Assembly (NCBI GenBank): GCA_963820525.1
Contig: CAWGAA010000001.1
Span: 2,144,001-2,208,000, forward strand
Source of the DNA: an uncultured Spirochaetota bacterium
GTDB lineage: Bacteria; Spirochaetota; Spirochaetia; SZUA-6; Fen-1364
Reading direction: 5' to 3'
DNA: 64,000 nucleotides
Positions 1-64,000 of this stretch are shown here, piece by piece. Positions within the stretch are counted from its first letter, which is position 1, and every line of letters starts with the position of its first letter. The translations under genes were made by a program, and so were the position numbers. The notes below the pieces were generated by a model, which did not search any database, was not told where the DNA came from, and was given only the letters and a program-made list of their open reading frames with translations.

Positions 1-1
1 A

Positions 2-1894
2 GTATGCCTTGGATATGGGATCATCGGCGGCAGCCTCCTTCGCGGCCAGGACCAGGGCAGGCGCGCCGGGGATATAGCGCTGCGTGTCCTGGCGGGGGAA
101 AACCCCGAGAAAATCCCCGTGGTCATGGAGAGCACGTCGCGGCCGATGTTCGACTACCGCCTGCTTTCCCGCTACAAGATCCCCCTTAATGCCCTTCCGA
201 CGCGAAGCATCGTGATAAACAAGCCGGTGAGCTTATTCGATCGATATGGAACCGCGGCGCTGTGGGCCCTGGCGATCTTCGGCGCGCTTTGCGCAATGGT
301 CGTTTTTCTTTTCGTGGCCGTCATCCGGCGCAGGAAGGCGGAGCGGGAGCTTGCGCAAAGCGAGTCCCGCCTCAGGGTCATCCTCGATTCGACAAGCGAC
401 GTGATTCTGGCCACGGATGTCTCGAGGATTGCCACGGCCTGCAACCCTGCCATGGAGCAGCTCTTCGGCTATCGGCCCCAGGAAGTGCTCGGCCGCTCCG
501 TGGAGATGCTCCACTTCTCCGCCGAGCACTTCAAGAGGTTCGGCGAGATCGCCTTCCCCATCGTGGAGAGGGACGGCTTCTGGCGCGGCGAGTGGGAGTA
601 TAGAAGGAAGGACGGAAGCCCGCTTTCCGCGGAGTCCGTAATAACCGCGCAGAAGACGGCCGAGGGAAAGCTGCTGGGATACGTGGGAGTGATCAGGGAT
701 ATCCGGGAGCGAAAGCGCGCCCAGGAAGCCTTGCACAAGACCGAGGAGAAGCTCCAGCAGGCGCAAAAGATGGAGGCGGTGGGCAGGCTCGCCGGAGGAA
801 TAGCCCACGATTTCAACAACCTCCTCACGGTGATCCGGGGCTACGGGGACCTCGCCCTCGAGCGCACGGGGCAGGCGGATCCCCTTCGCGCCGACCTGGT
901 GGAGATCAGGAGGGCGTCCGAACGGGCGACGATGTTGACGGCCCAGCTTCTCGCCTTCAGCCGCAAGCAGATCTTCCAGCCCCGGGTCTTCAGCCTGAAC
1001 GACCTGGTGGCGGATATGACCAAGATGCTCCAGCGCCTGATCGGCGAGGACATCGAGCTTTCAACGTCGCTGGCCCAGGGCTCGCGCAGCGTCAAGGCGG
1101 ATCCCGGCCAGATCGAGCAAGTGATCATGAACCTGGTGTTGAACGCCCGGGACGCAATGCCCCAGGGCGGAAGGCTCGTCCTGGAAACGGCGGAGATGGA
1201 TCTCGGGGACGAATTCGTGAGGGAGCATCCCGAGGTGCGAAAGGGGCGCTACGTCTCCCTCACAATCCGCGATACCGGAATCGGCATGGACAAGGAAACG
1301 CTGTCCCACCTCTTCGAGCCGTTCTTCACGACAAAGGAGAAGGGAAAGGGCACGGGACTGGGGCTTTCAACCGTCTATGGAGTCATGAAGCAGAGCGGCG
1401 GCCACGTGTTCTGCGCGAGCACGCCGGGATCCGGGACTTCCTTCACCCTCTACCTTCCCTGCACGGAGGCGAGCGCTCAGAAGGAGCTGCACGGCGCCGG
1501 CGGCGACGCTGTCCGCGGCGGGAGCGAAACCATCATCCTGGTGGAGGACGAGGATGCCGTGCGCGGGTTCGTGAAATCCACTTTGACCGGCTGGGGGTAC
1601 ACGGTACGGGAGTCTCGCGATGGTCAGGAGGCTCTCCAGCTCATTTTCGATGAGAAGGCCCCGGCAGATCTCGTGATAACGGACGTCGTGATGCCCCACA
1701 TGAGCGGCAGGGAGCTCGCCCAACGGATCAGAAGCGTCAGGCCCGACGCCAAGATCCTCTTCATCTCGGGATATGCGGGAGGCTCGATGGACTCCCCGGA
1801 CGGAAGCAGGGTCGAAGAGCATTTCATCCAGAAGCCATTCAGCCCGGAAGATCTGGTGAAGGAGGTGAGGATCGTTTTAGACGAGCCGGTGTGA
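2..1894 (+). CDS. Hybrid sensor histidine kinase/response regulator (extracellular sensor, TM, PAS, HisKA, HATPase, REC); 5'-truncated by window edge
   Basis: Frame is open from base 2 (VCLGYGIIGG...). TM segment, PAS (TACNPAMEQLFGY), H-box LAGGIAHDFNNLL, N-box NLVLNARDAM, G boxes DTGIGM/KGTGLGLS, REC with LVITDVVMP and FIQKP. Confidence 0.93.
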   Translation, partial: VCLGYGIIGGSLLRGQDQGRRAGDIALRVLAGENPEKIPVVMESTSRPMFDYRLLSRYKIPLNALPTRSIVINKPVSLFDRYGTAALWALAIFGALCAMVVFLFVAVIRRRKAERELAQSESRLRVILDSTSDVILATDVSRIATACNPAMEQLFGYRPQEVLGRSVEMLHFSAEHFKRFGEIAFPIVERDGFWRGEWEYRRKDGSPLSAESVITAQKTAEGKLLGYVGVIRDIRERKRAQEALHKTEEKLQQAQKMEAVGRLAGGIAHDFNNLLTVIRGYGDLALERTGQADPLRADLVEIRRASERATMLTAQLLAFSRKQIFQPRVFSLNDLVADMTKMLQRLIGEDIELSTSLAQGSRSVKADPGQIEQVIMNLVLNARDAMPQGGRLVLETAEMDLGDEFVREHPEVRKGRYVSLTIRDTGIGMDKETLSHLFEPFFTTKEKGKGTGLGLSTVYGVMKQSGGHVFCASTPGSGTSFTLYLPCTEASAQKELHGAGGDAVRGGSETIILVEDEDAVRGFVKSTLTGWGYTVRESRDGQEALQLIFDEKAPADLVITDVVMPHMSGRELAQRIRSVRPDAKILFISGYAGGSMDSPDGSRVEEHFIQKPFSPEDLVKEVRIVLDEPV

Positions 1895-1984
1895 TATCGA
1901 CGGCCGCGGCATGCCGGCCCTGCCTCGGACGCCGGTCTTCGCCCCGCCTCCTCTTGACCATGTGTGTCCAAATCCGTACTCTCC

Positions 1985-1990
1985 TTGACA
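1985..1990 (+). promoter_or_regulatory. Possible sigma70 -35 box upstream of the hydrogenase operon
   Basis: Perfect TTGACA about 40 nt before the ATG at 2028. No convincing -10 at 17-nt spacing. Confidence 0.3.
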
Positions 1991-2027
1991 AATCCACTTA
2001 AGTTCCGGAATGACTCACGGAGTAGTT

Positions 2028-3461
2028 ATGGGATACAGCATACTTCTGCCCGTTTGCGTCTTCACGCCTCTGGCGGGCGCATTCCTCCTCCCCATTGCTG
2101 GCCGCTTTTCACCGGCCTTGAGAAACTATCTCTCCCTTCTCCTGGTTCTCGTGTCCCTGGCATGTTCCCTGGCTCTGGCTGCCGGCGCGATCTCGGGCCA
2201 GACCGTCTCTTTCCTCATCCCCGGTCCCCTCGGCTTCTCGTTCTCGCTCACCGCGGACGCCCTGGCTGTCTTCATGGCGGCGGTTTCCTCCCTGGTGGGG
2301 GCCGTCATCATCCTTTTCTCCTTCGACTACATCGGCCACTACTCCAACCAGAACGAGTACTACCTGATGGCGGTGCTCTTCCTCGGATCCATGATGGGGT
2401 TGATCTTCTCCACCAACCTCGTGTTCCTCTTCGTCTTCTGGGAGATCACGGGCATCGCAAGCTGGCGGCTCATCGGCTTCTCTAGGGGGAAAACCGACGT
2501 CCTGCGCGCGGACAAGGCCTTCCTCATCACGTCCTTCGGCGCGCTGGTCATGCTGGTCGGCATCCTCGCCGTCTACGGGCTTACGGGCACCTTCGACCTT
2601 GAGGCCATGAAGGGCACCGTTCTGCCCCTGGGAGTGTCGGCCCTCCTGCTCGTCGGGATGCTGTCCAAGTCCGCAACATTCCCCTTCCACACGTGGCTTC
2701 CCGACGCGGGCGTGGCCCCCTCTCCGGTGACCGCCCTCCTGCACGCGGCGGTCCTTGTCAAGATAGGCGTCTATGTCTTTGCGAGGCTTTTCCTGGCCAC
2801 CTTCGGCATTGGAGAGGATCTGCGGACCGCGGTGGCGATCATCGCCGCTATCAGCGCCCTGGTCAGCGCCGGAGCGGCGCTCATCGATACCGATTTCAAG
2901 CGGATCGTAGCCTACTCCACCATCAGCCAGATCGGCTTCATATTCCTGGGGCTCGCAATGGGAAGCTCCCTGGGAGTGACGGGGGCCCTTCTCTATATCC
3001 TCATGCACGGCCTGGCCAAGGCGGGACTGTTCCTCTCCGCGGGGATCGTGGAGCAGAACGCGGGCACCAAGGACATCACCAGGCTGGGCGGCCTGATGCG
3101 AACCATGCCGGTGACGGCCGTGGCGTTCCTCTTCTGCGCCTTTTCCGTCATGGGAATTCCGCCCTTCGGCGGGTTCCTGGCCAAATACATGGTGGTCTCC
3201 GCGGCCGTGAACGGCGGCGAGCTCGCCCTGGGCGCCGTGTTCCTGAGCGGCGCCCTCATGACGATCCTCTACCTGCTTCGGCTGTTCTCCCGCGTCTTCC
3301 TCGGGGAGGCCAGGGGCGCGCCGGCGAGCGAGGGCTCGCCCCTCATGGTGGCGAGCGTCGTGATCCTCGCCGTCCTCTCGCTGGCCGGAGGGTTCCTGGC
3401 GGCATGGCCGGGAGCGCTCGCCGGGATCGCGGTCGCTCAGATGCCGGGGGTGATTCCATGA
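2028..3461 (+). CDS. Antiporter-like (MrpA/MrpD, NuoL/M/N family) membrane subunit 1 of energy-converting hydrogenase
   Basis: Highly hydrophobic. Motifs FVFWEIT, KSATFPFHTWLPDA, PSPVTALLHA, KRIVAYSTISQIG, GIPPFGGFLAK. GGAG RBS before ATG 2028. Confidence 0.9.
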   Translation: MGYSILLPVCVFTPLAGAFLLPIAGRFSPALRNYLSLLLVLVSLACSLALAAGAISGQTVSFLIPGPLGFSFSLTADALAVFMAAVSSLVGAVIILFSFDYIGHYSNQNEYYLMAVLFLGSMMGLIFSTNLVFLFVFWEITGIASWRLIGFSRGKTDVLRADKAFLITSFGALVMLVGILAVYGLTGTFDLEAMKGTVLPLGVSALLLVGMLSKSATFPFHTWLPDAGVAPSPVTALLHAAVLVKIGVYVFARLFLATFGIGEDLRTAVAIIAAISALVSAGAALIDTDFKRIVAYSTISQIGFIFLGLAMGSSLGVTGALLYILMHGLAKAGLFLSAGIVEQNAGTKDITRLGGLMRTMPVTAVAFLFCAFSVMGIPPFGGFLAKYMVVSAAVNGGELALGAVFLSGALMTILYLLRLFSRVFLGEARGAPASEGSPLMVASVVILAVLSLAGGFLAAWPGALAGIAVAQMPGVIP

Positions 3462-5311
3462 ACGGAAATCTTCTGATCCTTCCCATAGTCGTGCCCGCCG
3501 TGGGAGGGCTCCTGGCTTTCCTTCTCCCCTCCCGAAGGCTTCGATGGGCCGCGGGCGCGCTCGCCGTCCTGGTATCGGTAATCCAGGCCGCGCTTGCAAT
3601 CCTGCTCTTCCCGCTGGATCTCTCTTTTACGATCCCCTGGCTGGGGATGGGAATGGATTTCGCGCTCAGGCTCACCCGCCTGTCCGCTTTCATTCTCCTT
3701 GCCGTGGCGGGCTTTGGCCTCCTGGTCTCCCTCTACGCGAGCCGCTTCATGGCGGGCTCGCCATCCGGCCGGCAGTTCCATGCCTGGCTGCTCCTCACCC
3801 TGTCTTTCGCAGCCGGCGCTGCGCTGGCCGACAACCTGGTGCTCCTTCTTGGATTCTGGGAGGGGCTGCTGCTCACCCAGTTCGCAATGATCGCCGCGGG
3901 AAAGACTCGGGCCTTTAGGACCGCCATCAAGGCCTTCATCATCGTCGGGGTTTCGGACCTCGCCCTGATGCTGGGCGTCATGCTCACCTCCCGCCTGGCG
4001 GGCACGCTTACCATGTCGGCCATCAGGCTTCCCCTGGACGGGCTGGGAAGCGCCGCTTTCCTCCTTATGGCCATCGGGGCCATGGGCAAGGCAGGGGCCA
4101 TGCCCTTCCATAGCTGGATCCCCGACGCGGCGCTGGATGCGCCGCTTCCCTTCATGGCCATCCTTCCGGCGAGCATCGAGAAGCTCCTGGGCATCTATCT
4201 CCTGGCGCGCGTATCGCTGGATCTCTTCGCCCTGGTTCCCGGCTCGTGGGTCTCCATGGCCCTGATGACAGTCGGGGCTCTCACGATCCTTCTTGCGGTC
4301 ATGATGGCCCTGGTGCAGAAGGATTTCAAACGCCTGCTCTCCTACCACGCCATAAGCCAGGTCGGCTACATGATCCTGGGTATCGGCACGGCTCTTCCCG
4401 TGGGAATCGTGGGCGGGCTTTTCCACATGGTGAATCACGCCATGTACAAGTCCTGCCTCTTTCTCACCGGCGGCTCGGTCGAAAAACAGGCGGGGACCAC
4501 GGACCTTACCAGGCTGGGGGGCCTCGCGCGAAGCATGCCGGTGACAACCCCGTGCTTCATCGTGGCCGCCGCCTCCATCTCGGGGGTGCCGCCCTTCAAC
4601 GGCTTCTTCTCGAAGGAGCTGGTCTATGACGGCGCCCTGGAGCGGGGGTGGATCTTCTACGCCGCCGCGCTCCTCGGATCGCTCCTCACGGCAGCCTCTT
4701 TCCTCAAGCTCGGTCACGCCGCCTTCTTCGGAAAGCGGGCGGACAACGCTCCCCAGGTCAAGGAAGCGCCCCCCGCAATGCTCGCCCCCATGATCGTTCT
4801 TGCCGGCCTGTGCGTCCTGTTCGGCGTTGCCAACCGCCTCCCGCTGGAGGGCTTCATCCAGCCCGGCGTCAGCTCGTCGATCCTCCAGGGGGTCTCCTTT
4901 GCCGGATGGCCCGCAAAGTCCCTCCTGGTCTGGCTGACTCTCGCGGTTCTCGCGGCCGCGGGCTTGAATCACTGGTACGGCGTTCGACGGTCGGGAAGCG
5001 GCCTGGGCGCCGTTGACCACATCCACCGCGCCCCGGTTCTGGCCCCCATCTATTCAATTGCGGAGAAAGGACGGCTGGATCCTTACTGGATCGGCCGCTG
5101 GGCTGTGAAGGGCATTTCCGCAGCGCTCTGGGGGATCGATCGCGGCGTCGATTGGCTGTATGACGCTCTTGCCGTGAAATCCGCGCTCGGCCTGACGGCG
5201 CTCCTGCGCCGGCTTCACAACGGGAGGGTCAACCGCTACCTGTTGTGGTCTCTTGCCGGCGGGGCGGCGATCGTGATCGCCGTCGTGGCCTGGCTGGGGG
5301 CCGGACGATGA
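3458..5311 (+). CDS. Antiporter-like membrane subunit 2 (NuoL/MrpA-like, with C-terminal extension)
   Basis: ATGA overlap with the previous gene. KAGAMPFHSWIPDA, KRLLSYHAISQVG, GVPPFNGFFSKE. C-terminal amphipathic helix plus TM (HNGRVNRYLLW). Confidence 0.9.
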   Translation: MNGNLLILPIVVPAVGGLLAFLLPSRRLRWAAGALAVLVSVIQAALAILLFPLDLSFTIPWLGMGMDFALRLTRLSAFILLAVAGFGLLVSLYASRFMAGSPSGRQFHAWLLLTLSFAAGAALADNLVLLLGFWEGLLLTQFAMIAAGKTRAFRTAIKAFIIVGVSDLALMLGVMLTSRLAGTLTMSAIRLPLDGLGSAAFLLMAIGAMGKAGAMPFHSWIPDAALDAPLPFMAILPASIEKLLGIYLLARVSLDLFALVPGSWVSMALMTVGALTILLAVMMALVQKDFKRLLSYHAISQVGYMILGIGTALPVGIVGGLFHMVNHAMYKSCLFLTGGSVEKQAGTTDLTRLGGLARSMPVTTPCFIVAAASISGVPPFNGFFSKELVYDGALERGWIFYAAALLGSLLTAASFLKLGHAAFFGKRADNAPQVKEAPPAMLAPMIVLAGLCVLFGVANRLPLEGFIQPGVSSSILQGVSFAGWPAKSLLVWLTLAVLAAAGLNHWYGVRRSGSGLGAVDHIHRAPVLAPIYSIAEKGRLDPYWIGRWAVKGISAALWGIDRGVDWLYDALAVKSALGLTALLRRLHNGRVNRYLLWSLAGGAAIVIAVVAWLGAGR

Positions 5312-6720
5312 GCGATATCCTCCTCCTGGTCCCCTTCGCGGCGCTGATCGCGCTGAACCTCCTGCCCAAAAGCGCCCGCGGCGCGGCAGGCAGCGTATGC
5401 ATTGCGCTTCTCTTCCTGCAGACGGCGACGGCTGCGATTCACGCCTTCGGCCTGTTCGACTGGTCTTTTCTCGCGCCCCTGGAGAGGGCCCTCGGGTTCA
5501 ACCTGCAGGTCGACAACCTGAGCGTCCTGCTCCTCATAAGCTCGGGGCTCGCCGGAATGGCCGCATTGCTGGTGGCGAGGCCGGTGCTCCGCCAGAAGAG
5601 CGACACCTTCACGTTCGCAAACCTTCTCCTGGTGGCCCTGATCGGAATGAACGGAATCGCCGTTGTGCGCGACCTGTTCACCCTGTACGTTTTCATCGAG
5701 GTGACGGCCGTTTCCACCTTCATCCTCATCGGCCTCCGCCACGGCGCGGATGCCTTCGAGGGGGCATGGAAGTACATCATCCTTTCCGCCGTGGCGAGCG
5801 TGTTCATTCTTTGCTCGATCGGGCTGTTTCTCCTCACCGCGGGTGGCGTCGGCTTCCCGGCCGTGGCCATCGCGCTGGCCGCGCCGGGGCCGCTCACCTG
5901 GGCCGCGGTGGCGCTTTTGCTCTGCGGGCTTTTCGTCAAGGGGGGGCTCGTGCCCTTCCACGGCTGGATTGCGGATGCATATACCGCGGCCCCCGCTCCC
6001 GTGTCCATTTTCATGGCGGGAGTCGTCACCAAGGCATCCGGGATCTTCGCCCTCATCCGCCTTTCCCGATTCGCCCTCTCCCAGGCGGCCCCGGCGCGTG
6101 AAGTGTTCCTCGTGGTCGGCGCCCTGACGATCGTCGTGGGGGCGTTCCTCGCCCTGGGGCAATCCGACATGAAAAGGATGCTCGCCTACTCCAGCGTGAG
6201 CCAGATCGGCTACATCGTGCTCGCCCTCGGGGGGGCCCCGGCCCTGGGGATCGTCGCCGCGGCGCTTCACTTCTTCAACCACGCCGTATCCAAGGCGCAG
6301 CTCTTCACCAACGCCGCCGCGATAGAGACCCAGCTGGGCACCCTCGACATGGACAGGATGGGAGGGATCGCATCCCGGATGCCGGTGACGGGGGCCACCT
6401 CGGCCGTGGCGAGCCTCTCGATCGCCGGGCTCCCGCCCCTTGCGGGCTTCTGGAGCAAGCTCCTCATCGTCATCGCCCTGTGGCAGGCCGGGCAGTACGC
6501 CTTCGCCGTGGTGGCGATCCTCGCCAGCCTGGTGACGCTGGCCTATTTCCTCTCTCTACAACGCAGGGTGTTCTTCGGAAAGACCCTTCCCGAATGGACC
6601 GGGGTTCGCGAGGCGGGGTTCCGCTACATCTTTCCCGCCGCGCTCCTGGCCCTGATCACCGTGGCAATCGGGCTGGCGTTCCCCTTCGTGCTCTCGATAC
6701 TCCTGGGAGGCGGCGTATGA
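5308..6720 (+). CDS. Antiporter-like membrane subunit 3 (MrpD/NuoM/N-like)
   Basis: ATGA overlap. LYVFIE, KGGLVPFHGWIADAY, KRMLAYSSVSQIG, GLPPLAGFWSK. Confidence 0.9.
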   Translation: MSDILLLVPFAALIALNLLPKSARGAAGSVCIALLFLQTATAAIHAFGLFDWSFLAPLERALGFNLQVDNLSVLLLISSGLAGMAALLVARPVLRQKSDTFTFANLLLVALIGMNGIAVVRDLFTLYVFIEVTAVSTFILIGLRHGADAFEGAWKYIILSAVASVFILCSIGLFLLTAGGVGFPAVAIALAAPGPLTWAAVALLLCGLFVKGGLVPFHGWIADAYTAAPAPVSIFMAGVVTKASGIFALIRLSRFALSQAAPAREVFLVVGALTIVVGAFLALGQSDMKRMLAYSSVSQIGYIVLALGGAPALGIVAAALHFFNHAVSKAQLFTNAAAIETQLGTLDMDRMGGIASRMPVTGATSAVASLSIAGLPPLAGFWSKLLIVIALWQAGQYAFAVVAILASLVTLAYFLSLQRRVFFGKTLPEWTGVREAGFRYIFPAALLALITVAIGLAFPFVLSILLGGGV

Positions 6721-7211
6721 CCCTGATGACCATCATCCTGGTTCTCCTGGTTCTTGCCGCGCTGTGGGCCTCGATGACGATGCTCCTCCTGCGCGCGGCG
6801 ATAGCCCTGGCCCTCACCAGCGCCATGCTCGCCGTGGTCATGTACAGCCTCGGAGCCACCCTCGCCGCCGTCATCGAGCTTTCCGTATGCGCGGGGCTCA
6901 TCTCGGTGGTCTTCGTGAGCGTCATCAGCCTCACCCAGCGGCGGCCCTTCCGGGAGTACATCGAGCGCAGACGCAGCCGCATCCGCCGCTTCTGGCCGCT
7001 GCCCCTGGTGCTGATAGCGGCCGGAGCGGCGCTCTCCTTCGTGCATGCCCCCGTCCAGATCGCCCTTCCCCTCCCGTCGGGAGCCGGGGACGTGCGCACC
7101 GTCCTGTGGAACCTCCGCCAGATCGACCTGTTCGGGCAGATCCTGATTCTCCTGGCCGGAGTATTCGGGGTGCTGGTACTTTTCAAGAGGGAAGAAAAAG
7201 ATGCCGATTGA
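6717..7211 (+). CDS. NuoJ-like / MbhD-like membrane subunit
   Basis: ATGA overlap. AAVIELSVCAGLISV and LWNLRQIDLFGQ motifs. Small hydrophobic protein in operon position. Confidence 0.78.
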   Translation: MTLMTIILVLLVLAALWASMTMLLLRAAIALALTSAMLAVVMYSLGATLAAVIELSVCAGLISVVFVSVISLTQRRPFREYIERRRSRIRRFWPLPLVLIAAGAALSFVHAPVQIALPLPSGAGDVRTVLWNLRQIDLFGQILILLAGVFGVLVLFKREEKDAD

Positions 7212-7521
7212 GATCCCCCAGTCCTTCTGGTTGTACTTCATATTCTTCGTCCTTCTCCTCGTGGACGGGCTGTGGTGCCTGCTGGCCACGTACAACCTCC
7301 TTCGCATGCTCATTGGCCTTGAGATCCTCATGAAGTCCGTCACCTTCTTCCTCATCGTGGCGGGCGCCTTGAGCGGTAGAATGGGCCTGGCCCAGGCCAT
7401 GGTGATCACCGTCATCGTCATCGAGGTGGTGGTCGTGGTCGTGGCGGCGGGGGTCATCCTGGGCTTCTTCCGCGCCCATGATTCGCTGAACATCAGGAAC
7501 ACGGGAAGGATGAAGGGGTAG
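7201..7521 (+). CDS. NuoK/MrpC-like (4L) membrane subunit
   Basis: 3 TM helices. NLLRMLIGLEIL and VIVIEVVV carry the conserved membrane glutamates. Confidence 0.85.
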   Translation: MPIEIPQSFWLYFIFFVLLLVDGLWCLLATYNLLRMLIGLEILMKSVTFFLIVAGALSGRMGLAQAMVITVIVIEVVVVVVAAGVILGFFRAHDSLNIRNTGRMKG

Positions 7522-7524
7522 CCC

Positions 7525-7857
7525 ATGGCGATGCTCTTCCTCGTTCCCCCCGTCGCCCTCACCCTTCTCGTGCTCACCGTGTGGGGGCTTTCAGCGGCTT
7601 CCCGCTCCCTTTCGTTCAAGAGGAAAGGCCCGCGCGGCGCCCTGGACAAGCCGTACGCCGGCGGCGAGGACGTCCAGAAGCAAAGGTTCCAGCCCGACTA
7701 CAGCCAGTTCTTTCCCTTTGCCTTCTTCTTCACTATCCTTCACGTGGTGACGCTGATCGTAGCCACGGCCCCGGCGCGGACCATAGAAAGCTTCGCCATC
7801 GCGGTCATCTACGTTCTTGGCGCAGTGCTTGCGCTGTTCATTCTGTTTCGGAGGTAA
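7525..7857 (+). CDS. NuoA-like membrane subunit
   Basis: TM, loop KPYAGGE (compare NuoA PYECG), then FFPFAFFFTILHV and two TMs. Confidence 0.75.
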   Translation: MAMLFLVPPVALTLLVLTVWGLSAASRSLSFKRKGPRGALDKPYAGGEDVQKQRFQPDYSQFFPFAFFFTILHVVTLIVATAPARTIESFAIAVIYVLGAVLALFILFRR

Positions 7858-7867
7858 TCATCGACCA

Positions 7868-8305
7868 ATGAACGTATTTCGAAGGATCGTCCGCTGGGCG
7901 CAGAGGAAATCCCCCTGGATGCTTCACTTCAACACGGGGGCCTGCAACGCCTGCGACATCGAGATCATTGCGGCCCTCACCCCGCGCTTCGACCTGGAGC
8001 GGCTGGGGGTCCAGCTCAAGGGGACCCCTCGGCACTGCGACATCCTGGCCTGCTCGGGGCCCGTGACCAGGCAGATCAAGGACAGGCTGGTGCGCATCTA
8101 CGAGCAGGTGCCGGAGCCGAAGATCGTGGTGGCCGTTGGAAGCTGCGCCACCAGCGGCGGAGTGTTCAACGGCCTGTACAATGTCATGGGCGGAATCGAC
8201 AAGGCGATCCCCGTGACGGCCTACATCCCCGGCTGCCCGGCGAGCCCCCAGGCCATCATCGACGGGTTCGCCAAGCTCATCAAGAGCCTCGAAGAGAAGA
8301 AATGA
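7868..8305 (+). CDS. [NiFe]-hydrogenase small subunit (NuoB/EchC/MbhJ family)
   Basis: SPWMLHFNTGACNACDIE has CxxC (hydrogenase type, not the NuoB tandem CC). Also TPRHCD, AVGSCATSGG, YIPGCP. Confidence 0.92.
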   Translation: MNVFRRIVRWAQRKSPWMLHFNTGACNACDIEIIAALTPRFDLERLGVQLKGTPRHCDILACSGPVTRQIKDRLVRIYEQVPEPKIVVAVGSCATSGGVFNGLYNVMGGIDKAIPVTAYIPGCPASPQAIIDGFAKLIKSLEEKK

Positions 8306-8775
8306 GCGACGCACAGGCCGTGAAGGCCGATCTTGAAGGAACCTTCCCGTTTCTGGCGGGCGCCGTCACGATACAGCGCGAGAAGCGGCTGTGGGTCGAG
8401 GTCTCCCGGGAAGCCTTCGCCGAGGTGTTCGACCGTCTGGTGAAGGGCATGGGCTTTTCCACCCTCTGCACGATTACGGGCCTCGACGAGGGCGCCGATC
8501 TCGGCTTCATCCATCACCTGGCGCGCGACGGGGGCCTCGTGGCGAGCGTGAAGACGCGCTGTCCCAAGGGCCAGGGGATCAAAACCGTCACCCCCTGGTT
8601 CCCCGGCGCCGCCATCTACGAGAGGGAGCTGGAGGACCTGTTGGGCGCGCGCGTCGAGGGCCTTCCCCCCGGCCAGCGCTACCCGCTTCCCGACGACTGG
8701 CCCAAGGACGATCATCCCCTCCTGAAGGACTGGAAGCCCAAGGCGGCCGCCGAGGAGAAAGGAGCCGGAGCGTGA
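8302..8775 (+). CDS. NuoC-like subunit (EchD/MbhK family)
   Basis: LCTITGLD, AIYERELEDLLG, DDWPKDDHPLLKDW. Confidence 0.88.
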   Translation: MSDAQAVKADLEGTFPFLAGAVTIQREKRLWVEVSREAFAEVFDRLVKGMGFSTLCTITGLDEGADLGFIHHLARDGGLVASVKTRCPKGQGIKTVTPWFPGAAIYERELEDLLGARVEGLPPGQRYPLPDDWPKDDHPLLKDWKPKAAAEEKGAGA

Positions 8776-10005
8776 GCGACAGGGACAGGATCGTTACAGT
8801 CCCCATCGGGCCCCAGCATCCGGCGCTCAAGGAGCCGGAGAGCTTCATGGTGGACCTTCGGGGAGAGAAGATCGACGCGGTGCGTATGAAGATCGGCTAC
8901 AACCACCGCGGCATCGAGAAGGGCTGCGAGAGCCGCTCCTACACTCAGGACCTCTACCTGGTGGAGCGCATCTGCGGAATCTGCTCCTACGCCCACTCCA
9001 CGGCGTTCGTCCAGGCCGTGGAGGAGATCGCGGGCCTCGAGGTCCCGCGCAGAGCTCGCTTCATCAGGCACCCTGATCGCGGAGCTGGAGCGGATCCACA
9101 GCCATCTGTTGTGGCTGGGGGTGGCGGGGCACGAGATCGGCTTCGACACTCTGCTCATGTACACGTGGCGGGACCGCGAGCAGGTGATGATCCTCCTGGC
9201 CCAGCTCACCGGCAACAGGGTCAACTATGGAATGAACACGTTTGGCGGAGTCAGGCGCGACATCACCCCGGAGCAGATCCCCGAGATCCTTCGGGTGGTG
9301 GACCTGCTGGAAGAGCGCACGAAATACTACATCGAGCTTGCCCAGAGCGAGGAGACCGTGATCCGGCGTCTGTCCGGCGTCGGGAAACTGAGCAGGGACG
9401 ATTGTCTCAGGCTGGGCGCCGTCGGGCCTACGGCCCGCGCGTCGGGAGTGGACCGCGATACGCGGCGGGACGATCCGTACGCGGCGTACTCCGAGGTCTC
9501 TTTCAAGGTGATCACGGACACCCACTGCGACGTGTACGGAAGGACCGTCGTGCGCCTCGGCGAGCTCATGGAGTCCTACTCCATCATCCGGCAGCTGGCC
9601 AAGAACCTTCCCGAGGGGCCCATTGCGGTCAAGGCTCCCCGCCGAATCCCGGCCGGGGAGGCGGTGAGCCGCTACGAAGCGCCGCGGGGAGAAGACTTCC
9701 ACTACGTGCGGGGAAACGGCTCCGAGAAGCCGGAGAGGGTCAAGGTGCGGGCGCCCACCCTTGCCAACACCCAGGCGGTGGCCAAGATGCTGGAGGACGG
9801 CTATCTGGCAGACCTCCCCATCGTCATTGCGGCCATCGATCCCTGTTTCTCCTGCACGGACAGGATGGTTGCAGTCAGGGATCGCTCGAAGCGGGAATCC
9901 CGGAGCCTCACGTGGGGAGAGATCTCCCGCTACGGCGTGGACTGGTATCGCGCGCGCGGCATCGACTTTTCGAAGGTTTCCATCCCGGGAGGGCCACGGG
10001 CATGA
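8772..10005 (+). CDS. Group 4 [NiFe]-hydrogenase large subunit; apparent +1 frameshift near 9069
   Basis: GTG start overlaps the previous TGA. PIGPQHP, GYNHRGIEK, L1 motif ERICGIC. After removing one base near 9069 the frame continues TLIAELERIHSHLLW...EAPRGE...L2 motif DPCFSCTDR plus a C-terminal extension. Confidence 0.9.
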
Positions 10006-10943
10006 ACGCGCTCCTCGCGCTCTTCAACATCCTGATCTTCCCCGGGCTTCTCTTTCTCCTCGTCCTCGGCCTGGCGGGCCAATGGGTGGACAGGAAGCTG
10101 TACGCCCGCCTTCAAAACAGGGTGGGCCCCCCGTGGTTCCAGCCCGTGGCCGACCTGTTCAAGCTCCTGGGAAAGGAGGAGGTGATCCCCGTGGAGGCGG
10201 ACCGGCGGATGTTCATCCTCGCCCCCGTGTTCGCCCTGGCCGCGGTGATAGCCGCTTTCCTCTATATCCCGCTGTGGAGCGTGAATCCCCTGTTTTCCTT
10301 CAATGGGGACCTGATCGTTGTGTTGTACCTGCTTCTCATCCCCACCCTCACCTTCTTTCTGGGCGGCTGGTACTCGCGGTCGATCTTCTCCACCCTGGGG
10401 GCCATCCGCTCCATCACGGTGCTCTTCGCCTACGAGATCCCCCTGCTCATCGCGCTTCTCTCTCCCGCCCTGCTCGCCGGCACGTGGTCGATCTCGGGAA
10501 TGGCGAGCTACTACGCCGCCCGTCCCTGGAACTGGACCTTCAACCTCCTTGGATTCGGCGTCGCGCTCATCACGCTCCTGGGGAAGCTGGAGAAGGTGCC
10601 CTTCGACATCCCCGAAGCGGAGACCGAGATCGTGGCGGGAAGCTTCACCGAGTACAGCGGACGCCACCTCGCCTTCTTCAGAATGGCCATCGACTGCGAG
10701 GCCATCGTTTCCTCGTCCCTGGTAGCCGCGGTGTTCCTCCCCTTCGGCTTTGGCTTTGCGCCCTGGCTCTCGGTGCCCATCTATCTGGCGAAGGTGCTCG
10801 GCATCCTGGGGGTGCTTTCGATCTTGAGGACGGTATTCGCGCGGCTTCGCCTGGATCAAATGATCGATTTCTGCTGGAGGTACGTGGCTCCGATCGCGTT
10901 CCTGCAGGTCGTGATCGACCTCGTCCTGAAGGAGTTCGTCTGA
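10002..10943 (+). CDS. NuoH/EchB/MbhM-like membrane subunit
   Basis: DRKLYARLQNRVGPPWFQPVADLFKLLGKE, PFDIPEAETEIVAG, FARLRLDQ. ATGA overlap. Confidence 0.92.
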   Translation: MNALLALFNILIFPGLLFLLVLGLAGQWVDRKLYARLQNRVGPPWFQPVADLFKLLGKEEVIPVEADRRMFILAPVFALAAVIAAFLYIPLWSVNPLFSFNGDLIVVLYLLLIPTLTFFLGGWYSRSIFSTLGAIRSITVLFAYEIPLLIALLSPALLAGTWSISGMASYYAARPWNWTFNLLGFGVALITLLGKLEKVPFDIPEAETEIVAGSFTEYSGRHLAFFRMAIDCEAIVSSSLVAAVFLPFGFGFAPWLSVPIYLAKVLGILGVLSILRTVFARLRLDQMIDFCWRYVAPIAFLQVVIDLVLKEFV

Positions 10944-10944
10944 C

Positions 10945-11352
10945 ATGAAGAAAAACCCATTTCGCAGGCCAGGAATGATGATCGAGAGCGTGCTCGCATC
11001 CCTGTTCCGAAGGCCCGCGACGATTCGCTACCCCTTCGAGAAGTTCACGATGCCCAAGGGCTTCCGGGGCATGCCCAAGTTCCGCTCGCAGTTGTGCACC
11101 GGCTGCCGGCTGTGCATCCGGGACTGCCCATCCCAGGCCATCACCATCACTAAAGTTGGGGAAAAGCGCTTCGAGGCCTCGATAGATCTGGGCAAGTGCG
11201 TGTACTGCGCCCAATGCGCCGAAACCTGCCCCCGGAAGGTGATCGAGATCACAACGGAGTTCGAGCTTGCCTCACTCGAGCGCGGCGTTTTAAAGGTAAC
11301 CTTCCATGGAGAGCCGAGCGCCCCTCAGGCGTGCCCTGACCCGGAGGCTTGA
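10945..11352 (+). CDS. NuoI/EchF-like 2x[4Fe-4S] subunit
   Basis: TIRYPFE, FRG, CTGCRLCIRDCP, CVYCAQCAETCP. Confidence 0.92.
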   Translation: MKKNPFRRPGMMIESVLASLFRRPATIRYPFEKFTMPKGFRGMPKFRSQLCTGCRLCIRDCPSQAITITKVGEKRFEASIDLGKCVYCAQCAETCPRKVIEITTEFELASLERGVLKVTFHGEPSAPQACPDPEA

Positions 11353-11848
11353 GGCCTCGAGGCCGGACCAACGCGGAGACGGCGCCTCCCAGCCCCCGCG
11401 CGGCAAGGCCGTGCCCCTTGTCGTGCTGGGGGTGGGAAGCGAGCTTCGCGGGGACGATGCCGCCGGCATCCGTGTCGCTTCCGCCCTGGCCCGGCGCCGC
11501 CTTCGGGGCGTTCGCTGCCTTGCGGGCGGAACGGCACCGGAAAACCTCACGGCGGAGATCAAGCGCCTTTCCCCCTCCCACCTCCTCATCGTGGACGCAG
11601 CCGACATGGGCAGGCCCGCGGGAAGCGTCGCTCTGATCGAGCCGGAAGAAGCGGGGGGCACCGCGTTCGGGACGCATGCGATGCCCTTAAGCGTTCTCGC
11701 AGGCTATCTCCGCCGGGAGACGGGCTGCCGCGTGACGCTGATCGGGATCCAACCCGGCTCCCTCGAGCTTGGAGCCGCCCTGTCTCCCGAGGTGGGCGAT
11801 GCCGTGGAGCAAACCGTGGAGCTGATCGCGGAGTGCCTGAGAGCCTGA
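11306..11848 (+). CDS. hycI: Hydrogenase maturation endopeptidase (start uncertain: 11306 or GTG 11411)
   Basis: VVLGVGSELRGDDAAG, GTAPEN, LLIVDAADMG, THAMPL, IGIQP. Last gene of the hydrogenase operon. Confidence 0.88.
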   Translation: MESRAPLRRALTRRLEASRPDQRGDGASQPPRGKAVPLVVLGVGSELRGDDAAGIRVASALARRRLRGVRCLAGGTAPENLTAEIKRLSPSHLLIVDAADMGRPAGSVALIEPEEAGGTAFGTHAMPLSVLAGYLRRETGCRVTLIGIQPGSLELGAALSPEVGDAVEQTVELIAECLRA

Positions 11849-11933
11849 CGCCGCGATCGCTTCGCAGCCCGCTTCCAGTGGCCGCCGGAGCGGGACATAA
11901 GTAAATTTCAATCGAGGAAAAATCGCGCGGGCC

Positions 11934-12173
11934 ATGAAACACGCGATCACCATTATTTCCTGGCTCCAAATCCTGGGCATGATCGGCTGCATGGTCCTCG
12001 TGGGAGCGACGCTTTCAGCGGCACGTGCCTATCGGGGCAGATCGGGTGAGCGCTACTCTCCCCCGAACCACTTCATCTCGGTGCCGAAGGCGCTCACCAT
12101 CGCGGGTATCGTGTTCGCTTCGACGATTCTGTGGTGTTTCAGCCTGGGGCTGTCGGTTCTGAGGGCGCTCTGA
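11934..12173 (+). CDS. Small hypothetical 2-TM membrane protein
   Basis: ATG with upstream GAGG. Two hydrophobic segments. Fills the gap and ends adjacent to the convergent gene. Confidence 0.55.
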   Translation: MKHAITIISWLQILGMIGCMVLVGATLSAARAYRGRSGERYSPPNHFISVPKALTIAGIVFASTILWCFSLGLSVLRAL

Positions 12174-13304
12174 TCAGAGGGGGATGTCCTTCTCGTAGAC
12201 CCGGTAGGTCTTCACGGGGGTGAGCTCCAGCTTCTCCAGCGCATTCCTGATCTTGAAGTTGTCTTCGAGGATGTAGTTGGCTTCCAGCCGTGTGATCCGG
12301 GACTGGAGGGCCCGGCAGATGGACGTGTAGAGAAGGACATCGAGGCCCTTGTTGTGGTATTCGGGAAGCACGGCGAGGCCGAAAAGCCTGTAGTCCTTCA
12401 CCCTCTTGATCCCGAAGAGGATGTGGATGAAGCCAAAGGGGAAGAGTCTCCCCCGCGATTTTCTGAGCGCCACGTTGAGATCGGGAAAGCCGAGGGCGTA
12501 TCCCACCGGCTTTCCCCCGTCTTCGACGAACCAGACCGCGTCGGGGTCCGCGATCGGCTTCAGCCGCTTCAACATGTCGAGAAGCTCGCCCCGGTCCAGC
12601 GGAACGTATCCCCAGTTGTCCTTGAGGGCGAGGTTTGAAATGCTCCAGATGGCTTCCGCTTCCCGCTCGAGGTTCTTCAGGGAGAGGGGACGCGCGCGGA
12701 TGCCTGGACGGCTCTCCAGGAGTTTGTCCGTAAAATCAGAGAATCTGCGGGGCAGAATGTAGCCGCGGTCCGTGCTCGCCTCATAGGCCAGGAGGTCCTT
12801 CGCCTTGCCGTAACCGAGGCCGTCCATGAAGTCGTTGTAATAGGGCGGGTTGTAAGGCGCCATGAAAACGGGGGGCGTTTCGAAGCCCGAAAGAAGGAAG
12901 CCCCAGCTCTCCGCCACGGGATGGATGGGACCGCGCACCCGGTCCATGCCCCGCGACGCGAGCCACCGGACGGCGGCCTCGTCGAGCGCCTTGGCGGCGG
13001 AGAAGTCCCGCGTGCACTCGAATGCGCCGAAGAATCCGGTCCGCGTCCCGTAGAACGCGTTGAAGTTTCGATCCACGTACGCGAGGCTCCGCCCAACGAT
13101 ATCACCGTCATTTTCAGCCAGGAGCAGGGTGTACTCGGAATGAGCCAGGACGGCGTTCCTCCGCGCCGTATACGCGCCCCGTTCGTCGGCCCAGAGGGGA
13201 GGGGCCCAGCATGGGTCTCCGCTGTAGAGAGCGCTGGGGAAGAACACGAACTTTCGCATGTCTGAAGCCGAATGCACCTCGCGCACGCGCATGGTTCCCT
13301 GCAT
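12174..13304 (-). CDS. GNAT-family N-acetyltransferase (YghO-like); start at 13304 or 13292
   Basis: GFFGAFEC, YNPPYY, NWGYVP, ALGFPDLN, GLAVLPEYHNKGLD, NYILEDN, KTYRVYEK. Confidence 0.8.
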   Translation of the reverse strand: MQGTMRVREVHSASDMRKFVFFPSALYSGDPCWAPPLWADERGAYTARRNAVLAHSEYTLLLAENDGDIVGRSLAYVDRNFNAFYGTRTGFFGAFECTRDFSAAKALDEAAVRWLASRGMDRVRGPIHPVAESWGFLLSGFETPPVFMAPYNPPYYNDFMDGLGYGKAKDLLAYEASTDRGYILPRRFSDFTDKLLESRPGIRARPLSLKNLEREAEAIWSISNLALKDNWGYVPLDRGELLDMLKRLKPIADPDAVWFVEDGGKPVGYALGFPDLNVALRKSRGRLFPFGFIHILFGIKRVKDYRLFGLAVLPEYHNKGLDVLLYTSICRALQSRITRLEANYILEDNFKIRNALEKLELTPVKTYRVYEKDIPL

Positions 13305-13464
13305 GATGCGGACTATAGCCCGAGATTCCACGGCGGAACAAGTGAGAGTCGCGTCCTGCCGCGCGAAGGCCCGCCGTGCCGAAGGCCGCGGCGGCTCCAG
13401 GCTGGGGCGGCTGAGGTGGCGCGAGGGCCCTTTCTTCTCGGCGAGATGGGAAAGCGGGCGTCCC

Positions 13465-13743
13465 TCAGCGAAGCTCGAACAACACCGCCTCTCCTCCTAT
13501 GGCGGAGATCACGGCCGGCTCCCGCCCGATTGGAAACTCTGCGCTCTGCCCGGCCTCAAGAACTATATCGAGTCCGTTTGCGCTTATCCATGCCGTTCCC
13601 GAAAGCACCCGCACGCTCCTTCTGGGAAGCGCGATGCTCAGGGCTTCAGATCGATACAGCACGAGGCGGAACGCGCGCTGCCGGACGCTCGGCGCGTCTC
13701 TCTCGGCGTTTCGAAGAAAAAGGGCCATTTCGGCTGTGCTCAT
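13465..13743 (-). CDS. DUF2917-like small cupin-fold protein
   Basis: VRVLSGTAWISANGLDIVLEAGQS pattern. GGGGAG RBS. 22 nt downstream of lrp. Confidence 0.7.
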   Translation of the reverse strand: MSTAEMALFLRNAERDAPSVRQRAFRLVLYRSEALSIALPRRSVRVLSGTAWISANGLDIVLEAGQSAEFPIGREPAVISAIGGEAVLFELR

Positions 13744-13765
13744 TTTCGCTCCCCCGCTTTCACGC

Positions 13766-14248
13766 TCAATCGTCCACGTCCTGTGCCGGCTCCACGCGCG
13801 GGGACTCCTTTCGCGTGGAAAGCACGATGTTCGTGACCGACCTGACGCTCCTCGTTGACCTTTGAATCCTTGCCATCAGCTGCTCCAATTGCTTCGGGCC
13901 GACGGCTCGCACCTTCAAGACGTAGCAGTCCTCTCCGGCCACGTGGTGGCACTCCAGGATGTCCGGCTCGTCGGCGAGGAGCGCCGTCACGCCCGACTTC
14001 CTCGCCTCCGGGCTCCCCACGGGGCCTGGCTGGACGGTAAGCCTGATGAACGCGAGGAGAGGCTTTCCCAGCTTCTCCGGGTCCACGGTCGCCACATAGC
14101 CCGTGATGATCCCTTTCTTCTCCAGCTTTTTCACCCGCTCGTGCACCGAAGAGGCGGTGAGCCCGACCTTCTGGGCTATCTCTGCGTTGGATAGCCGGGC
14201 ATTGCCCTGCAGGAGCCCGATGATCTTTCTGTCAATCACCTCTATCAT
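13766..14248 (-). CDS. Lrp/AsnC family transcriptional regulator
   Basis: IDRKIIGLLQGNARLSNAEIAQKVGLTASSVHERVKKLEKKGIITGY HTH. ECHHVAGEDCYVLKV RAM domain. Confidence 0.93.
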   Translation of the reverse strand: MIEVIDRKIIGLLQGNARLSNAEIAQKVGLTASSVHERVKKLEKKGIITGYVATVDPEKLGKPLLAFIRLTVQPGPVGSPEARKSGVTALLADEPDILECHHVAGEDCYVLKVRAVGPKQLEQLMARIQRSTRSVRSVTNIVLSTRKESPRVEPAQDVDD

Positions 14249-14254
14249 GCGAAT

Positions 14255-14283
14255 AATATACAGGCAAATCAGAAGAAAGGCAA
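14255..14283 (-). promoter_or_regulatory. Sigma70-type promoter of lrp (likely leaderless)
   Basis: Minus strand reads TTGCCT-17 nt-TATATT-6 nt-ATG. No SD sequence. Confidence 0.6.
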
Positions 14284-14288
14284 ATTTC

Positions 14289-14316
14289 ATTCGGCAAATA
14301 TTCCTTTTTGCCGAAT
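14289..14316. promoter_or_regulatory. Palindromic operator candidate
   Basis: ATTCGGCAAA-N8-TTTGCCGAAT perfect inverted repeat in an AT-rich intergenic region. GGCAAAT also occurs at 14263 and 14279. Confidence 0.55.
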
Positions 14317-14542
14317 ATTATTCGTAGCCGCTCTTTTCCGCCATGGCCCGCCGTCGGCACAGCGGCGTTTTTCTCGCTCCGCTCGAAAAGCCGCCGCAGG
14401 GCTCCGAAGCCCCCACGCGATCTTTGTCCGCTCCACGGTCCAAAAGAGCCTGAAAAAGCTGCGGCGAACAACCCGATTCTTGCTCTCCGCTCGAGAGCTT
14501 CGGCTTGTCTTTGGCCCCGGTTGTAAGCTACACTCGGCAGCT

Positions 14543-15091
14543 ATGAGAAAGCTCATCCAGCAGTATGCAAAGGACCTGACGGCGGGGAGGCTCGCCTCGG
14601 GCTTCGACCACTCATTCCGCGTCTACCATTTCACCCGCACAATCGGCGAGGGCATGGATTACGACGACGAGGTGCTGCACGCCGCCTGCTTCCTCCACGA
14701 CGTGGAGATGTCGGTGGGGCATCCCAAGAGCTCGGCCGACAAGGCCGAGGCCATCCTCCACGAGACGGGCTTCACGCCGGACAAGATCCCGCTGGTGATC
14801 GACGCCATCCTCAACCACATGCCCGACGGAAAGCCTGTTTCCACGGAAGCCAAGCTGCTGTTCGACGCGAACCTCCTGGACTCCCTGGGCGCGGTGGGCT
14901 TCGCCCGCCTCACCATCGGGGCGTTCATCTGGTACCACTACAAGACGATGCAGGAGGTCCTTACCTACGTAAAGCGGGAGCTCTCCTTCACCGAGCGGCT
15001 GCACTTCGACAAGAGCAGGCAGATCGCGGCGGAAAAGATCGCCTTCACCAAGTCCGCGGCGGAGCGCTTCGAGCGGGAGCTCGCCCTGTAG
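14543..15091 (+). CDS. HD-domain metal-dependent phosphohydrolase
   Basis: DHSFRV, AACFLHDVE, GHPKSSA, AILNH, LFDANLLDSLGAVG. Confidence 0.85.
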   Translation: MRKLIQQYAKDLTAGRLASGFDHSFRVYHFTRTIGEGMDYDDEVLHAACFLHDVEMSVGHPKSSADKAEAILHETGFTPDKIPLVIDAILNHMPDGKPVSTEAKLLFDANLLDSLGAVGFARLTIGAFIWYHYKTMQEVLTYVKRELSFTERLHFDKSRQIAAEKIAFTKSAAERFERELAL

Positions 15092-15103
15092 AGGCGAGGC
15101 CCC

Positions 15104-16321
15104 ATGACGCCGCTCTCACGCCGGCTCTTCGCCGAAGGCCACCTCATCGATTCGGGCATCATCACCCGCATCCTCAACGCCATCGTGGACGCGGGCGCCG
15201 ATTACAGGGTCGTCTCCTTCACCATGGGGAAGAGCCGAGCGGACTCATCACACCTCGAGCTGGAGCTTCGGGCCGGCACTCCCGAGACGCTGGAATCCCT
15301 TACAGGACATCTGGTCAACCTCGGCTGTTTCGAGAGAAACGCCGCCGAGGCGAAGCTCTCCCCGGCGCCGGCCCGCTCCTGCGTGCCGGAGGATTTCTAC
15401 GCCACCACAAACCGCCGCACCCAGGTCTTCCTCGCGGGAGCGTGGCGGGACGTGGCGAATCTCCGCATGGACGGGGTCATCGTGGCCCACGGGACGGACC
15501 TTCGCTGCAAGCTCATCCGCGACGTGGAGGCGGGCGAGCAGGTGGTGTGCACGAGCCGCTCCGTTCGGATCTTCCCCCTGTTCCGCGACCAGGAGAGCGG
15601 GGAGTTCGGCTTCATGGCGAGCGACGTCTCCTCCGAGCGCAGCGTCGCGGTGACCGTGGCCCGCGTGGCGGAGGAGCTCAAGCGCCAGAAGCGCGCGGGG
15701 GGAAAGGTCATCGTTGTCGCCGGGCCCGTGGTCATCCACACGGGAGGCGGACCTGCCCTGGCTTCCCTCATCCGGCAAGGATTCGTTTCGCGGCTCCTGG
15801 CAGGCAATGCCCTTGCCGTCCACGACGTCGAGAGCGCCCTGTTCGGAACTTCCCTGGGAATCGACCTGGAGACGGGCCTGCCTGTCGCCGAGGGACACAG
15901 GAACCACATCCGCGCCATCAATGCAGTTTTTCGCGCCGGCTCCCTCCGCGCCGCCGTGGAGAACGGAACTCTCACGCGCGGCGTCATGTACGAAGCCGTG
16001 AAGGCGGGGGTGCCCTTCATCCTGGCGGGGTCGCTGCGGGACGATGGGCCGCTGCCCGAGACCGAGATGGACATGCTGGCGGCCCAGCGCAGATACATGG
16101 AGGAGGCAAGGGGCGCCACGATGGCGATCATGCTCTCCACCATGCTCCATTCCATCGCGACGGGAAACATGATCCCCGCCTGGGTGAAGACGATCTGCGT
16201 TGACATCAACCCCGCCGTCGTGACAAAACTCTCCGATAGAGGCTCCGGCCAGTCCATCGGTATCGTGACGGACGTGGGGCTGTTCTTGAGGTCTCTGGAA
16301 GAAAAACTCCGCTCGAGGTGA
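15104..16321 (+). CDS. TIGR00300-family (LOR/SDH-related) ornithine cyclodeaminase-like protein
   Basis: EGHLIDSG, PEDFYATTN, RMDG, FGFMASDVSSER, GPVVIHTG, GNALAVHD, LAGSLRDDGPLP, TMLHSIATGNM, VDINPAVVTKLSDRGS. Confidence 0.88.
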   Translation: MTPLSRRLFAEGHLIDSGIITRILNAIVDAGADYRVVSFTMGKSRADSSHLELELRAGTPETLESLTGHLVNLGCFERNAAEAKLSPAPARSCVPEDFYATTNRRTQVFLAGAWRDVANLRMDGVIVAHGTDLRCKLIRDVEAGEQVVCTSRSVRIFPLFRDQESGEFGFMASDVSSERSVAVTVARVAEELKRQKRAGGKVIVVAGPVVIHTGGGPALASLIRQGFVSRLLAGNALAVHDVESALFGTSLGIDLETGLPVAEGHRNHIRAINAVFRAGSLRAAVENGTLTRGVMYEAVKAGVPFILAGSLRDDGPLPETEMDMLAAQRRYMEEARGATMAIMLSTMLHSIATGNMIPAWVKTICVDINPAVVTKLSDRGSGQSIGIVTDVGLFLRSLEEKLRSR

Positions 16322-16329
16322 CGACTCGC

Positions 16330-17878
16330 ATGGAACAAAACGCGCGCGCTCGGGAGCTCCATCCCCTGGAAATCAAGGTTCTCATCGCCTACGGCGCGGG
16401 AGACGAGCTGACCAACGCCCGGCTCGCCCGGGAGCTGGATTTCAAGGAAGGCCAGGCCAACCAGGCGCTGAGCTGGCTGTCTGCAAAGGGCTTCGTGACG
16501 GAGAGGGGGCGCCGAACCCGGGTGCTCTTCGAGATCACCGAGCTGGGCAGGGAGTGCGTCCAGAAAGGGACACCCGAGGAGAGGATCCTGGACCTCATCG
16601 AGGAAGAAGGCCCCAAAACTCTGCCCGAGATCTCAGGCACGCTGGGCATCGAGGGCAGGGACGTCGGGTCCGCGTTCGGCATCCTGGCCAAGGACGGGGC
16701 GCTCTCCATGGCCGAGGACAAGCGGGTGGCTATTGCAAAAAAAGGGAGGCCGCCGCGGGTCCTGCTGACGCGGGCGCTTCTGGAGCGGGCCATGCAATCG
16801 GGATCTCTCGACGAGGGAGAAGCTCACCAAGGAGGAGGGGGACCTCATCGTCTCCCTGGCCAAGAAGAGGGGCGCCGCATCGAGCCTCTTCCGCCTGGTG
16901 GAGCACGAGGAGGTCACCTACGCGGTCACCCGGGAGGGGGGCGCCGCGCGGGAAGGCCTGAAGAAGGCCGGCGCCACGGGAGAGGAGATCGGGGCCCTCA
17001 CCCCGGAGCTCCTCAAGAACGGGGCCTGGAAGTCCAGGAGCTTCCGGCGGTACAACATCGACGTTCCCCCCTCCCGGGTCCTTACGGGGCGGAAGAACCC
17101 CTACTGCTCGTTTCTCGACAGGCTGAAGGACAAGCTCGCCTCGCTGGGCTTCGAGGAGTTCGATGGGCCGCTGGTGGAGACCGAGTTCTGGAACTGCGAT
17201 GCCCTGTTCATGCCCCAGTTCCATTCCGCCCGCGACATCCACGACGTCTACCATTTGAAAGATCCCACCCACGCGAAGGCGATCGAGCAGCCCTTCCTCG
17301 ACCAGGTGGCGGCGGCGCACGAGAACGGCTGGAAGACGGGAAGCCGCGGCTGGGGGTACCGGTTCGACCGCGATTTCACCCGCAGGCTCATCCTTCGCAG
17401 CCAGGGCACCGTGCTCTCGGCCAAGACCCTGCCCCGCGCCAAGGTGCCGGGCAAGTACTTCGGGGTCGTGCGCTGCTTCCGCTACGACAAGGTGGACGCG
17501 ACGCACCTGTCCGACTTCTATCAGACCGAGGGAATCGTTCTGGGCGAGGAGGTGAACCTCCGCACGCTCCTAGGCCTGCTGAAAATGTTCGCCGAGGAGG
17601 TGGCGCTGGCCAGGGAGGTGAAGTACGTGCCCGGTTTCTTCCCCTTCACCGAGCCTTCCGTGGAGGTGCACATCAAGCATCCAACCCTGGGATGGTTCGA
17701 GCTGGGCGGCTCGGGGATCTTCCGCCCCGAGGTCACCGAGCCCCTGGGGATAAAGGTCCCCGTGCTCGCCTGGGGGATCGGGATCGACAGGATGGCCATG
17801 GTCTCGATGGGGCTCTCCGATATCCGGGACCTCTTCTCCAATACCCTAGAAGAGGTCCGAATGAGGAGGATCAGCTAG
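16330..17878 (+). CDS. pheS: Phenylalanyl-tRNA synthetase alpha subunit, long archaeal/eukaryal type; apparent +1 frameshift at 16815-16817
   Basis: N-terminal LHPLE...GTPEERI winged-helix domains. After removing one G the frame joins FWNCDALFMPQFHSARDIHD, FRYDKVDATHLSDFYQTEG, FFPFTEPSVE, AWGIGIDRMAM. Confidence 0.92.
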
Positions 17879-17881
17879 GCC

Positions 17882-19579
17882 ATGCCGAAAATCGACGTCA
17901 ACGAAAAGCTCTTCTTCCAGACCATCGGGAAGCGCTTCGACCGGACCGAGCTTTCCGAGCTTCTCACCGCGGCCAAGGCGGAGCTGGACGACTGGCAGGA
18001 AGCGGAAGGGGTGCTGCGCATCGAGCTCAACGACACCAACCGCCCCGACCTCTGGTCCACCATGGGGCTCGCCCGCCAGCTCTCCATCTATCTCACGGGG
18101 AAGATACCCTCGTATCCCTTCTTTTCCCGGCAGGGCGCCGCCAAGGAAACGGCGGACAGGCGGGTGGAGGTGGACGCGGGCCTCAAGGATATCCGGCCGT
18201 ACATCGCCTCATTCGTGGCGGAGGGCAAGGAGATCACCGACGCGCTTTTGCGCGAGATCATCCAGTCACAGGAGAAGCTCTGCGGAAACTTCGGAAGGAA
18301 GAGGAAGACCATCGCCATGGGGGTCTCACGGGCGGATCTCATCTCCTGGCCGGTACGCTACTCCGCGGCTGATCCCGACAAGACCCGCTTCGTGCCGCTG
18401 GATTTCACGAGCGCGCTTTCCATGCGCCAGATCCTCGCGGACCACCCAAAGGGGCGGGAATACGGGCCCATCGTGGCCGGCTTTCCGAAGTTCCCCCTCC
18501 TGTCTGACGGCAAAGGCGAGGTCCTCACCTTCCCGCCAGTCATCAACTCGGCCTTTATCGGCGGGGTGCGGGTGGGAGACTCGCGCCTGTTCATCGACCT
18601 CACCGGGCCGGACCTGGATACCATCCTCACCGCCTGCTCCATCGCCGCATGCGATTTCGCGGACATGGGCTTCACGATCCTTCCCGTGAAGGTGGAGTAC
18701 CGCTGCGAAACGCCGTACGGAAAGAGCATCGTCACGCCCTTCTATTTCCAGAAGGAAGTGACGGTGGACGTCGATGCGGCCGAGAGGCGCCTGGGGGATT
18801 CCTTCAGCCCCGAGGAGGCGGCCGGCTACATCAGGAAGATGGGAAACACGGTGCGCGTGGACGGCAGGCGCCTCCTGGTGGCTCCGCCCGAATACAGAAA
18901 CGATTTCATGCACCCCGTTGACGCCGTCGAGGAGATCATGATCGGCCGCGGGATGGACAGCTTCACGCCCGTGATGCCGCGGGATTTCACGGTGGGCCGC
19001 CTCTCCCCCGCCGAGGAGTACGGCCGAAAGGTTCGCGAGATCGTGGTCGGGCTCGGCTACCAGGAGATGATCTACAACTACCTCGGCTCCCGCCGCGACT
19101 TCGTCGACAGAATGTGCATGGGCCAGGAAAGCGTGATCGAGATCGCCAACCCCATGGCGGAGAGCGCCGACGTGGTGAGAAACTCGATCATCCCCAACCT
19201 CCTGGGATCCGAGGCCGTGTCGGCAAACGCCGTCTACCCCCACCGGATCTTCGAGGTGGGAAAGGTGGTGGTGCGTGACGCGGCGGACAACCAGGGCTGC
19301 CGCACGGTGAACAGCCTCGGCCTGTTCTGGGCGGACCGGGAGGTCGGCTTCAACGAAGTGGATTCACACATCCTCACCATCTTCTACTACCTGTCGCTGG
19401 AGCCGAAGCTCGAGCCCGTGGAAGATCCGCGTTTCATCCCGGGAAGGGCGGCGAGAATCCTTCTCAAAGGCAGAAGAGTCGGGATCATGGGAGAGGTCAG
19501 CCCCCAAGTGCTTGAGAACTGGGGCATCACGATGCCCTGCGCCGCGGCGGAGATCGAGCTGGACGCGCTGCAGGAATGA
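17882..19579 (+). CDS. pheT: Phenylalanyl-tRNA synthetase beta subunit, short archaeal-type
   Basis: 565 aa. NDTNRPDLWS, QEKLCGNFGRKRK, TFPPVINS, PPEYRNDFMHPVDAVEE, YPHRIFEVG. Confidence 0.95.
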   Translation: MPKIDVNEKLFFQTIGKRFDRTELSELLTAAKAELDDWQEAEGVLRIELNDTNRPDLWSTMGLARQLSIYLTGKIPSYPFFSRQGAAKETADRRVEVDAGLKDIRPYIASFVAEGKEITDALLREIIQSQEKLCGNFGRKRKTIAMGVSRADLISWPVRYSAADPDKTRFVPLDFTSALSMRQILADHPKGREYGPIVAGFPKFPLLSDGKGEVLTFPPVINSAFIGGVRVGDSRLFIDLTGPDLDTILTACSIAACDFADMGFTILPVKVEYRCETPYGKSIVTPFYFQKEVTVDVDAAERRLGDSFSPEEAAGYIRKMGNTVRVDGRRLLVAPPEYRNDFMHPVDAVEEIMIGRGMDSFTPVMPRDFTVGRLSPAEEYGRKVREIVVGLGYQEMIYNYLGSRRDFVDRMCMGQESVIEIANPMAESADVVRNSIIPNLLGSEAVSANAVYPHRIFEVGKVVVRDAADNQGCRTVNSLGLFWADREVGFNEVDSHILTIFYYLSLEPKLEPVEDPRFIPGRAARILLKGRRVGIMGEVSPQVLENWGITMPCAAAEIELDALQE

Positions 19580-19609
19580 ACCGCGCCTGCTCAGGGCGGG
19601 TACGGGCGG

Positions 19610-19687
19610 TTCGCCGGCGGGCGCGGGACATTCGCCGGCAGGCGTGGGACATTCGTCGGCAGGCGTGGGACGTCGTCGGCAGGCGTG
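19610..19687 (+). repeat. Degenerate 21-bp tandem repeat, about 3.7 copies
   Basis: TTCGCCGGCGGGCGCGGGACA / TTCGCCGGCAGGCGTGGGACA / TTCGTCGGCAGGCGTGGGAC / GTCGTCGGCAGGCGTG. Confidence 0.9.
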
Positions 19688-19716
19688 CATGGCGCCCCAG
19701 CCGGCGGCGAATATGG

Positions 19717-19748
19717 AAACGGCCACGCACTGCGGCCGTTTTGTTTTT
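19717..19748 (+). terminator. Intrinsic terminator downstream of pheT
   Basis: AAACGGCC-ACGCACTGC-GGCCGTTT followed by TGTTTTT. Confidence 0.7.
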
Positions 19749-19762
19749 CACATCGGTATATT

Positions 19763-20086
19763 TCAGGGCTCGCGCCGTTCCATCTCCGCCCTCATGATCA
19801 TCAGCGCGGCCATCATGCGGGGAAAACCGGCGCTGGTCGCCGTGAGAAGGATCGCGTGCTCGATGTCTTCGGGGGTGCACGCCGCCTCCCGGGCCTGCCC
19901 GATATGAAATCGAAGGGCATAGTCGAACTGAGAGGCGGCGGCGATTCCCACCTTGATGAGCGCGCGCTCCCGCTCGGTGAGCGGTCCCCCCTTCTCATGG
20001 ACCGCCTTCGCGAATGCCTCGTAGGAAGCATCGATCTCGGGGTGCCGCCGCTTGAAATAGCTCCAATTCTCCGCACGTGCGTCCAT
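19763..20086 (-). CDS. Carboxymuconolactone decarboxylase (CMD/AhpD) family protein
   Basis: GPLTERERALIKVGIAAA, ALRFHIGQAREA, EDIEHAILL...AGFP. GAGGAA RBS. Confidence 0.85.
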   Translation of the reverse strand: MDARAENWSYFKRRHPEIDASYEAFAKAVHEKGGPLTERERALIKVGIAAASQFDYALRFHIGQAREAACTPEDIEHAILLTATSAGFPRMMAALMIMRAEMERREP

Positions 20087-20256
20087 ACTTTCCTCCTCTC
20101 CAGAACGTACACCCGCGGCGGTGCGACGGGAAGAGGCACGATTGCGGTGAAGGCACGGCGTGGCGCGGAATCCGGCGAAGCTTGGGCGCCTCACCCAGCG
20201 CGCCCTTGTCACCGCCTCCGCCGGCGTGGTTTAATCCTCACTGCGGAGGCAATCTC

Positions 20257-20745
20257 ATGGAGGCGAAAGTGACCGCCGTTCAGCTCTCCTGGCAGGAGGG
20301 AGCGAACATCATCGTGGGCCAGACCCACTTCATCAAGACCGTGGAGGACCTGGCGGAGATCATGAACTCCGCGGTGCCCGGAGTGAAATACGGGCTCGCG
20401 TTCTGTGAAGCGTCAGGCCCCTGCCTGGTGCGCACCGAGGGAAACGACGAGGCGCTTGTCTCCGATGCCGCGCGGGCGGCCCAGGCCGTCGGCGCCGGCC
20501 ACGCCTTTTTCCTCGTGCTGAAGAACGCCTTCCCCATCAACGTCCTCAACCAGATCAAGGGCTGCCAGGAAGTGTGCCGCATCTTCTGCGCCACGGCCAA
20601 CCCCCTTCAGATTCTCGTGGCCTCCACAGCCCAGGGCAATGGGATCGTCGGGGTCATCGACGGCTCGCCGCCCAAGGGCGTGGAAACCGAAAAGGACAGG
20701 GCGGACAGGAAGGCGATGCTTCGAAGGTTCGGGTATAAGTTCTGA
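20257..20745 (+). CDS. DUF355 / 'adenosine-specific kinase' family protein
   Basis: NIIVGQTHFIKTVEDL, GLAFCEASGPCLVR, FPINVLN, IFCATANP, GIVGVIDG, RRFGYK. GGAGG RBS. Confidence 0.9.
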   Translation: MEAKVTAVQLSWQEGANIIVGQTHFIKTVEDLAEIMNSAVPGVKYGLAFCEASGPCLVRTEGNDEALVSDAARAAQAVGAGHAFFLVLKNAFPINVLNQIKGCQEVCRIFCATANPLQILVASTAQGNGIVGVIDGSPPKGVETEKDRADRKAMLRRFGYKF

Positions 20746-20801
20746 AAAACTCGGGCATCGCAGGCTCGGGGGGCGCGACCTTCGCGGCCAAGGCGGCACG
20801 G

Positions 20802-21182
20802 GTGCTCCTCATCCTCCTGGGCGTCACCATCCTCGTGCTCTCCCTCACCCCGCGGGCGATACGCCTCCCGCACGAATTCCGCTTCGAGGACAAGCTGGAG
20901 CATCTGATCTCGTACATCGCCCTCGGCGCCTGCATGATGCTGGCGGTGAACCGCAGGGGCGTGCTGCCGTGCCTGATCGTCATTGCGCTGTGCTCCGCAT
21001 ACGGGGGAGCGATAGAGATCGTTCAACCGATCGTGGGGCGCACCAGGGACATCTGGGATTTCATGGCCGATCTTTCAGGGGCGGCCTTCGGAGCGATTAT
21101 CATCGTGCTCCTGCGCGCCGGACAGAGACGGCGAGGTGAGGGGGGAACCCCCCCGCGCGGGGACGCGAAGCCCTCGGGATAG
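20802..21182 (+). CDS. VanZ family membrane protein (start approximate)
   Basis: DKLEHLISY, YGGAIEIVQPIVGRTRDIWDFMADLSG. Confidence 0.85.
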   Translation: MLLILLGVTILVLSLTPRAIRLPHEFRFEDKLEHLISYIALGACMMLAVNRRGVLPCLIVIALCSAYGGAIEIVQPIVGRTRDIWDFMADLSGAAFGAIIIVLLRAGQRRRGEGGTPPRGDAKPSG

Positions 21183-21235
21183 ATTGCGATGCGCGGCCGT
21201 CTCGCACCCATCAGAGGGGCTGAAAGTGATTCTTC

Positions 21236-22129
21236 TCATGTGTTTCTCTTTTCTCCCCGTGATGAAATATATATTCCGGCGAGGATGAGCCCCGCGCCCG
21301 CCGCCTTGACGGCGGAAGGGACCTCGGAAAGAAGCGGAATCGCGATGAGGGTGGCGCCGATGGGCTCTGCGAGAAGCGTCACCGTCACGAAGGTCGCGGA
21401 GACATACTTCAGGGCCCAGTTGTACGAGGTGTGTCCGATGAGCTGCGGCCCCACGGCGAGAAGCGCCACGAGCAGGTACCCCATCGCCGGGTATCCCAGG
21501 AAGCGCGCCCCGCTGATCGCCGCAAGGCTCACGAGCACCGCCGCGGCAATGGCGTAGACGATGCCCGTATACGCAAGAAGCGACATGCCCTTCCTCAACG
21601 CCCGCCCGAAAAGGAGATACCCGGAAACGGCAGCGGCGCCGAGGAGCGCAAGGATGTCTCCCCGCGCGCTTGCGGCGCCCGGGCGGCCGAGGTCCGAGAG
21701 TGCAATGACCAGTGCTCCCGCCACGGCCGCCGCGATCCCGGCGATGGTCCAGCGCGTGAGCGGCTCGCGGAGGATCAGCAGGGAGGCAAGTCCGACAAAC
21801 AGCGGGTTGGTGCTGACGAGCACGACGGAGCTCATCACGGACGTGTATTGAAGGGAGGAGATCCAGAAGGCGAAATGGAGGGCGAGGAGCAGCCCTGAGG
21901 CGAGGAGGCGAAGGGCGTCATGGAGGGTGATGCGGAGGATCTCAGCCCTGGCGCGCACGACGGCCAGGGGCAGGAGGATGACGGCTGAGAACGCGAGGCG
22001 GAGCGCCGCAATGACCAGGGGCGGCACTCCCTGGCGCAGGGCGAAGGAGATGAGGATTGCGGCCGAGGAAACGGCCAGCACCCCGGCCGCCAGAACGAGG
22101 TATCGTTTGAGCCCGAGCTGCCCTCCCAT
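21236..22129 (-). CDS. DMT/EamA family transporter
   Basis: About 10 TMs. LALHFAFWISSLQYTSV, STNPLFV, PQLIGHTSYNWAL, LAEPIGA. Confidence 0.9.
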   Translation of the reverse strand: MGGQLGLKRYLVLAAGVLAVSSAAILISFALRQGVPPLVIAALRLAFSAVILLPLAVVRARAEILRITLHDALRLLASGLLLALHFAFWISSLQYTSVMSSVVLVSTNPLFVGLASLLILREPLTRWTIAGIAAAVAGALVIALSDLGRPGAASARGDILALLGAAAVSGYLLFGRALRKGMSLLAYTGIVYAIAAAVLVSLAAISGARFLGYPAMGYLLVALLAVGPQLIGHTSYNWALKYVSATFVTVTLLAEPIGATLIAIPLLSEVPSAVKAAGAGLILAGIYISSRGEKRNT

Positions 22130-22253
22130 GGGGGAATCATACACCGTCGGGAGCCGATCGAAGAAGCGGCATCCACCGGCAAACGGTGTCGACGGCGGCG
22201 ACAATCCTCCGCACGGTCCTCTGCGCCGCGGCGGAAGAGTATATTCTGCATAG

Positions 22254-23633
22254 ATGGAAAGCATGCTCGTCATTGAAGCGGATCGGGCGCTCACCACGCG
22301 GCTCGCCCATTTCTTCGGGGCGCAGGGCCACATCGTGGAGACCGCCCCGGACCAGGCGTCCGCCATCCGCAAGATCGAGCAGCACAGCTTCGAGATCGTC
22401 ATCGCGGACTCAAAGACCGTGGGAGCCGGAATGGAGGGGCTCCTCCTCGCGCTGGCGAGCAGGACCTCCCACTCGGTCACCATCGTCATGTGCGAGCCCG
22501 AAAGGATCGACGAGGCCATCCACGCCATCCGCGAAGGGGCCGCGGATTTCATCCAGAAGCCGGTCAACCTCGCCGCGCTGGACATCAAGGTGAGCAAGGG
22601 AATCGAGCTGATGCGGCTGGCGCACGAGCGGCAGGTCCTGCGGGGAGATCAGGATTTCATCTACCGGACCACGAACTTCGTCGGCCAGAGCCCCGCCATC
22701 CGCAAGGTGCTCGACCTTGTGGAGAAGGTGGCCAAGAGCAGCTCCAGCGTGGTCCTCCTGGGCGAGACGGGGACGGGCAAGGAGCTTCTCGCCGGCGCCA
22801 TCCACTTCAACAGCCTCAGATCGGCCCACGCCTTCGTCAAGGTCAACTGCGCGACGCTGCCCGACACGCTCCTGGAGAGCGAGCTCTTCGGACACGAGAG
22901 GGGAGCGTTCACGGGGGCGGAGAAGACGCGGATCGGACGCTTCGAGCAGGCGAACGGCGGAACGATATTCCTGGACGAGATCGCCGACATCAGCCCTCCC
23001 ATCCAGTCGAAACTCCTGCGGGTCCTCCAGGAGAAGGAGTTCGAGCGGCTGGGAAGCAACCGGACGATCAGCGTCGATGTCAGGGTCATCTCCGCCACGA
23101 ACAAGGACCTCTCGCGCGAGATCGAGGCAGGGCGGTTCCGGACCGACCTCTTCTATCGACTCAACGTCGTGAGCATTCCGATTCCCCCGCTGCGCGAACG
23201 CGAGGGGGATGTCGGGCTTCTGGCCATGCATTTCCTGCGCAAATTCGCCACGGACATGAAAAAGAAGGTGACGGAAATCGACGCCGAAGCGATGCGCTTC
23301 TTGATCGAATACTGGTGGCCGGGGAACATCAGGGAGTTGAAGAACACGATAGAGAGGGCCGTGATCATGGCGGACTCGGATACCATCACCCAGGCCGACA
23401 TCAGCCTTCCTTTCCTGAGACCCGGCCCGCCGGAGGCTCCCAGCCCCGATGGATTCCCGCCGGCGGGAATGAAGTGGGAGGAAATGGAAAAGGGGCTCAT
23501 CGTGAAAGCGCTCGAAAAGGGCGGCTGGATACAGAAGGAAGCGGCCAAAATTCTGGGCCTGTCGACTCGAGTCCTCAATTACAAGATCAAGAAATTCGGC
23601 ATCACTCACCCCAGCTGGAGACAGAACAGATAG
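22254..23633 (+). CDS. Sigma54-dependent response regulator (NtrC family; REC-AAA+-Fis HTH)
   Basis: GETGTGKE, ESELFGHERGAFTGA, GGTIFLDEI, FRTDLFYRLNV, WPGNIREL. HTH EAAKILGLSTRVLNYKIKK. Confidence 0.95.
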   Translation: MESMLVIEADRALTTRLAHFFGAQGHIVETAPDQASAIRKIEQHSFEIVIADSKTVGAGMEGLLLALASRTSHSVTIVMCEPERIDEAIHAIREGAADFIQKPVNLAALDIKVSKGIELMRLAHERQVLRGDQDFIYRTTNFVGQSPAIRKVLDLVEKVAKSSSSVVLLGETGTGKELLAGAIHFNSLRSAHAFVKVNCATLPDTLLESELFGHERGAFTGAEKTRIGRFEQANGGTIFLDEIADISPPIQSKLLRVLQEKEFERLGSNRTISVDVRVISATNKDLSREIEAGRFRTDLFYRLNVVSIPIPPLREREGDVGLLAMHFLRKFATDMKKKVTEIDAEAMRFLIEYWWPGNIRELKNTIERAVIMADSDTITQADISLPFLRPGPPEAPSPDGFPPAGMKWEEMEKGLIVKALEKGGWIQKEAAKILGLSTRVLNYKIKKFGITHPSWRQNR

Positions 23634-23642
23634 AGAATAATC

Positions 23643-23669
23643 CCGTAACGAATTACGGTAATCGGTTAC
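23643..23669. promoter_or_regulatory. Candidate enhancer (UAS): two tandem GTAA-N4-TTAC palindromes
   Basis: CCGTAA-CGAA-TTACGG overlaps GTAA-TCGG-TTAC, about 100-125 bp upstream of a -24/-12 motif. Confidence 0.6.
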
Positions 23670-23768
23670 GAATTTGAAATCTCTGGTCTAACCTGAGACC
23701 ACATAGCAAAAAAGAATACTTCACCTAATTCCTTACTATATAAATCTTTATTTTCTCTATTTCGTGGT

Positions 23769-23783
23769 TGGCATGCTTCATGC
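23769..23783 (+). promoter_or_regulatory. Sigma54 -24/-12 promoter
   Basis: TGGCATGCTTCATGC matches the TGGCAC-N5-TTGC spacing (GG-N10-GC). It lies about 30 nt before ATG 23816, after an AT-rich tract and directly downstream of a bEBP gene. Confidence 0.78.
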
Positions 23784-23815
23784 CTAATATCTGCGGCCTG
23801 GGAAAGGAGGCGAAA

Positions 23816-24808
23816 ATGGCACCGCAGAAAGCATGCCGAACCATAGCGACGCGCGTCGTCATGCTCCCCGCTCTTCTTCTTATGGTCGCCTCCTGCAATC
23901 TGCCGGGGCTCTTTGGTCCACAAGAGAGCATCGGCGCGCTCGATCTCACGATTGGAGATGCCTCAGCGCGGACGCTCATCCCCGGCTTCGATATGACTCC
24001 GGCAAGCTTCGTCATTTCCGGGTCCGGTCCACGGGGCAAGAGCTTCTCCAGGACGAGCACGTCGACGAGCGTTCAGATCAACGGACTTGCCACCGGCCAG
24101 TGGAGCGTGAGCGTGACGGTGAAAAATGCTTCAGCCGCGGCAATCGGCCAGGGCACGGGCTCCGTTTCGATCAGCAACAACCAGAGAGCCAGGCTCACGG
24201 TTGCCGTCGCCCCCTTTGCGGGAAACGGAGCCCTGCACCTTTCCGTTTCCTGGACGCCGGCCAATCTCATTGCACCTTCGGTCTCGGCCCAGCTCCTCCC
24301 CGCGTCGGGATCTCCGATCCCCCTTGCCTTCGTCATGGGCCCCGGGAGCGCAAGCTCCGACACGGGCGGCATTCCCGCCGGCTACTACACCCTCACGCTC
24401 CAGCTCCTGGACAACGACGCGCCGGTCACCGGCGCCGTGGAGGTGGTGAGGATCGTAGAGGGGCAGACGACTTCAGGCTCCTTCGACTTCACGCAGGCCG
24501 CCGGTGACGGAGGCGGGGCAATCTCCGTGGCAATCGCCGCCGAGGCGAGTGATCCGCTTTCCGTGACCGTGACGGGACAGGCTCTGGAGCTGAGCGCCGG
24601 CGCCGGCATGACCGTCACGGCCGCAGCAAGCGGATATTCGGGAAACGCGACCTACATCTGGTATCTCAACGGCCAACCGGAGTCAACCGGGGCCAGCCTG
24701 ACGCTAGGGAGCGCGCTCCCCGCGGGGATCTATCGGCTCGACGTGACGGCTTTCAGCGCGTACGGGATTCGCGCGGGAGCGGCCACGCTCGCTTTCACCG
24801 TGTCCTAG
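23816..24808 (+). CDS. Putative surface lipoprotein with three Ig-like/beta-sandwich domains
   Basis: GGAGG RBS. Signal peptide ending LLLMVAS-C. Ser/Thr/Gly-rich beta strands. Paralogous to the next gene. Confidence 0.8.
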   Translation: MAPQKACRTIATRVVMLPALLLMVASCNLPGLFGPQESIGALDLTIGDASARTLIPGFDMTPASFVISGSGPRGKSFSRTSTSTSVQINGLATGQWSVSVTVKNASAAAIGQGTGSVSISNNQRARLTVAVAPFAGNGALHLSVSWTPANLIAPSVSAQLLPASGSPIPLAFVMGPGSASSDTGGIPAGYYTLTLQLLDNDAPVTGAVEVVRIVEGQTTSGSFDFTQAAGDGGGAISVAIAAEASDPLSVTVTGQALELSAGAGMTVTAAASGYSGNATYIWYLNGQPESTGASLTLGSALPAGIYRLDVTAFSAYGIRAGAATLAFTVS

Positions 24809-24837
24809 ACGCGGTTATCACCTGGAGGAATACGAAG

Positions 24838-26103
24838 ATGGAGTATTCAAGCAATCAGAACGGAAATACGCGCACGGGGATTCGTGGAAAGAGCGTACTC
24901 GCCCTGGCGGGGATCATCCTCCTGGCGGCGGCCGTCGGCCTGCTCGGCTCGTGCTCTCCGATCGGGCTGGGCCCCGGGATGGGCTCCCTGGAGATCCGAA
25001 TCGCGGCGGATAACGCGAAGACCCTCACCCCGCCCATCGACATGACGACCGCCAGCTACGTCGTCTCCGGAACCGGGCCGAACGCCGGCACTTTCTCCAC
25101 GACCGTCACGGGCTCTTCGGCCACGGTATCGGGGCTCGCAGTGGGCGCATGGACCGTGAGCGTCGATGGGAAAAACGCCGCCGGAACATTCATCACCCAT
25201 GGGTCCGCAACCACGCAGGTGAGCACGGGAAGCACGCAGAGCGTGAGCGTGTCCGTTGCGCCAATCGCGGGCCTGGGGTCCCTCGGCCTGGCGGTGAGCT
25301 GGCCGGCGGCGCAGGTTCCCACGCCGCAGATCCAGGCGCAGCTCCTTCCGGCATCGGGCAGCGCCGTCACCCTTGTCTTCTCGGCGCCGCAGAACGGCTC
25401 CTCGTCGAGCTCGACGAGCGGTCTTCAGAACGGGTACTATACCCTCACCCTCCAGCTCCTGGACAACGGGCAGCTTCTCATGGGGGCGGTTGAGGTCGTG
25501 AGGATCGTGAAGGACCAGACGACAAGCGGGACCTTCGCCTTCTCCAACATAAACACCGGCAAAGGGGGCATCAAGGTCAACATCACGCCCCTCCTCGCGG
25601 ACCCGATCACCGTGACAATCAGCGGCCAGCAGGCCGAGATCGGCACCGGTGTGCCCCTCACGGTCACCGGCTCCGTGCCCGCGGGCACGGCCAACGTGAC
25701 CTACGTGTGGTACATCAACGCAGCGGCCAAGGGCACGGGCTCAAGCTTCACCTTCAACAGCTCGACCAGTCCTCTGGCTGCCGGGTACTACAGGCTTGAC
25801 GTGACGGCCTTCACCTCCGACGGGCTTCGCGCGGGGTCCGCCACCTGTTCCCTGAAGGTGGATGCTGTCGCACCCGTTGCCCTTACGTGGAACGCGAACG
25901 CGGAGGGCGATCTTGCCGGGTACAAGTTGTACATAGGAACGACATCGGGAACCTACGGGGCGCCGACGGATGTGGGACTGAACGTCACGGCGACGGTGCC
26001 GGGAATGGTGTGCGGGTGCACCTATTACTTCGTCGTGACCGCGTACAACAGCTCCGGGATGGAAAGCGCGAAATCGACCGAGCTGGCCTACACAATTCCC
26101 TAG
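24838..26103 (+). CDS. Putative surface lipoprotein, Ig-like domains plus C-terminal fibronectin type III domain
   Basis: GGAGG RBS. Lipobox LLGS-C. Shares GYYTLTLQLLDN, GAVEVVRIV and YRLDVTAF with the upstream gene. FN3 reads LTWNAN.E.DLAGYKLY...TYYFVVTAYN..G.ES..S.E. Confidence 0.82.
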   Translation: MEYSSNQNGNTRTGIRGKSVLALAGIILLAAAVGLLGSCSPIGLGPGMGSLEIRIAADNAKTLTPPIDMTTASYVVSGTGPNAGTFSTTVTGSSATVSGLAVGAWTVSVDGKNAAGTFITHGSATTQVSTGSTQSVSVSVAPIAGLGSLGLAVSWPAAQVPTPQIQAQLLPASGSAVTLVFSAPQNGSSSSSTSGLQNGYYTLTLQLLDNGQLLMGAVEVVRIVKDQTTSGTFAFSNINTGKGGIKVNITPLLADPITVTISGQQAEIGTGVPLTVTGSVPAGTANVTYVWYINAAAKGTGSSFTFNSSTSPLAAGYYRLDVTAFTSDGLRAGSATCSLKVDAVAPVALTWNANAEGDLAGYKLYIGTTSGTYGAPTDVGLNVTATVPGMVCGCTYYFVVTAYNSSGMESAKSTELAYTIP

Positions 26104-26148
26104 GGCCGTCCGTGGACTGAGGCGACGAGCGCGGCGACCGCTCGAGAG

Positions 26149-26183
26149 GGCCGCGCAACCCACCGGTTGCGCGGCCTTTTTTT
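26149..26183 (+). terminator. Intrinsic terminator
   Basis: GGCCGCGCAACC-CACC-GGTTGCGCGGCC perfect 12-bp stem plus T7. Confidence 0.92.
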
Positions 26184-26415
26184 CCCTCGCGGCACCAAGA
26201 GGATTTGTCGATCATTCTCAAACGTTGCTACATTTCTCCAAGGAAGGTTGGGAAGACAAAAAGAAGATGGCAGAAAACAAAAAGTTCGCGCATGGGCGCT
26301 TCACCATCCTTCCCCACATTAGGATGTCCAGCAGGGCTCGCGATCAGGGAGGACCGGAATGCCGTTTATTCGGCCGGTCTCTCCGTGGCCGGCCGCGCTG
26401 AGAAGAAAAAACACT

Positions 26416-27636
26416 ATGCAAAACTCATCCAGAGATCTCCCCCGCACGCTTTATAACGTGGGAGCCTTGGTCGCCGGAGGCGACTACCAGGGTCTCGGCA
26501 TCGTCCGCAGCCTCGGGCGCCAGGGCCTGCCCGTCTGCGTGATCGATGACGAGCCCTCCATCTCCCGCTTCTCGCGATACACGTCCCGCTATCTTCGTCT
26601 AGACGACATGCGTGATCCCGACCGTATCGTGGAAAGCGTTCTTTCGATCGGCCGCAAGCACGCTCTCCACGGATGGGTCCTCTATCCCACCCGGGACGAG
26701 ATCGTCGCCGCATTCTCCCGCCGCCGCGAGGAGCTTTCCGAGATCTATCGAGTGCCGACGCCGGGCTGGAACACCGTGAAAGCGGCATGGGACAAGCGCC
26801 AGACCTATGCCATCGCCTGCGAGCTGGGCATTCCCACCCCGCGAACGCAGTTCGCCAGTGACGCCCTCGCCCTGTCCCGGCAGGTCGTCGAGATGCCGGT
26901 GGCGCTCAAGCCCGCCATCAAGGAGCACTTCATCTACACTACGCGGGTAAAGGCGCTCCGCGCCGACAGCCGGGAAGAGCTCGAGGCGCTCTATGACCGG
27001 GTCTGCACCGTCATCCCGGGGGACGAGGTGTTGCTCCAGGAGCTGATCCCGGGAAGCGGTGAGAGCCAGTTCAGCTACTGCACCTTCTTCAAGAACGGCG
27101 CGCCGCTGGCTAAGATGACGGCCCGCCGCGTCCGCCAGCACCCCATGGATTTCGGCCGTTCCAGCACGTACGTGGAGACCGTTGAAATACCGGAGATCGA
27201 GGGCCCCTCGGAGCGGTTCCTCTCCGCCATCGACTACTATGGCCTTGCGGAGCTCGAGTACAAGTACGACGCGCGCGACCGGCAGTACAAGCTTCTGGAC
27301 GTGAACCTTCGCACATGGGGCTACCATTCGATCGGCAGGCGGGCCGGGGTGGACTTCCCCTACCTGCTGTTCCGCGATCAGATGGGCGAAGAGGTGGAGC
27401 CGTGCCGCGCCGAGACGGGAATCCGCTGGATCCGCATTTCAACGGACCTTCCCACGGCCCTGGGAGAGGTCCTCCGCGGCCGCATGGCCATGCGGGCGTT
27501 TCTCCGCAGCCTCAAGGGGCTCAACATCGAGGCCGTTTTCGAGCGCGGGGACCTGCTCCCCGCGTTTGCCGAGTTCCTGCACCTGCCGTACCTGTACCGC
27601 ACGCGCGGCACGAGCGGCTGGGGGAAGGAGAAGTGA
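26416..27636 (+). CDS. ATP-grasp carboxylate-amine ligase (D-aspartate-ligase-like family)
   Basis: GLGIVRSLGRQG, LYPTRDE, DKRQTY, ALKPA, LLQELIPG, ELEYKYDARD..YKLLDVNLR. Confidence 0.85.
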   Translation: MQNSSRDLPRTLYNVGALVAGGDYQGLGIVRSLGRQGLPVCVIDDEPSISRFSRYTSRYLRLDDMRDPDRIVESVLSIGRKHALHGWVLYPTRDEIVAAFSRRREELSEIYRVPTPGWNTVKAAWDKRQTYAIACELGIPTPRTQFASDALALSRQVVEMPVALKPAIKEHFIYTTRVKALRADSREELEALYDRVCTVIPGDEVLLQELIPGSGESQFSYCTFFKNGAPLAKMTARRVRQHPMDFGRSSTYVETVEIPEIEGPSERFLSAIDYYGLAELEYKYDARDRQYKLLDVNLRTWGYHSIGRRAGVDFPYLLFRDQMGEEVEPCRAETGIRWIRISTDLPTALGEVLRGRMAMRAFLRSLKGLNIEAVFERGDLLPAFAEFLHLPYLYRTRGTSGWGKEK

Positions 27637-28790
27637 TGGGCAAAGCTTCCGCCGTCGCGATTATCGGGGCCGGACCCTACGCGCTTTCCACGGCGGCATT
27701 CCTCAAGCGCGCCGGCGTTGAGGCGATGCTGTTCGGCGAGCTCATGGGCTTCTGGAGAAAGATGCCCCAGGGGATGTTCCTGAGGTCATTCAGAAAAGCC
27801 TCCAACATCGCGGACCCCGAAGGGGTCCTGACCCTCGAAAATTTCGAGCGTTCGACGGGATGCCGGGTGCCCTCCCCTATTCCGCTTGAAAGCTTCACCG
27901 CCTATGGCGATTGGTTTCGCGAGCGGGCGGGGATCAATGTGGACCCTCGACGGGTCACGCTCGTTGAAAAGGCCGGCGCCGTATTCAGGCTCCGCCTGAG
28001 CGACGGGGGGTACGTGGAGGCCGACCGCCTCGTCGTGGCATGCGGCATCTCCTCTTTCGCGTGGAGGCCCCCGCTGTTCGACGGCCTGGACGCGGCGTAC
28101 GTGTCGCATACATCGCAGCACGTCCGCTTCGACGGTTTCCGCGGCATGAGCGTGCTCGTCGTGGGCGGCGGCCAGAGCGCATTGGAGGACGCCGCCCTGC
28201 TCAACGAGTCCGGGGCGGCCGTCGAGGTCGTCGTTCGAAGAGGGGAGCTTCGCTTCCTCCGCGGGGAGCGATTCTACGAGAGCAGAGTGCTCTACCCCTC
28301 CTGGGGCGTCGGCCCCCCGGCGCTGAACCGCGTCATGGGCCGGCCCGCCGTATTCCGCCTGCTGCCCTCCTGGATCGGCCAGCCGCTTGCGCAGAGGGCC
28401 ATACGCCCGGCGGCCGCCGCGTGGCTGCGCCCGCGCCTGGAGAGCGTCAGGCTCACGATGGGGCAGAACGTCGAGAGAATACGCCGATGCAATAGCGGGG
28501 TCGAGGTTCGGTTGGACGGAGGCGACAGGCGGATTGTCGACCACGTGCTCCTGGGGACCGGCTACCGCATCGATCTCACTCGGCTGGAGCTGCTCGCCCC
28601 CGAGCTCCTGCGGCGGATCAAGCTGTTCGGGGGCTCGCCGTCGCTTTCGCCGCGGTTCGAGTCGAGCGTGGAAGGCCTGCATTTCGTCGGGGCGCTTGCC
28701 GCGGCAAGCTGCGGCCCCGGGCTGCGCTTCGTGTCGCACACGGGATTCGCGGCGCGGGCGATCGAAAAGAGCGTTCGGCAAAAAGAATAG
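27636..28790 (+). CDS. FAD/NAD(P)-dependent oxidoreductase (class B flavoprotein monooxygenase-like)
   Basis: IIGAGPY and VVGGGQSA dinucleotide-binding motifs. FWRKMPQGMFLRS, LLGTGY, GLHFVG. TGATG coupling to the ATP-grasp gene. Confidence 0.85.
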   Translation: MGKASAVAIIGAGPYALSTAAFLKRAGVEAMLFGELMGFWRKMPQGMFLRSFRKASNIADPEGVLTLENFERSTGCRVPSPIPLESFTAYGDWFRERAGINVDPRRVTLVEKAGAVFRLRLSDGGYVEADRLVVACGISSFAWRPPLFDGLDAAYVSHTSQHVRFDGFRGMSVLVVGGGQSALEDAALLNESGAAVEVVVRRGELRFLRGERFYESRVLYPSWGVGPPALNRVMGRPAVFRLLPSWIGQPLAQRAIRPAAAAWLRPRLESVRLTMGQNVERIRRCNSGVEVRLDGGDRRIVDHVLLGTGYRIDLTRLELLAPELLRRIKLFGGSPSLSPRFESSVEGLHFVGALAAASCGPGLRFVSHTGFAARAIEKSVRQKE

Positions 28791-28821
28791 ATGGAGGGAG
28801 AGGGGGAGGGTTGAGGAGGGA

Positions 28822-30102
28822 TTAGAGGGATTTCATCAGGGCGTCATAGTGAGCGGCAATTGTTTTTTCAATGTCTTCGGGGGTATGCGCCAGGGAAAGG
28901 AAGACCGCCTCGTACTGCGAGGGGGCGAGGGAGACCCCGTTTTCGAGCATGCGAGAGAAATATCGCGAAAACTTGTCCGTGTCCGAGGTCCTGGCCGAAT
29001 CGGCGTCGAACACTTTAGCGGCGGTGAAAAACATGCACATCATCGAGCCGACGCGATTCAGGCTGTACGGGAGGCCCAGGTCCTTCAGATTGGCGGCGAA
29101 GCCTCCCTCGAGCATCGCGGCTTTCCGCTCGAGAGCCTCGTAGGCGCCGGGAGCCTTGAGGATCGAGATCGTCGCCAGGCCGGCCGCCAGGGCGACGGGA
29201 TTTCCCGAAAGGGTGCCGGCCTGGTACACGGGGCCCTGCGGCGCCAGGAGCTCCATGATGCCGGCCCTGCCGCCGAACGCGCCGACGGGGAATCCTCCGC
29301 CGATGATCTTTCCCAGGCAGGTGAGATCCGGCTTGATTCCGTAGAGCTCCTGGGCTCCGCCCAGCGCCACCCTGAATCCGGTGATCACCTCGTCAAAGAT
29401 CAGAAGGACGCCTTCCCGCTGCGTCAGCGCCCTGAGGTTTTTCAGGAAATCACCCCGGGGCGGAATGACCCCGATGTTGCCCGCCACGGGCTCGACGATG
29501 ACGGCGGCCACCCTGCCCCGATGCTTCTCGAGCAGGCGCTCCACGGAGCCGATGTCATTGTAGCGCGCCACCAGGGTGTCCTGCGCCGTCGCGCGGGTCA
29601 CGCCGGGGCACTGTGAAATGCCGTAGGTGGCCAGCCCCGATCCGGCGCTCACCAGAAACCCGTCCGCGTGGCCGTGGTAGCACCCGTCGAACTTGATGAC
29701 GGCGTCCCTTCCCGTGAAGGCCCTCGCCAGGCGCACGGCGCTCATCGTCGCCTCGGTGCCCGAGTTGACCATCCGCACCCGCTCGATCGAGGGGTAGATC
29801 TCCGTGATGAGCCGGGCCATCTCGAGCTCCAGCTCCGTGTTGGCGCCGAAGCTGGTGCCTTTCGGCACGATGGCGCAAACCGCCTCGATCACCCGCGGAT
29901 CCGCGTGGCCGAGAATGAGGGGCCCCCAGGAACAGATGTAGTCGATGTACTCCCGGCCGTCCACGTCGACGATGCGCGAGCCCCTGCCGCTCTCGATGTA
30001 CAGGGGAGTCCTTCCGACCGACCTGTACGCGCGCACCGGGCTGTTTACGCCGCCCGGAATGTACCGCAGGGCTTCGCGGAACAGGCTCTCAGATCTCTTC
30101 AT
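28822..30102 (-). CDS. hemL: Glutamate-1-semialdehyde 2,1-aminomutase
   Basis: IPGGVNSPVRA, SWGPLILGHA, NSGTEATMSA, FDGCYHGH, FDEVITGFR, LGKIIGGG (PLP Lys), YQAGTLSGNP. Confidence 0.95.
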   Translation of the reverse strand: MKRSESLFREALRYIPGGVNSPVRAYRSVGRTPLYIESGRGSRIVDVDGREYIDYICSWGPLILGHADPRVIEAVCAIVPKGTSFGANTELELEMARLITEIYPSIERVRMVNSGTEATMSAVRLARAFTGRDAVIKFDGCYHGHADGFLVSAGSGLATYGISQCPGVTRATAQDTLVARYNDIGSVERLLEKHRGRVAAVIVEPVAGNIGVIPPRGDFLKNLRALTQREGVLLIFDEVITGFRVALGGAQELYGIKPDLTCLGKIIGGGFPVGAFGGRAGIMELLAPQGPVYQAGTLSGNPVALAAGLATISILKAPGAYEALERKAAMLEGGFAANLKDLGLPYSLNRVGSMMCMFFTAAKVFDADSARTSDTDKFSRYFSRMLENGVSLAPSQYEAVFLSLAHTPEDIEKTIAAHYDALMKSL

Positions 30103-30709
30103 GGCGGCTCCCGCCATCGGAGCCTGATCCCAGCACCTCGCCCTCCGCCTTCCACTTGCGGAAAAGCTCCAGCTCGATGCCGTAGAGGTCCAGGATCTTG
30201 CCGATGGTATGGTTCACCAGCTCCCCCACCGTGCTCGGCCTGAAGTAGAAGGCGGGAACGGGCGGCAGGATCACCGCCCCCATCTCCGTGGCGCGCTCCA
30301 TGAGCCTGAGGTGCCCGATATGGTACGGGGTCTCGCGCACGGCCAGCACCAGCCTGCGCCGCTCCTTGAGGGTGACGTCCGCCGCGCGGTCAAGAAGTGT
30401 CGAGCAGCCGGAGTTGGCTACAGCGGAGAGAGTCCGGATGGAACAGGGGATCACCACCATCCCGTCGGCCGGGAAGGTGCCGCTGGAAATGCGCGCGGCA
30501 AGGTCCTCGTTGTCGTAGACGAAGGAGGCCAGGGAGGTGACCTCGCTCAGGGGATACGAGGTCTCGATATCGATCGTCCTCTCCGCCCACCGGGTTACCA
30601 CCAGGTGCGTCTCCACGCGTCCCTTCAGCGCTTCCAGCATCCGGATGCCATAGATGGCGCCCGATGCCCCCGTGATGCCGACGATCAATCTCTTCGTTCC
30701 AAAGGCCAC
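30089..30709 (-). CDS. ubiX: Flavin prenyltransferase
   Basis: GTG start. IVGITGASGAIYG, ARISSG, VIPCS, RAADVTLKERRRLVLAVRETP, PPVPAFY. Confidence 0.93.
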   Translation of the reverse strand: MAFGTKRLIVGITGASGAIYGIRMLEALKGRVETHLVVTRWAERTIDIETSYPLSEVTSLASFVYDNEDLAARISSGTFPADGMVVIPCSIRTLSAVANSGCSTLLDRAADVTLKERRRLVLAVRETPYHIGHLRLMERATEMGAVILPPVPAFYFRPSTVGELVNHTIGKILDLYGIELELFRKWKAEGEVLGSGSDGGSRHEEI

Positions 30710-30714
30710 TGTTC

Positions 30715-31764
30715 CTACTCTCCCTTCGAACCGAAGATCCTGTGCGCCCTTCCCGCCAGCTGGAAGAGCCGGAAGGCCTGATGCCTGAGAAGCGCTGTCT
30801 GGACGCGGTGGCGGATGCGGGAGCCGTGGAAGTCCGTCATGCCGATCTTGGAAAGAAGGCAGTACAGCATGTGGTCTTCCGCTCCCGGCCTTCCCACCGC
30901 CGTCCCGCGGAATATCGCATCGCTCCTCATGGAAATGGCGCTGACGCGGAACAGGCGGCAATCGGGGTTGACGCTTGTAACCCCCGCGTAATCCATGTAG
31001 GGGCCGTCGCTCACCGGCCTTCCGGTCTCGATAATGCCCTCCAGGACGATCTCGGATGATGCGGGGACTTCCATTGCGATGGTGGAGCACTTCGTGAGCT
31101 CCACCGGCTTTCCGGCAAGACCGCCGGCAAGGGCGAGCTCGTCCACGCCGTACGGAGGCGCGGCGCCGGCAGAGATCATGAGCGTCTCGCTCACCCCGAT
31201 GGCCACCGCCATGGCGAGCGGCGCGCCGGCCTTCTCCGCCTTGGCGACGTGCCGGGAAAGGTGGCTCCTCGGAGAGAAGCTCACCGTGGCCGCATCCTTT
31301 CCCGCCAGCATCATCCGGTATACCCCGACGTTCCGCCTCCCCGACTCGGGATCTACCGTGATGTTCAGGTGCCACGTGCCGACGTAGCGCTGGCCGTCTT
31401 CCCTGCTCCACCACGGAACGGGCAGCGCCGTGAGGTCGATGTCCCCGCCGGTAATGACGAGCTCCTTGACCGGCGCCCGATCCACCGTCACCGGCACGAT
31501 GGGGGAGCGGAACCTCTCCGCCACGACGCGGGCCGTTTCCCCCAGCGGCGAGCTTTCCTCAAGGCCGAGAGCCAGTGCGATCGTGGCGGGCTGGATCAGC
31601 CCATTGGTGAAGAGCCTCTTTCCGGGATAGCCGGCGATGTTCTCGAAGAGAAGGGGGGATCGCGTGGCTTTCAGGATGTCCCCGATCTCGTATTTCCAGC
31701 TTACCTCCCGCGTGACGCGCGTCAGGCGGCCGGAGCGCTCCAGGACCGAGATGAACTGCCGCAT
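30715..31764 (-). CDS. UbiD-family prFMN-dependent (de)carboxylase, unusually short (349 aa)
   Basis: LLFENI, DLTALPVP...DG..Y, NVGVYRM, VAIG, VPASSEIVLEG, DGPYMDYAG. Adjacent to ubiX. Confidence 0.88.
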   Translation of the reverse strand: MRQFISVLERSGRLTRVTREVSWKYEIGDILKATRSPLLFENIAGYPGKRLFTNGLIQPATIALALGLEESSPLGETARVVAERFRSPIVPVTVDRAPVKELVITGGDIDLTALPVPWWSREDGQRYVGTWHLNITVDPESGRRNVGVYRMMLAGKDAATVSFSPRSHLSRHVAKAEKAGAPLAMAVAIGVSETLMISAGAAPPYGVDELALAGGLAGKPVELTKCSTIAMEVPASSEIVLEGIIETGRPVSDGPYMDYAGVTSVNPDCRLFRVSAISMRSDAIFRGTAVGRPGAEDHMLYCLLSKIGMTDFHGSRIRHRVQTALLRHQAFRLFQLAGRAHRIFGSKGE

Positions 31765-31827
31765 ATCCGCTTCCCCTTTTTCCTTGAAAACCGTTTTCGA
31801 TCAAAGACCGCAGTCATCTCAATACTC

Positions 31828-32784
31828 TTAATACTCCATGCGGATGGTCAAGTGTTTCTTGAAGCCGTCCACCGCGGCAAGCCACGTGCCATCCTCCATC
31901 TGGACGGGATCCACGTGATGCATCCCGTGCCTCTCCCAGCCGGTGCCGTGCCCGCGCACGATCGGCGTTGATCGCGCGCCCTCCTCCCGGTAGCTCGTCC
32001 GGGAGAGCTCGACTATCCTGATGGCCCGCACCGACTTGCCGTAACCGCGGCAACCGTCCTGGGCAAACCTCACAATGCCCTGCGGGGTCACGATAACCCT
32101 TCCTCCCGGCCGCGCTATCGAGGAATCCCCCTGGACAATGGGATTTCGCGGGTGGGAAACCCACGGCCCCGGGAGGCTTTCGGCATAGTAGAGCCGAAGC
32201 TCGTCGGACTTTCCGGCCTGCACGCTGCTGAACATCCACCACAGGCCGTCGTAACAGAACAGGGAGGTGTCGGCGAACTCACCCTCCAGAAGGTCGGCGA
32301 CATGCCGCCAGTCCCTCGGGAAGGCCTGTGCGCTGTAGAGGCGGATTCTGCCTGCCGCGATGCTCTCAGGGACGAGGTAGTGCCGTCCCTCCGCCGAGAA
32401 GACATAGGGATAGGAGAGATGGTACGGCTCGGCCAGCACTATTCCCCCATAGTTCCACCGCAAACCGTCGGGGCTCCAGGACATCCCGATCTCTCCCTTT
32501 CGGGAGAGTGAGTTCAACACCTCGTAGAACATGTACCATGTGCCGGCGTACCGGACAATGAATGGATCCGCCACGAACCGCGCGGGCACGTCGCGCACGT
32601 GGGTCCGGGTGATGACGGGATTGGAGGCCCGCGCATCCGGCGAAAGGCTGTTCGGCGCGTGTCCCGAATAGATTCCGATGGCATACTCCTGCATCGTATC
32701 GAAGCTGAGCCGATGCCTGCGCAGGAATAGGAAGCCCGCCACCGCGACGACGGCGATGGCGAGGACGATAAGGGCGTATTTCAT
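31828..32784 (-). CDS. Membrane-anchored five-bladed beta-propeller (GH43-like / GINT1 N-terminal-like) protein
   Basis: N-terminal TM. NPVIT, FVADPF, HLSYPYVF, LVPES, HPRNPIV, ARPGG, GMHHVD. Confidence 0.75.
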   Translation of the reverse strand: MKYALIVLAIAVVAVAGFLFLRRHRLSFDTMQEYAIGIYSGHAPNSLSPDARASNPVITRTHVRDVPARFVADPFIVRYAGTWYMFYEVLNSLSRKGEIGMSWSPDGLRWNYGGIVLAEPYHLSYPYVFSAEGRHYLVPESIAAGRIRLYSAQAFPRDWRHVADLLEGEFADTSLFCYDGLWWMFSSVQAGKSDELRLYYAESLPGPWVSHPRNPIVQGDSSIARPGGRVIVTPQGIVRFAQDGCRGYGKSVRAIRIVELSRTSYREEGARSTPIVRGHGTGWERHGMHHVDPVQMEDGTWLAAVDGFKKHLTIRMEY

Positions 32785-32801
32785 GACCTTCCCTTGCCTT
32801 T

Positions 32802-33953
32802 TCAGGCGCTGCGTCTCTCCGCGGCCGACCGCGCTTTCTCCGCGCTCTTTTCCGAGAGCTCCCTGTACATCCGCTCGTGCGCCTGCACGAAGTTCCTGAA
32901 ATGGAAACGCTCCTCGACGATCTGCCTGCCCCGCTCCCCCATCAATCGGGCTTTTACCGGGTCGCCGAGAATGGAGATGAGGGCCCCGGCGAGCTTGTTC
33001 GGCTGGAAGGGGGGAACGAGCAGGCCGGTGCGGCCGTCTTCCACCACCTCGGAGATTCCACCCACGTCGGATGCAACCACGGGAAGCCCTGAAGCCATTG
33101 CCTCGACGATCGCAACGCTGAGCCCTTCGGTGCGGGAGGGAAGGACGAAGAGGTCCATCCGGGCAAGCTCGTCGAAAACCTCTTTCCGGTAGCCCGCGAA
33201 CTCCACGGCGTCCGAGAGGCCGATCTTTCGGGCGTACCCCTGCAGACGTCCGGCAAGGGGGCCGTCTCCGACAACGAGAAGGCGCGCCCGGGGGAAGCTC
33301 TCCCGAACCCGCTTCATGGCATCCAGGAGATCAACGTGCCGCTTCTCCTCGCTCAAGCGCGCCACGACGCCGATGACGGGAGCGCCGGGATCCCTTTGCT
33401 CTCGCGATTTGCCCGTCGACTTGGCCCCGCCGAAGGCGGGATAGATGATCCGGTAGGTATCCAGGTTTCTCGCGCCCACCCAATCGCGGCGCACCGCGTC
33501 CGCCACGAACACGCGACAGTCGGCCTTATCGCTCACCCAGTTGTTGAGCGGTTTGAGGAAAGCATCCCGGAATCTTCGCAACCTGCTGGGAGCCTGATTG
33601 CTCGTCGTGAGCTCGCAGGAGATGACCGCCGGCACGCCCGCGCGCCGGGCGGCGATTCCGCCGTAGATGTTGGTGTTCAGGCAGTAGGTCTGGACGATAT
33701 CCGGCGCGAGCCTGCCGAACAGGCTCGCGAGCTTCCCGATGAGGGCGGGGTTCTGCCAGCCCTCGGTATCCAGGTAGTACATGGGTATGTCGAGGCTGTC
33801 GAACTGATCGCTGATCTCGGCGGAGCGGTGCCCGTAGATGCAGACGCTCATGGCGAACCGGCTTCTGTCGATGGTGCGCGCCAGCGTGAGAAGATTGTCG
33901 TGGATCCCGTGAAACAGCCGCACGTCCTTCCAGACGTGCAGAACCTTGATCAT
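32802..33953 (-). CDS. GT4 glycosyltransferase
   Basis: VARLSEEKRH, VGDGPL, FVLPSRTEGLSVAIVEAMASGLPVVASDVGG. Confidence 0.92.
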   Translation of the reverse strand: MIKVLHVWKDVRLFHGIHDNLLTLARTIDRSRFAMSVCIYGHRSAEISDQFDSLDIPMYYLDTEGWQNPALIGKLASLFGRLAPDIVQTYCLNTNIYGGIAARRAGVPAVISCELTTSNQAPSRLRRFRDAFLKPLNNWVSDKADCRVFVADAVRRDWVGARNLDTYRIIYPAFGGAKSTGKSREQRDPGAPVIGVVARLSEEKRHVDLLDAMKRVRESFPRARLLVVGDGPLAGRLQGYARKIGLSDAVEFAGYRKEVFDELARMDLFVLPSRTEGLSVAIVEAMASGLPVVASDVGGISEVVEDGRTGLLVPPFQPNKLAGALISILGDPVKARLMGERGRQIVEERFHFRNFVQAHERMYRELSEKSAEKARSAAERRSA

Positions 33954-33966
33954 GATCTCGCCTCCG

Positions 33967-34944
33967 TTATTTCGTGCCGAGCCAGCGCGCCGCGTCCTTC
34001 GCGCTGTAGGAGATGATGAGATCGGCCCCGGCGCGCTTGAAGGCCGTCAACGCCTCCAGGGTGATCTCCCTTTCGTCGATGCGTCCCAGGGAGGCCGCCG
34101 CCTTGATCATCGCGTACTCGCCGCTCACGTTGTACACCGCGAGGGGAACGCCGAACGTCCGCTTGGCCCGGGAAACGATGTCGAGATAGAACATGGCGGG
34201 CTTCACCATGACGATGTCGGCCCCTTCCTCGATGTCGAGTGAGATCTCGCGCATCGCCTCCTCCGCGTTGCCGTAGTCCATCTGGTGGGACTTCTTGTCG
34301 CCGAAGCTCACCGCGGATTCGGTTCCATGCTTGAAGAACGGATCGTAGAGCTTGGAGGCGAACTTGGCCGAATAGCCCATCACCGCCGTCTCTGTGAAGC
34401 CGTTCTCGTCCAGGATCGACCTGATGGCCTTCACCTGGCCGTCGAGCATGGCGGCGGGGGCCACGATGTCGGAACCGGCCCGCGCGTGCGAAAGGGCGAC
34501 CTTCCCGAGCAGCTCCACGCTCTTGTCGTTTAGCAGATAGCCGTTGGCAAGGATGCCGCAGTGCCCATGCGGCGTGTATTCGCAGAGGCAGACGTCGGTG
34601 ACAACGACGATCCCCGGCACCTTCTCCCGGATCGTCTCCACGGCCTTCTGCACGATGCCGCCGGGGTCATAGCTTTCGCTCGCCATCTCGTCGCGCTTCT
34701 CGGGAATCCCGAAGAGCAGGACCGAGGGAATGCCCAGGTCCCGGATCTCCTTCACCTCGTCGGCGAGCCGGTCGATGGACAGGTGGTAGTTTCCGGGCAT
34801 CGAGTCGATCTCCTCTTTGACGCCGTATCCGTGGACGACGAACAGGGGGGAGATGAAATCGCGGGGGGCGAGCGACGTCTCGCGGACCATCTCGCGAATC
34901 GCGGGCGTCCGCCGCAGCCTTCTCATGCGCGTGACGGGGAACAT
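33967..34944 (-). CDS. hemB: Porphobilinogen synthase (ALA dehydratase), Zn-type, with divergent lid region
   Basis: RMRRLRR, DVCLCEYTPHGHCG (Zn ligands), YSAKF and MVKPA (both Schiff-base Lys), YNVSGEYAMIK, KRAGADLIISY. Confidence 0.93.
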   Translation of the reverse strand: MFPVTRMRRLRRTPAIREMVRETSLAPRDFISPLFVVHGYGVKEEIDSMPGNYHLSIDRLADEVKEIRDLGIPSVLLFGIPEKRDEMASESYDPGGIVQKAVETIREKVPGIVVVTDVCLCEYTPHGHCGILANGYLLNDKSVELLGKVALSHARAGSDIVAPAAMLDGQVKAIRSILDENGFTETAVMGYSAKFASKLYDPFFKHGTESAVSFGDKKSHQMDYGNAEEAMREISLDIEEGADIVMVKPAMFYLDIVSRAKRTFGVPLAVYNVSGEYAMIKAAASLGRIDEREITLEALTAFKRAGADLIISYSAKDAARWLGTK

Positions 34945-34961
34945 TGTTTTTCTCCTTTTCT

Positions 34962-36572
34962 TCAGGCGCTCTTCGCGCCGGTGCGTGTGATATGGAAGGG
35001 AAGGATCTTGCCGCTTCGCGTCGGAATCGGGTAGTCCCGCTTTATGCGCAGGGTCCGCGCCTGCCCCCACATCTCGGGGCCCGACTGGGTCCACGATTCA
35101 GGGCTGACGGTGGCGGTCTTGAGGAATCGGATGAAGCTCTTTGCGATCTCCTCCTCGTCCACCTCACCGACCCGCGGGCTTACCAGGAGCTTCAGCCGTG
35201 TGAGGCCGCGCGCGTCCTCCTCTTCCAGCAGCTGGTAGTCGGTGCTCTGGCCGCCGTACTTCCGGGGAAGCTCGCGCTCCACGATCCTGATGAAATCGGT
35301 GTCGACGAACGTGACGCCTTCCCCGGTGAGCTTCTCGTAGCTCCTGATATCCGAGATGTGCGTATCGAAGCCGAGCCGGCCGAAGGGGCAGGAGCACTCC
35401 CCGCTCCACAGCTCGCCGTAATCCCCCATGCCGACGTTGAGCAGGATCTTGGGCGCCTCGTAGAGCAGGGAGGTGAAGAGGAAGGAATCCACCTCCGTGT
35501 CGCTGTGCTCCACCCGGAGGCGGTGCGGGATGATCGCCGTGGTGTCCTTGAGGATGTGACAGTGGTCGCTCGAGGGGTAGGGGCTGTCGCATCCCGCCGC
35601 GATCACCCCCGCTTCAGAGATCCCATAGATGGGCACCGCGATCGCCCCGGCGGCCTCTATCTCGGCCTTCTTCTGCTGGGTGAGCGGCTCCCCCGTTACC
35701 AGGAAGCGCGTGCCGTTGATCCTGAGGCCGTTCTCGGCCGCGGCCATGCAGACCCGCACGGCGGAGCTGGCAAAGGTGTAGATGACGCAGCTGGGGTTTT
35801 CCTCCAGCGCGCGGGAAGCCCACAGTGCGATATCGTACGCGTCGTTGAGCCCCACGAACTCGGGCCGCGCGAGGGGCACGCCGCTCAACCTGCTCATCAG
35901 GAAGATGTAGCTCACCCCCAGCCTCTTCTCCCAATTCACCTTCATGTGGCTCTTCTCCACCTGGGAGAACCACTTGCGGGGAGGGTTTCCGATGTGGGCG
36001 AAGCGCAGGGAGGAATTGATCCCCGGCGCGCCGGGGAAGACGGGAAACCAGTTGGCGATGGGAGCCGTGAGGGCGCCGTGGACATTGAGGATGAACGCGT
36101 CATAGAGAGAGCGTTGGGTGAGATAGTCGAAGTCGATGCGGACCCGGGTCCCCGCGCTGCGGGTGGCGCCGCTTCCCACCTCATAGGCCGCGGAGATGAA
36201 GGGGTTGTCGAACGCCTTCTCTTCGAGGCGGAAGCGCAGGCCGTCCCGCACGACCTCGAATTTCCCCTTGAACTCGTCCACGGTGTAGTACACCCCGTCC
36301 TTTCTCAGGGTCTCGAGGGCTCCCTCGATTCCCGCGTGCTCCACCCAATGGGAAATTTCGGTCATGCCGATCTTCTTGGCGGCGAGGAGGGGCAGGTAAG
36401 GACTTTTCGGATAGCCGAAAACTCCCTTCTCCATCAGCCTCAGGAAGTTCTCCTGGCGGCGGGCGATCCGGTCCGTGAACGCCGCCCGCGCCTGCTCCAG
36501 GGCCTGCTCCGGCGTGGTTCGATCCCTCAAATACTTCATGAGGCCGAAAACGAATCTCGAGTACTTGCGCAT
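34962..36572 (-). CDS. Divergent adenylate-forming (PaaK/GH3-like ANL) ligase
   Basis: P-loop-like GSGATRSAG, YGISEAG, NVGMGDYG, IRSYEKLTGEG. C-terminal TRSGKILP carries the ANL Lys. Confidence 0.65.
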   Translation of the reverse strand: MRKYSRFVFGLMKYLRDRTTPEQALEQARAAFTDRIARRQENFLRLMEKGVFGYPKSPYLPLLAAKKIGMTEISHWVEHAGIEGALETLRKDGVYYTVDEFKGKFEVVRDGLRFRLEEKAFDNPFISAAYEVGSGATRSAGTRVRIDFDYLTQRSLYDAFILNVHGALTAPIANWFPVFPGAPGINSSLRFAHIGNPPRKWFSQVEKSHMKVNWEKRLGVSYIFLMSRLSGVPLARPEFVGLNDAYDIALWASRALEENPSCVIYTFASSAVRVCMAAAENGLRINGTRFLVTGEPLTQQKKAEIEAAGAIAVPIYGISEAGVIAAGCDSPYPSSDHCHILKDTTAIIPHRLRVEHSDTEVDSFLFTSLLYEAPKILLNVGMGDYGELWSGECSCPFGRLGFDTHISDIRSYEKLTGEGVTFVDTDFIRIVERELPRKYGGQSTDYQLLEEEDARGLTRLKLLVSPRVGEVDEEEIAKSFIRFLKTATVSPESWTQSGPEMWGQARTLRIKRDYPIPTRSGKILPFHITRTGAKSA

Positions 36573-36639
36573 TTTCCCTTTCCTCCAAAATCGATCCGCA
36601 GCCGCCCGCGGAAGTGCGAGAGTGCCCGGCGGGATCAGC

Positions 36640-37845
36640 CTAGGATCCGAAACGGATGGCGTTGGTGAGCTCGCGGACCTTCTCGATCGTGTTGTGCATG
36701 ATGCGGTTCACGATCGACTTGGTGAGGGACTCCACCATCCCCTTGGCCTCGTCGGGCAGGGCGCTGCCGGTGGCGAAGGATGCGAAGCCCTCCTGGCGGA
36801 CGTTCTCCGCCATGTCCTTCAGGGAAAGGATCACGGGGGCCAGGTCCGCGGCGTCGAGCTTCTTCCAGACGTCCTTCACCCTTTCGCCGATCATCCCCGC
36901 CGCCTTTTCCGCCTCCCTCTCCCGGATCGCCCTGCTCTCTTCCACCACGGCCTTCAGGTCGTCGATGTTGTAGAGGTGCACGCCCGGGATCTCTTTCACC
37001 CCCGGGTCTATCGTGCGGGGCACCGAGATGTCGATTATCATGACGGGCTTGCCGCCCAGCGAATCCGCGATGTCGCTCTTTGAAATCACGTAGCCCGGGG
37101 AGGCGATCGAGCTGATCACGATGTCGGTCTTGGGGATGTACTCCGCCGCCTCGTACAGCATGATGGGGGTCCCCTTGATGCTCTCCGCCAGGCGGACGGC
37201 GCGCTCGAAGGTGCGGTTGGCGACGAACACCTGCTTCACGCCGTTGTCCATGAGGTTTCTCACGGTGAGCTCCGCCATCTCTCCGGCGCCCAGGATCAGT
37301 GCCGTCTTTTCCGCGATCTCTCCCAGCGCCCGCTTCGAGAGGGCGACGGCGGCGTAGCTCACCGAGACGTTGGCGCGCCCGATATCGGTGGAAGAGCGGA
37401 CCTTCTTCACGAGGGCGAATGCCTGGGGGAAGAGGCGCTTGAAAACGGGCCCGACGACTCCTGCTTCCAGCGCGATCCGGTAGGCGTCCTTCACCTGCCC
37501 GAACACCTGGGGCTCCCCCACGATCATCGAATCGATGCCCGCCGCCACCTTGCAGAGGTGCTCCACCGCTTCCTCGTTGGTATGGACGTAGAGCGTATCG
37601 TCAATGCACTCCTTCACGCCGTGGAAATCGCAGAGAAAGGAGGCGAGGGCCGAGGGTTCCGCCCCGTCCAGGACGGCGTACAGCTCGACCCTGTTGCAGG
37701 TGGACAGGATCACGCACTCCGCCACCCCCTGCTGCTCCCTGAGGGCGGAGAGCGCCCGGGGGAGCGCCTCATCCTCGAAGGCGAACCTCTCGCGCAGGTC
37801 CACCGCCGCAGTTTTGCTATTCATTCCCAGTACGGATACGATCAT
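36640..37845 (-). CDS. hemA: Glutamyl-tRNA reductase
   Basis: LSTCNRVELY (catalytic Cys), GIDSMIVGEPQVFGQVK, VSVSYAAV, LGAGEMA, ANRTFERA, DISVPRTID, YNIDDL. Confidence 0.95.
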   Translation of the reverse strand: MIVSVLGMNSKTAAVDLRERFAFEDEALPRALSALREQQGVAECVILSTCNRVELYAVLDGAEPSALASFLCDFHGVKECIDDTLYVHTNEEAVEHLCKVAAGIDSMIVGEPQVFGQVKDAYRIALEAGVVGPVFKRLFPQAFALVKKVRSSTDIGRANVSVSYAAVALSKRALGEIAEKTALILGAGEMAELTVRNLMDNGVKQVFVANRTFERAVRLAESIKGTPIMLYEAAEYIPKTDIVISSIASPGYVISKSDIADSLGGKPVMIIDISVPRTIDPGVKEIPGVHLYNIDDLKAVVEESRAIREREAEKAAGMIGERVKDVWKKLDAADLAPVILSLKDMAENVRQEGFASFATGSALPDEAKGMVESLTKSIVNRIMHNTIEKVRELTNAIRFGS

Positions 37846-40060
37846 GCAGTGCCTCTCTTCGCTCGCCGCTGTCATCGGAGCCGGCCATGGCCAATTCCCT
37901 CCAGAAGCGCGCGACGTCGCGCGGGAGGGCGTTCCAGTACAGCCCCGTGTACCTTTCACGAAGGTAGAAAAGAAAATCCCGGTACCACGTGTGCGGATAT
38001 TCGTCGATTTGCCGTCTCTCCCCGTTCAACAGCATGTAATCGGGGTGGGTATTGAGCAGAGCCATTCCCCCTTTTTCGGCAACCCAGTCCAGCTTCTCCC
38101 GCCAGACCCTGGCATCGTGGTGTTGAAGCACCACGAAGAGCGTGCTGTCCTGCGGCAGGGTGTAGGGCAGCTCGACGTATCCCGAGCTGCCGTTCGCCAC
38201 CCACAGGGGGAAGATCGTTCCGATCCCGTCGGGCTGGGGCTCGAAGGGGTCCGTGTCGAACGTGGAGGCGTCATACTCGATCGCCAGGTCCTTCAGCCAC
38301 TCGAGATTGTGCTGCATGGCGGCGGAGCGGAACCCGACGGCGCCCCACTCCCGGAGATACGCGTTGATCCGCGCGGCCCGGGAGGTGAAAATCCGGCGTG
38401 ACTGGTACAGCTTCCCATCATGCGACAGGTCGTGCACGCCGATCTCGAAGCCCTGAGCCGTCAGCTCGGTGCGCACCCGGGGATCGTCTTCATAGCGTTC
38501 GGGAACGAAGTTGAAGGATGAAACGAATCCGAGCTCCTTCTCCATGGCCGCGACATGCGCGCAGCGCTCCACGCCCCGAAGACCCTCCACGTCGTGCGTG
38601 AGAACGAGCGCGAACTTCTTGCCGTCCGGCCACCCCTTCCAGTGGAGCGGCCGGGATTGGGATCGAGGGTCGATGGGCCACACGATGTCGACATTGCGCG
38701 CGACCCGGCGGGCAAACATGCGGCGAACCGCGATCTGCGCGCTTCGGGGGATGAGGGGCTTCATAAAATAGTAGAATCGGCGCGCCAGCTTCCGCCCGCT
38801 GGATGTGGCGCCTGATTCCCGCTTTTCCAGAAGCCAGTTGTACGCCGTGAGCAGGTTCTCCGACACGATCTCCCAGGCCAGCTCGCGCTCCACCCTGGCA
38901 CATCCCCGCTCACCCATGGTTGAGCGGCACGCGGGATCGTCCATGAGCCTGGCCACGGCCTCCGCGTACTCTTCGACATCATTGGGCTTCACATACAGGG
39001 CGGCATCCCGCGCCGTGAAGCGCGTCTCCTTCAGGTCGAAGCTGACGATCGGCTTGGAGTACATCATGTACTCCATGACCTTGATCCAGGTGGAATGATC
39101 GTTGAGGGGGTTCGAGGGGTTCGGGTCCAGACAGATATCGGCCGCGGCGAGATAGTGAAGGAGCTCCTGCCGTGGAATGAGGCCGGTGAAACGCACCGAC
39201 TCCTCGAGGCGGAGGTCCTTGACCAGCCCCTTCATGTCCTCCAGCACGTCCCCCTGGCCAATGGCGATGCACTGGAAATCCTCCCTGCCCAGCCCGTAGC
39301 GGAGGTGGTGCAGAGCGTGGAGCATGTAGTCCAGCCCGTCCTGCGGGCCCATGGTGCCGATGTACACAAGGAGCTTCCTGCCGCCCATCTGCGGGCCGGG
39401 CTCGCGGGAATCGCGCTGGAACTCGAATCGGGCAGGGCCGTTTCGAACGATGAAGATCTTCTCGGGGCCGATCCCCCCGCGTTCCATCTCGATGGCCCGG
39501 TAGCTCTCGTTGGTGGCGATCACGAGATCCGAGTGGCGGATGACGAGCGCTTCGATGCCATGGAGAATCCTGTAGATGAAGTTGCGGCGCACCCGGTAGC
39601 GGGAGAGGTAGAGCTCGGGCTCCAGATCGTGATGATCGAATATCACCTTCTTGCCCAGGAGCCTATAGCCGAGGGAGAGGAGGCACAGGATGTTGGGGGG
39701 ATTCGATGAATGGATGACCTGGAACCCGTCGCGCACGGCCACCATGGGGAAGATGAACAGGCACACCAGGGCGAAATAGAAGTACTCCACGATGTAGCCG
39801 AACGCGGAGAGGGCCCGATAGAAGAGCACCCCCAGCCGGGAGGTGCTTCGCGTGCTCTTCTTGAACAGGTTGATCATGGGCATTGTATAGACGGTGATGC
39901 CCCGAACGACTTCCCTTCCCAGGTTCCCGTGGGGGCTCAAGGCAAGGACGCTCACCTTGTACCCGTTGTCGGCGAGCTTGAACGCCTCCTTGCTCACCCG
40001 CGGGTCCGCGAGGAACGGCTTGTCCACGAACATCAGGACTTTTCGCGAACTCTTTTTCAT
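37817..40060 (-). CDS. GT4 glycosyltransferase fused to polysaccharide deacetylase-like domain
   Basis: GT4: DPRVSKEA, FDHHDLEPELY, GPQDG, IKVMEYM. C-terminal domain: WPDGKKFALVLTHDVE, EIGVHDLSHDG, GFRS, ELPYTLPQD, LNTHPDY. Confidence 0.88.
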   Translation of the reverse strand: MKKSSRKVLMFVDKPFLADPRVSKEAFKLADNGYKVSVLALSPHGNLGREVVRGITVYTMPMINLFKKSTRSTSRLGVLFYRALSAFGYIVEYFYFALVCLFIFPMVAVRDGFQVIHSSNPPNILCLLSLGYRLLGKKVIFDHHDLEPELYLSRYRVRRNFIYRILHGIEALVIRHSDLVIATNESYRAIEMERGGIGPEKIFIVRNGPARFEFQRDSREPGPQMGGRKLLVYIGTMGPQDGLDYMLHALHHLRYGLGREDFQCIAIGQGDVLEDMKGLVKDLRLEESVRFTGLIPRQELLHYLAAADICLDPNPSNPLNDHSTWIKVMEYMMYSKPIVSFDLKETRFTARDAALYVKPNDVEEYAEAVARLMDDPACRSTMGERGCARVERELAWEIVSENLLTAYNWLLEKRESGATSSGRKLARRFYYFMKPLIPRSAQIAVRRMFARRVARNVDIVWPIDPRSQSRPLHWKGWPDGKKFALVLTHDVEGLRGVERCAHVAAMEKELGFVSSFNFVPERYEDDPRVRTELTAQGFEIGVHDLSHDGKLYQSRRIFTSRAARINAYLREWGAVGFRSAAMQHNLEWLKDLAIEYDASTFDTDPFEPQPDGIGTIFPLWVANGSSGYVELPYTLPQDSTLFVVLQHHDARVWREKLDWVAEKGGMALLNTHPDYMLLNGERRQIDEYPHTWYRDFLFYLRERYTGLYWNALPRDVARFWRELAMAGSDDSGERREALHDRIRTGNE

Positions 40061-40067
40061 GTCACCA

Positions 40068-41375
40068 TCACCAGCAGATTCCGTCGTAGCGGGTCGGCAT
40101 GACCTGCTCGAACCGCGGCGCGCTCACGAGGTCCACCACGCGCACATGGCCGTTGACGCCGGCGAGCACCTCCTCGGGATTTTTCGTCTTGCTCCCCAGA
40201 ACGATCACCTCGGACTCCTTCAGCGTCTCCGCCAGAGATTCGCGCAGGAGCTGCGAAATGTGGGGGATCACCTTCTCGATATAGCGTTTGTTGGACCCAT
40301 GGAGGCGGGAATAGGAGACCTCCTCGTCGAAGACGGAAACCTCGTACCCCTTGCCCAAGAGCTTTTCGATCAAGTCGACCATGGGGCTCTCCCGCAGGTC
40401 GTCGGTCCCCGCCTTGAAGGAAAGCCCGATGATCCCCACCTTCTTCTTGCGGGTCTTCTTGATGAGCTCGAAGGCCCTCTCCACCTGCAGGTGGTTGCTG
40501 GGCAGGACGGCCGACAGCAGGGGGGTCTCAACGTCGAGCTCCCGCGCCTTGTGCACGATTGCCCGCAGGTCCTTGGGAAGGCACGAGCCGCCGAAGGCGA
40601 AGCCGGGCTTCAGGTACGTGGGGGAAATGTTGAGCTTCCTGTCCTGGCAGACCAGATCCATGACCTCGCGGCTGTCGACGCCGGCCGCCTTGCAGAGCGT
40701 GCCGACCTCATTGGCGAAGGTCACCTTCAGGGCGTGGAACGCGTTGGAGACGAACTTCACCGTCTCGGCGCTTTTCAGCCCCGCGCGGAGCACCGGGGCC
40801 TTGACGGCGCGGTAGAGGCGCGCCACGACGTCCCCGCTCTTTCCGTCGAGCTGGCCGATGACGGTGAAGGGAGGATCGTAGAAATCCACCACGGAGGTCC
40901 CTTCCCTGAGGAACTCGGGGTTCATGCAAACGCCGAAATCGACTCCCCGCCGCTTTCCCGAGTGCTTTTCCAGGAGGGGGATCAGCACGCCTTCCACGGT
41001 GCCGGGGAGCACCGTGCTCCTCACGTTCACCACGTGGTAATGGCGGCTTGTCGCGAGGAACTCTCCCAGCTGCTGTATCACTTTCTTGACGAACGTCAGG
41101 TTCTGGCTTCCGTTGTCGTTGCTGGGCGTGCCGACGCAGATCAGGGAGACGTCCGCCTCCACGATCGAGTTCCTGCTCGCCGTGAGCCTGCCGGAAGAGA
41201 CCGCTTCCTTCAGCTTCTCCTCGAGGCCCGGCTCCCGGATGGGGCTCTTGCCGGCGTTGATCATGTCGACCTTCAGAGGGTCCACGTCGTAGCCGTGGAC
41301 CGTGTGTCCGTCGCACGCCAGGCACGCCGCCGAAACACAGCCGACGTACCCCAGCCCGAAAATATTGACCTTCAT
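40068..41375 (-). CDS. NDP-sugar 6-dehydrogenase (GDP-mannose/UDP-glucose dehydrogenase, AlgD-like)
   Basis: GLGYVG, CVGTP, RSTVLPGT, NPEFLREG, KVTFANE, LKPGFAFGGSCLPKD, FKAGTDDLRESP. Confidence 0.93.
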   Translation of the reverse strand: MKVNIFGLGYVGCVSAACLACDGHTVHGYDVDPLKVDMINAGKSPIREPGLEEKLKEAVSSGRLTASRNSIVEADVSLICVGTPSNDNGSQNLTFVKKVIQQLGEFLATSRHYHVVNVRSTVLPGTVEGVLIPLLEKHSGKRRGVDFGVCMNPEFLREGTSVVDFYDPPFTVIGQLDGKSGDVVARLYRAVKAPVLRAGLKSAETVKFVSNAFHALKVTFANEVGTLCKAAGVDSREVMDLVCQDRKLNISPTYLKPGFAFGGSCLPKDLRAIVHKARELDVETPLLSAVLPSNHLQVERAFELIKKTRKKKVGIIGLSFKAGTDDLRESPMVDLIEKLLGKGYEVSVFDEEVSYSRLHGSNKRYIEKVIPHISQLLRESLAETLKESEVIVLGSKTKNPEEVLAGVNGHVRVVDLVSAPRFEQVMPTRYDGICW

Positions 41376-41377
41376 CT

Positions 41378-42553
41378 TCACTCCTCCCCAAACCGTGAAA
41401 TGAGAATGTCCGCGATCCTGACAGCCGCCTTCCCGTCCCAATAGGGCGGGGCCGGGGGGGCTTCGACCATCCCCCGGGCCAGCTGGGAGATCGCGGCCGC
41501 GACGATCGGCTCCCTGCCGGTCCCCGCGATCACGTTCGTGCCGCGGCTCACCGTCACGGGGCGCTCCGTGGAATCCCGCAGCGTTACGCACGGGACCCTC
41601 AATACCGTCGTCTCTTCCTGGATCCCGCCGGAATCCGTGAGAACCACCCGCGCGGCCGACATGAGCTTCAGGAAATCCAGGTAGCCCAGCGGCTCGATGG
41701 CATGAATTCCCTCGAGGCATTCCGCGCCGCCGGAGGAGAGATCTCCCCAGCCGAGGAGCCGCTGCAGGCCGAAGGCTTCGATGCGGGCCCGCGTGCGGGG
41801 GTGTATGGGAAACACGATGGGAAGCTCCCGCGCCACCTGGGCCAGGGCTTCGAGGATCCCGCACAGCGCCTCCGCGTCATCCACCGACTCCGCGCGGTGG
41901 AGCGTGAGAACCCCGTAGGGGCAGGGCGCCGAGCCGTTTCGGGCGAGCCCGAGTTGGTGGAGGATCCGCGAGCCCTGCGCCTTCTGCCGATGCGCCAGGA
42001 GCGTGTCGATCATGACGTTTCCCACGAAGTGGATCTTCTCCTCGGCGACGCCCTCACGCCGGAGATTTTCACCGGCGCTCTCCTCCGTGGTGAAGAGGCA
42101 GTCGGAGATGGCGTCGGTGAGGATCCTGTTGATCTCCTCCGGCATCCTGCGGTCGAAGCTTCGAAGTCCCGCCTCGACGTGAACGACGGAGATGCCCATC
42201 TTCACGGCGACAAGCGCGCAGGCAATGGTCGAGTTGACGTCGCCCACCACCAGGACGTGCGTGGGACGCTCCGAAAGGCAAACCTCCTCGAAGCGCTTCA
42301 TGATCTCGGCCGTCTGCGCCGCATGAGAGCCGGAGCCGACGTCGAGGTTGACGTCGGGCTCGGGAAGGCCGAGCTGCTCGAAGAACAGCTCGCTCATCCG
42401 CCTGTCGTAATGCTGGCCCGTGTGAACCAGGATCTGCTCGATTCCTTGTCGGCCCAGCTTCCGCTCCTGTTCTGAAGCCGCGTGCAGGGCCTCCATGATG
42501 GGCCCGATCTTCATGAAGTTCGGCCGCGCGCCCACGACGTTCACGATCTTCAT
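41378..42553 (-). CDS. wecB: UDP-N-acetylglucosamine 2-epimerase (non-hydrolysing)
   Basis: VGARPNFMK, HTGQHYD, GDVNST, HVEAGLRS, PEEINR, TDSGGIQEE, TERP. Confidence 0.95.
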   Translation of the reverse strand: MKIVNVVGARPNFMKIGPIMEALHAASEQERKLGRQGIEQILVHTGQHYDRRMSELFFEQLGLPEPDVNLDVGSGSHAAQTAEIMKRFEEVCLSERPTHVLVVGDVNSTIACALVAVKMGISVVHVEAGLRSFDRRMPEEINRILTDAISDCLFTTEESAGENLRREGVAEEKIHFVGNVMIDTLLAHRQKAQGSRILHQLGLARNGSAPCPYGVLTLHRAESVDDAEALCGILEALAQVARELPIVFPIHPRTRARIEAFGLQRLLGWGDLSSGGAECLEGIHAIEPLGYLDFLKLMSAARVVLTDSGGIQEETTVLRVPCVTLRDSTERPVTVSRGTNVIAGTGREPIVAAAISQLARGMVEAPPAPPYWDGKAAVRIADILISRFGEE

Positions 42554-44475
42554 CTGACGGCGGCCCCCACCGGCCGGCTCGATGCGCCGACCCGGTGCCC
42601 CCGGATGAAGGCATCGTGCCAGAGCTCGAAGGTGAGCAGGGCAAAGAGGATCCGCTTGTTGTCCTCCTGCAGGGCCGCGTGCGAATCGAGCATCTCGTTG
42701 ACCGTGGCGATGTTGAAATAGGTCCGGCATGCCGAATCCGCGGCATTGAGGCGCTCCCGCAGGCTGTCTTTCAGATCGCCGTGAAACCATTCGTCCAGAG
42801 GGGTTCGAAAACCGATCTTTTCGCGCCCGATCACTTCCGGGGGGACCCAGCGGGGGGATACGGCCTTCTTCAACGCGTATTTCTGGGTCAGGCCGCGGAT
42901 CTTGAGCTTCTGGGGGATGCTTTCCACGAACTCCATGAGCTCCAGGTCGAGGAAGGGAACGCGCGCTTCCAGGGATACGGCCATGGACATCTTGTCCCCG
43001 TAGAGAAGGAGGTTGTCCGCAAGCGATGTACGCGCGTCCACGTAGAGCATCCTGTTCAGCGCATCGCAAGGCCCGGCCTCCCTATACCAGGAACCGATGC
43101 ATTCCCGCATCGCCCTGTCATCCGAAGGGCGAAGCCCATCCCGGAAAATCCTGTCCTTGAGCCGTGCGTCGATGACGCCGTACACCTTGATGAGCCTCTC
43201 CAGGGGGTCCATCGTCCCCAGGGATCGGACGGCCCGTTTGAGCTTCTCGTTGCGGGGCAGCCGTTCAGCCAGGGGCGTGATGAGGTGCGTGCGAAGCAGG
43301 GAAGGGATGGCGCGGTAATAGGGTCCGTATCTCTCTCCCATGTGGCGGGAGTAACCGGCGAAGGGCTCGTCCGCCCCCTGGCCGGTGAGAACCACCTTCA
43401 CGCTTTCACGCGCGAGAGCGCACACGCTGTAGTAGGCAAGCGTGGATCCCGTGGCCACGGGCTCTTCCAGGTACTCGATGGAAAGCGGCAGGAAGTCCGC
43501 GTAGGTGGCCGACGAAACCCTCACCTCGTGGTGATTGCTCCCGATTCTCCGGGAAGCCTCCCGGGCGTATTCGAGCTCGTTCCATTTGAAATCGTCCTCG
43601 AAGCCGACGGTGAACGTCTCTATCGGCCCGCCCGACGCCTCGGTCATGATGGCCGCGACGGTGCTGGAGTCCACCCCGCCGCTGAGCATTGCGCCGATGG
43701 GAACATCGGAGACCATCTGGCGCTTCACGGAAGCGGAGACGAGCTCTGAAAGCCTTTCGACGACGTCGCGCTCAGACCAGCGGGAAAGCGGCTCCGGCGC
43801 CGGGCGGGAGAACCGCACCGTCTTCACCCCGGAAGGCGAGCATACCAGCGCATGGCCGGGGAGAAGCTTCTTGATTCCGGAAAACACTGTGCGCGGCGAC
43901 GGCACGTAGCCCAGCGACACGTACTGGTCAAGCGCTTCGCGGTCCACCGCCGGAGTAACATCGGGGCTGCAGAGGATGGTCCTGAGCTCCGAGCCGAAGA
44001 GGAGCGTCGCGCCGTCGTCGCGGTAGTACAGGGGCTTTACGCCGAAGGGATCGCGGGCCAGCACGAGGGTATGGAGGCGCTGGTCCCAGATGGCCAGCCC
44101 GAACATGCCGTTCAGGCGGGCAAGCCCCTCAAGCCCCCACTGCTCGTACGCGTGGATGATCGTCTCGGTGTCCGACGCGGTGGCGAAGGCGTGCCCATGC
44201 GAGGCGAGCTCCCGCCGCAGGTCCTGGAAGTTGTAGATCTCGCCGTTGAAAACCAGCCAGATCCTGCCGTCTTCATTGCACATGGGCTGATGCCCGCCGG
44301 CGAGGTCGATGATGGACAGCCGTCTCACCCCCAGGCCGATCCCTTCGGAGTCGTCCGCGTACAGTCCCTCGTCGTCCGGTCCTCTATGGGCGATGGAGCG
44401 CGTCATCCGCGCCAACAGGTCCCGATCAAAGGGGTGCCGCTCGCGGTAATGGAACCCTCCCGTTACGCCGCACAT
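42550..44475 (-). CDS. asnB: Asparagine synthase-like glutamine-dependent amidotransferase
   Basis: MCG N-terminus, HRGPD, RRLSIIDL, NGEIYN, RDPFGVKPLYY, LSGGVDSS, GQGADE, EARVPFLD. Confidence 0.93.
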   Translation of the reverse strand: MCGVTGGFHYRERHPFDRDLLARMTRSIAHRGPDDEGLYADDSEGIGLGVRRLSIIDLAGGHQPMCNEDGRIWLVFNGEIYNFQDLRRELASHGHAFATASDTETIIHAYEQWGLEGLARLNGMFGLAIWDQRLHTLVLARDPFGVKPLYYRDDGATLLFGSELRTILCSPDVTPAVDREALDQYVSLGYVPSPRTVFSGIKKLLPGHALVCSPSGVKTVRFSRPAPEPLSRWSERDVVERLSELVSASVKRQMVSDVPIGAMLSGGVDSSTVAAIMTEASGGPIETFTVGFEDDFKWNELEYAREASRRIGSNHHEVRVSSATYADFLPLSIEYLEEPVATGSTLAYYSVCALARESVKVVLTGQGADEPFAGYSRHMGERYGPYYRAIPSLLRTHLITPLAERLPRNEKLKRAVRSLGTMDPLERLIKVYGVIDARLKDRIFRDGLRPSDDRAMRECIGSWYREAGPCDALNRMLYVDARTSLADNLLLYGDKMSMAVSLEARVPFLDLELMEFVESIPQKLKIRGLTQKYALKKAVSPRWVPPEVIGREKIGFRTPLDEWFHGDLKDSLRERLNAADSACRTYFNIATVNEMLDSHAALQEDNKRILFALLTFELWHDAFIRGHRVGASSRPVGAAVR

Positions 44476-44479
44476 GGGC

Positions 44480-45718
44480 TTACCTCCCCGCCGCCGCCAT
44501 GGGATGGGGCTGAACGCGCTCGCCGGCTTCTCTGAGCAGCCACAGGGTCAGGCTCCTGAAGGTCTGCGACTGCGCCCAGCGGTGGTATGGCACCTTGTTC
44601 CAGCCCACGACCATTTTCCTGGTCAGGAAAGAACCGTCCGGCTTCTGCCAGCGCGAAAGAAGATCGTCGCCAACCGCCTCAATGATCTCGCGGCACCGTG
44701 GGTAGCGGTCTTCCAGCAGGAAGCAGAGGTTGAGGCACTCCGCGTAGTCGTAGAGCTCCCGCGTATGGAGCGTCATGCGGGGAGCAACCGCGAAGGGAAT
44801 GGGAAGAGAGCTCCTGTCCAGCAGGTGCGAGGTGTAGAACGCGAAACCCTTGTCGATGGCCTGCGAGCAGGAAGAGCCGCCGGTCAGCCGCTCGATCTTC
44901 GCCAGGCTCTTCAGAACGAAGCAGGTATGGAAGTTGTCGACGAAGGTCTCCGAGCCGTCCGCCGCGTAGCACCAGGAGCCGTCGGGATTCTGGCTTGCGA
45001 CGACGAAATCGACGTACTTCCGGGCGGCCGCGACGTAGTCTTCGCGGCTGAAGCGGTACCCCGCATCGGTGAGGAGAAACGCCCTGTAGGCAGTGGCGTT
45101 GACCACGTGGGAGTGGTCCTCATCGCGGGTGGTGTAGGAGCTTGCAATGCCGAGGGGGGGCAGGGGATTGTCGTGAAGGTCGCGGAAGGCGTGATCCGCT
45201 ATGGAGCGCATGATCCGAAGCTTTTCCTCGTCCCCGTCCAGCTCGTAGCCGGCGGCGAACGCCTCGTAGACGTACGGTGTCGTGGTGATGAGCGGGGTCT
45301 GGGCGGGGACGGTCCCCTTGGTCCCGACCCAATCGAAGGGATATCCCCAGCAGTAATTCCGTTCGCCGGGGCAGCGCATCCTCTTCAGCGCTTCCAGGTA
45401 GATCACACCGCGCTGGCGGTACACCTCCGCCCCCGTGGCTCGATACAGGTTGAAGAAACCCATCGCGTAATGCGCGTCGGCTATGGGAAAGCGGGATTTG
45501 CCGCGGAACAGCGCCCGGGTTGCCGGCAGGAACGAATCCAGAAGGACGAAAGGGGCAACCGCCGCGATCCCCCAGCGGTGCGCGTAGTACAGCGCCTTCG
45601 CCCTGCCGCCTCCGGAAGAAGCCCACAGATCGTACTGGTCCTGGGAAACCTCCCCGAACGAGTCGAGCCAGAGGATGAACCGGCTGATGGAGGAACGAAG
45701 CGAATCATGCGTATCCAT
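44480..45718 (-). CDS. Polysaccharide-locus (alpha/alpha)6-barrel-like protein of unknown function
   Basis: WGYPFDW, SQNPDGSWCY, DNFHTCFVL, QKPDGSF, PYHRWAQ. Coupled within the operon. The fold is inferred. Confidence 0.6.
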   Translation of the reverse strand: MDTHDSLRSSISRFILWLDSFGEVSQDQYDLWASSGGGRAKALYYAHRWGIAAVAPFVLLDSFLPATRALFRGKSRFPIADAHYAMGFFNLYRATGAEVYRQRGVIYLEALKRMRCPGERNYCWGYPFDWVGTKGTVPAQTPLITTTPYVYEAFAAGYELDGDEEKLRIMRSIADHAFRDLHDNPLPPLGIASSYTTRDEDHSHVVNATAYRAFLLTDAGYRFSREDYVAAARKYVDFVVASQNPDGSWCYAADGSETFVDNFHTCFVLKSLAKIERLTGGSSCSQAIDKGFAFYTSHLLDRSSLPIPFAVAPRMTLHTRELYDYAECLNLCFLLEDRYPRCREIIEAVGDDLLSRWQKPDGSFLTRKMVVGWNKVPYHRWAQSQTFRSLTLWLLREAGERVQPHPMAAAGR

Positions 45719-46652
45719 GCTCTTTTTCTCCTATTGCGATGTGAAAGAATTTCTCGCGCGCCCGGGACATGGTCAGAAACTCGACGTCGGCGCGCGCGCG
45801 AAGCGCCCCGATCCGGCGGGCCAGGAGCCGCGCCGCCCCCTCATCGACGCGAGCCGCCTCGTTTGCGCCGCTACGCGGATCGAGAAGCTCGTCGATGTGG
45901 AAGAAGTACGTGAGAAAGGCGGGCGCCGCCATGAAGGCCGCCTTGGAAAGGGTTGCCGCGTGGAGCGCCGAGTACACGGCGCCATTGCCTTCCAGGACGC
46001 TCGCGTAGATGGGGAACTCGATGATGCGCGAGCCTCCCCGCTTCTCGACATCCTCGGGATCCGGAAAATAGGGCGCCAGGGGCGGGCCGAACAGCCTGCC
46101 GGCTACCGAGCCGAGCCGAGCCATTGCGTGTTTCCTGCGCGCGCCCCCTCCGGAGGCGGAGACCCTGTTCGCCGCGCCCCACAGCGTGGAGGAGTCGGAG
46201 GTGAAGCCGAGCTCTTCGAGGATCGCGGGAAGCCCTCCGACATGGAGAAGGGCGCCGCTCCTGAAGCTCGCCGGCCGCGCGCCGCATTCGGCCAGCTTGT
46301 CGGCCCCGTCGGAGATCTGGGCGCGGACCCATTCCCTGTCTTTGGTCTCGTAGCCAAGCCTTCCATCCGCCCCGGTCCTCCGCCAGTGAACGTGAAGCCC
46401 GATTTCGTCGCGGGGGCGCGCGGCGAGCCGCGCCACGACCTCGGGAAACAATCGGGGGAGGTCCCTCTCCCGCTCGCGGCTCGCTTCCACGAACCAGGAG
46501 CAGGGGATTCCCTGCTGCTGGAGAAACTGTTCTAGAAGGGGCGTTGCCTTGAGCACGCCGCCGTAATCCCTTGCCGTGCCGTTTCCGTGGTCCCAGGGGC
46601 CGTGGTTCGGCTCCCAATCCACGGAAAATATGACAAAGAGCTTCTCATGCAT
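45705..46652 (-). CDS. Polysaccharide deacetylase-like (NodB/WalW-type) protein
   Basis: FSVDWEP, SWFVE, EIGLHVH, SFRSG, DSS, FFH. Confidence 0.72.
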   Translation of the reverse strand: MHEKLFVIFSVDWEPNHGPWDHGNGTARDYGGVLKATPLLEQFLQQQGIPCSWFVEASRERERDLPRLFPEVVARLAARPRDEIGLHVHWRRTGADGRLGYETKDREWVRAQISDGADKLAECGARPASFRSGALLHVGGLPAILEELGFTSDSSTLWGAANRVSASGGGARRKHAMARLGSVAGRLFGPPLAPYFPDPEDVEKRGGSRIIEFPIYASVLEGNGAVYSALHAATLSKAAFMAAPAFLTYFFHIDELLDPRSGANEAARVDEGAARLLARRIGALRARADVEFLTMSRAREKFFHIAIGEKEHGYA

Positions 46653-47818
46653 CAGCAGGCCCCCACCGCGACCCGACTTTCCATGAATTCCACCACCTTT
46701 TTCGTGTTCGACTCCCACGTCCAGCGGGAAACCCTTTCCAGCAGCCCCGCCGCCAGCCTCCGTCGAAGCGCGGGGTCGCGGGCCAGCCGCTCGATCGAGC
46801 CCGCCATCTCCTCCACCGAGCCGGGAGCGAAGAGCAGACCCGACCTGCCGTCCTCGATGATCTCCTCGATGGGAGAAAATCGCGGGGCGACGACCGCCTT
46901 TCCCATCGCCGCATATTCGAAGAGCTTGGTCGGCGAGCCGTACCATGTGGCGTTGGCAATGACGCAGACGTCCATCGCCGCGATAGAGCGGGGCACATCG
47001 CTGTAGGGCACCTTCCCCGTGGCGACAAGCCCGGGGGGCAGTCCCACGGACCCGTCCGCAGCCGAGGCGGAGAGCTCGCCCACCAGAAGGCCTTTCACTC
47101 CAGGGTCTCCGGAAGTCAGGCGGGAGAGAGCCGCGAGGAAAAGGTCCACCCGGTGCCACGCGGCCATGCTGCCCACGAATCCGACAACCGTGGCGTTTCC
47201 CAACCCGAGCTCCTCCCGCACCGCGGCGCCGTCCACCGAGGGGGAAAACATCGCCTCGTCCGCCGTCGGGTAGAGAACCAGAAGCTTTCCATCATCGAAG
47301 CCACGCCGGGCGTAATGGCGCCTCAGGGCTTCGGAGCCGAGGATCACCAGGTCCGCTCGACGGATGAGGGAGTCCTCCTGCACTACGGCATAGGGCTTCA
47401 GGATCGAAAAGTGCATGCTCACCGATTCCCTCAAGGGATCGTTGACCTCCAGCACGTGGGGAATGCCGAGAGATCGCGCAAGACGCTGCCCGCCGGAGTG
47501 GAAGGCATTGGCACGCTCGTAGAGGAAATCGGGCTTCCCCTCGGCGACGAGGCCGGCTGCCTCCCCTCGGAAGCGCCTGTCGTGGACTATCTCATAGAGG
47601 TCCCGCGCGAGCTTCGCCACGCCGGGCGGCACGCGCCGCCGCATGGTCCGATACGCCTCCTTGGCCTCCGCGGCGCCCGGCTTCTCGCTCGCCAGAAAGC
47701 GGATCACGCGGTGACCCGCGGCCTCGAAGCCCTTGATGGTCTTCGTCATGTGCGTGGCATACCCTGCGGCGTCGGTGATGCGGTTTCGCGGGTTGGAGTT
47801 GAGGTACAGGAGCGTCAT
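46652..47818 (-). CDS. GT4 glycosyltransferase
   Basis: LYER, LEVNDP, GFVGSMAAWH, YGSPTKLFEYAAMGK. Confidence 0.9.
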   Translation of the reverse strand: MTLLYLNSNPRNRITDAAGYATHMTKTIKGFEAAGHRVIRFLASEKPGAAEAKEAYRTMRRRVPPGVAKLARDLYEIVHDRRFRGEAAGLVAEGKPDFLYERANAFHSGGQRLARSLGIPHVLEVNDPLRESVSMHFSILKPYAVVQEDSLIRRADLVILGSEALRRHYARRGFDDGKLLVLYPTADEAMFSPSVDGAAVREELGLGNATVVGFVGSMAAWHRVDLFLAALSRLTSGDPGVKGLLVGELSASAADGSVGLPPGLVATGKVPYSDVPRSIAAMDVCVIANATWYGSPTKLFEYAAMGKAVVAPRFSPIEEIIEDGRSGLLFAPGSVEEMAGSIERLARDPALRRRLAAGLLERVSRWTWESNTKKVVEFMESRVAVGAC

Positions 47819-49860
47819 CGGGGCACCCCCCCGGGCTCCCCGACGGGCGATTCGGCGCAGATGAATCGGGTGCCGAGCGCGCAGGGGAGCCCACCCCGCC
47901 GCGAGATCACCAGCTTTCGGGTTTCGCGCTTGCGCCCATAGCGCTCCGAGACCCAGCCCTCCGTCACTGCCAGCTTCCAATCGCCGAGGTCGGCAAAGGA
48001 GATGAAAAGAACCGCCCCCGCGCGGGAGAGCTTCACCAATGAGGGGCCGAGACTGTCGAGCCGGCAGTCGGGATGAACGGTGAGAAAGATCTCGAAAAGA
48101 TGCTCTCCCTCTCCGGCAAAGGAATCCTCCACGGCGAGGGTGTTGGAGCCCTTGTCCAAGAGGAACTCCCTCTTGTGCACGACCGGCCGCGGGAGGCGCC
48201 GGTAGCCGTAGTGCTCAGCGGCGAGGCGGTCTGCGGTGGGTGAGCTTTTCCAGAGCGTCACGAGCGGGCGCGCGTCGTTTTCCATGGCGAAGAGAATCGA
48301 CTCGGAGAACCGGTTTATCTCCACGCCGTCCACGCGGGCCGTGTTGTGGAACGCGGTGGAGCGGAAGAGGTTCCTCCACCGCGGCGAGCCGGAGTAGATG
48401 AAGGTTCCGCTGTCTGACAGGAAGGCCGTATTCTTCCAGAAAAGCTCGAAGCTCAATGCGTCGCTGTGGGCGTGCCCGGCGTGGCGGCCGTTCATCCCGC
48501 CGTTGGCGCAGACGACGAAGACCTTCACGTCCTGGCCGCTGTGAAGGGCGTAGTACCCCGCATCGGGGAATGCCCGTGAAGAGCTGCCGGGGGGGGCGTG
48601 CGGCAGGGCGAGTGCCCGGTTCAGCCCGGCAGAGCCGAAGAGCCACACGAGGTCTTCCCCCGTCGCGAGGGCGGAGTGAGGAAGCTCCTTCCTGCCGCAG
48701 AACAGCGCAGCAGGGGCCAGGAGGTGCCTGTGATCGCGGTAGTCGGTCGGCCCCAGGGGCGTGACGCGCCCGTCATCCGCGTCGCGCGCAAGCGAGCCGG
48801 TTCCATCGGGGCGCAGATACCCTTCGAGGAACGCGGTCATTGCGTCCAGCGCGGCGACCATCCGCTTTGGGAGCGGGATTCCATTGGAGCTGCACAGAAC
48901 GCCGCAGCCCAGGAGCATCTCGAGCACCAGCCGGTGGTAGGCCGGGGCAAGCTCCCAGTGCGCCCCGTCGGGGAGCACCTGGACTTCCAGCTCGCTTTCC
49001 AGCTCCGAGAGCGCGAAGGAAAGCCATGCCTCGGGCTCGCGGCCGTCGAGCATCACCCCGAGGTAGACGAGGCCGACCAGGTCCGCCATGTAATGGTTGC
49101 CGTTCATGCGCTGGAGCCTGCCGTCCACGACCCTTCTGTCGAACTCGAGGTTGCCGCGGATGAATCGCCCATGATCGAGAAGGGAGGCGGCCAGCGCGCG
49201 CTTTCTGTCCTCGTCGAACAGGGGCGAATCTCTGAAGAAGAAATACGCCCAGAGCAGGTTGATCGCGCGGATGGCCACCTCCATGGGACAATGCCAGTTC
49301 ACGCCATAAAGGAAGGGATTCTTTTCCAGCCAATCGGAGAGCTGGTCGAGAAACTCACGGGTGTAGCGCTCGCTTCCCGTGAACAGGTACCCCTTCCCCA
49401 GCGAGATGAAGTGGTAGAAGCGCGAGAGCTCCCAGGGGACCTTGATGTCGGAACCGTCCGAAAGGTCGATCTCGGGGATGTCCTCGAAGTAGTGCCGGGG
49501 CCACGCCTTCCCGCTCTTGAAGTCCCTGTGCCAGTCGATCGTGTCGCCCAGGAAGACCTCCCCGGAGCCCAGGAGGTCGAACACATGGGCAACGGCTTTG
49601 TCGGCCTCCTCGACGGCGCGGTTCGGCGAATCGTTCCAGCGGTCGAGGAAGAGGGAAAGGAAATGCGCCCGATTGTCCCGCATGTCGCGGGCGCAGAAGA
49701 ACTCGCGGTCTTCCCTGATGCGCGCGGAGGCGGGGCGGGCCTGCGGGCGCAGCCGCATCCTCTGGGCGGCGGAAGCCCACCTGCGCTCAAGGCGCGAAAA
49801 CGCCACAGCGGCGAGCACCGGTAGCGGCGTCTGGAGAACCCGGGCGATGATCTTTTTCAT
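47815..49860 (-). CDS. Heparinase II/III family protein
   Basis: IDWHRDF, DIKVPWELSRF, GVNW..MEVAIR, GNHY, YHRL, HAHSDALSFEL, DSGTFIY, RSTAFHNT. Confidence 0.9.
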   Translation of the reverse strand: MKKIIARVLQTPLPVLAAVAFSRLERRWASAAQRMRLRPQARPASARIREDREFFCARDMRDNRAHFLSLFLDRWNDSPNRAVEEADKAVAHVFDLLGSGEVFLGDTIDWHRDFKSGKAWPRHYFEDIPEIDLSDGSDIKVPWELSRFYHFISLGKGYLFTGSERYTREFLDQLSDWLEKNPFLYGVNWHCPMEVAIRAINLLWAYFFFRDSPLFDEDRKRALAASLLDHGRFIRGNLEFDRRVVDGRLQRMNGNHYMADLVGLVYLGVMLDGREPEAWLSFALSELESELEVQVLPDGAHWELAPAYHRLVLEMLLGCGVLCSSNGIPLPKRMVAALDAMTAFLEGYLRPDGTGSLARDADDGRVTPLGPTDYRDHRHLLAPAALFCGRKELPHSALATGEDLVWLFGSAGLNRALALPHAPPGSSSRAFPDAGYYALHSGQDVKVFVVCANGGMNGRHAGHAHSDALSFELFWKNTAFLSDSGTFIYSGSPRWRNLFRSTAFHNTARVDGVEINRFSESILFAMENDARPLVTLWKSSPTADRLAAEHYGYRRLPRPVVHKREFLLDKGSNTLAVEDSFAGEGEHLFEIFLTVHPDCRLDSLGPSLVKLSRAGAVLFISFADLGDWKLAVTEGWVSERYGRKRETRKLVISRRGGLPCALGTRFICAESPVGEPGGVPR

Positions 49861-51455
49861 GGGGTGAGACGCTTCACGATCCTTTCGAAATTGTGCCGCC
49901 ACGTGAACGCTTCCATGACGGTCCTTCGGGCCGTGCGGCCCATTTCCTTCCGCCCGGCCGGATCGCGGATCAGCGAGAGGATGCCGCGGGCGAGGTCGCG
50001 GGGATCGCGCTGCTCGACGAGCACGGCGTTCAGCCCGTGCTCTAGTATCTCGGCAAGCTGGCCGACGCGCGAGGCGACGATGCCCTTTCCCATGGCCATG
50101 TACTCGAAGATCTTGGTCGGAGAGCCGAAGAAGCGGGATCCATCGGCCATGTCCTCGTGGGGCGAGACGAGGATATCGCAGGCGGCCAGGTAACGGGGGG
50201 CCTCCTCATGGCGTACGACGCCTCCGAAGGTGACGGAGTCCAGGACCCCGTCCTCCGACAGGATGCTCACCATCTTGTCCTTCAGATCTCCGTCCCCGAT
50301 GATGAGAAACCGCGCAAGCGGCTCCTCCTTGAGCACGTGCTTCACGGCGGATGCCAGGGTCAGCACGCCGTGCCATTGCCCGAATATCCCGATGAAGCCG
50401 ACGATCGGGGCGTTCTTGGGAAATGAGGCCTTTATGCGCGCCGGCTCGACGGCATCGGAGAAGCGGGCCGGGTTAACGCCGTTGGGGTTCACCACGATGC
50501 GCTCGCGCTTCACCCCCGCGCGAACCAGGCGGGAGGCAAGCTCCGCGGATACCACGGCGATGAGGTCGGCCCCGTCCAGGTTGATTCGATCCACGAGGTT
50601 CTCGATGAAAGAGCCGCGAGCCCTGCGCCGGGAAAGCCCTGCCCAGCGGGCGGAGCTGTTGTACTCCAGAACGAACGGCACCCCGGCCAGCCGCGCGAGC
50701 AGCACCCCGCTGAAGTTGTTCTGCGAGGCGCGCTGATAGAGGAACGCCGGCCGGGCGGCGCGGATCGCGGGCAGCGCCCGCAGGGCAAAGCGCAGATTGT
50801 ACTCCACCTGCGAAACGACCTGGGGGAAGTCGAAGAGCCGATGCGACGGCTGGATCACGGAGACGCGGGCCGACAACCTGTAGGCGTCCAGCCCGTCGGG
50901 CGCGAAAGCGCCGACCCGCCAGCCCGATTCGGCGGCGGCGCCGATGAACTCACGGGTATGCGTCACGGATCCCCCGGCGGAGAGCCCGAACCAGAAATCC
51001 GTCTTGAGATAGCACATCGACTTCAGGGCCCCCGGCGCAATGCCTCGACGCCGGGGATGCCGGGTGAGAACGAAGAGGATGCCCGCCACCAGCCCGAATG
51101 TCATGAATGCAAGGCCGGCCTGGAGAGCCGAAACCATGAAACGGGGAACGTCCTTGAGCAGGAACAGCGACGGCGAGAGGCGCCTGCGCCTTCCCGTCGG
51201 GTCCGTGAAACGAACCTCCCGCGCCCCGGAAAGCGCTCCGACGAGCTTCAACAGGAAGAGGTTGTGCTGGTGCTCGATGTCCCTGCAGTACAGGCTCAGG
51301 CTGTCGAGCCGCCTGCGACGCATTCCGGAGAGCGTTCGAAGGATCTTCCCCGCGGAAAGCTCCCCGCGGTCCAGGACTTCAACCTGCTCCAGGCCTCCGC
51401 CCAGCCTTCGAAGCTCCGCCGGCGGCGCCGAGCATACATTGAGTATCGCTTGCAT
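49857..51455 (-). CDS. GT4 glycosyltransferase with N-terminal extension/TM
   Basis: GGSVTH, LEYN, NPNGV, GFIGIFGQWHG, FFGSPTKIFEYMAMGK. Confidence 0.88.
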   Translation of the reverse strand: MQAILNVCSAPPAELRRLGGGLEQVEVLDRGELSAGKILRTLSGMRRRRLDSLSLYCRDIEHQHNLFLLKLVGALSGAREVRFTDPTGRRRRLSPSLFLLKDVPRFMVSALQAGLAFMTFGLVAGILFVLTRHPRRRGIAPGALKSMCYLKTDFWFGLSAGGSVTHTREFIGAAAESGWRVGAFAPDGLDAYRLSARVSVIQPSHRLFDFPQVVSQVEYNLRFALRALPAIRAARPAFLYQRASQNNFSGVLLARLAGVPFVLEYNSSARWAGLSRRRARGSFIENLVDRINLDGADLIAVVSAELASRLVRAGVKRERIVVNPNGVNPARFSDAVEPARIKASFPKNAPIVGFIGIFGQWHGVLTLASAVKHVLKEEPLARFLIIGDGDLKDKMVSILSEDGVLDSVTFGGVVRHEEAPRYLAACDILVSPHEDMADGSRFFGSPTKIFEYMAMGKGIVASRVGQLAEILEHGLNAVLVEQRDPRDLARGILSLIRDPAGRKEMGRTARRTVMEAFTWRHNFERIVKRLTP

Positions 51456-51520
51456 ATGTTTGTCGTTCCTTGGAGGCCCGTCAGGATCGGGCCTTTGCGA
51501 TCGGTTTGTTTTTTTCAAGA

Positions 51521-51560
51521 TTTTCCGCGGGGGCAGGCGAACGCCGGCTCCCGTGGAAAA
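51521..51560. other. Intergenic stem-loop just downstream of the beta-helix gene
   Basis: TTTTCCGCGGGGGC-AGGCGAACGCC-GGCTCCCGTGGAAAA imperfect inverted repeat. No U-tract follows it on the coding (-) strand. Confidence 0.55.
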
Positions 51561-51567
51561 GGGATAT

Positions 51568-53139
51568 CTATTTCACTCTCAGGCCCGTGGGCGGCGCAGG
51601 CGGCTTTATGACCGTTCCGGATTGCTCATAGGCGCCCAGCGAGTACAGCGAGCGGGCGCGGCCCGCGATGTCTACATTGAATGGGGCCCCGAGGTTGTCG
51701 CCCTGGGCAACCTGCGCGGGGGTGAGGGTCGACAGGGAGAAGGCGCTCGTGGCGGGGTGCCAGCTCTCGTCGAACCCCGTGGGAAGAACGGACATCAATG
51801 CGAGCGCCACCCCGCCGCTGAATTGAGGGTCCATGACGACATTGTTTGAGGCGACGTTGCCCGAAGAGATCGCGGCGAAACCGGAGGCCCCTTCGAGCCA
51901 GCTCACCGGGTACCAGTGCGACGGCGAGGAGGAGCTGTCGCGATAGTAGACAAGGGTGGCGAGGTTCGCGCCGTCGCGGTAGATGACGTTTCGCGAGATC
52001 GTGTTGTTGGCGCCGATGCCGATGTTGAATGCCACCGTTGGAGCATTGGAGTTGATGATGTTGCCGTAGTAGAAGATGTTGTCTCTGATGTCGTTTCCCG
52101 CGGGGATGTTGGTCCCCGCCGTGCCGTCATCCTCGATCGTGAAGGCGGAGCCCTCGTAGCCGCCCGACTCCCCGCCCATGTAGCCGGAGTGATACACGGT
52201 GTTGAAGTAGATCTTGTTGTTGTTTCCGTTGAGGATGCCGATGCCGCTGGAGCAGTCGAAGATGAGGTTGTTGAACAGGAGGTTTCCATCTGCCTGGATG
52301 CTCGAGGAACCGTCGAATTTCATGCCGAAAGACGGGCGGAACGGGCTCTCGTAGGTCATCCACTTGTATCCGGCCTGGGTGATGATGTTTCCCGTGATGG
52401 TATTGTTGGCCGATGAGACGACCATGCCGTGGTCGTTGGTCTGATAGATGTAGTTGTTTCGGACCATGCAGTTGCCCTGGTAGTACAACTCGATGGCCTT
52501 TTCCTCCGTGTGGTATATCGTGTTCCTTTCTATATCGATATACGCGGCCTTCGCAGAGCCGGTCACTTCTATTCCATACCCGCTGGCGCCCGAAGCGCCA
52601 TAGATCTCGTGGATCAGGTTGCCGATGATCTCGTCATAGGTGGAGGCGCCGTCGATGAAGACCCCGGCCGAGTTGGATTCATTTCTCATGTTTCGGATCT
52701 CGAAGCCTTCGATGTGGATGTAGCTCACGCCGTAGATGTGGAAACCCTTCCCGTATCCCGCCACTCCGCCGGTCCCGCTGGTCGTGGCTCCGCCGTCCAC
52801 GACGGCCCGCCCCGTTCCCCAGCCGGAGAGATGCCCGGAGAGCACCTTGATCAGGTTCCCGGACTGTCCGCCGCTGTAATAGTTTGTATCGAGCTGGATC
52901 GAGTTGTTCTGGAGGACGGAGCCGCCCTTTACAATGACGATGTCGCCGGCCGCTATCTTGACCCAGCCGCTGCCGGTAATGCCGAGCGTGCCCGGAACGT
53001 GCTGCCAGGCCGCGTCCGTGGAACGCCCATTGTTGGAATCGCTTCCTGCCGCGGGGTCCACATAGTACGTGGCCGCGAGGGCGGAAGCGGCGGACAGTAT
53101 GACAAGCATGATGGGAAGCGCGATTCTCCGTAAGATCAT
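51568..53139 (-). CDS. Secreted right-handed parallel beta-helix protein with C-terminal PPAPPTGLRVK tail
   Basis: Sec signal ending ALA-A. ATYYVD...GSDSNNG. Asn/Ile-rich PbH1-type repeats (NLIFD, NTVY, NIFY). D..G..R....LGAYE near the C-terminus. Confidence 0.87.
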   Translation of the reverse strand: MILRRIALPIMLVILSAASALAATYYVDPAAGSDSNNGRSTDAAWQHVPGTLGITGSGWVKIAAGDIVIVKGGSVLQNNSIQLDTNYYSGGQSGNLIKVLSGHLSGWGTGRAVVDGGATTSGTGGVAGYGKGFHIYGVSYIHIEGFEIRNMRNESNSAGVFIDGASTYDEIIGNLIHEIYGASGASGYGIEVTGSAKAAYIDIERNTIYHTEEKAIELYYQGNCMVRNNYIYQTNDHGMVVSSANNTITGNIITQAGYKWMTYESPFRPSFGMKFDGSSSIQADGNLLFNNLIFDCSSGIGILNGNNNKIYFNTVYHSGYMGGESGGYEGSAFTIEDDGTAGTNIPAGNDIRDNIFYYGNIINSNAPTVAFNIGIGANNTISRNVIYRDGANLATLVYYRDSSSSPSHWYPVSWLEGASGFAAISSGNVASNNVVMDPQFSGGVALALMSVLPTGFDESWHPATSAFSLSTLTPAQVAQGDNLGAPFNVDIAGRARSLYSLGAYEQSGTVIKPPAPPTGLRVK

Positions 53140-53177
53140 GGCACACCCCTTTCGCGGAAAGCCGTGAAAGAATTTAA

Positions 53178-53192
53178 GCATGAGATGTGCCA
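53178..53192 (-). promoter_or_regulatory. Sigma54 -24/-12 promoter internal to the polysaccharide locus
   Basis: Minus strand reads TGGCACATCTCATGC(TT), about 40 nt before ATG 53139, with an AT-rich tract upstream. Confidence 0.8.
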
Positions 53193-53345
53193 AGATCCAA
53201 TCAGCGCCATCTTTCGAATATCCATTGTCCACTATTTCCTTTTATTGTTGAAAAATAAAGCGCCCTGCAAAAAATGTCTCGAGCCTGCCCGCTTCGCCTG
53301 GGCTTCTGCACCCTCGCTCGCCGATTACATCCCTGTACTCGTTAT

Positions 53346-53363
53346 GTGTAAGCGCGATTACAC
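53346..53363. promoter_or_regulatory. Candidate enhancer (UAS) palindrome
   Basis: GTGTAA-GCGCGA-TTACAC, about 155-170 bp upstream of the sigma54 motif. Further TTAC/GTAA half-sites flank it. Confidence 0.55.
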
Positions 53364-53396
53364 GGACGTAACTCAGGGGCGGTGCAGCGGCCCGCC

Positions 53397-54851
53397 CTAG
53401 GGCCGATACTCCTGCTCGGCGTGGGCCCGGTCCTGGAGGGCCTGCACGAATCCGGACAGGATCCCGAACAGGAAGAAGAGCAGCTTGTTGATGTAGGCGA
53501 GGTTTCGGGTGAAGTCCAGCCCGAAGTCCACGACGAGGTATGCCAGGGTGAAACAGATCGCCGCATTGGCGAAGGCGACATGTATGCGGTTGGTGTCGTA
53601 CTTCCTCACCTGGAAGGCGTAGCGGAAGACCGTCACGAACAAAGCGATGAAGAAGAGGAATCCGATGATCCCCGTCTCCGAGAGGGCGGCCAGATACGCG
53701 TCATGCGGGGTGGGAACGCTGATCACGTTCTTGTAGAAGCTCACGTACCTGTCGAGGTCGCGCTCGTAGGCCTCCGCGTAGGCCCCGTATCCGACCCCGA
53801 TCAGCGGATGGTCCGCGAACATGACGAGCGCCGAGTGGTAGGTTGCCAGGCGAGCGTAGATGGTTTCCATCTTGTCGATCCTGTTCGTGAACAGCTTGCT
53901 GTCGCGGTTGAGCAGAAGCGGTGCCAGGGGGGCGATGAGCAGGATGACCAGGATCAACGCAATCACAACCGGCACGCTCTTCTTGATGTTGAGGCCCAGC
54001 ATCGCCAGGAAGGCAACCGCGAGGGCAATCCACACTCCCCGGGTCAGCGTGTTGAGCACGGCCCAGATCCCCAGGATCATGGCGCCCACCCTCATCCTGC
54101 GCCAGCCCTTGCCGTCCTGGAAGGTGCCCCCGACGCTCGCCGCGACGAGGATGAGGGTGTTCATCACGCCTCCCAGCTCCTCGGCATAGGCAAAGGGGCC
54201 GTTGACCCTCCCCTCGGCGAACTTGTCGTCCCCATTATCGACGATCAGGAGGTCCCGGTGGGTGAACCGCTCGCCCAGGGCGAGCAGCCCGAGAATGACG
54301 ATGTCGATGAGAAAGATGTGGTACACGGTGTGCAGGAACCACTCGTCGTGGGCATAGCGCTTGGCCATGAGGTACAGAACGTAGGGGATGAGCAGCGAAT
54401 CGATGAGGACGCGGATAGGGGTCTTCTTCATGAAGCAGAATGCGATGGATACGGCTCCCACGATGATCAGGAACAGGATCTTCCTGTCCAGCACATTGGT
54501 GATCCATTTGCGGCCCTTCGTCCAGGGATTGGAGAGCTCCGCCAGGAGGGCCAGGCCGGCGAGGAGCCTGTCGAAGGTCATGTCGGGCAGGGGGCCGAGC
54601 TTGGTGCCGAACCTGTTGGAGATGATGGGCCCCACGAGCAGGAAAACGAGGATCAGCCGCTTGGCGTCGATGGATTTTCGCAGGGTGGCAAACAAGAGGA
54701 TGGTCCACACTACGAGGTGGGTGAGCTTGAAGTCCACCCAGCTTCCGGCGAAGCACACGATGGCGGAGAAGACCGACAGGGCGATGAAGCGTCGGGAAGC
54801 CGCAAGGCCGGCGTTCCGCTCGCCAAGATCATAGGTGGCGACATCGCTCAC
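53397..54851 (-). CDS. O-antigen ligase / Wzy-type polymerase family membrane protein
   Basis: Multi-TM. RVNGPF, TLTRGVWIA, RLATY...HPLIGVGYG, TPHDAYL..LSETGIIG. Confidence 0.85.
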   Translation of the reverse strand: MSDVATYDLGERNAGLAASRRFIALSVFSAIVCFAGSWVDFKLTHLVVWTILLFATLRKSIDAKRLILVFLLVGPIISNRFGTKLGPLPDMTFDRLLAGLALLAELSNPWTKGRKWITNVLDRKILFLIIVGAVSIAFCFMKKTPIRVLIDSLLIPYVLYLMAKRYAHDEWFLHTVYHIFLIDIVILGLLALGERFTHRDLLIVDNGDDKFAEGRVNGPFAYAEELGGVMNTLILVAASVGGTFQDGKGWRRMRVGAMILGIWAVLNTLTRGVWIALAVAFLAMLGLNIKKSVPVVIALILVILLIAPLAPLLLNRDSKLFTNRIDKMETIYARLATYHSALVMFADHPLIGVGYGAYAEAYERDLDRYVSFYKNVISVPTPHDAYLAALSETGIIGFLFFIALFVTVFRYAFQVRKYDTNRIHVAFANAAICFTLAYLVVDFGLDFTRNLAYINKLLFFLFGILSGFVQALQDRAHAEQEYRP

Positions 54852-56143
54852 GCGCGGCCCTCCGAGCGCCCCGGTCCCATGGCGCTGATCCGCTTCAACG
54901 TCTTTCTATAGTAATAGAGGTGCAGGCAGAGGTTGAGACCGAGGGCGACCAGGGTGGCATAGGAGGCGCCGAGGGCCTTGTACCGCGGGATGAGAAGGAC
55001 GTTCAGCGAGAGGTTCACCACGGCCATGACGAAGGCGGTGTTCCGCAGATAGGAGCCCATGCCCCGGGCGCCCATGAACATGTTGAAGGGCTGGGCAATG
55101 CCGGAGAAGACTGCGGTGAGGGCGAGGGGAAGGATCAGGGGGATCACCTGATCGTACGCATGGCCGAAGAGGAGGTGCACGATGAACTTTCGAAGCGCGA
55201 TGAGCCCGACGGCGCATGCGGAAAGCCACAGGAGGTTCACCTGGATCACCGCGGCCGGAATCCTGTCGTTCTTGGCGAAGTCCTTGAACAGCGTGGTGGA
55301 GAGCGAGCGGGAGAACGTCGCCATCGGGAAGGTGAGGAGGTTGCCCAGGTTGTAGAACCCCACCGAAGCGGGGTCCGCGAAGGCGGAGATGAGCATGCTG
55401 TCCGTCTTGGCGCTGGCCGTGTTGGCGATATTGCCGAGGTAGGCGTTCCATCCGTACACCTTCACGTCCATCATGAGCCTGCGGGCCGCGCGGCCGATTC
55501 CGCTGAAAAGCGGCCTGGCCGTGAAGAGCAGGACGGCCGCGGCCGCGAGATTGGAGACGAGATTGATCGCCAGGGCCGCAGCAAAGCCATAAGTGCCGGC
55601 CAGGAGGAAGGCCACGATGAGAAGGAGATTGAGCCCCTTTGCGCCCACGCGGAAAATCGCCAGGGAGCCGATCCTGTTGTCTCCCCTGCACACGGCCTCG
55701 ACGAGCATCTGCAGCCCCATGAGGCCGAAAAGCACGCTGAACAACCTCAAGGCGGAACCGGTGTCGGACTTGAACACGGGAGCCATGAGGAAGCTCAGAC
55801 CGAACACGATGCCGCCCGCCAGCAGGGAAAGGAGGGCGCCGATCGCGATCAGCGCGCCGATCAGCTCGCGGCGCTCACGCTGCCGATACTCGTCGGCAGC
55901 CAGAACCCGGGCGCCGGATGAATAGAAGCCGAAGTCTATGAACAGCACCACGTAGTCCGCCACGGCCAGGGCAAAGGAAAAGCGGCCGTAGGAGGTCGGG
56001 TCAAGGCTCCGCGTATTGAGCACGTTGGTGAGGATCCCCCCTACGAGAAAGACGACCTGAGACAAGTAAAGGGAGGCGACCTGACGGATGGACCGCGAGC
56101 CTATGGCGCCGCGGATCGCCTTGACGCCAAAGCTGAAGCTCAT
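54848..56143 (-). CDS. wzx: Oligosaccharide flippase (MOP family)
   Basis: About 12 TMs. R.L.P..YG.F, DFGF, D.MLI.AF....VGFY, NVLLIPRY..LGAS.AT. Confidence 0.87.
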   Translation of the reverse strand: MSFSFGVKAIRGAIGSRSIRQVASLYLSQVVFLVGGILTNVLNTRSLDPTSYGRFSFALAVADYVVLFIDFGFYSSGARVLAADEYRQRERRELIGALIAIGALLSLLAGGIVFGLSFLMAPVFKSDTGSALRLFSVLFGLMGLQMLVEAVCRGDNRIGSLAIFRVGAKGLNLLLIVAFLLAGTYGFAAALAINLVSNLAAAAVLLFTARPLFSGIGRAARRLMMDVKVYGWNAYLGNIANTASAKTDSMLISAFADPASVGFYNLGNLLTFPMATFSRSLSTTLFKDFAKNDRIPAAVIQVNLLWLSACAVGLIALRKFIVHLLFGHAYDQVIPLILPLALTAVFSGIAQPFNMFMGARGMGSYLRNTAFVMAVVNLSLNVLLIPRYKALGASYATLVALGLNLCLHLYYYRKTLKRISAMGPGRSEGRA

Positions 56144-57243
56144 CCGGCCGGCCTCCCCCGCCCCGCCGGGGAGCGGATGAATGAAACAAGGAGGATGAGG
56201 AGGAGGATGGGCTCTTGGAGAAGGGAAAGGATCAAGCGCCCCGCCTGCCGCACACCGTAGGTTCCAAGCCGCCATGCCCAGGCGTTTCTGAACAGAAGGG
56301 CATAGGAGACGCTTGTTTCCAGTATCCAGGGGATGAAGGCGCTCCTGCTGCGCGCCAGCTCGCTCTTGAGCCGGCGGATCCTCTCCAGGCTCTTTTCGCG
56401 GGCGCGGCCCCCGAGGAGCTCCACGGCATCCCGCCGGTACGCGCTCACCGGAATCTCCTGGAAGCCGATGATGCCCGACGGCCCGACGGTGACCGAGAGG
56501 AGGAAACCATAGCGCCGGTCGCGAAGGGCGTGCGAGCTCGATCCCGGCATCTCATCCACGGAAAAGAAGAAATTGCCCAACGAGTAGCAGATCAGGGCGC
56601 CATCGTAGAGCTCGATCCCCTGGGAAACGTGGGGATGCTGTCCGATGACGAGATTCGCCCCGGCGTGAACGAGCGCCCGGGCCAAATGCCGCTGCCAGGG
56701 AGACGGCCGGCCGACGTACTCGTAGCCCCAATGGAGGGAGACGACGAGCAGGTCCACGCGGGAAGCGAGCCGCCTCACGTCCCGAAGGGCCGTGCGCTTC
56801 CTCAGGGAAGCGAGGGTGGAGGGGAAGCCGTAGTCGGCATATCCGAGGAATCCGATCCTCATCCCCTTGGCTTCGAGGATCACGGGTAGGCCGCCTTTTC
56901 CGTTTCGAAGCCCAAGGGGCTTCATGTCGCGCGCCTCGAGCTCTCTGATCGTCGAAAGGCATCCCTGCAAGCCCAGGTCGAACACATGGTTGTTGGAGAT
57001 ATTCACGACCTGAAAGCCATACTGGCGAAGATAGGAGGCGGCGTGGGGATCGGTCCACAGCACGTTCTTCTTCCGCGCTTCCGCCGACACGGGGCTCCCT
57101 TCTGCGATGCAGCCTTCCAGGTTTATGAAACGCACATCGGCAGCTTCCAGGAGCTTCCGCGCGGGGGCGAAGGGATCCGCCTCCGGCCTTCCCGCGGGAG
57201 GGAGGGCGTCGCCGGCAAACATCAATGTGAGGGTCTCAGCCAT
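56140..57243 (-). CDS. CapA family (PGA_cap) metallophosphoesterase-fold protein
   Basis: FAGD, NLEG, ISNNHVFDLG, SLHWGYEY, GQHPHVSQGIE, YSLGNF. Confidence 0.88.
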   Translation of the reverse strand: MAETLTLMFAGDALPPAGRPEADPFAPARKLLEAADVRFINLEGCIAEGSPVSAEARKKNVLWTDPHAASYLRQYGFQVVNISNNHVFDLGLQGCLSTIRELEARDMKPLGLRNGKGGLPVILEAKGMRIGFLGYADYGFPSTLASLRKRTALRDVRRLASRVDLLVVSLHWGYEYVGRPSPWQRHLARALVHAGANLVIGQHPHVSQGIELYDGALICYSLGNFFFSVDEMPGSSSHALRDRRYGFLLSVTVGPSGIIGFQEIPVSAYRRDAVELLGGRAREKSLERIRRLKSELARSRSAFIPWILETSVSYALLFRNAWAWRLGTYGVRQAGRLILSLLQEPILLLILLVSFIRSPAGRGRPAG

Positions 57244-58630
57244 GATTGATGTGCAGTTTCTGGTCCAGGAACGAGTGCTTCCCCCTGGCTCCGCGGGGAA
57301 TTTCACGAACATGGACGATTTCAACGTCGATGTCATCCCCCAGCTTCGCACCCAGGGCGTGGAGGAACTCCCGCTCGTCTTCCTGGGTATAGCTCGTCTT
57401 GGCAACGATCTTCAGGCGCACCCTTCCGGGCTCATCCTGGTAGAAGCGGAACTGGCCGATGTGGTCGAAGAGGTGCGAATGGATCGAAGCGACGCGGGTG
57501 AGCGGGACCTGCCTGCCCGTCCTGGTCACCAGCTGCTCCAGGGCGCGGCCGTCCAGCCGATCCAGGAGCGGGAAGGCGCGGCCGCACTTTTCGCATCCCG
57601 CCGGGCCTTTTACGGCATTGTCCGCCGTGCGGTAGCGGATGAAGGGGGTGGCGAAGCTCCAGAACGAGGTGCCGACGATCTCGCCGGTCTCGCCTTCCGC
57701 CACCTCGGCGCCGTCGGCTCCCACCAGCTCGGCGTACCCGTAGAACGGCACCACGTGGTACTTCTCGGATCCGAGGCACTGCACGGCGAGAACCACCTGT
57801 TCCGTCTGGCCGTAGAAGGAAAAGAGCCGCGCCCGGGGGAAGGCCTGGCGAATCCTTTCCTTCTGCCAGTCCAGGACATTCTCCGAGCCAAGTATGATGC
57901 TTCGAAAATCGAGCCTGCCCGCGTCCCCGTGCTCGATCACGAGATCCGAAAGGATAAGCGCCGAGGAGGGATATGCCCGGAGGTGCAGCGGTGAAAAACG
58001 CGTGACAAGGTCGCGGTAGCTCTGGTAGCTTTCGGAGTCGAGGAAATAGCTGGAAAGGAACAGGCTCCTCGACAGGCGGTCGAGCTTCCAGAACCGCTCT
58101 CGTGTTCCGTTGAATCCCCCCCGCAGCACCGCCACGAGATCTCTGTTCCTCCACCCCTGCTCTTCCATCGCCAGGTGAAGGAAGGCATCCTCCTTGGCGT
58201 CGTTGAGGGCGGTATGGAAGAAACCGAAGGGAATCCCGGTGGAGCCGCTGGTGCTCTCGTAGTGCATCGCCCGAGCGGGGATTGCCCGCGATACGAAATC
58301 CCTTTCGTTGTCGCGCAGAAGCTCCTTTGTCGTGAAGGGCAGGATCGCGAGGTCTTCCGGGCGGCGCACGTCCGCCGGCTTCACCCCGGCATCGTCCCAC
58401 AAGAGGCGGTAGCCGGGAACGCTCCGGTAGGCGAAGTCCAGAAGCTTGCCGAGCCTCTCCTGCTTCCAGCCGGCGATCCGCTCGCCGTCCCACCACTGGG
58501 CCGCTTTGAACTTCCGTTTGATCCGCCTGTATCTCATGCCCGCCCTGAAAGAGGGCGGCAGACGCCCGAAGAGGTCCCGGGCAAGGGATTTGGCCCTCGT
58601 GACGAGGCGCGGGGGGGAGTTTTCATCCAT
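57236..58630 (-). CDS. Phenylacetate-CoA ligase family (CapK-like) adenylate-forming enzyme
   Basis: LPFTTKE, TSGSTGIP, AYPSS, YGQTE, PFIRYRTAD, LDGR, RGK. Confidence 0.88.
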   Translation of the reverse strand: MDENSPPRLVTRAKSLARDLFGRLPPSFRAGMRYRRIKRKFKAAQWWDGERIAGWKQERLGKLLDFAYRSVPGYRLLWDDAGVKPADVRRPEDLAILPFTTKELLRDNERDFVSRAIPARAMHYESTSGSTGIPFGFFHTALNDAKEDAFLHLAMEEQGWRNRDLVAVLRGGFNGTRERFWKLDRLSRSLFLSSYFLDSESYQSYRDLVTRFSPLHLRAYPSSALILSDLVIEHGDAGRLDFRSIILGSENVLDWQKERIRQAFPRARLFSFYGQTEQVVLAVQCLGSEKYHVVPFYGYAELVGADGAEVAEGETGEIVGTSFWSFATPFIRYRTADNAVKGPAGCEKCGRAFPLLDRLDGRALEQLVTRTGRQVPLTRVASIHSHLFDHIGQFRFYQDEPGRVRLKIVAKTSYTQEDEREFLHALGAKLGDDIDVEIVHVREIPRGARGKHSFLDQKLHINHG

Positions 58631-58636
58631 TGACGA

Positions 58637-61354
58637 TCACCTTTGCTGATTCTCCAGATCGAGGATGAGCAGATGCCGTTCGCGGTCCTTCTCGCTCACG
58701 GTCATCCTCACCGTGAGCCTACCCGGCGCCACACGGGAGGCGCGCCACTTCGTCCGGCCGTCCGCGACGATGCGCGCCTCCCGGATGCGCAGGCGGTCGA
58801 ACGCCGGAACGACGAGAGAGACGGTGAGCCTCCGGGGCCTCTCCCGTATCAGGGCGCCCGCGAGGAAGCGCACGGCGAACGCCCTGCGGCAGGTCCCGGG
58901 AGAGGCGGTTTTGGAGAGGTCGGTTTCGCTCAGGAGGCCGATCGACTCGGGAGAATTGTAGTCCAGCCACGACGCGAGGGCTTCGCTCGCGCCGGCCGCG
59001 GCAAGCTTCGGCGCGCGCCGCGCAAGGGTCCGGAAATGTCTTTCCACCCTGCGCCATGCTCTCCCGCCCTCCGCGTCACCGATGCCCCCGATCGTGACCA
59101 CGTGCTCCATCTCCGTGATGATATGGCGGCCGCTCTTCACCCTCCCCTTGTTGAGGAGCGCGCGGTACGCCGTAAGCACGTGGCGCGGAGGATCCCGCGG
59201 CGAAACGGGATGCTTGCCCTGGGGCATGATGAGGGGAAGCATCTCCACGATCCCGCGTTCGCTCAAATCACGGGCACGCGCGTCAACGTCTCCGCCCCGG
59301 CTGAAATACACGGCGCGGTCCACCGGCGCCCCGAAGCCGAAAAGCCGGTCGTGGACGCTCCTTCCGCCCGTTGCGCTGGAGTCGGCCAGTATTCCGCTCT
59401 CGGCCAGGGCGAGGACCGATTTCTCCCTCTCCGCCAGGCTCTTGCCGAAGTCCCATTGGCCCGCCCGGAAGAGGATGGGAGACCAGTCGAAGCGGGCCGA
59501 CACCACCGCCTCCTCCAGGCTGCGCTTCGCCCACATGAGGCTCCCGCGGCGGCTGTCGATATCCCGTGCGGAACCGAGCCGGGGGACGACGTTGGCCCAC
59601 GAGTTCACCTGCCAGCCGGGGAAGTAGCGGTTCTTCTTCTGCAGATCGAAAACGACTGTGCGCGGATCGTGATTCATGGAGTAGCAGAAGAAGTACGAAT
59701 CGGGAACGGCGGAGAGGTGGAGGTGGAGCTGGATGTCATGGCCCCGCGCGAGGGACCCCGAATAGTGCCGGGCAAGCTCATCGGAGAGGGCCGCCCAGCT
59801 CGGGCTGGAGCGCGCCGCCCACTTCACCATTCCAAGCGCGGTGCCGACGTCCAGCATGTGCGTCCACGCGAACCCGAAACGCTCCGCGATCCGCTCGGCC
59901 CTCTCGCTCTTCGCGATGAGATCCAGGCGGGCCTCCTCCACGCGGAAGCGTCCATTTTCTCCGGCGCCCATGCGCTCCCTTCTGATCGCGACTTCCTGGT
60001 CCTCGGTGAGAACGAGGAAGACCCGGCCTTCCTCGGGGTCCTCGACATGGAAGAGGACCGCCGCATCCGCCCAGAGCCCCTCCCCAACCGCCACCAGGTT
60101 GACGGCCCACGGATTCCCCAGGTTCACCGAGCTGGCTCTTCGGGCCGTCACCTGGAAGGAGCACGATTTGGTCTCTCCCGCTCGAATCTTTCCCAAAAAG
60201 ATCCTCGAGGCTTCGGCTTCGATTCCCCCGCCGTACGGCTCGAGCACCGCGAGAACGACATTGCCGGCATCCGTCTCCGATTGCACTTTCACCGTCACCC
60301 TGCGCTTGCCACCGACGGCGAGGGTGAACGATTCGGTGTCGGTACGCACCATTATGAGAGGGCTTTTTACAAGCGCCCGGCGCGTCCCGGTCCTCCGCCA
60401 TGAAAGAAGCTCCTCGCGCAGGGCGAACGCCGCGGAATCGGCGCCGTTGTAATCGACGGCGCGGCTGAGGCTCCTCACCGCCGCGCGCAGCGAGCCGCGC
60501 CGGGCGTACAGGACTCCTTTTACGTGCCACGCCTCCGGGAAGCTGGGCTGGATGAGAATGGCCTTGTCGCAGCACCCGATGGCCTCGCCGATCCTGCCCA
60601 AATCATTCAAGACCAGCGCCTTCTGGAGACGAAACGCGGCAAATGCCGGGCGCTGCTTGACGGCTTCTTCGATGTCGGACAGCGCCTCCGCCGGGCGGCC
60701 GGCGAGCCGGAGGGCCTTGGCGCGCAGGGAAAGAAAGCGCCCGTCCGGGCAGGAGGGCGGGCTCGCTTCGGAGAGAGTCGCAAGCGCCTCCTCTCCTCTC
60801 CCCTGGGAAACGGCGATCTCCGAAAGCAGCATCGCCTCCTCAAGGCCCCGCGTGGACCCGGGTGCCTTGAGGCATGCAACGGCGCGGGAGGTCTGTCCCA
60901 TCGCCAAATAGGTTTCGACAAGCAGGAGCGAGTGTCGGCCGCGTGATTTCTTCTCCCTCCGCCGTATCAGGGCAACCAGCTTCTCCCGCTGCCTGTTGGT
61001 TTCCGCCACGCGGGCCATTGCCTCGTAGGCGGCGCCGCGATCCGTCAGAAACATGCATGCAAGGCAATGGAGGCGCCAGGCGAAAACCCTGCGCGCGCGG
61101 TTCTCTCTCACAACAGCCGCCGAATAGAAGAGCTTTCCCGCAAGGTCGAGCCCTCCCACGGCCGGTGAACAGAGGACCGGGGCGAGGCCCGCGAGCCAGC
61201 CATACGGGCCCAGGAGAAGCTCAGCCGCGACTCCAACGACAGCGCCGGCGAGGATGCTTTCCGCGAAACGAATGGCGCTGACGCTGAGTCCGCGCATGCC
61301 GAAGCTTCGAAAAGCCACTTTCGCGAAAGGCGGGATAAAAGCTTCGACGGGCAC
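58637..61354 (-). CDS. Multidomain protein: N-terminal hydrophobic segment, TPR repeats, Ig-like domain, deacetylase-like domain (start uncertain)
   Basis: TPR patterns (EAIGCCDKAILIQPSFPEAWHVKG). FLVLTEDQE, HDIQLHLH, FRAGQW. GTG start just after the upstream stop. Confidence 0.68.
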   Translation of the reverse strand: MPVEAFIPPFAKVAFRSFGMRGLSVSAIRFAESILAGAVVGVAAELLLGPYGWLAGLAPVLCSPAVGGLDLAGKLFYSAAVVRENRARRVFAWRLHCLACMFLTDRGAAYEAMARVAETNRQREKLVALIRRREKKSRGRHSLLLVETYLAMGQTSRAVACLKAPGSTRGLEEAMLLSEIAVSQGRGEEALATLSEASPPSCPDGRFLSLRAKALRLAGRPAEALSDIEEAVKQRPAFAAFRLQKALVLNDLGRIGEAIGCCDKAILIQPSFPEAWHVKGVLYARRGSLRAAVRSLSRAVDYNGADSAAFALREELLSWRRTGTRRALVKSPLIMVRTDTESFTLAVGGKRRVTVKVQSETDAGNVVLAVLEPYGGGIEAEASRIFLGKIRAGETKSCSFQVTARRASSVNLGNPWAVNLVAVGEGLWADAAVLFHVEDPEEGRVFLVLTEDQEVAIRRERMGAGENGRFRVEEARLDLIAKSERAERIAERFGFAWTHMLDVGTALGMVKWAARSSPSWAALSDELARHYSGSLARGHDIQLHLHLSAVPDSYFFCYSMNHDPRTVVFDLQKKNRYFPGWQVNSWANVVPRLGSARDIDSRRGSLMWAKRSLEEAVVSARFDWSPILFRAGQWDFGKSLAEREKSVLALAESGILADSSATGGRSVHDRLFGFGAPVDRAVYFSRGGDVDARARDLSERGIVEMLPLIMPQGKHPVSPRDPPRHVLTAYRALLNKGRVKSGRHIITEMEHVVTIGGIGDAEGGRAWRRVERHFRTLARRAPKLAAAGASEALASWLDYNSPESIGLLSETDLSKTASPGTCRRAFAVRFLAGALIRERPRRLTVSLVVPAFDRLRIREARIVADGRTKWRASRVAPGRLTVRMTVSEKDRERHLLILDLENQQR

Positions 61355-61356
61355 GA

Positions 61357-62502
61357 TTAGACGGCCGCCTGAACGGCCTTCCGCCGATCGCCACCCGCGG
61401 AGCCGAGGCGAGCCCGGCTTGCCGCGAGCGCCTGACGGTAGGTCTCCATGAGGTCCTCCGCGGCCTGAGAGGCCCTGCAGTGCCCCTGGACCCATTCGTG
61501 GTTGAACCGCGCCATCTCCGCTGTCCTCGCCTTGTCCGAAAGAAGGCTCTCAAGCAGGTCCGCCAGCTCTTCGGGGCTTCCGCCGTCGGCCGCATATCCC
61601 ATCGTCGCATCGGCGAAAAAGTCCTTGATCCCGCCCACGGGCCGCGTCACAACGGCGTGTCCGAAGCCCATTGCCTCCAAAAGCGATAAGGGCATCCCCT
61701 CGCTCACGGAAGGGAAACAGTAGATCGCGTGCGATTCCAGAACCTCTCTTTTGCGCTCGCCCCGCACGTAGCCAAGCATGCGCACCCTGCCGGAAAGCTC
61801 CCCGCGCGATGCGATCCGCTGCCTCACCGCCTCGGCCGCCGATCCGTCCCCCGCGATGTCCAGTCTCGCGTCGAAGCCTCTCTTCACGAGGATGCTCATC
61901 GCATCGAGGGTCTCGAAGATCCCCTTGCCCTCCTCCAGGCGCGACAGAAAGAGGATGGGAAGCGGGGGGCTCTCGAGGATGCGCCGGACCTTGCCTTCGA
62001 TTGAAAACCCGTCGAACATCTCGTCGCTTACCGCCGTCCTGGCGAGGCGAATCGGCGCCTTCACCCCCCACTGCCGGAGCTTTTCGGCGAACGCGGAGGC
62101 GAGAACGAGAATCGCGTCCGCCCTGCCGTAGGTGCTTCTGAAGAACCCCATCAGATGCGCATCGACGGTGCGCTCGAACGGCGCCCACCAGCCGTGGAAG
62201 AACACCACCACGGCGAGCTTCCGCCGCAGGGCCTGGCGGATGAAAAGGCCATCCCGCAGAAAGCTCTTCGGGTCCAGCGAGGGGTTGACGGCAAGCAGAT
62301 CCGCCGGCTCCCGCCTCAGGCGCACAGCGAGCTTGAGCTGATCCGAGATCGGGTGAAACGGCCCTAGAGACCTGTGCGTCCCCCCCATCTCCATTGGCGA
62401 AACCGTCACATCGTCGTCCGCCAGGTAGGGAAGAACGCCGCGATAGAGCCCCGCCACGCCTCCCGGATCGCCCAGGGCGGGAACCGTGAGAATTACCTTC
62501 AT
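61357..62502 (-). CDS. GT4 glycosyltransferase
   Basis: GGV, FFHG, LFLSRLEEGKG, FPSVSEGMPLSLLEAMG, TRPVGGI. Confidence 0.92.
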   Translation of the reverse strand: MKVILTVPALGDPGGVAGLYRGVLPYLADDDVTVSPMEMGGTHRSLGPFHPISDQLKLAVRLRREPADLLAVNPSLDPKSFLRDGLFIRQALRRKLAVVVFFHGWWAPFERTVDAHLMGFFRSTYGRADAILVLASAFAEKLRQWGVKAPIRLARTAVSDEMFDGFSIEGKVRRILESPPLPILFLSRLEEGKGIFETLDAMSILVKRGFDARLDIAGDGSAAEAVRQRIASRGELSGRVRMLGYVRGERKREVLESHAIYCFPSVSEGMPLSLLEAMGFGHAVVTRPVGGIKDFFADATMGYAADGGSPEELADLLESLLSDKARTAEMARFNHEWVQGHCRASQAAEDLMETYRQALAASRARLGSAGGDRRKAVQAAV

Positions 62503-63617
62503 ACCGCGAGGGGCACGCGGAGCGTTTCCGCGAGATTCGAGCAGATGGACTCCATGGCATCCTCCCCGAGCTCCGGGTACAGGGGCAGGGAGAGGAACTC
62601 GTCGGCGCACTGCTCCGAAACGGGGAAGCTTCCCCGCGGGTAGCGCGGGTCTGAAAAGACCTTCTGGAGGTGCAGGGGCACCGGGTAGTGTATTCCACAG
62701 GAGATTCCCCGGTCGTGGAGGGCGGAGAGGATGCGGTCCCTCTCCTTGACCCGCACGGCATAGAGGTGCCACACGTGCGCGGCATAGGGTGCTTCCCACG
62801 GGGTGATGACACCATCGACAGGGGCGAGGCGCCGGGAGTAGAGGGCCGCCTTTCCCCTTCGCAGGCCGTTCCATCGACCCAGATGCCGGAGCTTCACGCT
62901 CAAGACGGCGGCCTGAATTCCATCCATGCGCGAGTTCCAGCCCAGCATGTCGTGGAAGTATTTGCGCGACTGTCCGTGGTCGCGCATCATGCGGATCTTC
63001 TCCGCCAGCTCCCGGGAGTTTGTGGTGACGGCTCCGGCCTCGCCGTACGCCCCGAGGTTCTTGCCGGGATAGAAGCTGAAGGCCGCGGCGTCGCCCAGCG
63101 AGCCCGCCTTCCTGCCCCGGCACGCGGCGCCATGCGCCTGGCAGGCATCCTCGATCAGGGCGAGCCCATACGCGCCCGCGATGTCCGCGATGCGGTCCAT
63201 GTCGGCCATCTGGCCGAAGAGGTGCACGGGAATGATCGCCCTGGTCCGGGGCGTGACCGCGGCTCCGATCCGGGAAGGATCCATCGTGTAGGTTTGTTCG
63301 TCGATGTCGACAAAAACGGGGGTTGCACCGGCTAAGAGGATAGCTTCCGCGGTGGCGGCGAAGGTGGCGGGGACGGTGATCACCTCGTCCCCCGCACCGA
63401 TGCCCAGGGCGCGCAGGATCAACAGGAGCGCATCCGTCCCGCTTCCCACGCCGATCGCGTATCCGCAGCCGCAGAAGCGGGCAAACTCGTCTTCGAAGCG
63501 CTCCACGAACGGTCCGCCGGAAAACGTCGAGGATTCCAGGACGCGTTCCATGGCCTCATGGATCTCTTCCCTGATGGAAGCGTATTGAGCCTTCAGGTCC
63601 ACGAAAGGGGTTCTCAT
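62499..63617 (-). CDS. DegT/DnrJ/EryC1/StrS sugar aminotransferase (WbpE-like)
   Basis: [64 protein letters not shown]. Confidence 0.95.
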
Positions 63618-64000
63618 GCACTCTCCTTCTGCGGGCGCTGCCCGCCGGTCTTCCGCAGCACGCGCGCCGGGTTTCCCGCCACGATGGCTCCGTCCGGAAC
63701 GTCCTTTGTCACGACGCTCCCGGCCCCGACGAGGCTCCCCTCGCCAATCGTCACTCCCGCAAGGATCGTCGCGCTGGAGCCGATGGCTGCTCCCTTTTTC
63801 ACGAGCGTGGGCACGCAGACCCAGTCGGCCTTGCCCGCCAGCTCCCCCTGGCCGTTCGTGGCCCGGGGAAACAGGTCATTGATGAAGGTTACGTTGTGAC
63901 CCACGAAGACGCCGTCCTCGATTGTCACCCCTTCGCAGATGAAGGTGTGGCTGGAGATCTTGCAGTTCCTGCCAATTGTTGCGCCCTTCTGCACCTCCAC
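63614..64000 (-). CDS. Hexapeptide-repeat sugar N-acetyltransferase (WbpD-like); 5'-truncated by window edge
   Basis: [48 protein letters not shown]. Confidence 0.92.

Follow-up and report, generated by a model that had tools for sequence, protein, structure and literature searches.

The C5 trunk of tetrapyrrole biosynthesis runs through HemA, HemL and HemB and continues with HemC and HemD. A different use of 5-aminolevulinate (ALA) is the C5N pathway, whose enzymes are a cyclizing ALA synthase, an acyl-CoA ligase and an amide synthetase; in moenomycin, the C5N unit is amide-linked to the uronic acid of the glycolipid. In anaerobic aromatic degradation, UbiD-type carboxylases of benzene and naphthalene are paired with benzoate-CoA and naphthoate-CoA ligases. 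The C5N unit of moenomycin and manumycin-type antibiotics is treated in PMC4525017. HudA (PA0254) is described in PMC7976604 as a prFMN-dependent, reversible pyrrole-2-carboxylate decarboxylase that works with UbiX. According to PMC8379154, the oligomerisation domain of known UbiDs lines the active site on one side and contributes a key residue to it.

We analyzed a window of 64,000 nucleotides from a spirochaete genome. It contains a cassette that has the first three enzymes of the C5 trunk in common, all above NCBIfam equivalog or subfamily cut-offs and with their catalytic residues kept. In contrast to the trunk, the genome has no hemC, hemD, hemE or SUMT, the HemB falls into a clade of its own that is marked by a distinct loop signature, and genes for a ligase, UbiD/UbiX and glycosyltransferases stand among the hem genes; in other carrier genomes the set is a second copy. 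As in anaerobic aromatic degradation, an unfavourable prFMN-dependent carboxylation would be pulled by ATP-dependent activation of the new carboxylate. Those pairs, however, are catabolic and employ full-length multi-subunit UbiDs and CoA thioesters, whereas the cassette would be biosynthetic and make its own substrate.

The likeness to the C5N pathway lies in an ALA-derived unit obtained via a dedicated paralogue of a heme enzyme, in ATP activation and in linkage to a larger molecule, the latter being proposed here. The C5N pathway uses the C4 route with a PLP-dependent ALA synthase and cyclises ALA-CoA, whereas the cassette uses the C5 route. It is also not known to include HemB or UbiD, whereas the key conserved enzyme of the cassette is a porphobilinogen synthase, so that the unit would be a pyrrole built from two ALA molecules. 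With HudA, the cassette UbiD shares the UbiD fold (Z 42.4, r.m.s.d. 2.1 Å for 333 residues, 29% identity, tied with other UbiDs) as well as the N-x-G-x-Y-R and acidic motifs. HudA acts on a pyrrole, and we infer a pyrrole substrate for the cassette UbiD, too.

Gene order and spacing

The features are listed in Table 1. Read along the minus strand, the cassette comprises a GT4 glycosyltransferase with an extra domain, hemA, the ligase, hemB, a second GT4, a β-propeller protein, a short ubiD, ubiX and hemL. Pfam and NCBIfam searches, together with Foldseek for the ligase fold, confirmed the gene content, coordinates and common strand proposed in an earlier sequence-only reading.

Table 1. Features of the cassette and the adjoining polysaccharide genes (positions in the window).
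Feature	Position	Strand	Evidence
hemL, glutamate-1-semialdehyde 2,1-aminomutase	28822-30117 (start 30117 or 30102)	-	TIGR00713, 611 bits (cut-off 527)
ubiX, flavin prenyltransferase making prFMN	30089-30709	-	NF004685, 244 bits (cut-off 188)
Short UbiD, 349 aa	30715-31764	-	Pfam UbiD_N + UbiD, no UbiD_C
GINT1_N / GH43-like β-propeller protein	31828-32784	-	PF24793, 1.2e-56
GT4 glycosyltransferase (GT4a), directly after hemB	32802-33953	-	Glycos_transf_1 + Glyco_trans_1_4
hemB*, predicted porphobilinogen synthase, cassette-specific clade, Zn type	33967-34944	-	NF006762, 463 bits (cut-off 297)
lig536, orphan ligase, predicted PaaK fold, adenylate-forming, 536 aa	34962-36572	-	AlphaFold model + Foldseek
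hemA, glutamyl-tRNA reductase	36640-37845	-	TIGR01035, 383 bits (cut-off 210)
GT4 fused to 330-aa C-terminal domain (GT4b; weakly deacetylase-like)	37817-40060	-	GT4 domains at residues 28-403 (Pfam)
Co-directional Wzx/Wzy polysaccharide genes, upstream	40068-56551	-	Pfam; inner gene borders approximate

The genes are tightly packed. GT4b and hemA overlap by 29 nt, and ubiX and hemL by 14 or 29 nt, depending on the start of hemL. The gaps between the remaining neighbours amount to 67 nt (hemA/ligase), 17 nt (ligase/hemB), 13 nt (hemB/GT4), 17 nt (GT4/propeller), 63 nt (propeller/ubiD) and 5 nt (ubiD/ubiX). These spacings, taken from start codons with purine-rich stretches upstream, agree with the two overlaps and the gaps below 70 nt noted previously. 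For ubiX this start is a GTG at position 30709. Terminator-like sites were not enriched (9 found, 9.3 expected from shuffles).

The upstream genes encode, in this order, a UDP-ManNAc dehydrogenase, a WecB epimerase, an AsnB-type amidotransferase, two proteins without a family, a GT4, a heparinase II/III-like protein, a further GT4, a β-helix protein, Wzy and Wzx. The cassette is continuous with these co-directional genes of the Wzx/Wzy locus, as the earlier reading had noted. The label of a GT4-deacetylase fusion stands for the GT4 part of GT4b, whereas the deacetylase assignment of its C-terminal domain is only a weak lead: a phmmer search of the PDB matched a polysaccharide deacetylase at E 0.0095, and a feature search of the Atlas gave clusters in which 22-77% of the members carry Polysacc_deac_1.

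A ligase, a HemB clade and a short UbiD

The juxtaposition of hemB and ubiD with the ligase is strongly conserved and recurs in 80 species genomes from at least seven phyla (Acidobacteriota, Fibrobacterota, Verrucomicrobiota, Spirochaetota, Aminicenantes, Dormiibacterota and Pseudomonadota). Of the 80 loci, 75 leave room downstream of the ligase, and in 74 of these the next gene of the trio to appear is hemB. A UbiD was found in 70 loci, 67 times as the co-directional short form and three times as a full-length protein on the other strand; it is absent from some loci that seemingly have room for it. hemA is present in 40 of the 80. Only ligase, HemB and UbiD make up the invariant core.

lig536 matches no Pfam or NCBIfam family. 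A Foldseek search with its AlphaFold model (pTM 0.80) retrieved BT_0428, PaaK1, NatL2, AjiA1 and ClxA with E-values from 1e-11 to 1e-7 and a probability of 1.00. The predicted fold is thus common to the PaaK-family ligases (PaaK1/2, BT_0428 and the ester- or amide-forming NatL2, AjiA1 and ClxA), in line with the PaaK/GH3-like (ANL) ligase of the sequence-only reading; lig536 differs from them in its low sequence identity (12-16%) and about 100 extra N-terminal residues. A phmmer search of the PDB gave a weak match to ClxA, deposited as a phenylacetate-CoA ligase (E 1e-4), and a YG-x-SE-type motif is present. An alignment by hhalign with the PaaK-like protein encoded in the window itself reached a probability of only 2.7%. 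The family is large and nameless, with 981 close homologues (63-80% identity) and 1946 representative clusters at E ≤ 1e-3. Each of the paralogues with 35-45% identity has an NMT1/THI5-like binding protein as its partner, in one case as a fusion, which is compatible with a family in which each ligase adjoins the supplier of its own acid substrate.

The short UbiD consists of the UbiD_N and Rift domains. It aligns to positions 1-315 of the 438 positions of TIGR00148 and to residues 9-339 of E. coli UbiD. Its AlphaFold model (pLDDT 92.6) was superposed on UbiD structures with VIA-align, yielding Z-scores of 38-42 over about 330 of the roughly 500 residues. Across 20 relatives, no variation occurs in the N-x-G-x-Y-R motif, the glutamate or the D-G-P-x-x-D motif; the short ubiD next to ubiX claimed earlier was confirmed, with its catalytic motif kept. 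In contrast to the known UbiDs of about 500 residues, this protein of about 350 residues has no oligomerisation domain. As judged from these alignments, it is predicted to be the prFMN-binding domain only, truncated but catalytically complete.

Both ubiD and ubiX of the cassette are sole copies in the genome, ubiX being the single tblastn match. In each of three genomes (G000, one from Fibrobacter and one from Spirochaetota), the only ubiX lies inside the cassette, whereas in three Acidobacteriota genomes the only ubiX lies elsewhere and the cassettes have none. The cassette makes good what its host lacks.

In a tree of 89 HemBs calculated in quick search mode, a single branch (SH-aLRT 100, length 0.65) separates 72 cassette copies from 17 canonical ones. 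The HemB of the window is one of these 72, the other 71 being cassette-linked copies from other phyla, and the phylogeny envisaged in the earlier reading thus places it outside the 17 housekeeping orthologues. All five other carrier genomes tested (5/5) possess a second, canonical ALAD elsewhere together with hemC, the cassette HemB being an additional copy. One relative (G021) has a canonical hemA-hemC-hemB cluster plus a decayed ligase-hemB copy. These data indicate that the cassette HemB is a dedicated paralogue. HemB* retains its two Schiff-base lysines and its Cys-rich metal motif, and is predicted to be an intact porphobilinogen synthase of the Zn type within this separate clade.

Tetrapyrrole genes of the host

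HemA and HemL are, by their scores, predicted orthologues of the ALA-making enzymes. The genome is 96.7% complete in four contigs and not closed. Its single GlutR_N and single ALAD matches are the hemA and hemB of the cassette, and the hemL-like matches elsewhere are class-III aminotransferases with only 26-38% identity. With the canonical hemA of relatives from the same family, the cassette hemA shares only 32-34% identity; with the cassette hemA of Fibrobacterota and Spirochaetota, it shares 40-46%.

We found no match to Porphobil_deam (hemC) or HEM4 (hemD) in the genome. SUMT, the uroporphyrinogen methyltransferase, is also missing from it, the single TP_methylase being RsmI, and so is hemE: the best URO-D match is MtaA/CmuA-like with 54.5 bits, far below the hemE cut-off of 303. 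A fused ORF of hemC/D size from two same-family relatives, used as tblastn query, retrieved nothing in the genome, and no genome ORF has the three or more CXXCH motifs of a multihaem cytochrome. In relatives, hemC is located about 1-2 kb from hemB within one cluster. The absence of hemC, hemD, cobA and hemE, previously noted for the window, therefore extends to the whole genome. Of a second, canonical hem set, the genome has no further hemA or hemB; hemC and hemD do not lie elsewhere either, where their presence would have spoken for housekeeping genes. The genome holds nothing able to use porphobilinogen for tetrapyrroles, and the pathway ends at this compound.

Proposed pathway and alternatives

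With slightly better than even confidence, we regard the cassette as a self-sufficient, horizontally spread module whose end product, in place of a heme precursor, is a porphobilinogen-type monopyrrole that is (de)carboxylated, ATP-activated and here probably attached to polysaccharide. HemB* would condense ALA to porphobilinogen or a close analogue. The short, prFMN-dependent UbiD would then put a carboxyl group on the pyrrole ring or take it off; the simplest role would be carboxylation of the free α position, comparable to the reversible reaction of HudA. The ligase would adenylate a pyrrole carboxylate with ATP, which could be either the new ring carboxylate or a phenylacetate-like heteroaryl-acetate side chain, and transfer the resulting acyl moiety onto an amine or a hydroxyl. 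This would pull the unfavourable carboxylation forward. The acceptor would be a sugar of the Wzx/Wzy repeat unit; once modified, this sugar would be handled by the two GT4 enzymes encoded alongside, together with the propeller protein and the deacetylase-like domain. Which way the UbiD reaction runs, and which carboxylate the ligase uses, are guesses. The sequence-only reading had outlined the same route from monopyrrole via UbiD/UbiX and ligase to polysaccharide; it gains support from the conserved trio, the separate HemB clade and the PaaK fold, while the identity of the pyrrole, the order of the steps and the polysaccharide as acceptor are its inferred parts.

The same module might instead make a free or non-glycan pyrrole, such as a pigment, signal, cofactor, chelator or a lipid or peptide adduct, its polysaccharide setting being due to hitch-hiking in a variable, horizontally exchanged region. 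We consider this less likely, although it has several observations on its side. In a seed search of the 51 related loci that span 19 kb or more, 19 had no polysaccharide-type gene within 10 kb of the trio and 29 had at least two; with two of the seeds out of frame, the count of glycan genes is a lower bound. In loci L063 and L037 the trio lies among housekeeping or unrelated genes, and in L053 and L058 a carrier-protein (PP-binding)/thioesterase protein, an AMP-binding enzyme and a P450 are nearby, so that the product may be a free or otherwise tethered metabolite; the small invariant core points in the same direction. On the other hand, the 29 loci are polysaccharide or exosortase loci, with genes for exosortase, priming transferase, Wzx, Wzy, GT2, GT4 and FemAB-like proteins, and in the window the genes sit tightly packed in mid-operon between glycosyltransferases. 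The accessory genes also travel with the trio: GT4a homologues (33-40% identity) occur in 18 of the 80 loci, mostly directly after hemB and in this position in four phyla, propeller homologues (40-45%) adjoin the short ubiD in 13, and stand-alone homologues of the GT4b C-terminal domain (29-56%) are found in 22, often just upstream of the ligase.

A product other than porphobilinogen is less probable still. With its altered A-side pocket, HemB* would accept a different amino- or oxo-ketone, or ALA that the ligase has already conjugated via the carboxylate, and make another substituted pyrrole, e.g. with a ring carboxylate later removed by UbiD. The UbiD enzymes known so far use substrates whose carboxylate sits directly on a ring or double bond; porphobilinogen carries no such group. 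Furthermore, the cassette clade carries loop changes in 65-72 of its 72 copies, most of them in none of the 17 canonical ones. They comprise a one-residue insertion and an Arg to Lys exchange that turn YGP-FR(D/E)AA into YDPFFK(E/H)GT, GDR to GDK (K also in 3 of the 17), YQMD to HQMD (H also in 2 of the 17) and APSDMMDGR to APAAMLDGQ. This loop with its Arg residues is what we take to be the site holding the carboxylate of the A-side ALA, and the product may for that reason not be porphobilinogen itself. However, HemB* has lost neither of the catalytic lysines nor the Zn site, its score is well above the NCBIfam cut-off for porphobilinogen synthase, Arg to Lys retains the positive charge, and the presence of hemA and hemL in the cassette suggests that no dedicated input other than ALA is supplied.

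That ordinary housekeeping genes for heme precursors are interleaved here by chance, with hemC and hemD either falling into the 3% that is not assembled or replaced by unrecognisable analogues, is hardly credible and largely refuted: all three hem genes do score as equivalogs, and hemA and hemB are the only copies of a genome that is not closed, but hemC, hemD, hemE, SUMT and multihaem cytochromes are jointly missing, hemC lies close to hemB in the relatives, HemB falls into the cassette clade and not that of its own family, and the arrangement is a second copy in every other genome tested.

We found no description of such a module in print. By its gene content the organism would be a heme-less spirochaete with a complete gene set for making porphobilinogen that is unable to lead to heme. 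The recurrence of the ligase, a special porphobilinogen synthase and a short UbiD across many phyla points to an undescribed use of this pyrrole.

Gene content and organization of the operon

The cassette reads, in the direction of transcription, from a GT4 glycosyltransferase gene with an extra 3' part (GT4b) to hemL (see the table). Neighboring genes are separated by gaps of 5 to 67 nt or overlap, as is the case twice, when starts are chosen by purine-rich stretches upstream. Terminator-like sites occur at shuffle level (9 seen vs. 9.3 expected from shuffles). The co-directional, tightly packed run with glycosyltransferases, a flippase and a polymerase spans 28822–56551, with no strand switch upstream. 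The cassette belongs to one operon with these three kinds of genes, the layout expected for a glycan-tailoring cassette. The locus supplies ManNAcA-type and amino sugars (WecB, dehydrogenase, DegT). Pfam, NCBIfam and the start-codon spacing agree in every structural point with the gene set, order, packing and Wzx/Wzy continuity described in the sequence-only reading. In its label "GT4-deacetylase" for the first gene the GT4 part stands, while the word deacetylase rests on weak leads.

Genes of the cassette and of the upstream part of the run, and their occurrence in the loci of the best 80 of 100 ligase relatives
Feature	Position	Strand	Basis	Related loci with a match
GT4 glycosyltransferase with extra 330-aa C-terminal domain (GT4b)	37817–40060	minus	Pfam, NCBIfam	22/80 (C-terminal domain, often a stand-alone gene immediately upstream of the ligase)
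hemA, glutamyl-tRNA reductase	36640–37845	minus	NCBIfam, 383 vs. cut-off 210	40/80 (tblastn)
536-aa protein (ligase)	34962–36572	minus	no Pfam or NCBIfam family	80/80 (tblastn)
hemB	33967–34944	minus	NF006762, 463 bits vs. cut-off 297; PF00490, 5e-137	74/80 (tblastn)
Second GT4 (GT4a)	32802–33953	minus	Pfam	18/80 (tblastn)
GINT1_N/GH43-like propeller	31828–32784	minus	Pfam	13/80 (tblastn)
UbiD, 349 aa	30715–31764	minus	Pfam UbiD_N + UbiD, NCBIfam	70/80 (tblastn)
ubiX	30089–30709	minus	NCBIfam	11/80 (tblastn)
hemL	28822–30117	minus	NCBIfam, 611 vs. cut-off 527	7/80 (tblastn)
Upstream continuation: UDP-ManNAc dehydrogenase, WecB, AsnB-type amidotransferase, further GT4s, heparinase-like, beta-helix, Wzy, Wzx	to 56551	minus		11/80 (WecB)

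Two further gene groups adjoin the run. On the plus strand (26359–28790), genes for an ATP-grasp protein and a Pyr_redox_2 flavoprotein are convergent with hemL and end 32 nt from its stop codon. Two Acidobacteriaceae loci (L062 and L087) have this pair (52–53% and 41–42% identical) 5–9 kb upstream of their ligase gene, and weaker ATP-grasp relatives (27–29%) are present in five further related loci; the pair may be part of the cassette pathway. Beyond Wzx, the minus strand (56143–58636) encodes a PGA_cap (CapA-like) protein and a second PaaK-like ligase, which resembles the DVU_1553 family with 106 bits, a score below the cut-off. That both lie in this polysaccharide locus points to another modification by a non-sugar group.

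Tetrapyrrole genes of the host genome

The window is part of the largest contig in a 5.05 Mb assembly (4 contigs, 96.7% complete, 2.3% contaminated) and its GC content is even throughout. The best named relatives of the PheS encoded in the window are MAGs labelled Spirochaetia (79–87% identity). This phenylalanyl-tRNA synthetase (16769–19576, plus strand) is of the archaeal/spirochaetal type, with B1, B5 and CLM domains in the beta chain; homologues put PheS at about 515 aa, so its true start is upstream of the ORF piece used. Near-identical DNA was found in freshwater-sediment and wetland metagenome runs, six runs from five studies containing at least half of the sampled words, and no RNA run with near-identical DNA of the region was among the runs listed.

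The genome contains exactly one ALAD and one GlutR_N, both within the cassette, and the UbiD and UbiX of the cassette are also its only ones. No matches to hemC (PF01379) or hemD (PF02602) were obtained in this 96.7% complete genome, while the same searches were positive in 11 and 12 of 14 control genomes. The second, canonical hem set for which the sequence-only reading proposed to look was thus not found here. The sole TP_methylase is RsmI, and the best URO-D match is MtaA/CmuA-like rather than hemE (54.5 bits vs. a cut-off of 303). Two relatives from the same family have a canonical cluster of hemA, a 562–592-aa ORF containing the hemC match, and hemB. A tblastn search with the ORFs of this cluster found no hemC-like sequence in the host genome; it matched the cassette hemA at only 32–34% identity and the cassette hemB at 52–55%. 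ORFs with three or more CXXCH motifs were not found in the genome. In the same order, 31 of 61 genomes have ALAD and 29 have hemC; the two genes co-occur, and the host, with hemB and without hemC, is the clear exception among the well-assembled ones.

For HemB we calculated a tree of 89 sequences (quick IQ-TREE search). Of these, 72 are cassette-linked, including that of the window; the other 17 come from relatives or are encoded outside the cassette in carrier genomes. Beforehand, the alignment had been stripped of six duplicates and of every sequence with fewer than 280 aligned residues. All 72 cassette HemBs fall on one side of a branch of length 0.65 (SH-aLRT 100), irrespective of the host phylum. 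In this quick tree the HemB of the window is placed among cassette HemBs from other phyla and separately from the HemBs of its relatives in the same family and order; a grouping with housekeeping orthologues, which would have spoken against the sequence-only reading, is not seen. A housekeeping heme pathway was therefore rejected: hemC, hemD, hemE and SUMT were not found in this 96.7% complete genome, and the HemB lies outside the clade of its own lineage. No enzyme able to carry the cassette pyrrole on to a tetrapyrrole was observed in this genome.

Each of the five other carriers tested (three Acidobacteriota, one Fibrobacter and one Spirochaetota genome) contains one hemC and, outside the cassette, a second ALAD. 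A relative from the same family (G021) contains an intact canonical hemA-hemC-hemB cluster plus a ligase-hemB pair (L012/L014, G021:C68:1512-4076), in which the ligase has three in-frame stops and hemB is split over two frames. This pair is either a decaying cassette copy or an assembly error.

Two other features of the host concern its metabolism. Eight URO-D-family genes (L003–L010) are present, the best of them MtaA/CmuA-like by NCBIfam; they are partners of corrinoid-dependent methyltransferases. Since no genes for corrin-ring synthesis were found in the genome, the organism probably salvages corrinoids. The plus-strand genes at 1989–11845, which encode Mrp-antiporter-like subunits, subunits similar to the 20-kDa and 49-kDa subunits of NADH dehydrogenase, and a HycI protease, form the cluster of an energy-converting, membrane-bound [NiFe] hydrogenase, in keeping with an anaerobic life without cytochromes.

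Conservation and properties of the trio

With the single ligase sequence as the query no related locus was found. An alignment of 20 homologues yielded 100 relatives in the species-representative genome set; the loci of the best 80 were kept and searched with the proteins of the window by tblastn (see the table). Where hemB is found, it is always the next gene after the ligase. In five of the six loci without it the contig ends, so that hemB follows the ligase in 74 of 75 loci with room for it, L098 being the sole exception. Of the 70 loci with a UbiD match, 67 have the co-directional short form. In the other three (L074, L084, L086) the match is on the opposite strand at 30–33% identity; L086, the one of them scanned with Pfam, encodes a full-length UbiD adjoining an AMP-binding enzyme. 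The same core emerged when all ORFs of the loci were clustered independently, with the ligase in 76, hemB in 66, UbiD in 61 and hemA in 38 loci, and everything else in at most 19. The juxtaposition of ligase, hemB and ubiD that the sequence-only reading took for a pathway is hence a recurrent one: among the best 80 of 100 relatives, the ligase-hemB pair is present in 74 of 75 loci with room and the short UbiD in 67 of 80.

The order in Fibrobacterota is close to that of the window: hemA, (hemL), ligase, hemB, GT4, amine oxidase, short ubiD, propeller, ubiX. Acidobacteriota mostly have ligase, hemB, (hemA) and short ubiD. In 11 Fibrobacterota loci, for example L052:13784-15181 and L034:13758-15062, the gene for the flavin amine oxidase (PF01593) separates GT4a from the short ubiD, and in two Acidobacteriaceae loci it is near the cassette (see also L039 and L035); the family of this enzyme also contains protoporphyrinogen oxidase. 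In these Fibrobacterota and Acidobacteriaceae carriers it could oxidize the aminomethyl group of the pyrrole. The host genome has no homologue of it.

Exactly one UbiX above the cut-off was found in the host genome and in each of the five other carriers. It is the cassette's own in the host, in the Fibrobacter and in the Spirochaetota genome. In the three Acidobacteriota carriers, whose cassettes are without ubiX, it is encoded outside the cassette. This pattern of a single UbiX, in the cassette or elsewhere and never both, ties UbiX and UbiD functionally to the module and is also an argument for selection of the module as a working unit.

The cassette HemB retains both lysine motifs and the D-x-C-x-C-x-Y-x3-G-H-C-G zinc motif in an alignment to solved ALADs; we take the lysines to be the Schiff-base residues and the cysteine-rich motif to be the metal site. 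Its differences from canonical HemBs are concentrated in a few segments. The YGP-FR loop carries a one-residue insertion in 72 of 72 cassette sequences (0 of 17 canonical ones) and an exchange of Arg for Lys in 69 of 72 (0 of 17). GDR is changed to GDK in 72 of 72, with Lys in 3 of 17 canonical sequences, and YQMD to HQMD in 72 of 72. In the APSDMMDGR segment Ser is replaced by Ala in 71 of 72 and Arg by Gln in 65 of 72. Overall, the signature changes are found in 0–3 of the 17 canonical HemBs. The two altered arginine positions presumably hold the carboxylate of the A-side ALA, and this canonical pair of candidate carboxylate-binding arginines is not kept in the cassette HemBs. The terms A-side and P-side ALA are used as defined in PMC7725820.

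The short UbiD was modeled by AlphaFold with a pLDDT of 92.6. All UbiD structures were matched at Z-scores of 38–42 over about 330 of about 500 residues. HudA, the pyrrole-2-carboxylate decarboxylase, ranked first; as the scores of all UbiD structures lie within about 4 Z units of one another, its rank as the nearest structural match is not meaningful. The residues N145, G147, Y149, R150, E209 and the motif D253-G-P-x-x-D258 are invariant in 20 short-UbiD sequences and also align to E. coli UbiD, so that the protein has a prFMN-binding domain with an E(D)-R-E type motif and metal ligands. The ubiX gene for its supply is adjacent and is the only one in the genome. The cassette UbiD has no Pfam match to the oligomerization domain UbiD_C and covers positions 1–315 of a 438-position model; the 61 clustered UbiD ORFs, which are N-terminally over-extended and include three full-length forms, have a median length of 384 aa. 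According to PMC8379154, the oligomerization domain builds the active site jointly with the prFMN domain and supplies one key residue of Fdc1. With one side of its active site missing, the short UbiD may need a partner protein or take a bulky (tethered) substrate.

The AlphaFold model of the ligase has a pLDDT of 76 and a pTM of 0.80. A Foldseek search with this model matched BT_0428 and PaaK1 (E 1e-11, probability 1.00, TM 0.5–0.6 by target) as well as the ester- or amide-forming enzymes NatL2, AjiA1 and ClxA (E 1e-9 to 1e-7). As judged from the model, the protein would adopt a two-domain ANL fold. At the sequence level, Pfam and NCBIfam gave no match to the ANL family models (AMP-binding, PaaK), a phmmer search of the PDB gave a weak match (E 1e-4 at best, over 114 residues), and hhalign related the family weakly (probability 2.7%) to the window's own PaaK-like protein. 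There are 981 homologues in a set of 5.8 billion proteins, the best 120 being 63–81% identical, about 530 aa long and unnamed. Among cluster representatives one exceeds 50% identity, followed by a large family at 32–46%; 1946 representative clusters match at E ≤ 1e-3 and 673 at E ≤ 1e-30. Longer fused forms (939–2680 aa) were not found in a search that the tool itself grades as weak evidence. The family profile matched 5 of 401 sampled Spirochaetota genomes, the host included.

Paralogues from the 32–46% identity class are present in three Spirochaetota genomes, at L133 (G199:C25), L134 (G145:C1) and L135 (G185:C53). They occur as one, two or three tandem copies, each followed by a gene for an NMT1/THI5-like binding protein, and genes for ABC or TRAP transporters come next. 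L133 and L135 have GT2 genes close by, and L133 alone also has Wzx and an amine oxidase. In P0234 (857 aa) a paralogue is fused to the NMT1 domain. This fits an arrangement in which each ligase of the family adjoins the supplier of its own acid substrate, a binding or uptake protein for the paralogues and HemB in the cassette. The paralogue/NMT1 arrays look like a second, unstudied system of the family.

Proposed pathway and implications

As judged from sequence, the module encodes the enzymes that lead from glutamyl-tRNA via ALA to a porphobilinogen-type pyrrole, with intact catalytic residues. It has a dedicated prFMN system, and a predicted adenylate-forming enzyme is its invariant partner. 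Based on these results we propose the following pathway. UbiD would carboxylate the free alpha carbon of the pyrrole or, alternatively, decarboxylate a ring carboxylate if the cassette HemB makes a different pyrrole. The ligase would adenylate a pyrrole carboxylate using ATP and transfer the acyl group to an amine or a hydroxyl group. In the operon of the window the acceptor would be a sugar of the repeat unit.

In other phyla, annotated neighbors of the trio include exosortase, priming sugar transferase, Wzz/GNVR, NusG-like, GT2, GT4, FemAB-like, Wzx and Wzy genes. A seed-based blastp census of 51 loci of at least 19 kb, in which gene counts are lower bounds, found three or more polysaccharide-type genes in 26, two in 3, one in 3 and none in 19. 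In view of these 19 loci the glycan association is frequent and not universal. Some Acidobacteriaceae have the trio surrounded by unrelated genes or close to those for a carrier-protein/thioesterase, an AMP-binding enzyme and a P450.

We consider it highly probable that the end product is a non-tetrapyrrole derived from porphobilinogen. Towards the proposal as a whole, with the glycan as the acceptor, we lean only slightly. That porphobilinogen has a second, widespread fate, in which the trio turns it into a monopyrrole building block on extracellular polysaccharide in many phyla, is a tentative suggestion. The HemB clade of the trio would in this case have a remodelled substrate pocket. To our knowledge porphobilinogen is known only as a committed tetrapyrrole precursor. 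Full-text literature searches turned up neither a published hemB-UbiD-ligase cluster nor a glycan substituent derived from porphobilinogen; the author of the sequence-only reading knew of no capsule or EPS with such a substituent. The closest precedent for the logic of the proposal is the C5N unit that moenomycin-type compounds derive from ALA (cf. PMC4525017). That pathway employs other enzymes and makes no pyrrole: its C5N source is a cyclizing, PLP-dependent ALA synthase, whereas the cassette has hemA and hemL of the C5 route and HemB as a conserved enzyme.

If the proposal is true, porphobilinogen would for the first time be seen to serve something other than tetrapyrroles, and bacterial surface glycans might carry a new class of non-sugar substituents. 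For biochemistry it offers a porphobilinogen synthase clade with an altered substrate loop, a natural UbiD minus the oligomerization domain, and a ligase family that has no Pfam model. The NCBI name of P0117, a ligase homologue, is that of a Chitinispirillum alkaliphilum protein; a cultured carrier thus appears to exist, which makes the hypothesis directly testable. The carriers (Acidobacteriota, Fibrobacterota) are abundant soil, peat, sediment and gut-fibre degraders. The proposal would also account for "orphan" hemA, hemL and hemB genes in heme-less anaerobes, which automatic annotation takes as a partial heme pathway, so that metabolic reconstructions are misled.
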